A stretch of 33,247 nt of DNA from Thermoplasmatota archaeon (GTDB lineage: Archaea > Thermoplasmatota > E2 > JACPAO01 > JAHFTW01): the NCBI GenBank assembly GCA_041624075.1, contig JBFJVP010000001.1, positions 1 to 33,247 on the forward strand, given 5' to 3'. Shown here in pieces: positions 1-33,247 of this stretch. The translations under genes were made by a program, and so were the position numbers. The notes under the pieces are model-generated. The model saw only the letters and a program-made list of their open reading frames with translations. It made no database searches and was not told where the DNA came from. How positions within the stretch are numbered: the stretch's first letter is position 1; the number at the start of each line of letters is the position of its first letter.

Positions 1-26
1 ATGCGGCCAGCAGGAACCGTCACCCG

Positions 27-472
27 ATGGGCGCAACGCCAAGGCTGCTCCTGTTGGCCTTGGTCGTGCTGGCTGGGTGCACCGGCCCTGCAACGCAGGA
101 TAGGGGAGATGGGGCTGGCGCGGCTGACATGACCCTTGGGCCTTGGCGCGGGGGTCCTGAAACTGGCATTCGCTGCCGACTCCTGCTTCCTAAGGCGGTC
201 TGCGCGCCAACGAGTCTGGGCCGGTCGACGTCGAGTATGACCTTCTCACCCCCAGCCGCTTCGTGGGCGCGTCTGCGGAAGTGGATGACCACCTCAACCT
301 GACTGGTAGCCTGCAAAGCCATGGCACGCCGGATGCCGATGAGACGCTGAGCTTCAGTGTGCGCCGGGAGCGCTCCGGTCTTGGCGTGATTTACGCCTAC
401 GTTCATTGGAATGATGCCCACGGCGGCCTGGAGAGCTGCGCGGCTTTTGACTTCGAAGTCGCCAGCTCCTAG
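27..472 (+). pseudogene. putative secreted lipoprotein split over two reading frames (frameshift, pseudogene or assembly error)
   Basis: The frame starting at ATG 27 encodes a signal peptide with a lipobox (MGATPRLLLLALVVLAGC) but becomes S/T/R-rich junk after about nt 190. The -1 frame is open from 194 to the TAG at 470-472. It encodes a plausible acidic, high-GC3 sequence (GPVDVEYDLLTPSRFVGASAEVDDHLNLTGSLQ...FDFEVASS), and its only in-frame start is GTG 263. Stops at 158 and 191 block joining the frames without a shift. Confidence 0.3.
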
Positions 473-516
473 CAGCCCATTCACCGAGGCCCGGGCGGGT
501 TTGGCACTGGCTGGTT

Positions 517-1050
517 TCAGCGCTGGACCACTTCAACCACGGCCTTGTCGAGGCCCTGCTGCTGCCGGTGGCGGTTGAGGCGTGCCAGGAACCGCTCGGG
601 CAACGTGCCCGTTGGACCCTGCACGAACCAGGAGAGCCGCACGCGGCTAAGGCGCCCTGCACGCAGGCAGAAGACCTCCAGGTGGGCACGCCTGGGCCGG
701 TGACCCGGAGCCGGACCATCGCGCCGCGTCACCTGAACCAAGCGGAGCGCGTGGACATCGTCCCAGATCACGCGGCGGCGCCCGTGGGTAAGGCCCTCCG
801 GGTCGAGTTGGGCGGTGAGGCTCACCATCTGGATGGCGCCCAGCAGGAAGGGCAAGCCCAGAATGATTGCGAAGAGCGTCAAGATCACGTCCAGGACGTC
901 GCCGGTGCGCTGGGTCAGCCACCACCAGCCGTAGGCGAGTGCTACCAAAAGGGGCACCACGATCACGAGGCCCGACTTGGAGGCCCGGAAGGTCTCGCTA
1001 CTGCCCAAATCCAAGGCATCCACACCGCCACGACCGAGCGCGGCATTCAA
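517..1050 (-). CDS. hypothetical membrane protein: two TM helices followed by a small soluble domain
   Basis: This is the C-terminal part of ORF 517..1491, lying downstream of the thiolase stop (1068-1070). Hydrophobic helices are LVIVVPLLVALAYGWWWL and VILTLFAIILGLPFLLGAIQMV, followed by about 100 aa of soluble sequence. There is no in-frame ATG, so the start is TTG 1050 or GTG 1023. The topology recalls membrane-flanked bacterial PH-like proteins, but that is inference only. Confidence 0.45.
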   Translation of the reverse strand: MNAALGRGGVDALDLGSSETFRASKSGLVIVVPLLVALAYGWWWLTQRTGDVLDVILTLFAIILGLPFLLGAIQMVSLTAQLDPEGLTHGRRRVIWDDVHALRLVQVTRRDGPAPGHRPRRAHLEVFCLRAGRLSRVRLSWFVQGPTGTLPERFLARLNRHRQQQGLDKAVVEVVQR

Positions 1051-1067
1051 AAGTGGGTAGGCCGCAG

Positions 1068-2315
1068 CTAGCGCTCCAGGATGGCGGTGACGCCCTGCCC
1101 ACCGGCGGCGCAGATGCTGATGAGTCCTCGGCCCGAGCCCTTCTCGGCCAGGGTTTTGGCGAGGGTGGCCAGGATGCGGCCGCCGGTGGCGGCAAAGGGG
1201 TGGCCGGCGGCGATGCTGCTGCCCTTGACGTTGAGCTTGGCGGCATCGATGGCGCCGAGCCCCTTCTGCTCCCACGCGGCGAGGGTGCAAAGGACAACGC
1301 TGGCGAAGGCCTCGTGGATCTCGTAGAAGTCGAAATCCTGCAAGGCCAACCCCTCCCTCTCCAGCAGCTTGGGCACCGCCTCGTAGGCGGGCGCCATCAG
1401 CAGACCCTCGCTGCCCTCGACGAAGTCGACTGCACCCGTTTGCGCTCCGGTCAGATGGGCCAGAACGGGGAGCCCCCGCTCTTCGGCCCACTCCGGCGTG
1501 GCTAGCAGGACGGCGCTGGCTCCGTCAGTGAGGGGGCTGGCGTTGGCGGCCGTGATGGAACCCCCTTCGGCGAAGGCGCCCTTCAGGCGCGAGACTTTTT
1601 CGAGGCTCGTGTCGGGCCGCAGGTTGTTGTCGCGCTCGAGGCCGTGGTACGGCATGACCAGGTCCTCGAAGAAGCCAGCGTCGTAGGCTGCGGCCAGCTT
1701 GTGGTGGCTGGCCACCGCCAGTGCATCCATGGCCTCACGGGTGATGCCGTATTCGTCCGCCGTTGCCTGGGCGTGCTGCCCCATGGACAAGCCGGTGCGC
1801 GGCTCGGCGTTGCGGGGCAGCGCGGGCACCAGGTTGCCTGGGTGCAAGGCTGCCAGCATGGCCTTGGCGCGTGCCCCCGTGCTCTTGGCGGCGTTGAGGT
1901 CCATGAGGGCCCGCTGGAAGCGCGGGTGGACGCTGACTGGCGCGTCGCTGGTGGTGTCGGTCCCACAGGCAATGCCAGCGTCGATCTGGCCGAGGGCAAT
2001 CTTGTTGGCAACCAGGATGGCTGCCTCCAAACCGGTTCCGCACGCCTGCTGCACATCGTATGCCGGCGTATGGGGATCGAGGCTGGTGCCCAGCACCGAC
2101 TCCCGCACCAGGTTCCAGTCCCGCGCATGCTTCATGACGGCGCCGCCGACCACTTCGCCAAGCAATTCGCCCTCCAACTTGGCGCGGTCGACGAGGCCCT
2201 GCAAGGTGTCGCTCAGCATGGTCTGGTTGGACAAGTGATGGTACGCCGTGTTTTGCCTTGCAAACGGAATGCGGTTGGCGGCTACGACGGCGACCGGGCG
2301 GGGCGCAGTGGGCAT
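1068..2315 (-). CDS. acetyl-CoA C-acyltransferase / 3-ketoacyl-CoA thiolase
   Basis: 415 aa from ATG 2315 (MPTAPRPVAVVAANRIPFAR); the track ORF begins at an upstream GTG 2384. Thiolase motifs are readable: nucleophile Cys in VQQACGTGLEA, then GHPFAATGGR and ICAAGGQG near the C-terminus. Confidence 0.9.
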   Translation of the reverse strand: MPTAPRPVAVVAANRIPFARQNTAYHHLSNQTMLSDTLQGLVDRAKLEGELLGEVVGGAVMKHARDWNLVRESVLGTSLDPHTPAYDVQQACGTGLEAAILVANKIALGQIDAGIACGTDTTSDAPVSVHPRFQRALMDLNAAKSTGARAKAMLAALHPGNLVPALPRNAEPRTGLSMGQHAQATADEYGITREAMDALAVASHHKLAAAYDAGFFEDLVMPYHGLERDNNLRPDTSLEKVSRLKGAFAEGGSITAANASPLTDGASAVLLATPEWAEERGLPVLAHLTGAQTGAVDFVEGSEGLLMAPAYEAVPKLLEREGLALQDFDFYEIHEAFASVVLCTLAAWEQKGLGAIDAAKLNVKGSSIAAGHPFAATGGRILATLAKTLAEKGSGRGLISICAAGGQGVTAILER

Positions 2316-2438
2316 GGGCTTGCAGTGGCCGAGCTGGCCAAAAGGATGTGCAAAGCCCGACAGCCGTGCGCCGGCGGCCCGCACGCTCGAAGGCGGTGAG
2401 TCACGGGGATGAAGGAAAAGGTCCGGTCAAGCTGGCGC

Positions 2439-5400
2439 TCAGCTTGCTGCTGCCGTGGGCACGGATGTCGAGGCGGCCGGGGCGCCGGGCGTCGGTGCAG
2501 CCGGCTCGTTGGGGTCCGTGCCGAGGCGCAGTTCGGCGCCGTCGTCAATGCCGTCGCCGTCGCTGTCGGTCGCACAGGGGTTGGTTCCATAGTGGGCCAC
2601 CTCATTGGTGCTGGACAGGCCGTCGCCGTCGGGGTCTTCATGGGTGTCGTCGGCGTCGGGGTCCATGCACTCGTGGCGCGCCTCATCCTCGTTCAGGATG
2701 CCATCGCCGTCCCGGTCATCGTCGCACGCATCACCCAGTCCGTCACCATCCAGGTCGCCCTGGCCCGGATTGGCCACGAGGCGGCAATTGTCGCTGCCAT
2801 CCACGTATCCATCGCCATCGGTGTCATCCACCAGCGGGTCGGTTCCCAGTTCCAGCTCTTCGCCGTCAAGCAAGCCGTCGCCATCCGTGTCGTCGCGGCG
2901 GGGGTTGGTGCCATGTACGTTCACTTCGTCGCCGTCCGGGATCCCATCGCCGTCGGTGTCGGCCAGGGCGGGGTCCGTGCGGTGGTGGAACACTTCTTGT
3001 CGGTCGCCCAGGCCGTCGCCGTCCGAGTCGGTGGAATGGGGGTTGGTTCCCAAGGACTGCACCTCGAACGAATCGGTGAAGCCGTCCCCGTCGGCGTCGG
3101 CGTTGCGACACGCATCGGTGGCGTGCACCAGGATCTCGTCGCCGTCGCTCAAACCGTCGCCGTCGGAGTCGTGGTTGGCCGGGTCGGGGCAGCCGGTGCC
3201 GCCGGCGCGATCCACCTCGTCACCATCGGTGAGGCCATCGCGGTCGGAGTCGGCGTCGGTGGGGCTAGTGCCCCATGCCGCTTCCTCGCCGTCCGGCAAG
3301 CCATCCTCATCGGTGTCGGCGGAGGTGGGATCGGTGCCCATGAGCGCCTCGCGCTCGTCGGTCAACCCATCATGGTCACTGTCCACGTCCTCGGGGTCGC
3401 AGGCATCGGTGCCGTCGGCGAGTTCCGTGCCGTCCAGCACGCCGTCACCATCCGAATCTGCGATCAGGGGGTCGGGGCACGCGCCGTCGCCTGCCATGAC
3501 GATCTCCTCGCCATCCAGCAGCCCGTCATCGTCCGTGTCGTTGACCAACGGGTCGGTGCCCAGGCTACGTTCGCGGCCGTCATCCAGCCCGTCGTCGTCG
3601 GAGTCGGCCAGTCGCGGGTCGGTGCCGTCGAGCCATTCCTCGCCGTCATCAAGGCCATCGCCATCGGTGTCGGGGAGCGTGGGGTCGGTGCCGTCGTCGA
3701 TCTCCTGGCCGTCGGTAATGCCATCGCCGTCTGTGTCGGCCATCTGCGGGTCAGTGGATGCAGCCACCTCTTGGCCGTCGAGCAAGCCATCGTCGTCGGT
3801 GTCGGCGTCGCACGGATCGCCGCCCACGGGAGATTCGTCGCCGTCCATGAGGCCGTCGTCGTCGGTGTCCGCCACCCAAGGGTCGGTGCAGCCGGTGTCG
3901 ATCTCTTCGGGATCCGTCAAGCCGTCGGCATCGGGATCGGGCGACAGGGGGTCGGTGCCGTGGATGGACTCGGTGCCATCGTCGAGGCCGTCCGAATCGG
4001 TGTCAGGGTTGGTGGGATCGGTGCCTTGGTCGTCCTCTGTGCCGTCCGTCAATCCATCGGCATCGGTGTCCGCTTCGAAGGGATTGCTGCCCAGTTCAGC
4101 CTCGCGGCCGTCGGTGAGGCCGTCGCCGTCCGTGTCGGGGTTGAGCGGGTCGGTGCCACGGGCATGCTCGTCGCCGTCGTTGGCGCCGTCGGCGTCCGTG
4201 TCGACCAAGTCCGGGTCGGTGCCCAGCGCCTCCTCGTCGTTGTTGTCCAGTCCGTCGCCGTCGCGGTCCACGTCACACGTGTCGCCCAGGCCGTCCGCAT
4301 CGCTGTCTGCCTGAGACGGGTTGGCGAGGTCGCAGTTGTCCGCGTTGTCTCCAACGCCGTCCCCGTCAGCATCCTCCCACTCAGCGGGGTCGTCGGGGAA
4401 CGGGTCGCTGGCGTTGGCCACGCCGTCGCCGTCCCGGTCATCGTCGCAGGCGTCCCCGATACCGTCCGCATCCAAATCGGATTGGTCGTTTGCGGCCAGG
4501 ATGCAATTGTCCACGTCGTCGCGGCTCCCGTCGTCGTCGGTGTCCGCCAGATCGGGGTTGCTGCCCAGGGTTTGCTCGTCCGCGTTGGACAGGGTGTCTC
4601 CGTCGCGGTCGTCGTCGCAGGCATCGCCCATGCCATCGCCATCCAAGTCATCCTGGCTCGGGTTTGCCGTTTCAAGACAGTTGTCGCCGTTGTCCCCCAC
4701 GCCGTCGCCGTCTGCGTCCGCCCATTCCGCCGGGTCGGTTGCAAAGGCGTCCGAGGCATCCAAAACGCCATCGCCGTCCGTGTCCGCGAGGTTGGGGTCG
4801 GTGCCGCCATGCGTTTCGTCATCGTCGGTCAAGCCGTCGCCGTCAGTGTCAGTATCGCACGCGTCGCCGATGCCGTCACTGTCCAAGTCTGCCTGAGCAG
4901 GGTTGGCCGCGTCGGGGCAGTTGTCGCCGTTGTCGCCCACGCCATCGCCATCCGCGTCGTCCCACTCACTGCCATCCAGGGGGAACGCGTCGTCGCCGTC
5001 GTTGATGCCGTCACCGTCGGTGTCAGGCGAATCCGGGTCGGTTCCAGCGGCGGCCTCTTGGGAGTTGCTGCTCCCGTCACCGTCACGATCCGGATCGCAG
5101 GCGTCGCCTGCGCCATCCCCGTCAAGATCTGTTTGGTCGTTGTCCACCAAGGGGCAATTGTCCGCGCCGTCGGCCACGCCGTCCCCGTCGGTGTCAAACT
5201 GGTCTGGATCGGTGCCAAGGGCAAACTCGTCGCGATTGGGAAGTCCGTCCCCGTCGCGATCCAGGTCACAGATGTCGCCGACGCCGTCGCCATCCAAGTC
5301 GTCTTGGCCAGCGTTGGGGACATCGATGCAGTTGTCCACGTTGTTGCCAACACCATCGCGGTCCGAGTCTTGGGATTCGGCTGCATTGTCGGGGAAGGCA

Positions 5401-7136
5401 TCCTCGATGTTGTCGACGCCGTCGCCGTCCCGGTCGTCGTCACAGTCGTCGCCCAGCCCATCGGCGTCGAGATCATGCTGGTCCGGGTTGCGTTGATCCG
5501 GACAGTTATCCGCGTCGTTTTCCACGTCGTCACCGTCTCGGTCGTCGTCGCACGCGTCGCCCAAACCGTCGCGGTCGCGGTCTTCCTGGCGCCCGTTGGC
5601 GACGGTTGCACAGTTGTCGTCGCTGTCGAACCAGCCATCGCCGTCTGTGTCCCGATCGCCGGGGTCGGTGCCGGCAGCCAGTTCCTCCTCGTTGGTCAGT
5701 CCATCCCCGTCCCGGTCGTCGTCGCACGCATCGCCCGTGCCATCAAAGTCGATGTCTGCCTGGTCGGCGTTGGCGGCCAGGGGGCAGTTGTCTGCGGGGT
5801 CTCGGTTGCCGTCGCCGTCGGTGTCAACCAGATCGGGGTCAGTGCCCAGTTCAAGCTCGCGGTCGTTGGACCAGCCGTCGCCATCGCGGTCCACATCGCA
5901 CGGGTCGCCGGTTCCGTCCCCGTCCAGGTCTTCTTGGCCAGGGTTGGCAAGGCTGCAGTTGTCTGCGTTGTCGCCCACGCCGTCGGCGTCCCGATCTGCC
6001 CACTCGGAGGCGTCGTCGGGGAACAGGTCGGATTGGTTGGAAACATCGTCGCCGTCCCGATCATCATCGCACGCATCCCCGATTCCGTCTTCGTCCAAGT
6101 CCTGTTGACCGGGGTTGGCCAGGCCGAGGCAGTTGTCCACTTCGTCGTTGACTCCGTCACTGTCGGAGTCCTCGTCGCAGGCATCGCCGCTTCCGTCGCC
6201 GTCGCTGTCGCTTTGGCCCGCATTGGCCGCCGTCGGGCAGTTGTCGGCGGCGTCGCCAACCCCATCTGAATCGGAGTCAGGGTCATCGGGATCCGTTCCC
6301 AGGGCGTCCTCCTCCACGTTGGTCAGGCCGTCGCCGTCCCGGTCGTCGTCGCAAGCGTCACCGACGCCATCCCCATCGCCGTCCTCCTGGGTGTTGCCCG
6401 TGAGGGGGCAGTTGTCGTCGGCGTCGCCGTGACCATCGCCATCGGTGTCAAACAGCCCGGGGTCCGTGCCTAGGGCGACTTCCTCGTCGTCGCCCAGGCC
6501 GTCGCCGTCGCGGTCCGCGTCGCAGGCGTCGCCCCAGCCGTCCTCGTCCGTGTCCACTTGGTCAGCATTGGCTGTGAGACGGCAATTGTCAGCACCATCC
6601 AGGGCGCCGTCGGAGTCAGAGTCCGCGTTGTCAGGATCCGTGCCCAGTGGGCCCTCCTCGACGTTCAGCAGCCCGTCGCCGTCGCGATCGTCGTCGCATG
6701 CGTCGCCCAGTCCGTCCCCGTCCAGGTCCGCTTGGTCGCTGTTGGCTGCCTGGGGACAGTTGTCGTTGCGGTTGCGAACGCCGTCGGCATCCAGGTCCCG
6801 GGGCGTGGAGGCTCCGTCCAGGGGATCCGATCCGGCGTCGATCTCGGCCCCGTCACCGAACCGGTCACCGTCACTATCGGCAGCGCAGGCGTCCGTCAGG
6901 TACACGTTCACTTCGTCGCCGTCAGACAGGCCATCGCCGTCGGTGTCGGGGTTGTTCAGGTCTGTACAGCCCCAATACTCCTCCCGGTCGCGCAAGCCAT
7001 CGCCGTCGGCATCGTTGGCGGCTTGCACGCCAGGAACGGTGGCAAGCGCGGCAAGCGTCAATGCCAGCACCATGGCTGTGGTTAGGCTCGTCCGGAAAGG
7101 CAGGAGCCGCTTCGGGTTGGAGGGTTGGATTTGCAT
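2439..7136 (-). CDS. giant secreted thrombospondin type-3 (TSP3) repeat Ca-binding protein
   Basis: 1565 aa from ATG 7136, with signal peptide MQIQPSNPKRLLPFRTSLTTAMVLALTLAALATVPGVQA and a GGTGA Shine-Dalgarno-like element upstream. The rest is wall-to-wall DxDxDGxxDxxD repeats. About 16 (hand count) are Cys-containing units of the form DNCPxxxNxxQxDxDxDGxGDACDxDRDGDG. A Cys-poor block of GTDPxxxDTDGDGLxDGxE units is also present. There is no C-terminal TM segment. Confidence 0.9.
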   Translation of the reverse strand: MQIQPSNPKRLLPFRTSLTTAMVLALTLAALATVPGVQAANDADGDGLRDREEYWGCTDLNNPDTDGDGLSDGDEVNVYLTDACAADSDGDRFGDGAEIDAGSDPLDGASTPRDLDADGVRNRNDNCPQAANSDQADLDGDGLGDACDDDRDGDGLLNVEEGPLGTDPDNADSDSDGALDGADNCRLTANADQVDTDEDGWGDACDADRDGDGLGDDEEVALGTDPGLFDTDGDGHGDADDNCPLTGNTQEDGDGDGVGDACDDDRDGDGLTNVEEDALGTDPDDPDSDSDGVGDAADNCPTAANAGQSDSDGDGSGDACDEDSDSDGVNDEVDNCLGLANPGQQDLDEDGIGDACDDDRDGDDVSNQSDLFPDDASEWADRDADGVGDNADNCSLANPGQEDLDGDGTGDPCDVDRDGDGWSNDRELELGTDPDLVDTDGDGNRDPADNCPLAANADQADIDFDGTGDACDDDRDGDGLTNEEELAAGTDPGDRDTDGDGWFDSDDNCATVANGRQEDRDRDGLGDACDDDRDGDDVENDADNCPDQRNPDQHDLDADGLGDDCDDDRDGDGVDNIEDAFPDNAAESQDSDRDGVGNNVDNCIDVPNAGQDDLDGDGVGDICDLDRDGDGLPNRDEFALGTDPDQFDTDGDGVADGADNCPLVDNDQTDLDGDGAGDACDPDRDGDGSSNSQEAAAGTDPDSPDTDGDGINDGDDAFPLDGSEWDDADGDGVGDNGDNCPDAANPAQADLDSDGIGDACDTDTDGDGLTDDDETHGGTDPNLADTDGDGVLDASDAFATDPAEWADADGDGVGDNGDNCLETANPSQDDLDGDGMGDACDDDRDGDTLSNADEQTLGSNPDLADTDDDGSRDDVDNCILAANDQSDLDADGIGDACDDDRDGDGVANASDPFPDDPAEWEDADGDGVGDNADNCDLANPSQADSDADGLGDTCDVDRDGDGLDNNDEEALGTDPDLVDTDADGANDGDEHARGTDPLNPDTDGDGLTDGREAELGSNPFEADTDADGLTDGTEDDQGTDPTNPDTDSDGLDDGTESIHGTDPLSPDPDADGLTDPEEIDTGCTDPWVADTDDDGLMDGDESPVGGDPCDADTDDDGLLDGQEVAASTDPQMADTDGDGITDGQEIDDGTDPTLPDTDGDGLDDGEEWLDGTDPRLADSDDDGLDDGRERSLGTDPLVNDTDDDGLLDGEEIVMAGDGACPDPLIADSDGDGVLDGTELADGTDACDPEDVDSDHDGLTDEREALMGTDPTSADTDEDGLPDGEEAAWGTSPTDADSDRDGLTDGDEVDRAGGTGCPDPANHDSDGDGLSDGDEILVHATDACRNADADGDGFTDSFEVQSLGTNPHSTDSDGDGLGDRQEVFHHRTDPALADTDGDGIPDGDEVNVHGTNPRRDDTDGDGLLDGEELELGTDPLVDDTDGDGYVDGSDNCRLVANPGQGDLDGDGLGDACDDDRDGDGILNEDEARHECMDPDADDTHEDPDGDGLSSTNEVAHYGTNPCATDSDGDGIDDGAELRLGTDPNEPAAPTPGAPAASTSVPTAAAS
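2620..6768 (-). repeat. coding tandem-repeat array (TSP type-3 repeats) inside the giant protein
   Basis: The peptide periodicity is visible throughout. The COMP-like Cys-containing units lie at about 4167-6768 and 2620-2793, and the Cys-poor units at about 2794-4166. Boundaries were placed by hand. Confidence 0.8.
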
Positions 7137-7200
7137 GGGTTCACCGCACTTCCGATCCAACCAAGGCCAGACCGAAAACGATCGATCCACGCCGGGCGCG

Positions 7201-7207
7201 TATTTAA
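7201..7207 (-). promoter_or_regulatory. TATA-like box (TTAAATA on the minus strand) upstream of the TSP3 giant gene
   Basis: This is the only strongly AT-rich element in the 380-nt intergenic region. It lies about 65 nt upstream of ATG 7136, which carries a GGTGA SD-like element, implying a leadered transcript. Confidence 0.3.
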
Positions 7208-7516
7208 CACGAGGGCTTGGCAGGAGGGCTTTGGAAACCGAACCGGACCAGATGCAGCCAAACGGTTGTACCACGGCGGAATGTCACCGTTGAAACCACA
7301 GCTACGGCGCTGGACGATCGCGCCGGCACTCGTAATGCGGGAGGCGCTAGACGAGCCACAAGTGTCCAGCCAGGCCCAACAAGAAGCCAGCCAACGCGCC
7401 CAGGGTGGGAACCATGTGGCCGCGCCGCCAGTCAGCTGCTGCGATCCAACCGCCCGCCCGAAAGGCGCGGGACGCCGCTCACCGTCTGTTCTCTACCCAG
7501 CCGCGTGCCCGCCCAA

Positions 7517-8665
7517 CTAATGGGTCGGCAAGCCAATCTGCCGAGCGATGACCATGCGCTGCACCTCACTGGAGCCTTCGCCGATCTCGCACAGCTTGTT
7601 GTCGCGCAGGTACCGCTCCACTTGGTAGTCCTGGATGTACCCGTTGCCGCCGTGGATCTGGATCGCGTCCAGGCAGACGCGTGTGGCCATTTCGCTGGCG
7701 TACAGCTTGGCCATCGAAGCCTCCGTCTTGAACGGCTGACCTGCATCCTTCAAAGTGGCGGCGCGGGCGAGCAACAGGCGGGCGGCGTCGATCTCGGTGG
7801 CCATGTCGGCCAGTTTCCATTGGATGGCCTGGAAGCTGCCGATGGTCTTGCCAAACTGCTCCCGTTCCTTCGCGTACGCCACGGCACGGTCATAGCCGCC
7901 CTGGGCCAAGCCCAGACTTAGGCTGCCAATGGCAATGCGACCGGCATCGAGCGTGTGCAGGGCGCCGGTGAAGCCCTTGCCCTCTTCGCCCACCATGCGG
8001 TCGTCGGGGAGCCACATGTCCTCAAAGTAGAGCTGGCTCGTGATGGAGCCCCGCATGCCCAGCTTGTCCTCCTTGTTGCCCAGTTGCAAGCCCTTCTCGC
8101 CCTTCTCGGCCACGAAGGCACTGATGCCCTTGGCGCCCGCCGATGGGTCGGTCTTGGCCATGATCGTGATGACATCCGCGATGTGGCCGTTGGTGATGAA
8201 CTGCTTCTGGCCATTGAGTACCCAGCCATCGCCGTCGCGCACCGCCTTGGTCTCCAGGGCGGCTGCGTCACTGCCACTGGTGGGCTCGGTCAGCGCCCAG
8301 GCACCGATCTTCTTGCCCTGCGCCAGATCCGGAATCCAGCGCTGGATCTGCTCTGGGCTGCCCTGGGAGTAGATCTGGCTGATGCCCAGTCCGTTGTGGG
8401 CCGCCAGGCTCAACGACAGGCTGCCCGAAACGCGGGCGATCTCCTCGATCGCGATGTTGTAACTGACTGTGTCGAGGCCTGTTCCGCCGTCCTCGGCGCG
8501 CACCGTCATGCCCATGAGGCCCATCTCGGCGAGCCGGGGCACCAACTCTTCCGGCCACCAGTCCTCAACATCCATCTTGTCGGCGATCGCGGCAACCTCG
8601 GTCTCGGCGAATTCGCGCATGGTCTTGCGCACGAGTTGCTGCTCCTCGGTGAACTGGAAATCCAT
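7517..8665 (-). CDS. acyl-CoA dehydrogenase (short/medium-chain type)
   Basis: 382 aa from ATG 8665 ([21 protein letters not shown]). Readable motifs are [23 protein letters not shown] and the C-terminal [17 protein letters not shown] (catalytic Glu context). An alternative upstream ATG at 8719 would add 18 Pro-rich residues. The track ORF start at 8968 is rejected. Confidence 0.92.
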
Positions 8666-8756
8666 GGTGAACGGGCCGGCCAAGCGGGGCCCCGGCTTAA
8701 GGGGCGCGCTGGGACCCATGCCGGGCAAGAACAGGCCCGCCACGAAAATCTTTGAC

Positions 8757-8763
8757 AAAAAAA
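8757..8763 (-). terminator. T7 tract downstream of peptide gene P1 (archaeal oligo-T terminator candidate)
   Basis: The minus strand reads CCTTTTTTTG 27-33 nt after the P1 stop (8790-8792). Oligo-T tracts are the known archaeal termination signal. Confidence 0.4.
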
Positions 8764-8789
8764 GGATAGAGGAGGGAGTCAGAATGGAC

Positions 8790-8993
8790 CTAGATGCAGA
8801 TGCCGTACCAACCGTAGTTGAGGTATTTGCCGTCGCAGGATCCGCCGTGCCAGCCTTCGCAGACGTACACGATGGTGCCAAGGATCTCGTCACCGGGATC
8901 GCCACAGGTGTGGGCTGCCGTGGCAGTGGGGGCAACGGCGACCGCGCCGATGGCGAGGCTAAGTGCAACGAGCAAGACGAGTTTGGTGCTCAT
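8790..8993 (-). CDS. small secreted four-Cys peptide, paralog P1 (67-aa precursor, about 41-aa mature)
   Basis: ATG 8993 gives MSTKLVLLVALSLAIGAVAVAPTATA|AHTCGDPGDEILGTIVYVCEGWHGGSCDGKYLNYGWYGICI. It has a Sec-type signal with an AxA site. It is one of four tandem paralogs. Against P2, the last 26 codons show 12 synonymous versus 3 nonsynonymous differences. Confidence 0.8.
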   Translation of the reverse strand: MSTKLVLLVALSLAIGAVAVAPTATAAHTCGDPGDEILGTIVYVCEGWHGGSCDGKYLNYGWYGICI

Positions 8994-9033
8994 GGAATGC
9001 CCCACACACGGCGCCCGATTGACCCATTCGGAT

Positions 9034-9048
9034 ATGCAACCGTTGCAT
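9034..9048. promoter_or_regulatory. 15-nt palindrome ATGCAAC-C-GTTGCAT upstream of P1 (candidate regulator binding site)
   Basis: Seven-bp perfect inverted arms surround a single central base, located 41-55 nt upstream of the P1 ATG. A one-nt loop excludes an RNA hairpin, so this is more likely a DNA site. Confidence 0.3.
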
Positions 9049-9141
9049 TGCAGATTTCAATGGGATAGCGAAGCATGTCAGGGATGAGGGCGCAGCCGCA
9101 CCCCCCATTGCCGGCCGGAAGCTCCAACTTGCCTGCATCCG

Positions 9142-9345
9142 TCAAATGCAGCGGCCATACCAGCCATAGTTCAGGTACTTGCCTTCGCAGTACCCGCCGT
9201 GCCACCCTTCACACACATAGACAACGGTCCGCGTCAATTCATCGTCGCCCCCACCACACGTGTGGTCTGCGGCGGCCTCCGGCGTCAGCGCAACGGCAAC
9301 GGCAACCAGCGTCAAGGCAACGAGCAGGGCCCTCTTCCTAGCCAT
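9142..9345 (-). CDS. small secreted four-Cys peptide, paralog P2 (67-aa precursor)
   Basis: ATG 9345 gives MARKRALLVALTLVAVAVALTPEAAA|DHTCGGGDDELTRTVVYVCEGWHGGYCEGKYLNYGWYGRCI. A GGGTG SD-like element lies 5 nt upstream. The track ORF start at 9483 would overlap P3 and is rejected. Confidence 0.8.
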   Translation of the reverse strand: MARKRALLVALTLVAVAVALTPEAAADHTCGGGDDELTRTVVYVCEGWHGGYCEGKYLNYGWYGRCI

Positions 9346-9410
9346 AGGGCACCCACGCATGTGCGACTCATGACCACTACCCTCGCGCACCCGCCGCGTT
9401 GCACGCGACA

Positions 9411-9650
9411 TCAAAGGCACCACCCATACCAGCCGTAATGGAGCCGTTCGCCATGGCACGGATGGCCGTGGTATCCATCGCACACCCGGTCAGCCAGGCC
9501 GATGGCCGGGTTGATTACGCCTTGGCCCGGGCCCTGCCAATTGGTGTCTTCCAGGTAGCAGTTGTGACGCGCGGCGGCATCCGGCAAGAGGGCGACCGTG
9601 GCGCTCAGCAAGGCAATCGCTGCGAGGACTTGCAACAGGGCTCGGACCAT
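9411..9650 (-). CDS. small secreted four-Cys peptide, paralog P3 (79-aa precursor, long subtype)
   Basis: ATG 9650 gives MVRALLQVLAAIALLSATVALLPDAAA|RHNCYLEDTNWQGPGQGVINPAIGLADRVCDGYHGHPCHGERLHYGWYGWCL. It has the same Cys/His/aromatic-Gly framework as P1, P2 and P4. Confidence 0.78.
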   Translation of the reverse strand: MVRALLQVLAAIALLSATVALLPDAAARHNCYLEDTNWQGPGQGVINPAIGLADRVCDGYHGHPCHGERLHYGWYGWCL

Positions 9651-9670
9651 GCCGCCGACATGGCGGGCAA

Positions 9671-9678
9671 CTATTAGG
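9671..9678 (-). promoter_or_regulatory. TATA-like box (CCTAATAG) for P3, leaderless spacing
   Basis: The box ends 20 nt upstream of ATG 9650. The same spacing is seen at P4, rimK and surface protein A. Confidence 0.4.
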
Positions 9679-9680
9679 GG

Positions 9681-9721
9681 TCAATCGGGGCGCACTTAGC
9701 TAACCCCGATTGAACGAAAAA
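9681..9721 (-). terminator. T5 tract plus 10-bp hairpin downstream of P4
   Basis: After the P4 stop (9727-9729) the minus strand reads AGTTGTTTTTCG. A perfect 10-bp inverted repeat follows (TCAATCGGGG at 9681-9690 and CCCCGATTGA at 9704-9713) with a 13-nt loop. Confidence 0.4.
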
Positions 9722-9726
9722 CAACT

Positions 9727-9969
9727 CTAGATGCAGATCAGGCCGTACCAGCCGTAGTCCAGGTACTTGCCATCGCAGTAGCCGCCGTGGTAGCCGTCGC
9801 ACACCGCGTCGGCCGTCCGAAGGGCGTGGTTCATGGGCCGCTCGCCCACGCCCGTCCAGGAGAGATCCTCGATGGGACAGTTGTGGGCTGCCGATGCCGT
9901 GGGCACCAAGGAGAATGCAAGTGCAACAAGGGCAAGCGTAGTGACGGCGGCAACGAGTTTCCGAGTCAT
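9727..9969 (-). CDS. small secreted four-Cys peptide, paralog P4 (80-aa precursor, long subtype)
   Basis: ATG 9969 gives MTRKLVAAVTTLALVALAFSLVPTASA|AHNCPIEDLSWTGVGERPMNHALRTADAVCDGYHGGYCDGKYLDYGWYGLICI. Confidence 0.8.
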   Translation of the reverse strand: MTRKLVAAVTTLALVALAFSLVPTASAAHNCPIEDLSWTGVGERPMNHALRTADAVCDGYHGGYCDGKYLDYGWYGLICI

Positions 9970-9990
9970 CTAATTGGCGACTGGTACCCC

Positions 9991-9998
9991 AAGTATAG
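9991..9998 (-). promoter_or_regulatory. TATA-like box (CTATACTT) for P4, leaderless spacing
   Basis: The box ends 21 nt upstream of ATG 9969, inside the 65-nt gap after the permease stop. Confidence 0.4.
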
Positions 9999-10034
9999 CT
10001 GTGACGAAGACGTAACGGATTGGTTGCACACCCA

Positions 10035-11396
10035 CTACGACGCCCTCAACATGGTGGCCAGGTTCATCTTGGCGTGGCTGCGCAGCACGACGCCCAAGGC
10101 GAGGCTGCTGGACACGATCAGGACGGCTGCCGCAAGGCCGGCGGCTTGGCTGCTGGCGGTGAAGCCGAGGGGCACGGGCGCATCACTGGCTCGCAACGCG
10201 GCATCCAGCACCGGCCCGAGCACCAGTGCGAGGAGGGCCGTGACGGCTGCGGCGACCAGTGTGATCTGGAACACCAGCCAACTCAGGGCACGCCGCACCA
10301 CGGTATGGCCGACGCCGATGGCATAGCAGACGGCGATGGCGCCCTTCTGGTTTTCCAGTTGGCGCGCCAGGCCGTGGATGATCAGGAATGTGGGGATGAG
10401 AAAGAGCACGATGCTGGTAGCCGTGGCAAGCACCTGGACCGCGTCGAGCATTTGGCCCAGGTAGCGGTGGGTGAACTCGGCGGGCCCTTCAGCTGCCCAG
10501 CCGTGGCGTTGGGCGGTGCTTCGGGTGCTGTCCAGGTTGCCGCCTTCCACGAGCAACACGTTGGCCACGGGCGCATCGGGCTCGTAGCCGAGCAGCGTTC
10601 GGACATCCTCGATGGGCGCCAGGAGCGTCACGGAATCGAGGGCATCAATGCCGGTTTGCCACGTCCCCACGACGTGCGCGGGGCGACGGATGACGTCCAC
10701 GATGGCTGCCCCTTCGCGCACCCGACCAGCGGTGATCTCGAAGCGAATGGGGTTCAGGTCCTGGGGGCTGGGGGGCCAACTGGTCATGGAGGAGCGCTCG
10801 GCGGGCGACAGGAACCGTTCCAGCCGGTCGGCGGGCATGAGCAGGGGCATGGAGCTGCGCGCCGCACCCCGGTTGAACCCGCCGCTCAGGATGTACTGCT
10901 CCAGGGGCCCCGTGTCCCGGGGATCGTCGAAGTCGATTCCGACGATGGCACCGATGCCGAACACCTCGTCGCCCTCGCCGCTGAAGTTGAACTGGTCGTC
11001 CTCTCCCAGGGCAGCCTCAAGGAAACTGCGCCGGCTGATGACGTACTGGCTTTCCATGTGAACGCGCACGTTGCCACCGTCGGCCTCCAGTAGGCTGACC
11101 GCCTGATCGAGGGTGGTAGAGGAGTTGGGCCCAAAGATGCCGGGCGGAATGGCGGCGGCGCTTCCCTTGGCCACGCGCAGGTCGCCCGTGAAGACATCGC
11201 CCACTCGCTCCTGGGTCGCCTGTTGGAGTCCGGCGAAGATTCCGGCAGAGACCAGCATCAACAGAAGCGCTGTCGCCAAGGCACCGGATGTGCCCAAGAA
11301 CCAGCCGCGCGCGTCGCGCCGCCAGCCACGGGCCAACAGCCGCGTGGCAGCCAAACCACTGCGACCCCGGCGATTGTCTGCTCCACCCCCAGCCAC
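10035..11396 (-). CDS. FtsX/MacB-type ABC transporter permease (no cognate ATPase in the window)
   Basis: About 453 aa. It has an N-terminal TM (GALATALLLMLVSAGIFAGL), an extracytoplasmic domain of about 230 aa, then three C-terminal TMs (IVLFLIPTFLIIHGL..., LVFQITLVAAAVTALLALVLGPV, AAGLAAAVLIVSSSLALGVVL). The start is set at GTG 11396 because a CTTTTCAA box ends 21 nt upstream. The longer track ORF (to 12266) would overlap the well-supported plus-strand hydrolase. TTG 11336 is an alternative start. Confidence 0.78.
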   Translation of the reverse strand: MAGGGADNRRGRSGLAATRLLARGWRRDARGWFLGTSGALATALLLMLVSAGIFAGLQQATQERVGDVFTGDLRVAKGSAAAIPPGIFGPNSSTTLDQAVSLLEADGGNVRVHMESQYVISRRSFLEAALGEDDQFNFSGEGDEVFGIGAIVGIDFDDPRDTGPLEQYILSGGFNRGAARSSMPLLMPADRLERFLSPAERSSMTSWPPSPQDLNPIRFEITAGRVREGAAIVDVIRRPAHVVGTWQTGIDALDSVTLLAPIEDVRTLLGYEPDAPVANVLLVEGGNLDSTRSTAQRHGWAAEGPAEFTHRYLGQMLDAVQVLATATSIVLFLIPTFLIIHGLARQLENQKGAIAVCYAIGVGHTVVRRALSWLVFQITLVAAAVTALLALVLGPVLDAALRASDAPVPLGFTASSQAAGLAAAVLIVSSSLALGVVLRSHAKMNLATMLRAS

Positions 11397-11418
11397 GGCC
11401 CCGCAGACCCGGGGTCGG

Positions 11419-11426
11419 TTGAAAAG
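11419..11426. promoter_or_regulatory. AT-rich TATA-like element (TTGAAAAG / CTTTTCAA) in the divergent permease-hydrolase intergenic region
   Basis: This is the only AT-rich octamer between GTG 11396 (minus) and ATG 11478 (plus). It shows leaderless spacing toward the permease and lies about 51 nt from the hydrolase ATG. Confidence 0.3.
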
Positions 11427-11477
11427 GCCCCGAGTCGTTGCGGTGCCGTGAAGGTCCCCCGCATCGTCGAGCAAGAG

Positions 11478-12329
11478 ATGGCGTATCCGCGTCGCGACGT
11501 CAACGTGGGCGTACGCATGAGCGTCGTGGATGTACCAGGCACCAGCGGCCAGACAGTCCTGCTGCTGCACGGAAACCCCACCTGGAGTTTCCTGTACCGC
11601 CACCTGATCGGGCCGCTGGCCGCCGACGGCCACCGCGTGGTGGTACCGGATCTGGCGGGCCATGGCCTGAGCGAGAAGCCCACGGACCCGGATTACTACT
11701 CGCTTCAGAGGCACATCGACAATCTGGTGCGCATGGTCGAAGAGATGGACTTGCACAACGTGAGCCTGGTCTTGCACGACTGGGGCGGCCCCATTGGAAT
11801 GGGTATGGCGGTCCGCCTGCCGGAGCGTATCCGGCAAATCATCGTTGCCAACAGCATCGCCTTTGCACCCCACAAGCAGCGGCCACTGAGCACGTTCCAC
11901 CGCGTCATGGGCTCGCCAGCGATTGTCAACCTGGGTAGCCGCGTGAACCTGGTCGGACGAGTGGCAATGAACTTCGGAGTCCGAAAGCGCCTGGCAGCCG
12001 ACGTGCGCCAGGCCTACGCGTGGCCCCTGCAAGAACGGGGCGGCAGGGTCGCGGTTGCCCAGATGGTGGAACGCGTGCCCAACGGACCCGACCACCCCAC
12101 CGCCCAGGCGCTCCGGGAAATCGAGGCAGCCTTTGGGCGCCTCGCAGACAAGCCCATGCACATCCTCTGGGCCGACGGCGACCCCGTTTTCCCTCCAAAG
12201 CTGGCCGAGCGGTGGCAAAAGCCGTTTCCCCACGCCACCGTCGAACACATCTCGAAGGCGGGGCACTTCTGGCAGGAGGACGACCCGGAGCCGTTTCTCA
12301 ACCGGGTGCGGGACCGCCTGGCGCCTTGA
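11478..12329 (+). CDS. haloalkane dehalogenase-like alpha/beta hydrolase (DhlA-like)
   Basis: 283 aa from ATG 11478. Readable motifs are LLLHGNPTWSFLYRHLI, the nucleophile elbow LVLHDWGGPIG (Asp) and the C-terminal KAGHFWQEDDP (His). The pattern closely recalls Xanthobacter DhlA (HGEPTWSYLYR ... QDWGG ... GHFVQE). Confidence 0.85.
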   Translation: MAYPRRDVNVGVRMSVVDVPGTSGQTVLLLHGNPTWSFLYRHLIGPLAADGHRVVVPDLAGHGLSEKPTDPDYYSLQRHIDNLVRMVEEMDLHNVSLVLHDWGGPIGMGMAVRLPERIRQIIVANSIAFAPHKQRPLSTFHRVMGSPAIVNLGSRVNLVGRVAMNFGVRKRLAADVRQAYAWPLQERGGRVAVAQMVERVPNGPDHPTAQALREIEAAFGRLADKPMHILWADGDPVFPPKLAERWQKPFPHATVEHISKAGHFWQEDDPEPFLNRVRDRLAP

Positions 12330-13752
12330 CCGGACCCCGTTTGCGCGTCGTGCCCGGAGCAGCGGCGCGGCGGCCCGTTTTCCAGTTCACATGGCCCAAA
12401 TCGCCACCCTCCTTGACGTAGGCGCGTGCCTTCTTCAAGCTCTTGTGCAGGTGGCCAATGTGGACGACGGCGTTGCCGGGATTGGTCAGGGGCACCGTCG
12501 TCGTTGACAGGATGACACCGGATTTGGTTGCCTTCAATTCGTCCACGTGGCGACCAAACGGGTCATGGATGATGCCGATGCGTTGTTTCGCCCGAACCAA
12601 ATCGCCGGGCTCAACTTCGAGGTACAACAGTCCGCCATGGTCAGCGCGCACCCATTCGCTCTTGCGCACCAACACCTGGAAACCGGGTCGGACGGCCTTG
12701 GCCTTCACCATACCAAACGACCGCATGACGCCCATCACGCCGTTGAATCCAATCTGGACCACATGCTGCTGGAACCGACTGGGCTCTCCCGCTTCAAAGA
12801 TGATAGTGGGAATGCCGGCATTGGTGGCCGCCCGGCGCAGACTCCCGTCGGGCCCGGCCCCATGCATCATCACCGGCGTCCCAAACGCCCGCATCATGTC
12901 CCGCAGCGCCGGATCGTCGGCATCTCCCCGCACATGGCAGAGGTTTGCGCGGCCCGTGGCGGCGGTGTGGAGGTCGATGCCCGCGTCCGCGTGGCGCAGC
13001 ACCTTGGTGAACAACTGATGCGCGATGCGGCTCGCCATCGAACCAGTGGCGTCGCCCGGGAAGAACCGGTTCAGGTCCCGCCGGTCCGGCAGGTACCGAT
13101 CACCCGTCGGGAAGCCAAAACGGTTGACCACAGGCACTCCAATGAACGTGCCTGCCAGTTGGTCTGGCTCCAATCGATCAAGCACTGCCCTGACGACGGC
13201 CGTGCCGTTGATCTCGTCACCGTGGACGGCAGCCGTGGCAAACAGCGTCGGCCCCGGCTTGGTGCCCCGCACGACCGTGACGGGGATTCGTGCCGGCACA
13301 TGGGTCACTGCTTCGCTCACCTTGAGGTTGATTTCGGCAACATCGCCGGCCTTGACGGACCGGCCCGCGATGCGATGCACCTCCGACCAGTCGCGCGGCT
13401 TGGCCCACGCAGGCGGGCCGGCCCGGCTCTTGCCAGGCACCTCCTCGCCATTGGTGCGAACATCGGAAGGGCCATTGGATGCCGTTGCAGCCTGATCCTC
13501 CTCGGAGGCTTCGGTCGGCTGACGGGACAATTCTTCCGACAGGTCCGGGGTGCCAGATTCGACGGAGGCCTTGCGCGGCTTGCGAGCGGATGCTTTGGCC
13601 TTTGCAGCCGCACGACGCTTGGGCTTCGCCTTGGCCGCAACCGGGGCAACGGCCTCGGCATCATCAGGATCGGGAGAATCTGGCGCGTCGGCTGGCCGAC
13701 CAGGCGGATCGGACGAGCTGGCCCCACCCACCGAATCACCAGGAGGCGACAT
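12298..13752 (-). CDS. succinylglutamate desuccinylase/aspartoacylase-family (AstE/AspA, M14-like) zinc deacylase with a long disordered N-terminal extension
   Basis: 484 aa. The core motifs are AAVHGDEINGT (Zn ligands H..E), DLNRFFPG and GIDLHTA. The first 125 aa or so are low complexity, with an acidic/Pro stretch followed by the basic AKAKPKRRAAAKAKASARKPRKA. Its ATG overlaps the rimK stop (TGATG at 13750-13754). Confidence 0.85.
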   Translation of the reverse strand: MSPPGDSVGGASSSDPPGRPADAPDSPDPDDAEAVAPVAAKAKPKRRAAAKAKASARKPRKASVESGTPDLSEELSRQPTEASEEDQAATASNGPSDVRTNGEEVPGKSRAGPPAWAKPRDWSEVHRIAGRSVKAGDVAEINLKVSEAVTHVPARIPVTVVRGTKPGPTLFATAAVHGDEINGTAVVRAVLDRLEPDQLAGTFIGVPVVNRFGFPTGDRYLPDRRDLNRFFPGDATGSMASRIAHQLFTKVLRHADAGIDLHTAATGRANLCHVRGDADDPALRDMMRAFGTPVMMHGAGPDGSLRRAATNAGIPTIIFEAGEPSRFQQHVVQIGFNGVMGVMRSFGMVKAKAVRPGFQVLVRKSEWVRADHGGLLYLEVEPGDLVRAKQRIGIIHDPFGRHVDELKATKSGVILSTTTVPLTNPGNAVVHIGHLHKSLKKARAYVKEGGDLGHVNWKTGRRAAAPGTTRKRGPVKAPGGPAPG

Positions 13753-14645
13753 CAGCGAGCCACCCTCCGATGGTACTCCGCACAGAACCGAATCACTTCT
13801 CGCGCCACGTTCACGCCCGTGGCACGCTCCAGGCCTTGAAAGCCTGGACTCGCATTAACCTCGAGAATCTTCGGCCCATCACGGCTCTCCAAGAAGTCCA
13901 CGCCGGCCACCTGCAAACCCATCGCGTGGGCCGCCTCGATCACAACCAAGCGATCCGACGCCGACAATTCCAAGGGACGCCCTTGTCCGCCGCGGTGAAT
14001 GTTGCTGCGAAACTCCCCCAACTTGGCCTCGCGCCGCATCGCACCAACGACGTGGTCACCCACGACGAAAGCCCGAACGTCGCGGCCCTTGGCTTCCTTG
14101 ATAAACTCCTGCAGCAAGATCACGTGGCCCAAGCTCCAAAGCGTTTGCAGAATCGACTCGATGGCATCCCGGCTTTCCGCCAGCATCACTCCCACGCCAT
14201 GGGTGCCCTTGATAAGCTTCAAGATGCACGGCATCCCACCAACCAGCTCGATCGCCTGATCAATGTCCTCGGCGCTTCGAATCACCACCGTACGCGGAAT
14301 GTCAACATTGCACCGAGACAACACCTGAAACGACCTCAGCTTGTCCCGTGCCCGGAGAATCGACTGGCTTCCGTTGACCACGGTCACCCCCATCATCTCC
14401 ATTTGGTTGACGACCGCGCAACCAGCCTCCGTCACGCTGGCACCAATGCGAGGCACCACCACGTCCACATCGCGGCGCCGCAACGGCTCGCCCCTGACAT
14501 ACAGCTTCGGCGCACGCGCATGCAGCACCAGTTGCGTCTTGAGCACATCAAGCGTCCGCGCCGAGTGCCCCTGCCTCCGGCACTCCTCCATAAAACGGCG
14601 AATCGAGTGAAGCCGGGGTTCCCGCGTCAGGAACAGGAAGCGCAC
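13752..14645 (-). CDS. rimK: RimK-family ATP-grasp alpha-L-glutamate ligase
   Basis: 297 aa from GTG 14645 (VRFLFLTREP...). ATP-grasp motifs are GMPCILKLIKGTHGVGV, ILLQEFIKEAKGRDVRAFVVG, EFRSNIHRGG and GVDFLESRDGPKILEVNASPG. Archaeal relatives include the MptN, CofF and LysX types, so the substrate is unknown. Confidence 0.88.
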   Translation of the reverse strand: MRFLFLTREPRLHSIRRFMEECRRQGHSARTLDVLKTQLVLHARAPKLYVRGEPLRRRDVDVVVPRIGASVTEAGCAVVNQMEMMGVTVVNGSQSILRARDKLRSFQVLSRCNVDIPRTVVIRSAEDIDQAIELVGGMPCILKLIKGTHGVGVMLAESRDAIESILQTLWSLGHVILLQEFIKEAKGRDVRAFVVGDHVVGAMRREAKLGEFRSNIHRGGQGRPLELSASDRLVVIEAAHAMGLQVAGVDFLESRDGPKILEVNASPGFQGLERATGVNVAREVIRFCAEYHRRVAR

Positions 14646-14666
14646 GAGGGTCGATCACGCCCCCTG

Positions 14667-14672
14667 ATTTAA
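14667..14672 (-). promoter_or_regulatory. TATA-like box (CTTAAATC) for the rimK-astE-like pair, leaderless spacing
   Basis: The box ends 20 nt upstream of GTG 14645. Confidence 0.4.
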
Positions 14673-14788
14673 GACACCAAGTGGCGGCCGCGCACGGGCA
14701 GGCGCCACGGTGTGGCGCCGATGCACAGCGGGAAGGCACCGGTGAGCACCCCGCGAACCCGACAGATTGCTACCCGGACACACCACCC

Positions 14789-15658
14789 TCAGGTGACGCC
14801 GATGCGCAGCAGGATGCGACCGTCACGGAAGATCCGCACCACGCCACTCTCGGACACCGTAATGGCGATCGCCTTGGTTTCCGTAGTAACGGCAGCCGCC
14901 GCCAAGTGCCTGCCTCCAAGCCCCGAAGGCAGGTCCGTAGGATCACGCACCTCAATGTAGCGGCCCGCCGCCTCGACGATGCCATCCTCACGAACCACGA
15001 TAGCGCCGTCAATCTGCGCGAACTCCTTGATCGTCTCCCAGGAACGCGCATCGAGCACGCTGCGCTCCTGGGGCGGGTGCCCAGCAAACGGATTGAGAAC
15101 GACCTGGCGGCTGTGGCGCAGTACCCGATCCGTGTCGCCAACAACAAACAGGGTCCCAACCGGGTTCTTCTCGCGGCCTTCACGGGCCAAGTCACGGGCC
15201 AGTTGCAGCACAGCCTCAACCACCCGGACGTCGGCGCGGTACTCCAAGTCCTTCTTCAGCTTCGCCACAGACTCGTCGTGGGCCATGTCGAAAGCCAGCA
15301 ATCCGAAGCCAGCCTCATCGCCCAACTCCACGACGACCAACCGCTCATCGGGCTCCAGTCGGCCCTCGACGTACGCCGTCAGCAGGATCTCACGTAACGC
15401 CTTGAGCGCGTTGATGCCACCACCCACGCGGTAGCCCAACTCCATCACGTCAACGTCCTCCCGGCCGGCAAAGCGGTCACCCGCACCCGGATGTGAACTA
15501 GCAATCAGCAGCGGAGGCCCCAAAGCCTCAATCCAGGTCTCCAATTGATCCAGATCCGTTCCAGTCAGAAGAACCCGTGAAGCCTGAAACCCATCCCGTA
15601 GGGTTCGCGCCTGCCCCAGAAGGTCCTCCATTGGCTCGGTGATTGCCTCCGCGCTCAT
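14789..15658 (-). CDS. dacZ: diadenylate cyclase, archaeal DacZ-type (N-terminal regulatory domain plus C-terminal DAC domain)
   Basis: 289 aa from ATG 15658 (MSAEAITEPMEDLL); the track start at 15733 would overlap the upstream gene. DAC motifs are GTLFVVGD, IDGAIVVREDG, GGRHLAAAAVT and AIAITVSESGVVRIFRDG. It has no TM segments, and an N-terminal soluble domain of about 150 aa as described for DacZ. Confidence 0.82.
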   Translation of the reverse strand: MSAEAITEPMEDLLGQARTLRDGFQASRVLLTGTDLDQLETWIEALGPPLLIASSHPGAGDRFAGREDVDVMELGYRVGGGINALKALREILLTAYVEGRLEPDERLVVVELGDEAGFGLLAFDMAHDESVAKLKKDLEYRADVRVVEAVLQLARDLAREGREKNPVGTLFVVGDTDRVLRHSRQVVLNPFAGHPPQERSVLDARSWETIKEFAQIDGAIVVREDGIVEAAGRYIEVRDPTDLPSGLGGRHLAAAAVTTETKAIAITVSESGVVRIFRDGRILLRIGVT

Positions 15659-15689
15659 GAAGGATTCGAGTGCTCCGGGCAATTCACGC

Positions 15690-18600
15690 CTACGGCAAGC
15701 GGCCCTCAGTTCCGCAGCTCGGGCAGGTGACAATCAAGGGGCGCTGCCCAGTGACCTGGAAATGCTGTTGGCAATTGGGGCACTGAGCCGGGTGGGGTCC
15801 GGCCGGCGGACCCGTCGAGGTCCCCGACGCAGCGGACGGCTCGGTTCGGCCCGCATCGGATCCGGGCTCCCAGGAGCCTTCATCGACCTCGGCCGTCGTC
15901 AGATCCTCCTCTGCGCCCGGCCACGCCGGCGGCTCATCCTCCAGCCACGTCGTTTCCTCGGGCTGGTCGGCCCACTCCTCGGCAAATTGGTCATCGTCCA
16001 CGCCAAACTCGTCTTCCGGCCGCTTGCTCAAACGGATGATCAGCCAGGCAATCAGGGCCACCACCACGAGCAGGATCAGCACCAAGGCGACCCAAACCCA
16101 GGAGGCAACACCACCGTCCACAGGGTCATCTTGCTGCTGGTCGGGCGTCACCGCCACGCCATCGCCCAAGAGGTCAAACCCAGGGATATCCCCGGGAGCA
16201 TCAGTGCTGGAATAGCCGCCCGCCGCTTGCGTGGAGAAATAAGCAGTCAACAGATACGTAGCATTCTCAGCAGCGCCCGAATCAGTATATTTCTCGGCCA
16301 CGAAAGCAGCCGAGCCAGCAACGATATTGCGGACCCGCTCAAAGGGACTCGTGCTGCGCCACAACTGCAAGCCCAGCACATCGGCGGGCAAATCACTGGG
16401 CAAGTCCCAAGTGATGACGTTGGAGAGGCCCTCCCGCTTCACCACGATGGAATCCCGCAGCTTGCGGTTCGTGTCCTTGATGTCCTGCTCGGTAAAGGAG
16501 GGCGTCGGGTCGTCCACGACCTTGCCGGGATCAAATTCGATGCCCGGACTGCGAACCGAAAAGAGCCCAATGTTGCCCGCGTGGTCAATGGCAGCAACCT
16601 GATAGTCGTACGTTCCAAACTCGGGAGGTGTATCCAGCAAGGTGGTCGTTCCGGCCGCCACGCGGTTTGGCAGAAGCTGGTTGTTGCGCTTGATCAGGTA
16701 TTCCTTCACCCCGCTGGTGGCGTCCTCCACCTGACTCCACGCCAGCAAGACTCGGCCAGACTGCAACGTTGCATTCGGCTGTGACGGCGTTGGCGGCTTC
16801 ACAGAATCAATCTTCAACGTCGGCGAAACCCGATCCGGCTCCTTGTTGCCCGCCAAATCCGTCGACGAGTATGTGATCTTCAGCTCGTCATCATTGGCCG
16901 GCAAGACAAAAGGCGCGCCGTAGGCCTTGTCTGACCCACTATCCAGCTTATATGTGGTCGTACCGGCCTCGTTGCGCGCCAACGTAACCGTCGGAGCGCT
17001 CGTGTACCAACCGTCTAGGCCCTGGGGCGTGGCCGGCGACAACGTCAACGTGGTAACGGGCGCAACCTTGTCCTGAGCCGCAATCTGGCTGGCGGCTGCC
17101 AATGAATTGGGCGGCGTGGCCAGATCCTTGAGCGTTCCTGGAACGTAGCTGACCTTCGGCGTCCGGCTTCCATCAAGAATCTCGTCGAAGACCAAGAAAA
17201 TGATGTTGTCGTTGGCGACGTTCGGCGTCAACGCCGTGCTCCCAGTCACCACCGACTTGGGCTTGCCAATGGTGCTGTCAATCACCCAGTGATCCTTGTT
17301 GAGATCGCTCGTCGTACCGGTGGAGTCGGCCACCGGTTCACTGAATGTGACCTTGAGCGCGTCCAGGCGACCATCGGTGTTGGAATCAACCGTCTCGACG
17401 AACTTGATCGTCGGCGGCGTCACATCCACGACACCCTTCTTCTGGGTGCTCGCGGCGACATCGCTGCCCTTGCGGAAAATGCTGTTGGCGGCAGCACCAA
17501 TACTGGTTGGCGTGCCATCAACGTCGGTTGCCGCCAAGGGCTGGTTGAGCGTCAACTCCACCTTTTCAGGTTCGGATGTCAGTGAGTGCTTGACTGCGGC
17601 AATGGAAGCCACCGCACTGCCGGAAGCAGCAGTGATCGCGAAATCACTGACTGCCAACGCGCCTCCAGCGCCGTCATCCACTTCTTCGCTGAAGGTAAGG
17701 ACGACCGTCTTGTTGCCAATGTTCCCGTGCGCAGACTTCAAGAACGGCTTGTCCGGAAGCAGCAGGACCGGACTGCCCAGGGCACTGTTGCCTGCAGCGT
17801 CTTTCACCTTGGCCGGCGTTGCTGCAATGCTGTCCGCGTTGAAGTCCGATTCAGCCAACGCTGCGTTCAGCGTGAACACGATGCCGGCCTGGCCAGCCGT
17901 ATGCGTTACGCTTCCAATCGCGCTGGCACCGCCAGTTGCCGCGTTGTCGTACGTGAAGTCCTCCTTCACGAGAGCAGCACCCGTCTCATCGCGCACCGGC
18001 TCGCTGAAGGCGCCACTTACCGTGGTGTCACCGGCGGCGACCGTGCTCAGCCCAAGCACCGGCTTGGCGCCATCGGTTTCAATCAGGCCGCCGGCACCAA
18101 TGGCAGCCAAGACGTTGTCCGCCAAATCGCGCAGGCCCGTGCCAGGCGTGTACGTGAGTTCGGGCTTGTCGCCGGAATCGCCCGAGGAGCCCTCGCTGAA
18201 GAGCACCGTAAAGATCGGGTCGCTGGCCGTGCCGGTGGACATTCCGGACACAGCGCGGCCGGCAACGGCCCACTCGGATGCATGGAGCGTGTTGTCATTG
18301 ACCGGCTCGCTCATGGTGACCAAGTAGCCATCGATCTTACCGTCGCTGTCAGCGTCCTGGGTCACGGCCGACAGGGCAATCGGGGGCGCCCGATCCAGCG
18401 CCACGCGCAAATCAGCCCGATCGGCCAGAACCTTTCCCGCCGGATCGACGATTCTGGTGCCTTGATCCACGGCGTAGCGGTACGACGGAGTCGAACCACT
18501 GGTGCCCTCTGCCGTGAACGTAATGCGAAGAGTGCTAACCGAGGCACCAACGCCTTCCAAGGCCTTGTTGCCGCAGGTGCACTCGGTGACAGTGAAGTCG

Positions 18601-19646
18601 CTGACGTGGGCTGCCGATGCGTCGACCAGTTCGCTCAAAACTAGATCGAGGCCGGAAATCTTGCCGGCGCCGTCGCCACGGGTAGCTGCCGAGACCACGA
18701 AAGGAGCCACATCGTCCCGCTCGGTAACGTCGTTGGTGGCAACAACCAAGGCGCCACCACGAGCCGATCGCGCTGCGCCGCCAGCAGGGTAGGTGAGATC
18801 CGGCTTCAGGCCAGTGTTGACGGCGCTGCCCTCGGCGAATCGGATCGTAGCCGTGCGGGCCGTGCCATTGGCATTGGCGGTCGCATCCAAGCCGGTGGCA
18901 GGAACACCACCCACCAGGAATTCTGCGGCATTGAGCGTGTTGACCACCATGTCGGTGTCAAATGTCACGGCCAACGCATCGATCTTGCCGTTGCCATTGG
19001 CATCACGGGTCAAGGCCGATGTGATCTTGGGCGGAGGGGGCGCCTGCACAGTGATCGCAAACGTTGACGTCTGCGTGGGCTCATTCTGAACAGGCGGAAC
19101 CACGCCATGGGTGCCCTTCACATCGATGCTGAATGTGCCCGTCGAAGCGCTCGGTCGCACGTTGACATCAAGAGTGAACTCATGGGTCTGCCCGCCTTGG
19201 AAGGGACCGCCAGCGCCCCCTGCGGATGGTCCGCCAGCGCTGAAGGTGACCGTCAGGTTGTCGGCGCCGACGGCTGCCGATGAACCTTGCCACGTGGACG
19301 TGGCCTCGCCGGTCCGGAACCGCAACGGGCTGGTTGCGCCCTCCTTGAGCGTAAAGGTCAGCGACGCCAACGACGCCTCCGGACCTCCCGGATTCGTCAC
19401 GGAGACCTTGATCGAGTGGTCAACGGCCCCCAACTGCACTGTCGTGGTCGCTGCATTGGGCGCAAGCTGAAGCGCGTGGCCAGCCTGCACACTCGGAACC
19501 AGTACGAACAGGAGGAGCAGCGCCACCGCCACGGCACGCAGGTCACCGACCTTTCCTCGTGAAATAGACGCGATGCGGAATGTCAATCGAGCACCTTCTC
19601 GGATTGCCGTGGCCCGCTGCGAGGCAGAATGGCCAAAGCTATGCAT
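15690..19646 (-). CDS. giant surface protein A (1318 aa): signal peptide, Ig-like/DxDxDG modules, FN3-like module, TM anchor, acidic tail, C-terminal zinc ribbon
   Basis: The ATG at 19646 is preferred over GTG 19679 because TTTTTATTTT ends 18 nt upstream. The hydrophobic signal is RAVAVALLLLFVLVPSVQA. Four ...T.D.D.DG.ID...V.F(S/D)E.. modules are present. The TM is WVWVALVLILLVVVALIAWLIIRL (16029-16100). A 112-aa acidic tail ends in CPNCQQHFQVTGQRPLIVTCPSCG. Confidence 0.85.
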   Translation of the reverse strand: MHSFGHSASQRATAIREGARLTFRIASISRGKVGDLRAVAVALLLLFVLVPSVQAGHALQLAPNAATTTVQLGAVDHSIKVSVTNPGGPEASLASLTFTLKEGATSPLRFRTGEATSTWQGSSAAVGADNLTVTFSAGGPSAGGAGGPFQGGQTHEFTLDVNVRPSASTGTFSIDVKGTHGVVPPVQNEPTQTSTFAITVQAPPPPKITSALTRDANGNGKIDALAVTFDTDMVVNTLNAAEFLVGGVPATGLDATANANGTARTATIRFAEGSAVNTGLKPDLTYPAGGAARSARGGALVVATNDVTERDDVAPFVVSAATRGDGAGKISGLDLVLSELVDASAAHVSDFTVTECTCGNKALEGVGASVSTLRITFTAEGTSGSTPSYRYAVDQGTRIVDPAGKVLADRADLRVALDRAPPIALSAVTQDADSDGKIDGYLVTMSEPVNDNTLHASEWAVAGRAVSGMSTGTASDPIFTVLFSEGSSGDSGDKPELTYTPGTGLRDLADNVLAAIGAGGLIETDGAKPVLGLSTVAAGDTTVSGAFSEPVRDETGAALVKEDFTYDNAATGGASAIGSVTHTAGQAGIVFTLNAALAESDFNADSIAATPAKVKDAAGNSALGSPVLLLPDKPFLKSAHGNIGNKTVVLTFSEEVDDGAGGALAVSDFAITAASGSAVASIAAVKHSLTSEPEKVELTLNQPLAATDVDGTPTSIGAAANSIFRKGSDVAASTQKKGVVDVTPPTIKFVETVDSNTDGRLDALKVTFSEPVADSTGTTSDLNKDHWVIDSTIGKPKSVVTGSTALTPNVANDNIIFLVFDEILDGSRTPKVSYVPGTLKDLATPPNSLAAASQIAAQDKVAPVTTLTLSPATPQGLDGWYTSAPTVTLARNEAGTTTYKLDSGSDKAYGAPFVLPANDDELKITYSSTDLAGNKEPDRVSPTLKIDSVKPPTPSQPNATLQSGRVLLAWSQVEDATSGVKEYLIKRNNQLLPNRVAAGTTTLLDTPPEFGTYDYQVAAIDHAGNIGLFSVRSPGIEFDPGKVVDDPTPSFTEQDIKDTNRKLRDSIVVKREGLSNVITWDLPSDLPADVLGLQLWRSTSPFERVRNIVAGSAAFVAEKYTDSGAAENATYLLTAYFSTQAAGGYSSTDAPGDIPGFDLLGDGVAVTPDQQQDDPVDGGVASWVWVALVLILLVVVALIAWLIIRLSKRPEDEFGVDDDQFAEEWADQPEETTWLEDEPPAWPGAEEDLTTAEVDEGSWEPGSDAGRTEPSAASGTSTGPPAGPHPAQCPNCQQHFQVTGQRPLIVTCPSCGTEGRLP

Positions 19647-19664
19647 CGTTCCAGGGGCCTTGGC

Positions 19665-19674
19665 AAAATAAAAA
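19665..19674 (-). promoter_or_regulatory. TATA box (TTTTTATTTT) for surface protein A, leaderless spacing
   Basis: This is the strongest AT-rich element in the window and ends 18 nt upstream of ATG 19646. Confidence 0.5.
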
Positions 19675-19676
19675 CG

Positions 19677-19698
19677 CACCGCTTTCCGCGAGGCGGTG
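19677..19698 (-). terminator. hairpin (CACCGC-10 nt-GCGGTG) followed directly by the T-rich tract, downstream of surface protein B
   Basis: The minus strand reads CACCGCCTCGCGGAAAGCGGTG CG TTTTTATTTT, starting 42 nt after the B stop (19741-19743). The T tract is also the TATA box of gene A. Confidence 0.4.
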
Positions 19699-19740
19699 GG
19701 GGAAGGATAGAAGGAAGAAGATCAAAGCGGTTCGGCGCGC

Positions 19741-22700
19741 CTAACTCAGCACGCCGCGCACGCCGCAGGACGGGCAGGTGGTCGTCAGCGGGCGCTCGCC
19801 CTCAACCGCGAAGTCGGCCGCACAGGACGGACACTCAACGTCATGCACCGGAAGCATCGCCATGGCCATGCCATTGCCAGAAGCCGTGACGTACGGCTCA
19901 TGCGTCGGGGGAACATTCTCCACCTCAGCCTCGACATCGTCCGCGGCGCCCTCGTCCGACCACTCCGACTGATCCCACTCGTCGGCGCCCCACCGGTAGG
20001 CGACAGGATCGTCCTCCTCCATGGCATCCTGATCGCGGCGGCGAGCCACGACGATCAAGGCCACCAGGAGCGCCACGACCGCCAAGGCGCCCAGACCAAT
20101 AAGGATCCAACCCCACGTCGGGAAGCCAGACTCGTCAACGACCACCGTGTCACCCTTCAAGCCGGACGGGAACACCACGGTGTTGTTGGCGTCCGAGAAC
20201 TTTCCGAGTTCTTCGCTGTCACCGAAGAACAACGTGACGATGTATTGGGTGGAGACCTTGGCCTGCTCGCCCGTGTGCAACAAGGCAGCACTCGTGAACT
20301 CAGGGTCCGTGTCCTGTAGCGTCTTGAGAAGCTGGTAGGGACTGTTGCTGTACCAAACCTGCAAGCCCTTCACGGCAGCAGGCAGGTCGTCCGGCAGCAC
20401 CCACTTGATTCGGTTGCCACCCTCGACGCGCTCAACAGTCAACTGGACCTCTTCACGAAGCTTGGCCAGATCTTGGCTGGTCAGAGCCAACACCGAGAAA
20501 GCATACGTGTCCTGGGGGCCCAGGCCGCCATCACTGGCAGCGCGCACGTGCAGGTAGCGGCGACCGTTGGCCAAACTATCGAGCGTAACCTCCGTCGCCG
20601 TGGTCTGTTCATCCGTCGCCACCACGGTGTAGTCCTCCTGAGTGTTCACTGCGTAATGGAAACGCAAGGATGTTTCCGGATCGGAAACACCACTCCACTT
20701 GAAGGTCCCCGAACGCAGCGTCGAGATGAAGCCGGCGCCATGCGTCTCGGACGTAATGGTTAGCGTGCCCGTGGGGGGCGTCGTGTCCTCCTTGGTCACG
20801 GCGGACACGGACGAACTGACGGGACCCGCATTGCCGGCGCCATCCAGCACCCTGAGCGCGAAGTGGTACGTGGTCTTGGGCGCCAAACCGGTCACCGTGA
20901 AGGCCTCGGCCTGACCCGACGCCTTGGGCGCCGGCAAACCGTTGACCGCCGTCGCGCTTGCGAAGTTGGAGGCCGTGATGGCCGCCGAACTGTAGCGCAA
21001 TTCGTACGCCGTTGCGGTGCCCGTATTGCCGTTGTTGCCCGTTGCACCCCAGCGCAACGTAACGGTGGTAGCCGTGATGTCGTCTGCGGCCGGGCTTTGC
21101 ACCGTCACCGCGCCAGGAGCCACCGTGTCAATGATGATCTGGAACGGTGCAGCCTGGCTGGCCCCACCGTCACTCATGGCAGCCACATGGAAGTAGTAGG
21201 TACCATCCTCCTGGGAAGGCAGAGTCACCGTTGTCTGCGTGGTCTCCGTATCTGTTGCGGTCACCGTGTAGGTTGCCTGGGTCGACAGCTTGTAACGGTA
21301 GACAACCGCACTGTCCGGGTCGCTGACTGCGGTCCATGAAACCACCGGCACCTTGGTCGTGCTCGGCACACCGCTGGTGTGTGTGGACGAACTGACAACC
21401 GGTTGCCCGGCGGGAGGCGTGGAGTCCTTGGTGGTCGTGAACGAGATCACGTTGGACACTTCACCCGTGTTTTCCACCTGGTCAATGGCGCGCAAGGCAA
21501 CCCAGTACTTCGTCTCGGTCGTCAAGCCGGTGAGTGAGAACTCTTGCGAGGTACCGCCGGTTTGCGGAGCGGGCGGCGGCGTAACCGCCGTGGCCTGAGC
21601 GAAGTTTGCGGCCGTAATCTCGGTTTGGCTGATGCGGATGTCATAGCGGTCTGCCGGGTCGGACTCAAAGGCGTCGTCGCCCGGCGCCGTCCAAGTCAAA
21701 ACCGCGCCGTTTCCGACAACGGAGCCAGTCTTGACCCCCAAGTCGGTGATCTTGCCGGGGGCCACTGTATCGGCCACGGTTGTAACAGCCAGCACGTTGG
21801 ACATCTGGGCCACGTTGCCCACACGATCCGTCGTCTTCATCGCAAAGTGGTACTTCGTGTTCGGCGTCAAGCCGGTGAGCTGCAGCTCCTGCATCGCGCC
21901 TGGCGTCGGGGCAGGAAGCCCAGCCACCACCGTAGCGGACCCGAACGTCGTCGACGTGATTTCACTGGTCGACTGACGCAGTTCAAAGCTCGCAACATCC
22001 GGCGCAGACGGCGTCGTCCACTGCAGGGTGAGAGCCCGGCGAGCCAACGTATCTGCCTTCACAGCCAAGTCCGTAATCTGGCTCGGCGGCGTCAGATCCG
22101 CCTTCACGGGATGCGTTGTCGCCGCCACGCGGTTGTCGGCTGCATCCTTGATCTTGTCAGCCAACACACCGATGGTATCCTTCTCGTTGTCCGATTCCGC
22201 AAACGGCCCATTGAGCGACACGGAGAGCTTCCGTCCACTAGTGTGCGGCGTAATCGAGGTCAAGCCGCTGGCGCCATCGCCACTGACATCCGTGTACACG
22301 AAGTCCGTCAAGGCAAACGAAGCGCCCACCGGCTGGATAGGTTCACTGAACTCCAAGTCAACGTGTTGGCTCTGCAAGCCACTGCTGACCGCGCGCAGGA
22401 ACTGGGGCGCCACGCCATCGATCTCAGTGATGGCAGCCGTCCCAATGGCCCGCAATCCGTTGCCCGCCAAATCCGTCAACGTCGCAGTGGGGGTGTACGT
22501 CAGCTGCGGCTTGGCACCGGTGTCCAGTACACTGGATTCCACGAAGGTTACCGTAATCTGGGCATCATCAACCGACGCACCCGTCAGGAAATCATCAACG
22601 GACGTACCCTCGACAGCCCACTCGCCTGGCTTGAACGTGCTGTCGTCAATGGCTTCCGAGAACTCCAACTCGTAGCCATCGATCAAACCATTGCCATTCA

Positions 22701-25700
22701 GGTCAGCGGTAGTGGCGGTCAGCAAGCGGGGAGCCACCTGATCCTTGGGCGTATGGGTCAAAGCACCACCAACACCGTTTCCACTCAGGTCCTTAAGAGT
22801 CGTGGCCGCCGACAAGCTCACCGCAGGTGTAGCGGCCGTGTCGAAGTTCGTCCCGGCCGTGCCAACCTCATCGAATAGCAGGTAAACCAGGGCGTCGTCA
22901 ACGCTGCCCGTCGTAAGCGTCGTCTGAACGCCCGTCGGCTGATTGTTGGCATCCCCGTAGGGCGCCGCCAAAGTCCATTGAGACGGCACCAAGTGGGGAA
23001 TCCCTTCGGTCCGGTCGTCAATGTCTTCACTGAAGGTAACCTGGATTCCGTCGATCAGTCCGTCGTCGTCGCGGTCCAAGGTCGCCATCTTGCTGATGAT
23101 CGGCTTGGCGCCATCGATTGCCTGGTGGGAAGCGGCCAGCATCTTGTTACCGGCTGCATCCGCGATCGTGGCCGTTGGCGTGTACGTGATGGTTGGCAGG
23201 AAGCCTGTGTTGTGAGCCGCGTCGGCCACCGGATCCACGAAGTCCAACTGAATCTTGTCGTCGCCCGCAGCCGACCCTGTTCCAATGGCCAGGGGTCGCC
23301 CGCGAGCATCCGCCAACGATGCCGGCAGGCCCCACTCGCTCTTGTCGAGCGTCGCAGCCCCACCATCGTCGATGGCCTCACTGAAGGTTACGATCACATG
23401 ATCCAGGTAACCATCCTCATCGACGTCTTGCGTCACCGCCTTCACAATGACCGGGGCCGCCCCATCAGCCTCATCGAGGCCCCCGGCAGCGGCGGCACCG
23501 GCGCTGACGGCATGCAAGTTGTTTCCAACCAAGTCCGTCACGCCGTCGCCACCCAGGTAGCTCAGGTCGGGCAGGGAGCCCGTGTGTAGAGCGCTAAGCT
23601 CGTCGAAGAGGACACGAACCACATCGTCGTCAGCGGTGGCACCCGTATCGACGTTGGTCACGGTCGCCCCGGCCACGCTCCACAGTACATCGTCCAATGA
23701 ACCGTCTTCAAGCGCCTCAGAGGCAGTCACAGCGTAGCCGTCGATGAGCCCATCTCCGTCCACATCGAGCGTCTTGGCACCGACGACGATCGGCATGGCT
23801 CCATCCGTGGTCGCAAATGTCCGACCGCCGAAGATGTGCCCGTCGTGGTCAATGACGCGACCAGCCGAACCCGGCGTGTAACGCACACTGGGCGTACTAG
23901 CCGTATCATAGCCACTGGCAGCCTCGGCGAACGTGATGAAGATCGTGTCGTCGTCAACGTCGTCTGCGCCCGCCAGGAAATTGGGGTGCTGAGTCAGGAC
24001 ACTGATGGCCGCCACGTCGCCGCCCGCACGCACGATCTTCCAATCGGCCGCGACCAGGTTGGCATTACCCACTCCGTCCTGAATCGCCTCGTCGAAGGTC
24101 ACACGAATCGCGTCGATCCGGCCATTGGCATCCACATCCAGCGTAATGGCCTCGACGACAACCGGCCCGTTAAGATCCACAAAGGACACCTCCGTATCCG
24201 GCGAAATCAGGCAATCCACGGCAGGGCCACAGGTACCACTGCGGTACTCTTGGACGGCGTTGGGGGCGGCGCCGATGCGATCCTCGTCGAAGTCAGCCGC
24301 GTTTAGTAGCGCATCGAGCGTGAGGATCGCGAAATCGTCGCCCTCTACGTGGGACACGCCATCAATTCCGGTTGCGCCGCCGCTGGCCGAGTTCACAAAC
24401 GTAAACGAAGCGACACCCAGAGCGCCACCATCACGGGCACGGACAGCTTCGCTGAAGCGGACCTCAACAGTTGCCGAACCAGGTGTACCGCCCAGCGCCC
24501 CAATGACTGCAGGGGCGCCATCACTGGCCGTCATTTGCAGAGCACCCACAACATTGCCGGCGGAGTCCGTCAGGCTGCCTCCGGCAGCGTGCGTGACATC
24601 CGGCGCCAGGGACGTGTCAAAGCGAGACGACTCTGCAAAAGGCACGAGAATGAAGGCGTCATTGACGGCGCCGTCATCGCCAACTTGGGCACCGATGGCT
24701 GGCTGCGCCGTCGCCCAGAAGCCAGAAGTATCGGCCACGACCCAGTCATCCGGGTCGAAGGACGAGTCAGCCACGTTCTCGCTGAATTCGACCAGGATCG
24801 CGTCAATGCGGCCATCATCATCCAAGTCGCGGGTCTGCATTCCCATCACGACGGGGGCCGCCCCATCGGTGGCCTCTCGGTCGGAGAAATCCTCCAAGAG
24901 GTTGCCCAGCAGGTCGGCGATTCCAGCCGTCGCCGCGAAGCTGACGTCGGGCGTCACTTCGGTGTCTGTACCAGACGAAATAGGTGCCAGCCTCAGGATG
25001 ATCACGGCGTCGTCGGCCACGGCACCAGTTTCGATGGAAATCGGGTGGTCATTGGCGTCGCCGTACGGAGCCTGGATCGTCCATTGGTCAAGATCCAGCG
25101 CGCCGTCCTCGATGGGCTCCGTAAACGTCACGATCAACTGATCGATGCGGCCGTCCGGCGCGCCGGGGTCATCGCGCGTCACGATCGACTCGATCTCAGG
25201 TGCCTGCGTGTCCGTGATCTCCACGGCCACACCACCCACGACCGCCTTGCCGCCCGCAGCCGACGTCTCCGTTACCGTTGTGCGGGGCTGAATCGTATCC
25301 GAAACCGATCCGCCCAGACCATGGTCCGCTCCCGTGGCAGAAAGCGCCCGGTTGAGGGTAATCGTTGCCGTGCGGTCGCCGGACGAATGGGTGATGCTGG
25401 CAATGCTGCCCGCAGCCACGCCGTTGCGGTTCAGGTATTGTAGATTTGCAACGGTCAAGGCATTGTTGCTGCCAGTGCCGCGCACGCCTTCACTGAAGAA
25501 CAATTCAGCCTGGGTGCTGCCAGGGTTCCCCTGGACTCGCATCAGGCGGGGCAATGCGCCATCCGTGACGGCCTGGCTGGTGACTTGGCCCAGGGGGTGC
25601 CCGTTGTGATCGACGATCCGGCCAGCGAGATAGTTGATGGCGGGTCGCTCCGCCGTGTCTCCATCTGGCTTCTCCGTCGTTTCCTCAGCAAGGATCAAGA

Positions 25701-28446
25701 AAATCGTAGCGTCGTCCGTGTCCCCCGCAGCACCAGTGAGGCTCGTCACAACGCTGGAGGGGTGGCCGTCCGCATCGCCGTACGGCGCGGCCAAGGTCCA
25801 GTCCGCTGCACGCAGGGTCGAAGCGCCAGCAAACGAATCACGAATGGCCCGATCGAAAGTCACCTCGATGGCATCGATGTAACCGTTGCCGTCCCGATCA
25901 AGCGTCTTGGCTGCACTGATGGCAGGCGCGTCCGGATTGGTGAGCTTGACCATCAGGGGTGCGACCGGCAAGCCATCCGACTGGCCGACGATCTTGGCCA
26001 CAACGGCGCCGACGGTGTCACGGTTGATATCACCTGAAGCCACGGGCGCATTGAAGTCCAACAATGCCCGGGCGCCATCCGTGGCGGCGTTGTGACTGAC
26101 ACCGGAAATGGCCGTCGCCCCACCGCTGTTGACGTTGATGAACGCCAGCGCGTCAGAGGTAAGGTCGCCGCCGATGGCGAGTTCGACCGGCTCACTGAAC
26201 AGGACCATGCCACCACTGGAACCCGGTGTCGCCAGGATCTTGGTGATGATCGGGGCCACGCCGTCGTCGACGCGCAACTGGAAAGCCTCAGCGGGCACGC
26301 CCGCCAAGTCCTTGAGGGTCGCCGCAGGCGTGTAGTGGAGAATCGGTCGGATCGCGGTGTCAGACAATCCCGATTCCGGGATCTTGACCGACACGTATGT
26401 GTCATTCTCAACGTCGGTCGTAAACCCTGAGGCCAATTGGGTACTCACAGTCCACGTGTTTCCGTCGTCCTCCACACTAAACTCATCGGCATCCAGCGTG
26501 GAATCGTCGATGGGCTCGCTGAACACGACACCCACGGCGTCGACTTGCCCGTCACCGTCACGATCCTCCGTCGCCAAAGACTCAACGACCGGCGGCGCAC
26601 CGTCGATAGACGCCACATCCGCCTCGTCAGCCATGACATTCCCCAACAGATCCACCAACGCAGTGCCCGTGTAGGTAACCGTCGGGGTGGAAGCGGTGTC
26701 GAAGCCTGCCGCCACGCCATCGAAGTTGAGGTACAAACGGTCAATGTTGCCGACGGGTGTCGACGCACCAAGAGGCGCAGCGGTCACCGAATCCGGCGCG
26801 CCGACGCCGTCGATGTTCCAGAGAGTCGCGTCAAACGCGCCGTTGACCGACTTGTCGAAGAACTCCGTCAGCAGAACCTCGAGCGCGTCGATCGAGCCGC
26901 TGCCGTCCCCGCGCGTCGTTACGCGCTCGATACTGGGAGCCGTCGTGTCGACCAAGTCAAGGGACGTAGCCGGCACGACGATTCCTCCACCTCCGGGAGC
27001 AAACGCCTCGTCAGCCAAGATCTCGACCGCGAGCACGGAGCCACCGCCGACGCCGGCGTCCGTGGGACTCACCTTGTCATCAAAGGTGATCAGCGCCTCC
27101 GAGTCGCCGGCTTGGTGTGAAACCGACACGATGGACGTAACCGTTCCGCCCGGAACCTGGTGCACGGTAAAGGAAGTCTCGTTGAGCCCTCGCCCGTCGG
27201 CGTTCTCAACAGGTCCGTTGAAGACCATGGTAGCAACCTTGGATCCAATGGAACCCGTTAGGTCCGTGGCCTTCGGGGAGTCGATCGTGAGTGTGACTGC
27301 GGGGCCGGGGTTGCCGTGCTCGTCCTCAGCCGCGCCTTCCACGATACCAAGGGTGTCGGCGCCGAGGCCTGCTGCGGTGATCGCCGCATCCAGTTCGACC
27401 GTTGCCATAGCATCGCCAGCGGTATGAGACACGGAAGTGATCCCATCACCGGCGGCGCCGCCGTTGTATGTGAAAGAGTTGGCATCCAAGGCGGTCGCGG
27501 ACGCCTCGTGCAGAACCACCAGAACCTGAGCGCTGTCAACGGCGCCACTGGCAACGACGGGAACGGGTCCAGCCCCATCGGTTTCCGTGACGCCATCGGA
27601 GGCCAGCGCAGCAAGGGCGTTGCCGTAGACATCCGTGAGAGTGCCGGGTGTGTAGGTGATGTCAGGAATGGCATCGGTACCGCGAACGTCCGGGAAGGAG
27701 ACGATGATCACGGCATCGTTGGCCGCGTCGCCGGTGGAAGAACCCGTGGGCGGCGCGCCGTTGACCATGAAATCGGCTACCGCCACGGAGGAATCGAGGA
27801 TCGATTCGCTGAACGTGATCTCAATGGCATCGTAGGCGCCATCGGCGTTCAGGTCACGGGCCACTGCCGCGTCGACGGCGGGCGGGTCAACATCAAGCGT
27901 AACCGTGAGCGTCGCGGTGTTGATACGGCCGCCAGCGTGTTGGCTGCGAACCTGAACGTCCAGCGTGTCGCCATCCGAAAACACGCCAGAGGTCTGCAAG
28001 GCGACCGTGAAGGTTTGGCTGGAACCTGCCGGAATCGTGCTTCCCGTAAAGGAGAGCACATTGCGGCCGCCGGCTCCAGTGTTGTCGGCCGACGCGGCCC
28101 ACCCTGTCGCGCCGGAATCAGCGGCGCTGAAGGTGGCAGTCCGGTCGCCAGTGTTGACACGGAACTCCACCAGGTTGTAAGCGTCGCCGCCCGAGTCGTC
28201 GGGGAGCGCGTTCTGGGGATTGGACACCGTAATGTCCCGGCTGAAGATCGAGCCGGCCCCGATGGTCACGCCGGTTGGCGAGATCGTCATGGCAGGGTGG
28301 AGGTTCGCGTCGGTGTGCGTGGCGGCCGCTGGCAAGGCCGTCAACAGGACGGCCATTGGAGCCATGACAAGCAGGGCTACAATCAGCGTGGCAGTCAGCG
28401 GGCTTGCAGATGGCGACCCGGTGGTCGCCTGGATGGCTCGGTTCAC
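19741..28446 (-). CDS. giant surface protein B (2901 aa), paralog of A: signal peptide, 11 DxDxDG-bearing Ig-like modules alternating with a second module type, 3 FN3 plus 2 FN3-associated modules, TM anchor, acidic tail, C-terminal zinc ribbon
   Basis: The start is GTG 28446 (GAGGGT SD-like element upstream), with signal LTATLIVALLVMAPMAVLLTALPAAA. FN3 hallmarks are present (LTLQWTTP...YHFAMKTTDRVGN, VLTWTAPGDD...YWVALRAIDQVEN, VTLRWGATG...YHFALRVLDGAGN). The TM is WGWILIGLGALAVVALLVALIVVA (20044-20115). A 100-aa acidic tail ends in CPSCAADFAVEGERPLTTTCPSCG. Confidence 0.88.
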   Translation of the reverse strand: MNRAIQATTGSPSASPLTATLIVALLVMAPMAVLLTALPAAATHTDANLHPAMTISPTGVTIGAGSIFSRDITVSNPQNALPDDSGGDAYNLVEFRVNTGDRTATFSAADSGATGWAASADNTGAGGRNVLSFTGSTIPAGSSQTFTVALQTSGVFSDGDTLDVQVRSQHAGGRINTATLTVTLDVDPPAVDAAVARDLNADGAYDAIEITFSESILDSSVAVADFMVNGAPPTGSSTGDAANDAVIIVSFPDVRGTDAIPDITYTPGTLTDVYGNALAALASDGVTETDGAGPVPVVASGAVDSAQVLVVLHEASATALDANSFTYNGGAAGDGITSVSHTAGDAMATVELDAAITAAGLGADTLGIVEGAAEDEHGNPGPAVTLTIDSPKATDLTGSIGSKVATMVFNGPVENADGRGLNETSFTVHQVPGGTVTSIVSVSHQAGDSEALITFDDKVSPTDAGVGGGSVLAVEILADEAFAPGGGGIVVPATSLDLVDTTAPSIERVTTRGDGSGSIDALEVLLTEFFDKSVNGAFDATLWNIDGVGAPDSVTAAPLGASTPVGNIDRLYLNFDGVAAGFDTASTPTVTYTGTALVDLLGNVMADEADVASIDGAPPVVESLATEDRDGDGQVDAVGVVFSEPIDDSTLDADEFSVEDDGNTWTVSTQLASGFTTDVENDTYVSVKIPESGLSDTAIRPILHYTPAATLKDLAGVPAEAFQLRVDDGVAPIITKILATPGSSGGMVLFSEPVELAIGGDLTSDALAFINVNSGGATAISGVSHNAATDGARALLDFNAPVASGDINRDTVGAVVAKIVGQSDGLPVAPLMVKLTNPDAPAISAAKTLDRDGNGYIDAIEVTFDRAIRDSFAGASTLRAADWTLAAPYGDADGHPSSVVTSLTGAAGDTDDATIFLILAEETTEKPDGDTAERPAINYLAGRIVDHNGHPLGQVTSQAVTDGALPRLMRVQGNPGSTQAELFFSEGVRGTGSNNALTVANLQYLNRNGVAAGSIASITHSSGDRTATITLNRALSATGADHGLGGSVSDTIQPRTTVTETSAAGGKAVVGGVAVEITDTQAPEIESIVTRDDPGAPDGRIDQLIVTFTEPIEDGALDLDQWTIQAPYGDANDHPISIETGAVADDAVIILRLAPISSGTDTEVTPDVSFAATAGIADLLGNLLEDFSDREATDGAAPVVMGMQTRDLDDDGRIDAILVEFSENVADSSFDPDDWVVADTSGFWATAQPAIGAQVGDDGAVNDAFILVPFAESSRFDTSLAPDVTHAAGGSLTDSAGNVVGALQMTASDGAPAVIGALGGTPGSATVEVRFSEAVRARDGGALGVASFTFVNSASGGATGIDGVSHVEGDDFAILTLDALLNAADFDEDRIGAAPNAVQEYRSGTCGPAVDCLISPDTEVSFVDLNGPVVVEAITLDVDANGRIDAIRVTFDEAIQDGVGNANLVAADWKIVRAGGDVAAISVLTQHPNFLAGADDVDDDTIFITFAEAASGYDTASTPSVRYTPGSAGRVIDHDGHIFGGRTFATTDGAMPIVVGAKTLDVDGDGLIDGYAVTASEALEDGSLDDVLWSVAGATVTNVDTGATADDDVVRVLFDELSALHTGSLPDLSYLGGDGVTDLVGNNLHAVSAGAAAAGGLDEADGAAPVIVKAVTQDVDEDGYLDHVIVTFSEAIDDGGAATLDKSEWGLPASLADARGRPLAIGTGSAAGDDKIQLDFVDPVADAAHNTGFLPTITYTPTATIADAAGNKMLAASHQAIDGAKPIISKMATLDRDDDGLIDGIQVTFSEDIDDRTEGIPHLVPSQWTLAAPYGDANNQPTGVQTTLTTGSVDDALVYLLFDEVGTAGTNFDTAATPAVSLSAATTLKDLSGNGVGGALTHTPKDQVAPRLLTATTADLNGNGLIDGYELEFSEAIDDSTFKPGEWAVEGTSVDDFLTGASVDDAQITVTFVESSVLDTGAKPQLTYTPTATLTDLAGNGLRAIGTAAITEIDGVAPQFLRAVSSGLQSQHVDLEFSEPIQPVGASFALTDFVYTDVSGDGASGLTSITPHTSGRKLSVSLNGPFAESDNEKDTIGVLADKIKDAADNRVAATTHPVKADLTPPSQITDLAVKADTLARRALTLQWTTPSAPDVASFELRQSTSEITSTTFGSATVVAGLPAPTPGAMQELQLTGLTPNTKYHFAMKTTDRVGNVAQMSNVLAVTTVADTVAPGKITDLGVKTGSVVGNGAVLTWTAPGDDAFESDPADRYDIRISQTEITAANFAQATAVTPPPAPQTGGTSQEFSLTGLTTETKYWVALRAIDQVENTGEVSNVISFTTTKDSTPPAGQPVVSSSTHTSGVPSTTKVPVVSWTAVSDPDSAVVYRYKLSTQATYTVTATDTETTQTTVTLPSQEDGTYYFHVAAMSDGGASQAAPFQIIIDTVAPGAVTVQSPAADDITATTVTLRWGATGNNGNTGTATAYELRYSSAAITASNFASATAVNGLPAPKASGQAEAFTVTGLAPKTTYHFALRVLDGAGNAGPVSSSVSAVTKEDTTPPTGTLTITSETHGAGFISTLRSGTFKWSGVSDPETSLRFHYAVNTQEDYTVVATDEQTTATEVTLDSLANGRRYLHVRAASDGGLGPQDTYAFSVLALTSQDLAKLREEVQLTVERVEGGNRIKWVLPDDLPAAVKGLQVWYSNSPYQLLKTLQDTDPEFTSAALLHTGEQAKVSTQYIVTLFFGDSEELGKFSDANNTVVFPSGLKGDTVVVDESGFPTWGWILIGLGALAVVALLVALIVVARRRDQDAMEEDDPVAYRWGADEWDQSEWSDEGAADDVEAEVENVPPTHEPYVTASGNGMAMAMLPVHDVECPSCAADFAVEGERPLTTTCPSCGVRGVLS

Positions 28447-28696
28447 GGTGGACCCTCGTTCAGTGGCGTCGAATCAGGGATGAAACCCTGGGTTCCACTG
28501 CCGGATGTGCCCCTCCAGTGGACTTGGCCCATTAAAAGGCCATCGAACGGTTTTGGCCCGTCTTCAGGAGGAAGGGCCGGTTCGACGGCGAGCTACACCA
28601 CCTGCGGCGGCAGCCCTGAAAACGCACACGGCAGCGGCTGAGACGAAGTGGGCAGAGGAGATTGGTTTGGAAGCGTCCGCAGGTGCGGGCGGCGTT

Positions 28697-29980
28697 CTAG
28701 AGACTGTCGTCAACGTCCGGGCCGGCGACTTGGCCCCATTGGCGTTCGCCCTTGGTGATCGCGCCCGTTTCGTCGATGGTCCAGATGGAGTAGAAGCCGT
28801 ACGCTGCGCGCAGGCCGTCGCCGTCGCGGTCCCGCATGGTCATGCGGTCGGGCTCCTGGGGCACCTGGAAGGCCAGCGGCAGGGGCAGTGCATCGCGACC
28901 CACCGGGATGGTGAAGGTACGCTCGATGGTGCGCTCCATGAGCCGGTTGGCGTTGGAGTAGCTGGTCGGGTTGCGGGTTTCGCCCATGTGGAAGGCGATC
29001 TGGTTGTCTTCGACGCGGATGTCGAGGATGACCGGTTCACCGTCGTGGCGGCCTGCCACGGGGTCCGTGGGGTTGCTAAAGAGCAGCACGGGGTTGTAGA
29101 CGGCAACGCCGCGCAGCGACAAGGGATGCAGGACCGGGATGCCGTCCAGTTCGCACAGAATCCAGTCTTCGAGGACGGCGAAGCGGGGGTCGCGGATGCC
29201 TTCGACGGGTGCGCGGCAGACGTCGGTGCGCTCGCCATCCACCGAGACCGTCTGCTCCAGCAGCCAGGGCAAGCCGTCGCCGTCCTGGTCAGCCGGGTCG
29301 GAGTTGCGGTCGTCCGGGTTGCTGCCGGCATCGACCTCGTCCTTGTCGTTGAAGCCGTCGCAGTCGCGGTCGCCGGGCACACTGCATGCGCGCAGGGGGT
29401 CGCTGCCGGCGCCGACCTCGATGCCGTCGTCAAAGCCGTCGCCGTCCGTGTCCGCCAGGGTGGGACGAGTGCCGTAGAGGTTCTCTTCGTGCCCGTCCCA
29501 GAGGCCATCGCCGTCGGTGTCGGCGTTGTGGGGGTTGGAGCGCGTGAAGAATTCGCGCACGTTGGTCATCTCGTCGTTGTCGGGGTCACCGTTGGGGTCA
29601 GCCGACAGATCTCCAAAGTGGGTGCGCTCCCAGTCATCCCAGAGCCGGTCGCAGTCCAGGTCGACGGGGCGGCAGTAGAACAGGCAGGGGTCGCTGCCGG
29701 CGGCCACTTCTTCACCGTCCAGGAAGCCGTCGCGGTCGGTGTCAGCCTTGTCTGGGTTGCTGCACGTCTCATCCGCGTTGGGAAGGCCATCACCGTCGCG
29801 GTCGATGGGCGTCGACAGCGGATTCAACGGGTCGCTGCTGGCCATGATTTCGTACGCGTCACTAAAGCCGTCGCCATCGAGGTCGGGCAGCGGCGCCTTG
29901 TCGAGGCCATTGGCAGCCCCGGGAAGAGCCAGCGTGAGAACAACCGCGAATGCAGCGAGGACTTGGAATCGTACGACCAT
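28697..29980 (-). CDS. secreted TSP3-repeat protein with a C-terminal domain of unknown function
   Basis: 427 aa from ATG 29980, with signal MVVRFQVLAAFAVVLTLALPGAANG. The N-terminal half has DxDxDG repeats (DLDGDGFSD, DRDGDGLPN, DTDRDGFLDG, DTDGDGLWDG, DTDGDGFDDG, DRDCDGFND, DQDGDGLP). The last 190 aa or so form a non-repetitive domain. Confidence 0.85.
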   Translation of the reverse strand: MVVRFQVLAAFAVVLTLALPGAANGLDKAPLPDLDGDGFSDAYEIMASSDPLNPLSTPIDRDGDGLPNADETCSNPDKADTDRDGFLDGEEVAAGSDPCLFYCRPVDLDCDRLWDDWERTHFGDLSADPNGDPDNDEMTNVREFFTRSNPHNADTDGDGLWDGHEENLYGTRPTLADTDGDGFDDGIEVGAGSDPLRACSVPGDRDCDGFNDKDEVDAGSNPDDRNSDPADQDGDGLPWLLEQTVSVDGERTDVCRAPVEGIRDPRFAVLEDWILCELDGIPVLHPLSLRGVAVYNPVLLFSNPTDPVAGRHDGEPVILDIRVEDNQIAFHMGETRNPTSYSNANRLMERTIERTFTIPVGRDALPLPLAFQVPQEPDRMTMRDRDGDGLRAAYGFYSIWTIDETGAITKGERQWGQVAGPDVDDSL

Positions 29981-29983
29981 CAG

Positions 29984-29989
29984 ATCACC
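29984..29989 (-). promoter_or_regulatory. Shine-Dalgarno-like GGTGAT upstream of the 427-aa TSP3 gene
   Basis: The minus strand reads ACAGGTGATCTG-ATG. This supports ATG 29980 over the track start at 30064. Confidence 0.45.
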
Positions 29990-30158
29990 TGTTGCCCACA
30001 ATTGACGATGGGCAAACGGCTCCACCCCTGCGCTTTCATTTAGACATTGCCGGTCTTCCCTCACCTTATGGCGCCACCCAACTAACGCACCAGCAGCCGC
30101 CGCTGCTTTCTTTTCAAGTCGTCAAACGTTTGATGACGTTTTCATGCAGCAAAGCGTC

Positions 30159-31832
30159 TCAATATCGGCGCGTTGCCTGGGCTTTGCCGCTGGCCGAATC
30201 CACGGAAAACGCCGTGTTTCCCTGCGCTCCGTAGAACCGGTACACCACCTCGTTGGGCTGAACATGCTGTTCGAACGGGTAGGACAACACCACGGTCACT
30301 TCCGTTCCAGCACCGGGGTTGGTTACCGCCACGCCGTAGTCTATGGTCCGCCGGGTGCGCAGCAGGAACGACGGCACGACGTGCGAAAACGCCGCCGAGC
30401 AATCCGAACCAGCCGTGATCGCCTGCCGCGCCAGGGTCTGGCGATTCACGCACAACTTGCCATTGACATCTGTAGGCACGCCGTCCACCCGATCCGTCAC
30501 GTGGCGATCGAGGCGCACCGGATCCGTGCCTGGCTGGTACGTGTAATTGACCGAGATCGCAGTGCTCCAACCGGAGTCCTCCGCGGACACGGGCAGCCTC
30601 CGTAGCAACAGGTAATCGGCGGGCTGGATTCCAAACGCATTGAGCGCGCGATCCACGGAGTAAGCGTCGTCCGAGGGGTCACTGCTTAAGCCGATGCCGC
30701 TCACGTCGACGGGCATCCATGCCGACTGAGCTGCGATGGGCCCTGCGTAGAACTCAACCCATGCGTGGAAGCCCTGCACCTCGCCGGCGATGTAACCTGA
30801 AACAATGCGCGCCGGAACCCCTGCCGCCCGCAGGAGACTTGCATACAGAGCCGCCAGATCCCGGCAGACGCCTCCGCCGGCTTCCATGGTTTGGCGCGGC
30901 GTCAACAGGTTGCTTTCAGACAGCCGCGCCTCGTCGTATTCCAGTTCATCCACCATCCAGCGAAACAGCGCAAACGCCGCCTCGCCCGTCGTCATGCCTG
31001 CCGAAACCACCTCGTTGGCAACCTGCTTGACCTGTGGATCATCCGGGGTCACGGACAGGCTCGCCTGCAAGTAGTCAGGAGCCGCTGCCGCAGCCACGCT
31101 ACGATCCACGTAGCGGGAGAGGTCACTGATATCCCACAGGCGAACCTCGTTGCGGTACCGCGCAACGATGCCCATGGAAAACCGGCCATCGGGCAAGTCC
31201 AAGGCGGAGCCGACCCAAACCTGAACGGTGGCATGATACTCCAGGCCCGCCCGATCGACCACGACCACGCGGAAAACGTGCAGGCCATCAGTCAAGCCGC
31301 GAAGCGTATGGGGCAACTGCTGGGCCACGACCGCACCCGTGGCCGCGTCCTCGATGCGAACCGACTCCGTATCAGGAGGCAGCACCGCCGACAGGGTCAC
31401 TTGCCCCGAGGGGGCGTCATGCGTCCGGACGAGGCCGACGGGTTCCGGGGGCGTGGAGTCCACGCGAACCGGCTCAAAGGCTCGCCACAAGCGGCCATCC
31501 AGGGTCACCTCGACGCGCCATACGCCATCCGGCAGCTCCAGCGTCGCCTCGTCAACTCCCTCCGCCGACACGGAAGCCACGCCATCCAATTGGCTGGCAG
31601 CCATCCGAATCTGAACGGGCTCAGCATACACCACCTGAACAACGACGGTGCCCCGCGTGTTCCAACCCTCAGTGTCCAGCGGCGTCATCAAGATCTGGTC
31701 GTAGCGTGGCCCCCCAATGCCCTCCACGAAATCCTGCACGGTGTCCAGGCAGCCCGCCAAGGACACGCCGAACAGGATCGCCAGCATGATCGATGCGCGC
31801 ACGGAACGCTTCACAAGGCACGACGTGCGCAT
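30159..31832 (-). CDS. transglutaminase-core (Cys-His-Asp) domain lipoprotein
   Basis: 557 aa from ATG 31832, with signal and lipobox MRTSCLVKRSVRASIMLAILFGVSLAGC. The core is GGGVCRDLAALYASLLRAAGVPARIVSGY ... GFHAWVEFY ... WMPVDVSG. It is flanked by beta-rich N- and C-terminal domains. ATG 31787 is an alternative start. Confidence 0.85.
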   Translation of the reverse strand: MRTSCLVKRSVRASIMLAILFGVSLAGCLDTVQDFVEGIGGPRYDQILMTPLDTEGWNTRGTVVVQVVYAEPVQIRMAASQLDGVASVSAEGVDEATLELPDGVWRVEVTLDGRLWRAFEPVRVDSTPPEPVGLVRTHDAPSGQVTLSAVLPPDTESVRIEDAATGAVVAQQLPHTLRGLTDGLHVFRVVVVDRAGLEYHATVQVWVGSALDLPDGRFSMGIVARYRNEVRLWDISDLSRYVDRSVAAAAAPDYLQASLSVTPDDPQVKQVANEVVSAGMTTGEAAFALFRWMVDELEYDEARLSESNLLTPRQTMEAGGGVCRDLAALYASLLRAAGVPARIVSGYIAGEVQGFHAWVEFYAGPIAAQSAWMPVDVSGIGLSSDPSDDAYSVDRALNAFGIQPADYLLLRRLPVSAEDSGWSTAISVNYTYQPGTDPVRLDRHVTDRVDGVPTDVNGKLCVNRQTLARQAITAGSDCSAAFSHVVPSFLLRTRRTIDYGVAVTNPGAGTEVTVVLSYPFEQHVQPNEVVYRFYGAQGNTAFSVDSASGKAQATRRY

Positions 31833-31870
31833 CACCGGGTTATACCATTTGCCTTGGAGCGATCCCACGC

Positions 31871-33214
31871 CTACTCGTCGGCCACGATCTCGGCAACCTG
31901 GTGCTGCACCATGTCTCGCTTCTCCTGGTGTTCCTGCAGGAATTGCACCAGCAGACCAGCGGCTTCGGACTTGCAGCCGCCGCACAGCCGTTCACCGCTT
32001 CGGCACTCATCATGCACCTGCTGCAAGTGCGCATCATCGGCGGCAAGGTGGTACAGGTAAGCCTCGTACACCGGACACTTGGTTGGATCGGCTCCCTCAC
32101 GGCGCTGTTCCTCCGCCGTTGCGCGGCCCCCGGTCACGCTACGCATCAGTTTCTTCTTGGCTGCCGCCGGCTCGTCCGTGAGGAAGATGCTGCTGTCCGG
32201 CTTGCTGCTCGACATCTTGTCTCCCGTGAGGCCGGTCATGAACCGGTGGAAGGTAGCCGACGGCCGCACAAACGCCGTACCGCCTTTGCGTGCCTCCGCG
32301 CGCGCCAAGGCCACGTCAAGGTCGCTGACCTCGCGGCGGGTCAGGCGGCGACCGATGGTAATTCGACCATAGGTGTCCTTCCGCGTGGTGCCCGCCCGGG
32401 TGCCGATTCCCAGATCATCGAGCACAGCTTGCGCGATGTCCAGCCAGCGACTCACGTCGTCACTCCCCTTCACAGTGATGACGTGGCTGTCAGGGCTGTC
32501 CTCCGGCACGGCAATGTTGTAGCGCCTCCAGGACTGCGCCACGTCGCGTGTGAGTCGAATATGGGGATCCTGGTCGACTCCCACGGGCACCAAGACGGGG
32601 CGCGGGCCGCCAAAGTCCTCCAGGTGCTGGACGTGCAGGATATCTGCGGCTTGGACCAGCGGCGCCAACACGTGCGCGATGCTCGTTTCCCCACCGAAAC
32701 CATACAGCGCTTGCATCTGCGACCAGTTCACCTTCTGTGCGAACTGATGGGCCAGATCCTTCACGCCGTGACGGCGGGTCTGGAAGTAGATCTCCCCGTT
32801 GTCAGGACTGAGCCCCAACGCCAGGTAGTTGAGCACGTATTGATCGATAGCCAACTCGCGCGCCTTCTCCACTGTGAAACCGCGGGCGGCGACAGCCTCG
32901 TAGTCCGCCACGGCGACGTGCACGTCCGCACCCGCCGCCTGGTGGGCAATGACTTGCTCGATGACCATCTTGTGGCCCAAGTGCATCAAGCCGGAAGGCA
33001 TGAGGCCGGTCATCACAGCCCACGGGTCTCGGTTATTGACCGCGTCACTGACACGGTCAAAGTCACGTTGGCCAAACACCACGCCGCGCCGAAAGAGGTC
33101 GTGCGGCTCATCAAAGACCCCCCACTCATCCGGACCGAAGGCGCCAATGCCAAACTGTTCGCGCAGGCGGCCGTAATCCTGATACTGGGAACTCCCCCAC
33201 GGGTCGATGTGCAC
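31871..33214 (-). CDS. trpS: tryptophanyl-tRNA synthetase, archaeal/eukaryotic type, with an internal insertion
   Basis: 447 aa from GTG 33214 (VHIDPWGSS...). Motifs are HLGH (HIGH), GVDQDPHIRLTRDVA and KMSSSKPDSSIFLTD. The segment TGGRATAEEQRREG...SGERLCGGCK parallels human TrpRS (KMSASDPNSSIFLTD ... SGGRDTIEEHRQFG ... SGAMLTGELKK). Confidence 0.92.
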   Translation of the reverse strand: MHIDPWGSSQYQDYGRLREQFGIGAFGPDEWGVFDEPHDLFRRGVVFGQRDFDRVSDAVNNRDPWAVMTGLMPSGLMHLGHKMVIEQVIAHQAAGADVHVAVADYEAVAARGFTVEKARELAIDQYVLNYLALGLSPDNGEIYFQTRRHGVKDLAHQFAQKVNWSQMQALYGFGGETSIAHVLAPLVQAADILHVQHLEDFGGPRPVLVPVGVDQDPHIRLTRDVAQSWRRYNIAVPEDSPDSHVITVKGSDDVSRWLDIAQAVLDDLGIGTRAGTTRKDTYGRITIGRRLTRREVSDLDVALARAEARKGGTAFVRPSATFHRFMTGLTGDKMSSSKPDSSIFLTDEPAAAKKKLMRSVTGGRATAEEQRREGADPTKCPVYEAYLYHLAADDAHLQQVHDECRSGERLCGGCKSEAAGLLVQFLQEHQEKRDMVQHQVAEIVADE

Positions 33215-33247
33215 GGGGCGGCGGGACGGCCAAGCGCTTGAAAAGCG

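Follow-up and report, generated by a model that had tools for sequence, protein, structure and literature searches.

[quoted passage not shown] Halocins C8 and S8 are small, Cys-rich, heat-stable antagonistic peptides; HalC8 is released by cleavage from a Tat-exported precursor of 283 aa in which an N-terminal immunity domain, which yields the immunity protein, precedes the C-terminal 76-aa peptide, and its gene has regulator and ABC transporter genes on its flanks (bioRxiv 10.64898/2026.07.27.741052). The locus described here is an array of four paralogous genes, P1 to P4, at positions 8790-9969 of the window, by which we mean the whole 33,247-nt stretch of Thermoplasmatota DNA that was analysed. 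Its products resemble halocins C8/S8 and H4 in that they, too, are gene-encoded archaeal peptides that are predicted to be exported. However, the array precursors are short (67-80 aa), carry Sec-type signals and no twin-arginine motif, and are encoded without accessory genes, and the halocin C8 model of NCBIfam (TIGR04449, halocin_C8_dom) did not match the four peptides at E <= 10.

Similar limits apply to likenesses with systems outside the archaea. The Sec-dependent class II bacteriocins of Gram-positive bacteria, which include enterocin P and are marked in their pediocin-like (class IIa) members by a YGNGV-x-C-x4-C box, are made from short Sec precursors, are disulfide-bonded, about 40-50 aa long, and are often encoded as several paralogs. 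They share with the array peptides a superficial Y-G-x-x-G/V-x-C likeness, but the Y-G motif is C-terminal in the array peptides and N-terminal in the bacteriocins, and the sequence differs. In addition, the array peptides are acidic instead of cationic, no immunity gene or exporter is adjacent, and the Pfam scan gave no match to any bacteriocin family. Hevein and the CBM18 modules are, like the array peptides, modules of about 40 aa that are rich in Gly, aromatic residues and Cys and contain an aromatic-Gly-aromatic-Cys-Gly-like stretch. The sequence-only reading, an earlier interpretation of this DNA, had drawn this comparison, and we do not retain it: the eight Cys of hevein follow a fixed pattern with a CC pair, whereas the array family has four Cys, and PF00187 was not matched even at E <= 10. 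Chaplins, about 50 aa long and exported through Sec, likewise contain conserved Cys and are encoded by several paralogous genes, some of which are adjacent; they are hydrophobic and have two Cys, whereas the array peptides are acidic and hydrophilic, have four, and have no Pfam match. Finally, the Xaa-His (GHK-type) and ATCUN (Xaa-Xaa-His) motifs recall the predicted His at position 2, the variable residue 1 and the amine freed by cleavage in the array peptides. It should be noted that these are a chemical motif and not a protein family, and that the cleavage site of the array peptides is a predicted one. Archaea have yielded very few secreted peptides that are known to act outside the cell, and the family described here adds candidates from the Thermoplasmatota.

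The four genes and their products

All four genes lie on the minus strand and encode precursors of 80, 79, 67 and 67 aa (P4 to P1), separated by gaps of ~65-150 bp; re-deriving them from the open reading frames (ORFs) gave the same four co-directional genes and lengths as the sequence-only reading. The P4 gene (9727..9969; family profile E 1.5e-30) encodes the 80-aa precursor, consisting of a 27-aa signal peptide that ends in PTASA (9889-9969) and a predicted mature peptide of 53 aa, AHNC...YGWYGLICI (9730-9888); its nearest relative is L006a, with 77% identity. The P3 gene (9411..9650; E 3e-28) specifies a signal peptide (9570-9650) and a predicted mature peptide of 52 aa, RHNC...YGWYGWCL (9414-9569), and P3 is the most divergent of the four window copies, yet it keeps all 12 residues that are invariant in the family. 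The remaining two are of a short subtype, with 67-aa precursors. P2 (9142..9345; E 3e-17), for which an alternative start at 9360 makes a 72-aa call possible, has its signal peptide at 9268-9345 and a predicted mature peptide of 41 aa, DHTC...YGWYGRCI, at 9145-9267; in P1 (8790..8993; E 1e-18) the corresponding parts are at 8916-8993 and 8793-8915, the latter also of 41 aa, AHTC...YGWYGICI. A six-frame search of the whole window with the family profile matched these four copies (E 1e-17 to 1e-30) and nothing else. The repeat search returned the paralogous coding repeats and no others, and Rfam gave no match in 8000-11000.

The substitution pattern argues that these ORFs are genes. In 44 of the 45 pairwise comparisons of family members pN was lower than pS, and in nearly all of them far lower. 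For P1 versus P2, pS was 0.77 and pN 0.21, and our recount of their last 26 codons gave the same 12 synonymous and three nonsynonymous codon differences on which the sequence-only reading had based its claim of purifying selection on real peptides. Such selection was seen in the claimed frame only, where the conserved core has a pN/pS of 0.25 and GC3 is 0.72-0.97, against core values of 0.5-2.0 in the five other frames; three of these five contain stops, and the frame -1 antisense reading is interrupted in 10 of 10 sequences. Long antisense ORFs do overlap all four array genes, and on two near-identical public contigs the gene caller preferred a 74-aa antisense ORF over P3. However, the view that the array ORFs are by-products of high G+C content, or that the opposite-strand ORFs are the true genes, is barely credible in the face of these frame contrasts, the P1-P2 divergence, and the invariant Cys, His, Gly and Tyr columns and intact signal peptides of 11 members; the opposite-strand ORFs, named earlier as a possible refutation, are ruled out as far as sequence goes. 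The antisense call that replaces P3 in public records illustrates how automatic gene calling mis-annotates such small genes. The 11 members, in which twelve residues are invariant, were recovered in five or more sequencing runs or assemblies, but their genomes are closely related, so that shared features are not independent observations. The four copies are true paralogs, each maintained in its own right, of a very small pre-peptide family that is confined to a lineage of the Thermoplasmatota. We are highly confident that the array genes are real, that their peptides are exported and that the family is new.

The signal peptides were judged by a hand parse of the n-, h- and c-regions of all 11 precursors, which showed the charged n-region, the h-region and the small -3 and -1 residues of a Sec signal peptide and agrees with the Sec-type signal ending in AxA that had been proposed. 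The n-region has a charge of +1 to +3, the h-region comprises 14-19 uncharged residues with a mean Kyte-Doolittle value of 2.2-2.8, and the c-region reads P-x-A-x-A, with Ala at -3 and -1, in 11 of 11 precursors. The predicted mature peptides (41-53 aa) start with X-H-[NT]-C: position 2 is always His and position 4 always Cys, while position 1 is variable and takes six different residues, A, R, D, M and G among them. They end with C-x-G-[YW]-H-G-x-x-C...Y-G-[WF]-[YF]-G-x(1,2)-C-x-stop. Both the start with His at position 2 and the invariance of four Cys and two His, which extends from the four window copies to all 11 members, bear out what had been claimed. The YGWYG tail described earlier is present in the window copies and broadens to Y-G-[WF]-[YF]-G in the family as a whole. 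With a pI of 4.4-6.2 and a GRAVY of -0.7 to 0.0, the mature peptides are acidic and hydrophilic, and each contains six to nine aromatic and 6-11 Gly residues. Based on these features, the precursors would be exported through the Sec pathway and cleaved by signal peptidase I after the invariant P-x-A-x-A, at the predicted site, which would free an acidic, Gly- and aromatic-rich peptide of 4.4-6.0 kDa. After export, the four invariant Cys probably pair into two disulfides that would lock the conserved core C-x-G-[YW]-H-G-x-x-C-x-G-x3-4-Y-G-[WF]-[YF]-G-x(1,2)-C-x-COOH.

The mature P1 and P2 peptides are identical at 30 of 41 positions by hand count, as was claimed, or 78% over gap-free columns in the identity matrix. 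P3 groups only loosely with P4 (54% identity), so that of the two subtypes proposed earlier the P1/P2 pair stands and the total has to be raised to at least three. Between subtypes, the segment between Cys1 and Cys2 shows indels of 8-12 residues, and in the long forms its pN/pS is 0.75-0.84, compared with 0.29-0.35 in the core. This segment appears to be indel-rich and fast-evolving, with a pN/pS that stays below 1 in an alignment that is uncertain and sequences that are saturated. The disulfide-topology check that had been suggested yielded AlphaFold2 models of P1 and P4 from a 9-sequence alignment, which are unreliable and unusable (pLDDT 47.7 and 56.7, respectively), and a Foldseek search of the low-confidence P4 model against the PDB found no match. 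Both models contain a weak C-terminal beta-hairpin around YGWYG, on which we do not rely.

Distribution and genomic setting of the family

The family is very small. An exhaustive HMM search of 1.84 billion representatives returned four clusters, and ten family proteins were found among 5.8 billion; altogether we count 11 distinct members, each encoded in a Thermoplasmatota MAG or on a short metagenome contig. No members were found in JGI metagenome contigs or IMG/VR viral contigs, and outside the family no relative could be detected in a total of about 15 billion predicted proteins. The novelty that the sequence-only reading had asserted was upheld: scans of the peptides against Pfam, NCBIfam (including the halocin C8 model), PADLOC and PHROGs gave no meaningful match, a PDB sequence search with the family profile gave none at E <= 10, and the profile-HMM search that it had proposed led to no characterised family. 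A literature text search for YGWYG retrieved one paper, which is irrelevant. We rejected as chance a match in a Spirochaetales genome (L008), where a 17-residue CEGYHGGxC motif lies in a protein of more than 1000 aa. The hosts are uncultured Thermoplasmatota that probably dwell in coastal sand.

The number of copies differs between loci, with four in the window, three in L001, two in L006 and one each in L009 and L014, and the subtypes are mixed in differing orders. This pattern suggests that tandem birth-and-death duplication shapes the family, which would make it a clean example of this type of small-gene evolution at one chromosomal hotspot. The one neighbour common to every family locus (L001, L006, L009, L015 and L014) is an acyl-CoA dehydrogenase gene, located in the window directly downstream of the array (7517..8668, minus strand; Pfam E 1e-27 to 1e-54). 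We rejected a functional link to this enzyme, as the genomes are related, so that synteny is not independent, and in L014 the peptide gene is on the other side of the dehydrogenase gene.

Upstream of the array lies a gene for a divergent FtsX-like permease (10035..11474, minus strand; a 479-aa public call whose true start is uncertain). Its hydropathy profile has hydrophobic segments at residues 57-84, 342-373, 396-429 and 436-468, with a loop of ~260 aa between the first two. PF02687 (FtsX) is matched by four of the five permease family members (best E 1.3e-7), the exception being the window's own protein, which has no Pfam (FtsX absent at E <= 1), NCBIfam or PDB match. The window contains no ABC ATPase gene or motifs. 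The earlier description of an orphan FtsX-type permease next to the array is correct as to position, while a functional connection is weakened by three more distant relatives (L010, L012 and L013), in which the permease gene is followed directly by that of the acyl-CoA dehydrogenase, without peptide genes. Because this order exists without the peptides, we rejected the functional link, and the array represents a lineage-specific insertion into older synteny, at a variable spot beside the acyl-CoA dehydrogenase gene. The array comes without any immunity-like, processing or export gene, and its gaps hold no extra ORF under selection; a small ORF with three TM segments occurs upstream in L014 alone.

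Possible roles of the exported peptides

Our leading guess, which we hold tentatively, is that the peptides are disulfide-locked extracellular effectors, possibly antagonistic ones. Such an effector, released without a dedicated exporter, would bind to a target outside the producing cell and would most plausibly serve, like an archaeocin, to antagonise or compete with the microbes around it. We favour this reading because a conserved scaffold is combined with a variable loop, and because of the birth-and-death duplication, the differing copy numbers of close relatives and the very narrow distribution. [quoted passage not shown] Several observations weigh against antagonism. The acidity of the mature peptides would count against it, as most membrane-active antimicrobial peptides are cationic; there is no immunity-like, processing or export gene with the array; the FtsX-like permease predates the array; and the raised pN/pS of the loop does not reach 1.

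It is also conceivable, although rather unlikely, that the peptides bind metal outside the cell and sequester, deliver or buffer it at the cell surface. The alpha-amine of residue 1, together with the backbone amide and the imidazole of His2, would form an Xaa-His chelate as in Gly-His-Lys, and Cys4, the second invariant His and acidic residues may complete this site or add others for Cu(II), Ni(II) or Zn(II). If residue 1 contributed nothing but its amine, one would expect what is seen, an invariant His at predicted position 2 behind a variable residue. Consistent with this possibility, the second invariant His sits within C-x3-H-x3-C, often with a further His beside it (HGH, C-H-G), and all members are acidic. 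However, a shift of the predicted cleavage site by one residue would abolish the Xaa-His motif, no metal-homeostasis gene is nearby, four diverged tandem copies with a fast-evolving loop are atypical of metallochaperones, and metal binding gives no reason for the invariance of the Gly and aromatic residues.

Those Gly and aromatic residues would be central to a role at the surface, in adhesion or in glycan binding, which we regard as doubtful. Here, the disulfide-stabilised Gly/aromatic core would be a small binding or self-assembling module, analogous to hevein-type lectin modules and chaplins, that coats the envelope, binds polysaccharide or aids attachment to sand grains. The Gly and aromatic content given above would fit such a module, as would the invariant Y-G-[WF]-[YF]-G beside a Cys and the maintenance of several paralogs. 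The setting points in the same direction: related MAGs are named Mix_sand, consistent with sandy-sediment metagenomes, and giant surface proteins carrying TSP3 and fn3 repeats are abundant in the vicinity of the array. On the other hand, no hevein/CBM18, chaplin or lectin family of Pfam was matched at E <= 10, the four Cys contrast with the eight of hevein, and the peptides are hydrophilic and acidic, with no obvious amphipathicity and no anchoring motif.

The antagonistic and metal-handling functions could also be combined. The 41-53-aa Sec-exported mini-proteins might then be the first gene-encoded antagonistic or metal-handling peptides from non-halophilic Thermoplasmatota, with an Xaa-His-x-Cys that binds Cu(II)/Ni(II), a proposal that we consider unlikely. 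The disulfide-locked Gly/aromatic core would use or sequester metal, and would thereby harm competitors or scavenge metal in oxic, permeable beach sand. If true, this would mean a new class of archaeocin or peptide metallophore whose only biosynthetic machinery is signal peptidase. Because the 41-aa four-Cys short form is small enough for chemical synthesis, direct assays of antagonism, of metal binding and of binding to glycans or minerals do not require cultivation of the host.

Secreted signals of the pheromone or quorum type, sensed by a membrane receptor, are very improbable: the peptides are small, predicted to be exported and lineage-specific, with a conserved core and a variable region able to set specificity, but the array has neither a receptor kinase nor a regulator beside it in the window, the HisKA kinase of L001 is ~5 kb away on the other strand, and prokaryotic signals would not usually take the form of four diverged copies or of disulfide peptides of 41-53 aa.

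Candidate transcription signals

A scan for sigma-70 promoters and intrinsic (bacterial-type) terminators found nothing, as expected in an archaeon, and the aligned upstream regions have no conserved promoter element; scattered A/T-rich hexamers occur 25-45 nt upstream of some start codons. The gap between P4 and P3 (9682..9724, minus strand) contains a T-rich tract, ttgtttttcgtt (9713-9724), followed by a hairpin with a 9-bp stem, caatcgggg...ccccgattg (9682-9712), which together constitute a candidate archaeal terminator. A run of seven T (8757..8763, minus strand), which lies between the array and the acyl-CoA dehydrogenase gene, 27 nt past the P1 stop, is a candidate archaeal oligo-T terminator that may end the array, and L006 has a comparable T-run after the last gene of its array.

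An array of small four-cysteine peptide genes

As first noted in the sequence-only reading, positions 8790-9969 contain four co-directional paralogous ORFs, all on the minus strand: P4 (9969-9727, 80 aa), P3 (9650-9411, 79 aa), P2 (9345-9142, 67 aa; 72 aa from 9360 in the public call) and P1 (8993-8790, 67 aa), separated by gaps of ~65-150 bp. A T-run with a 9-bp hairpin 3' of P4 and a run of seven T 3' of P1, both read from the sequence, are candidate archaeal terminators, and the array at L006, another locus with family members, also ends in similar T-runs. No conserved promoter element emerged from the regions upstream of the array genes. In the P1-P4 alignment 21 columns are invariant, including the P-x-A-x-A that closes the hydrophobic N-terminus, the H-x-C that follows it at once, and, at the C-terminus, C-x-G-x-H-G-x-x-C-x-G-...-Y-G-W-Y-G-x-C. 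Across the 11 distinct members of the family, counted from database searches and by reading ORFs in the retrieved loci, 12 residues are invariant (numbered as in mature P4: H2, C4, C30, G32, H34, G35, C38, G40, Y45, G46, G49 and C52).

All 11 precursors have a Sec-type signal architecture, with an n-region charge of +1 to +3, an uncharged h-region of 14-19 residues and a P-x-A-x-A c-region; none has a twin-arginine motif or a lipobox Cys. The mature peptides predicted by cleavage after AxA measure 41-53 aa (4.4-6.0 kDa, pI 4.4-6.2) and contain 6-9 aromatic and 6-11 Gly residues each. Their core, from the second Cys to the C-terminus, resembles two like units in the alignment, G-[YW]-H-G-x-x-C and G-[WF]-[YF]-G-x(1,2)-C. 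The segment between the first two Cys holds 8-12-residue indels that set apart long, intermediate (from locus L009) and short forms; it carries T-V-V-Y-V-C in short forms and A-L-R-T-A-D-A-V-C in long ones, and given these sequences local secondary structure may differ between the two subtypes.

The G+C content of the window is ~64% and, therefore, long antisense ORFs run across all four peptide genes. These were ruled out as the true genes by pN/pS per frame, stops and GC3: in the claimed frame, a gap-free core block from 10 family members gave a pS of 0.56 and a pN of 0.14 (ratio 0.25), the other five frames gave pN/pS values of 0.48-1.96, with stops in three of them, and GC3 in the claimed frame was 0.72-0.97. 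Nei-Gojobori counts put pN under pS for all but one of the 45 pairs (44); in the remaining pair, L001a, a member from locus L001, versus the L009 member, both were 0.33. Omega was roughly 0.15-0.7, with synonymous sites near saturation. The purifying selection proposed earlier is borne out by the pairwise counts and the claimed-frame ratio, and recounting returned the same 30/41 identity between mature P1 and P2 and, for the last 26 codons of the two, again 12 synonymous and 3 nonsynonymous differences. P1-P4 are shown to be real, selected, paralogous genes. The pN/pS ratio was ~0.3 in the core and 0.75-0.84 in the Cys1-Cys2 segment of the long forms. Between the window and its near-copy L004 (99.56% identical), the peptide genes differ only at window positions 9826 and 9440, both nonsynonymous and both swapping a non-invariant His (P4 H48Q, P3 H71Y); together with the three synonymous changes and one nonsynonymous change in the downstream acyl-CoA dehydrogenase gene, these are too few to interpret. 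Two public gene-call sets replace P3 with an antisense 74-aa ORF (L004:251-475 and L005:31-255, both minus strand, equivalent to window 9411-9650), and the P3 protein is missing from the protein collection; here, in high-GC DNA, a small gene has been mis-annotated.

Distribution and relation to known families

The four-sequence profile matched six proteins when 5.8 billion were searched by word index; HMMER, run exhaustively over 1.84 billion 50%-identity representatives, matched four; and a third search, for which ten mature peptides were the queries, matched ten, one of them a new member. The window carries four copies, L001 (GCA_041622435.1) three, L006 (JBFIJP010000050) two, and L009 (ENA ERZ28654005) and L014 (Logan SRR32660073) one each; L004 and L005, near-identical to the window (99.56%), contain variants. 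Both longer loci bear the title 'MAG: Thermoplasmatota archaeon isolate Mix_sand...', which may tie them to a survey of sandy-beach metagenomes along the coast of China (bioRxiv 10.64898/2026.04.10.717577). No relative was found among JGI metagenome contigs or in IMG/VR. A match in a Spirochaetales MAG (L008:9203-9253) was rejected: the protein, of >1000 aa, contains V-C-E-G-Y-H-G-G-I-C-Q-G, fits the family's C-x-G-Y-H-G-x-x-C over just 17 residues, probably by chance, and lacks the YGWYG tail.

The motif had not been recognised as any named bacteriocin, halocin, pilin or metallochaperone family, and the peptides indeed belong to no named family: Pfam, NCBIfam (including the halocin C8 domain model), PADLOC and PHROGs gave no match beyond noise, PDB sequences gave none at E <= 10, and no source in a cluster look-up named any member. 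Rfam yielded no element. AlphaFold2 models from a shallow nine-sequence alignment (pLDDT 56.7 for P4, 47.7 for P1) justify no structural inference, and Foldseek against PDB found nothing. At the sequence level, the family is new and unannotated. A Sec-exported, small, Cys-rich peptide in a tandem array is a familiar kind of thing, and the analysis of sequence and context gave no sign of a new mechanism. The family is tiny and restricted to one uncultured clade, which tempers its interest; in its favour, the result is solid and of a rare sort, synthetic peptides would allow direct tests, and archaeal secreted effectors are scarce.

Possible roles of the mature peptides

Sequence establishes that the Sec-type signals are uniform, that the His/Cys/Gly/aromatic core is invariant, that the loop evolves fast, that copy number turns over and that the family is extremely restricted in taxonomy. 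The peptides would be exported and then cleaved at AxA, and the mature form would contain two disulfides and have an extracellular binding role. Our leading reading, a tentative one, is that they are disulfide-locked, archaeocin-like effectors secreted in interactions with other microbes, because a conserved scaffold, a variable loop, tandem birth-and-death and an ORFan distribution are together usual for gene-encoded antagonistic peptides. Their acidic charge and the lack of an immunity or export partner with the array speak against it. It is rather unlikely that they bind metal, although predicted mature position 2 is His throughout and position 1 varies freely, the signature of an N-terminal Xaa-His chelate, and a second invariant His lies within C-x3-H-x3-C; metal binding would leave paralog turnover and the aromatic-Gly core unaccounted for. 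A surface, glycan- or mineral-binding, or self-assembling role, which suits the composition and the sandy habitat and is without family support, appears just as doubtful. Signalling peptides are improbable, and that the ORFs are an artefact is scarcely credible. The remaining probability falls to roles we have not thought of.

Genomic neighbourhood of the array

The membrane protein upstream of the array (10035-11474) had been called an orphan FtsX-type permease. This seems a fair description, since four of five members of its family (the window protein included in the five) match PF02687 (best E 1.3e-7), its hydropathy profile (TM1, a ~260-aa loop, three TM segments) has the FtsX/MacB layout, and no ABC ATPase motif occurs in the whole window; the window permease itself matches nothing in Pfam, NCBIfam or PDB. 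At three more distant loci (L010, L012 and L013) the permeases are 38-42% identical, the dehydrogenase starts ~55-90 bp after the permease, and no peptide gene or other family member is present. Judging from gene order, the permease is older than the array: the genes originally ran RimK, AstE-like, FtsX-like, acyl-CoA dehydrogenase and thiolase, and one sub-lineage gained the array by insertion between permease and dehydrogenase. A RimK-type ATP-grasp ligase, an AstE/AspA-like deacylase and the permease, then the dehydrogenase, are conserved in L010:6083-10523 and window 10035-14645; the stop and start codons of the trio overlap in L010, and an alpha/beta-hydrolase gene (~11478-12329, plus strand) is inserted between deacylase and permease in the window.

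L006 carries an extra 1.9-kb insertion (7926-9850) between permease and array (compare window 10032-10110). About 79 bp from the 3' end of the permease gene are directly duplicated at its flanks, which looks like a scar of site-specific integration or recombination. The 444-aa lipobox-like ORF within the insertion has no family match, and a homolog also precedes the peptide gene in L009. A gene for a 1611-aa protein with Asp-rich, thrombospondin type 3 (TSP3)-like repeats, typed by eye in translation, separates dehydrogenase and thiolase in the window (2439-7274, minus strand); it is another insertion at this hotspot, because it is absent from L006 and L001, where the two flanking genes are almost adjacent. 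The only family member in L014 sits on the opposite side of the dehydrogenase, 45 bp after a small ORF of 124-146 aa (194-634) with three hydrophobic segments, which has no homolog at other family loci and could be an immunity-like partner or unrelated. Given these insertions and position changes, and a permease older than the array, we read the neighbours as a hotspot rather than as functional partners.

Large surface proteins abound in the window. Two giant ORFs lie on the minus strand, one of 1329 aa (15690-19679) whose only matches are weak, zinc-ribbon-like and confined to the extreme C-terminus, and one of 2901 aa (19741-28446) with fn3, PKD-like and purple-acid-phosphatase-N-like domains; near them are a second TSP3-repeat protein (28697-30064) and a transglutaminase-like protein (30159-31985). 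The DisA_N/DAC diadenylate cyclase domain (E 6e-20) of a 314-aa ORF (14789-15733, minus strand) suggests that this archaeon uses cyclic-di-AMP signalling.

Follow-up and report, generated by a model that had tools for sequence, protein, structure and literature searches.

Two neighbouring genes on the minus strand of the window, the whole 33,247-nucleotide stretch of Thermoplasmatota DNA analysed here (contig JBFJVP010000001.1), encode proteins A and B, which are predicted to be type-I membrane-anchored surface proteins with a common anchor cassette at the C-terminus. The features of the locus are as follows:

14789-15658, minus strand: DacZ-like diadenylate cyclase gene, beginning 32 nt past the stop codon of A (genomic context only)
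15690-19679, minus strand: protein A, maximal open reading frame of 1329 codons
15690-15692, minus strand: stop codon of A
15693-15800, minus strand: terminal zinc ribbon of A, aa 1294-1329, GPHPAQCPNCQQHFQVTGQRPLIVTCPSCGTEGRLP
15801-16034, minus strand: predicted cytoplasmic tail of A, aa 1216-1293, acidic, with Trp motifs (EEWADQPEETTWLEDEPPAWPG...GSWEPG)
16035-16103, minus strand: transmembrane helix of A, aa 1193-1215, SWVWVALVLILLVVVALIAWLII, then RLSKR
16134-16508, minus strand: membrane-proximal helix and FN3-like module of A, aa 1058-1182, fold inferred from the cassette model of B
19482-19586, minus strand: putative signal peptide of A, from the TTG start to ...VPSVQA/G (sequence reading only)
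19741-28446, minus strand: protein B, 2901 aa
19741-19743, minus strand: stop codon of B
19744-19851, minus strand: terminal zinc ribbon of B, aa 2866-2901, PVHDVECPSCAADFAVEGERPLTTTCPSCGVRGVLS
19852-20043, minus strand: predicted cytoplasmic tail of B, aa 2802-2865, acidic, with Trp motifs (AYRWGADEWDQSEWSDE)
20044-20118, minus strand: transmembrane helix of B, aa 2777-2801, TWGWILIGLGALAVVALLVALIVVA, then RRR (ARRR stretch)
20128-20502, minus strand: membrane-proximal module of B, aa 2649-2773, a short helix and then an FN3-fold beta sandwich
28321-28446, minus strand: putative signal peptide of B, aa 1-42, ...TALPAAA/THT (sequence reading only)

Both proteins combine a Sec-type signal peptide and a large ectodomain of beta sandwiches with a single C-terminal transmembrane (TM) helix. 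Translation of A probably starts at the TTG at 19586, for a length of 1298 aa, as its ortholog P0001 (1291 aa) begins at that position. Its signal peptide is followed by Ig-like repeats, an OmpL47-type barrel-like segment, an FN3-like region and the cassette. In protein B, the signal peptide has a hydrophobic segment (aa 14-43) and an Ala-x-Ala-like end, and about 2600 aa of beta-sandwich repeats lead from it to the cassette. At least eight of these repeats carry the motif DxDxDGxxD...V(T/E)FSE, and after them come at least three FN3 domains and a PKD-like domain. The ortholog of B, P0002, is of equal length and 63% identical in the ectodomain. There are six Cys in each of A and B, four of which are the ribbon ligands.

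The C-terminal ends of A and B are homologous, as an earlier note on this DNA had proposed. The last ~245 residues of A and the last ~225 of B are 33% identical (E=8e-24, a single comparison), and the alignment spans every element of the cassette, namely a helix with an FN3-like domain, the TM helix, an R/K stop-transfer cluster, an acidic tail that is rich in Trp and predicted to be disordered, and a CPxC-x15-CPxCG ribbon of 30 residues with which each protein ends. The TM helix, basic stop-transfer, tail and terminal ribbon that the note had described can all be read in both translations, and the limits it gave to the cassettes (15693-16439 and 19744-20433) are correct to within a few codons. 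Its juxtamembrane module, NVITWDLPSDLPADVLGLQLWRSTSPF...YLLTAYF in A and NRIKWVLPDDLPAAVKGLQVWYSNSPY...YIVTLFF in B, is homologous in the two proteins, and the homology begins ~25 residues further upstream, at the helix preceding the module. The module can also be given an identity: as modelled by AlphaFold2 in B (pLDDT 86-98), it is a divergent FN3-fold domain with a helix before it, and the best Foldseek matches are FN3 domains (probability 0.99-1.0). The family consensus of this region is N.V.W.LP..LP....GVQ.WR..SP...D....YLVT, and the module of A is 71% identical to that of its ortholog.

Each cassette has one strongly hydrophobic helix, with a Kyte-Doolittle maximum of 3.5 in A and 3.1 in B. 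Among 130 family members, the mean number of K+R is 3.2 in the 15 residues after the TM and 0.55 in those before it; by sequence rules, this excess, together with the signal peptides, places the tail and the ribbon inside the cell, and the intracellular location assumed in the earlier note is thus predicted for the family. The tail of B is predicted to be disordered (pLDDT 46-63). Compared with the ectodomains, the family tails contain three times as much Trp (p=9e-36), and at least two acidic residues neighbour 128 of the 187 tail Trp.

The ribbon, which reads CPNCQQHFQVTGQRPLIVTCPSCGTEGRLP in A and CPSCAADFAVEGERPLTTTCPSCGVRGVLS in B up to the stop, is the best-conserved part of the cassette. 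Alignment columns are 57% identical on average in the ribbon but 23% in the cassette as a whole, and between orthologs the ribbon is 89-94% identical (89% for A and P0001, 94% for B and P0002), the ectodomain 60-63% and the tail 52-53%. The family consensus is H...CPxC...F.A.G..PL.T.CPxCG..G.LR, in which the H at -4, F, G, P-L and G.LR are conserved beyond the ligands, and the last Cys stands exactly 7 residues from the protein end in 111 of 122 proteins. The B ribbon is modelled as a four-strand ribbon (pLDDT 91-96), with LysW as the best structural match (TMq 0.72, rmsd 1.1 Å) and the ZitP ribbon as the second (TMq 0.72). The four Cys presumably bind zinc. The strong conservation of the ribbon could also stem from the folding constraints of a very small domain, from self-association or from its being recognised by a factor of biogenesis. 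Nucleic-acid binding is common among zinc ribbons, and the ribbons of TFIIB, TFIIS and ribosomal proteins give weak, generic matches here, so that the ribbon might tether DNA or RNA to the membrane. These matches, however, all lie below the family cut-offs and are limited to the Cys knuckles, the ribbon net charge spans -7 to +6 across the family, the B ribbon is net acidic and the tail preceding it is strongly acidic. Nucleic acid, one of the binding partners suggested in the earlier note, is therefore highly improbable.

The anchor cassette defines an unannotated family of more than 100 proteins. An exhaustive profile search with the cassette returned 289 cluster representatives with E<=1e-3, of which 118 reach E<=1e-10. 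The arrangement seen in A and B is shared by more than 110 separate cluster representatives and by 45 GTDB genome loci. The genomic matches come nearly all from metagenome-assembled genomes of uncultured Thermoplasmatota, often with 2-3 copies per contig. When matches were selected by the extracellular module alone, not by the ribbon, all four Cys, that is both CxxC pairs, were kept in 114 of the 115 in which the module is joined by a TM and a tail of 35 or more residues. The lone exception looks frameshifted. About 15 of 130 module-bearing matches, some of them fragments, have a short basic tail and no ribbon, and the module can probably exist without it. Given its recurrence, the arrangement in A and B is neither due to chance nor to misassembly, and a frameshift or fusion artefact is ruled out, because orthologs and paralogs keep the architecture. 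In Pfam and NCBIfam, no family or sorting-domain model reaches its cut-off on the cassette, with only sub-threshold generic zinc-ribbon matches; the named sources of family members all annotate them as hypothetical, and a literature search found no publication describing the cassette. Two points that the earlier note proposed to check, whether the cassette defines a family and whether its CxxC pairs are conserved, are thus answered in favour of its reading, and so is the difference that it saw from known surface-anchoring signals. Its association of the ribbon with giant adhesin-like proteins is seen as well but is not exclusive, as ribbons of the A/B type also terminate polytopic and small membrane proteins. 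The ectodomains above the cassette vary (TIG, FN3, PKD and novel Ig-like repeats), and tandem ribbons in 3-7 copies are found behind the TM of other archaeal surface proteins. Together with the paralogs, this range of carriers fits a portable module that is read by a common cytoplasmic factor.

Such a spread over unrelated ectodomains, with several paralogs per genome, is also known from C-terminal sorting tags. The PGF-CTERM/archaeosortase signals are likewise C-terminal elements with a TM and basic residues that are common to many unrelated surface proteins of one organism. The cassette, in contrast, has 35-140 tail residues and a folded ribbon after the TM, its [IVY]PG[FYT] motif is placed ~26 residues ahead of the TM core instead of at the TM start, none of the NCBIfam sorting-signal models matched it, and nothing suggests its removal by cleavage. 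A counterpart of these tags would be a signal for biogenesis or retention, with the ribbon as a fast-folding cytoplasmic plug or handle for a dedicated insertion, sorting or quality-control factor, by which very long Sec substrates would halt at the TM and remain anchored. The position of the ribbon at the exact C-terminus and the absence of a PGF-CTERM-type signal agree with this, but a TM helix with an R/K cluster is normally enough for stop-transfer, a plug needs neither polytopic carriers nor 3-7 tandem copies, both of which are observed, and no candidate processing enzyme was found among the conserved neighbouring genes. We consider a role in biogenesis rather unlikely.

The only recurrent neighbours of the ribbon genes are a housekeeping block of dacZ, rimK, astE-like, permease and acyl-CoA dehydrogenase genes, from which no partner emerged. 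The DacZ-like gene is the first of this conserved block downstream of ribbon-protein genes in related genomes, and a dacZ homolog follows a ribbon-protein gene in eight loci (the window and seven genome loci), usually within tens of bases. The tail or ribbon might contact this cyclase, whose gene lies 32 nt beyond A, or else the RimK-type ligase encoded nearby, so that surface load or adhesion would be coupled to c-di-AMP and to osmotic homeostasis; the N-terminal ~160 residues of the DacZ-like protein fall outside the coverage of the DacZ model, and the ribbon fold resembles LysW, the carrier protein of RimK-family enzymes. In other loci, however, rimK, the permease or the acyl-CoA dehydrogenase directly follows the ribbon gene with the overall order unchanged, a deletion pattern that looks like inherited, decaying gene order rather than a functional operon, and most ribbon genes, B included, do not adjoin dacZ. 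LysW is the top weak sequence match of the ribbon, with scores below cut-offs, and both combine a zinc ribbon with an acidic Trp-containing segment; but in LysW, a small soluble carrier, the acidic EDWGE tail comes after the ribbon and has Glu as its last residue, whereas A and B show the reverse order and finish with G.LR. The family C-termini are not Glu-rich, and the RimK at the locus is closest to S6-glutamate ligase, not to LysX. Second-messenger signalling is accordingly improbable.

Throughout the clade, one ribbon-protein copy is found at a locus of conserved position, which would be expected of a major envelope protein, and the parts nearest the membrane are conserved on both sides while the distal ectodomains vary. 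Ribbons, or ribbons and the membrane-proximal FN3-like domains, might therefore bind each other and gather the surface proteins in a lattice or in patches. The result would be an S-layer-like coat whose organisation comes from the membrane side and requires no further partner. A ribbon charge as variable as that of this family fits one conserved homotypic interface poorly, and unrelated polytopic proteins end in the ribbon too, which makes self-association quite unlikely.

By analogy, the closest functional precedents for the ribbon would be bacterial ZitP and GltJ and haloarchaeal CdpC. GltJ of Myxococcus uses its ribbon to bind MglB as well as a motif of the GltJ linker, and ZitP of Caulobacter binds PopZ through its ribbon (PMC11135422). 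Like A and B, ZitP and GltJ have a small four-Cys cytoplasmic ribbon, a low-complexity flexible linker, a single TM and an extracytoplasmic domain, and in 49 of 50 ribbons the MJ0042-type models (TIGR02098, Pfam Zn_ribbon_4 and Zn_ribbon_5) give matches that stay below threshold but rank among the best of the profiles. The orientation is mirrored, however, with an N-terminal ribbon in ZitP/GltJ and an extreme C-terminal one in the signal-peptide-bearing type-I family of A and B; no profile score reaches its curated cut-off, a GYF domain is absent, the consensus is distinct, and the carriers are giant repeat-rich archaeal surface proteins. In CdpC of Haloferax volcanii (HVO_0399, DUF7093), the Cys of the C-terminal ribbon are needed for binding FtsZ1 (bioRxiv 10.64898/2026.07.16.738847). 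CdpC resembles A and B in being tethered to the membrane, in its long linker, which is disordered, and in its zinc ribbon of the CPxCG type at the C-terminus, but it is peripheral, held by an amphipathic helix, and has neither ectodomain nor TM; among the Pfam matches listed, DUF7093 has no sequence match to the ribbon. Eukaryotic adhesion receptors (integrins, cadherins and Ig/FN3 cell-adhesion molecules) also join a repeat ectodomain and a membrane-proximal FN3/Ig domain to a single TM and a short cytoplasmic tail whose linear motifs recruit adaptors. The resemblance is purely one of analogy: homology does not go beyond the FN3 fold, which is generic, and these receptors are not known for zinc-ribbon tails.

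We tentatively favour, at somewhat less than even confidence, a reading of the ribbon as a cytoplasmic docking module that binds varied surface and membrane proteins to one putative shared partner, the existence and nature of which we infer. The architecture, its conservation in the family and its taxonomic range are shown by the analysis, with folds and topology as predicted. On the extracellular side, a stalk that varies in its repeats (Ig-like, FN3, PKD or TIG) ends at the membrane in the family-specific FN3-fold domain. One helix spans the membrane, and inside, the flexible acidic tail with its short tryptophan-acidic motifs leads to the four-cysteine C-terminal ribbon. The ribbon, probably with the Trp-acidic motifs, would act in protein-protein docking. 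In this way, many surface and membrane proteins of these Thermoplasmatota may be tied to one cytoplasmic partner, for instance a scaffold, a regulator or a filament of the cytoskeleton, that would serve in their positioning, clustering or outside-in coupling.

The earlier note had proposed that the neighbouring giant surface proteins A and B end in the same way, and alignment confirmed it. The last 225-245 residues align with 33% identity (E=8e-24), and the homology extends from the extracellular module through TM helix, basic stop-transfer and acidic Trp-containing tail to the terminal CPxC-x15-CPxCG ribbon. The ribbon accounts for four of the six Cys of each protein, and each protein carries an N-terminal Sec-type signal peptide and one further hydrophobic helix near the C-terminus. 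A six-frame scan of the window found the ribbon in A and B only; four other CxxC...CxxC strings do not have the CPxC/CPxCG ribbon consensus and were dismissed as chance. The window has a G+C content of about 64%, nearly all of its genes lie on the minus strand, and their order is as follows.

Genes of the window
First in the gene order: Trp/Tyr-tRNA synthetase
30159-31985, minus strand: transglutaminase-like protein, 608 aa
28697-30064, minus strand: TSP3_bac-repeat protein, 455 aa, weakly similar to Myxococcus MtsD/CglD
19741-28446, minus strand: protein B, 2901 aa
15690-19679, minus strand: protein A, probable TTG start at 19586
14789-15658, minus strand: DacZ-like diadenylate cyclase
13752-14645, minus strand: RimK-family ligase
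12298-13752, minus strand: AstE/aspartoacylase-family protein
Between the AstE-like gene and the acyl-CoA dehydrogenase: membrane permease-like ORF
7517-8968, minus strand: acyl-CoA dehydrogenase
2439-7274, minus strand: 1611-aa protein, almost all thrombospondin type-3 (calcium-binding) repeats
Last in the gene order: thiolase

Envelope-type genes, namely those of the two TSP3-repeat proteins and of the transglutaminase-like protein, surround A and B, and the region looks like a cell-envelope island. In the ectodomain of B (aa ~190-2050, window ~22300-27880), at least 8 repeats carry a calcium-loop-like DxDxDGxxD motif with V(T/E)FSE about 10 residues after it; the V.FSE.V motif occurs 11 times, and no Pfam model recognises these Ig-like repeats. 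For protein A, the start of its ortholog favours the TTG at 19586 over an upstream ATG or GTG. The spacer between the two genes (B stop to A start, window about 19655-19740) holds a GC-rich inverted repeat, ccgcctcgcggaaagcggtgcg, followed by TTTTTATTTT, which may serve B as a terminator, A as a TATA-like promoter element, or both. This arrangement suggests that A has its own transcription unit.

An exhaustive HMMER search of 1.84 billion cluster representatives with a two-sequence (A+B) profile returned 289 matches at E<=1e-3, 118 at E<=1e-10 and 26 at E<=1e-30. The top two, P0001 (1291 aa) and P0002 (2901 aa), are orthologs of A and B with non-identical sequences. Members were then selected by the extracellular module alone, so that the set is independent of the ribbon. 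A TM helix follows the module in 130 of 132 such matches, and the two CxxC pairs, on whose conservation the proposed zinc ribbon turned, are both kept in 114 of the 115 members with a tail of at least 35 residues; the one exception looks frameshifted. Short basic tails occur in 15 of the 130 module-TM proteins, several of which are contig-end fragments, and some of the 15 may be real variants without the ribbon. The chain ends exactly 7 residues past the last Cys in 111 of 122 proteins. On the ectodomain side the family consensus reads T...I...N (helix), then N.V.W.LP..LP....GVQ.WR..SP....D.....YLVT....G, then ..PG..; from the TM onward it reads W.W-TM-RR, an acidic tail with [YAG][AG]W[DEP][ED] motifs, then H...CPxC...F.A.G..PL.T.CPxCG..G.LR-COOH. 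Judged from sequence, the cassette is a real family and not a coincidence. A word-indexed search of 5.8 billion proteins gave no match with the A cassette and one protein with a 40-sequence profile. The zero is not taken as absence, because the exhaustive search found the family in hundreds of clusters; the miss was likely caused by low-complexity words of the tail and TM dominating the choice of candidates.

Among GTDB species representatives, 45 stretches matched a degenerate DNA pattern for the ribbon, CP.C...F...G..P[LIVM-type codon]...CP.CG..G, a genome count that undercounts the family. With few exceptions these come from MAGs of sand, soil and groundwater that bear the label Thermoplasmatota or Thermoplasmata. 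The remaining labels are loose ('Methanobacteriota', 'uncultured Halobacteriales', 'bacterium' and one 'Gemmatimonadaceae' contig), and some of the 'bacterium' and 'uncultured Halobacteriales' contigs belong to the lineage of the window, since their acyl-CoA dehydrogenase genes are 70-74% identical to that of the window. Like the window, several contigs hold two or three ribbon copies. Viral contigs gave no match to the pattern, and all source names encountered for family proteins are 'hypothetical protein'.

The juxtamembrane module described in the earlier note is real and common to A and B, and its fold can now be added. AlphaFold2, run on a 40-sequence cassette alignment with B as the first row, gave a short helix and a beta sandwich (pLDDT 86-98, with the module above 90), a long TM helix and a low-confidence tail at pLDDT 46-63. 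Against the PDB, the top Foldseek matches of the module are FN3 domains (probability 0.99-1.0, target-relative TM-score 0.5-0.6), and the module is therefore assigned as a divergent FN3-fold domain. The Pfam fn3 profile found only 2 of 40 cassettes at E<=0.01 (best 0.0013), and the modules of A and B had no significant match to it. With regard to topology, K+R in the 15 residues past the TM core averages 3.2, versus 0.55 before the TM (130 proteins). Because of this bias and the signal peptides, the tail and ribbon are placed in the cytoplasm, and the type-I orientation claimed for A and B agrees with the prediction by sequence rules (signal peptide, single C-terminal TM, positive-inside bias). 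The cassette is a conserved, clade-wide and unannotated C-terminal anchor, with an FN3-fold base, a Trp-acidic tail predicted to be disordered and a predicted type-I topology.

The tail is rich in A, P and G and holds 24% D+E versus 5% K+R. Trp makes up 3.0% of the tail versus 1.0% of the ectodomains, a 3-fold enrichment (p=9e-36), and 128 of 187 tail Trp have at least two acidic residues within three positions. The ribbon has the form CPxC-x15-CPxC in A and B, and its four Cys are invariant in the family alignments A2 and A3. It was modelled by AlphaFold2 with four strands at pLDDT about 95 in the cassette and at pLDDT 91 alone. Its best Foldseek matches are the zinc ribbons of LysW and ZitP (both TMq 0.72), Tim15 and ribosomal eS27, with non-significant E-values, as expected for a 36-residue query. 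Identity to the orthologs differs by segment as follows.

Identity of each segment to the ortholog (P0001 for A, P0002 for B)
Ribbon: A 89%, B 94%
TM: A 64%, B 86%
FN3-like module: A 71%, B 63%
Ectodomain: A 60%, B 63%
Tail: A 53%, B 52%

Several ribbon positions that are not metal ligands are conserved too. The terminal predicted zinc ribbon is under strong constraint and is common to many carriers. It might be supposed that such a ribbon binds nucleic acid, but its net charge ranges from -7 to +6, which disfavours a common role of this kind, and we regard it as the least likely of the alternatives.

Archaeal surface proteins are known to be anchored by the archaeosortase/PGF-CTERM system, lipoboxes, plain TM anchors and SlaB-type stalk proteins, and to our knowledge almost nothing is known about surface anchoring in uncultured Thermoplasmatota. 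The earlier note had set the cassette apart from described sorting domains, and this distinction holds, as neither cassette nor ribbon scores above the cut-off of any Pfam or NCBIfam model. For PGF-CTERM/archaeosortase, the 40 cassettes gave no NCBIfam sorting-signal match. In PGF-CTERM proteins, PGF stands at the start of the TM and few basic residues follow, whereas in the cassette 35-140 residues and the ribbon lie past the TM, and the PG[FYT] look-alike is misplaced, preceding the TM core by about 26 residues. This [IVY]PG[FYT] motif is conserved family-wide at the end of the FN3-like module (in A, aa ~1168-1172, window ~16165-16180). GG_III-CTERM (NCBIfam) was rejected; it touched the TM helix only, at 16.5 bits versus 22, in 3 of 40 cassettes. 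Designed C2H2 zinc fingers, the top PDB profile matches, are spurious, resting on a TGEKP-x-CPxCG string in a family that does not have the His pair.

Sub-threshold ribbon matches extend to many zinc-ribbon families, the best being Zn_ribbon_8, Zn_ribbon_4, Zn_ribbon_5 and TIGR02098/GltJ. Zn_ribbon_4 and Zn_ribbon_5, which are of the MJ0042 type (PF13717, PF13719; TIGR02098), match 49 of 50 ribbons, all below cut-off (B ribbon 23.1 bits versus 30.3). MJ0042_CXXC was found in 6 of 40 cassettes and GltJ in 4 of 40 at E about 2e-4, with no match above a curated cut-off. For ZitP (2nb9), the Foldseek probability is 0.96 with E=0.68, and the profile match (E=0.004) covers the knuckles only. The MJ0042-type proteins ZitP and GltJ resemble A and B in the cytoplasmic location of the ribbon and in its flexible linker, but their order is an N-terminal ribbon, linker and TM, while A and B mirror it with TM, linker and C-terminal ribbon. 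DUF7093 is absent among the Pfam matches listed for the cassettes and ribbons, and the architecture of CdpC/DUF7093, in which two ribbons flank a long linker and an amphipathic helix binds the membrane, also differs. Full-text literature searches turned up no description of the cassette architecture.

The ribbon is not confined to one type of protein. The ectodomains before the same cassette consist of TIG/IPT, FN3, PKD or unrecognised Ig-like repeats, and in the same genomes the ribbon also ends four- to five-TM proteins and very small single-pass proteins. Another form, of about 500 aa, carries three more TM helices besides its ectodomain and, before the terminal ribbon, a Pro/Ala-rich tail of 110-156 residues (loci L010, L011, L012, L020 and L037); at L020 its gene and the end of a gene for a ZIP-family zinc transporter overlap, and homologs of the transporter gene recur in L010-L012. 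A 35-codon stop-to-stop ORF with the ribbon only, MFRCPKCGTTFQVSGESPLTVVCPKCGTKGTLK, lies at locus L044 (1658-1737, plus strand) and may represent the module in free-standing form. Four weaker matches from other archaeal sequences (P0072, P0105, P0108 and P0143) are surface proteins with a signal peptide and an ectodomain; a TM and an acidic Trp motif of the 'PWEEEE' type come next, and then 3-7 tandem ribbons of the same type, CPKC...RPLTI.CPKC. They are lysine-rich and so probably come from a low-G+C source. These tandem-ribbon surface proteins indicate that the theme of a ribbon behind a TM is wider than Thermoplasmatota. Since so many carrier types end in the same ribbon, it is a portable cytoplasmic module of membrane proteins, and the full cassette of FN3-like domain, TM, tail and ribbon is its Thermoplasmatota surface-protein form.

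The neighbourhood of the ribbon genes bears on one alternative, namely that the ribbon couples the surface proteins to DacZ or RimK. The DacZ-like cyclase starts 32 nt past the stop of A (DacZ/DAC models match only its C-terminal half, residues 164-311 of the maximal ORF, leaving the N-terminal ~160 residues uncovered), and members of an ordered block of dacZ, rimK, astE-like, permease and acyl-CoA dehydrogenase genes follow the ribbon-protein gene at 14 genome loci, or 15 places with the window (block at 7517-15658, minus strand), among them L002, L003, L004, L014, L016, L024, L026, L028, L032 and L042. The missing members differ by lineage, so varied genes abut the ribbon gene: rimK in L032, the permease in L003, L028 and L042, and the acyl-CoA dehydrogenase in L004 and L016. 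We interpret this order with lineage-specific losses as inheritance: the loci would be positional orthologs, descended from one ancestral ribbon-protein locus whose ectodomain evolves fast, and no single neighbour is thereby marked as the partner. All-against-all ORF clustering across the loci recovered only this inherited housekeeping block and a separate one around the ~500-aa ribbon-ended membrane protein. The ribbon is LysW-like and a rimK gene is close by, yet a LysW/RimK link was rejected as the main reading: the RimK-family enzyme most resembles S6-glutamate ligase, ribbon and acidic tail come in the opposite order to LysW, and the proteins do not end in Glu.

Several membrane-tethered ribbons with known partners have been described. 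The ZitP ribbon docks PopZ; that of GltJ, forming a switch with MglA-GTP, binds MglB and also a motif within the GltJ linker (PMC11135422). In haloarchaeal CdpC, the CPxCG ribbon at the C-terminus needs its Cys residues to bind FtsZ1 (bioRxiv 10.64898/2026.07.16.738847). These three membrane-tethered cytoplasmic ribbons that dock partners are the nearest functional precedents; the cassette qualified as a member of none of their families, and its mirrored layout of TM, flexible linker and ribbon would work like theirs. The cassette proteins would belong to a known kind, membrane proteins with a cytoplasmic zinc-ribbon docking module, and as a means of anchoring archaeal surface proteins the cassette is new. 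We suggest tentatively, giving it slightly less than an even chance, that the ribbon, possibly with the Trp-acidic motifs, docks the surface proteins to one common cytoplasmic partner. Alternatively, the ribbon could be a handle for biogenesis or retention, or could self-associate into a coat.

A wider form of the docking reading, which we consider rather unlikely, is an unrecognised archaeal system in which giant adhesin-like and some polytopic proteins plug, via the ribbon and the Trp-acidic motifs, into a common scaffold or cytoskeletal element, giving physical or signalling coupling across the membrane. If true, the largely uncultured Thermoplasmatota would have an archaeal equivalent of focal-adhesion or integrin-type linkage, and with the related multi-ribbon versions of other archaeal lineages the principle would be general in archaea. 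The cassette would be a further, conserved type of anchor, one whose folded predicted zinc ribbon, under strong constraint, extends into the cytoplasm, and it provides a sequence signature for annotating more than 100 'hypothetical' giant proteins. The ribbon is a 36-residue bait for finding what underlies the membrane of these organisms, and if the partner were cytoskeletal or regulatory, it would point to archaeal outside-in coupling, a principle that now rests on bacterial ZitP and GltJ and on haloarchaeal CdpC.
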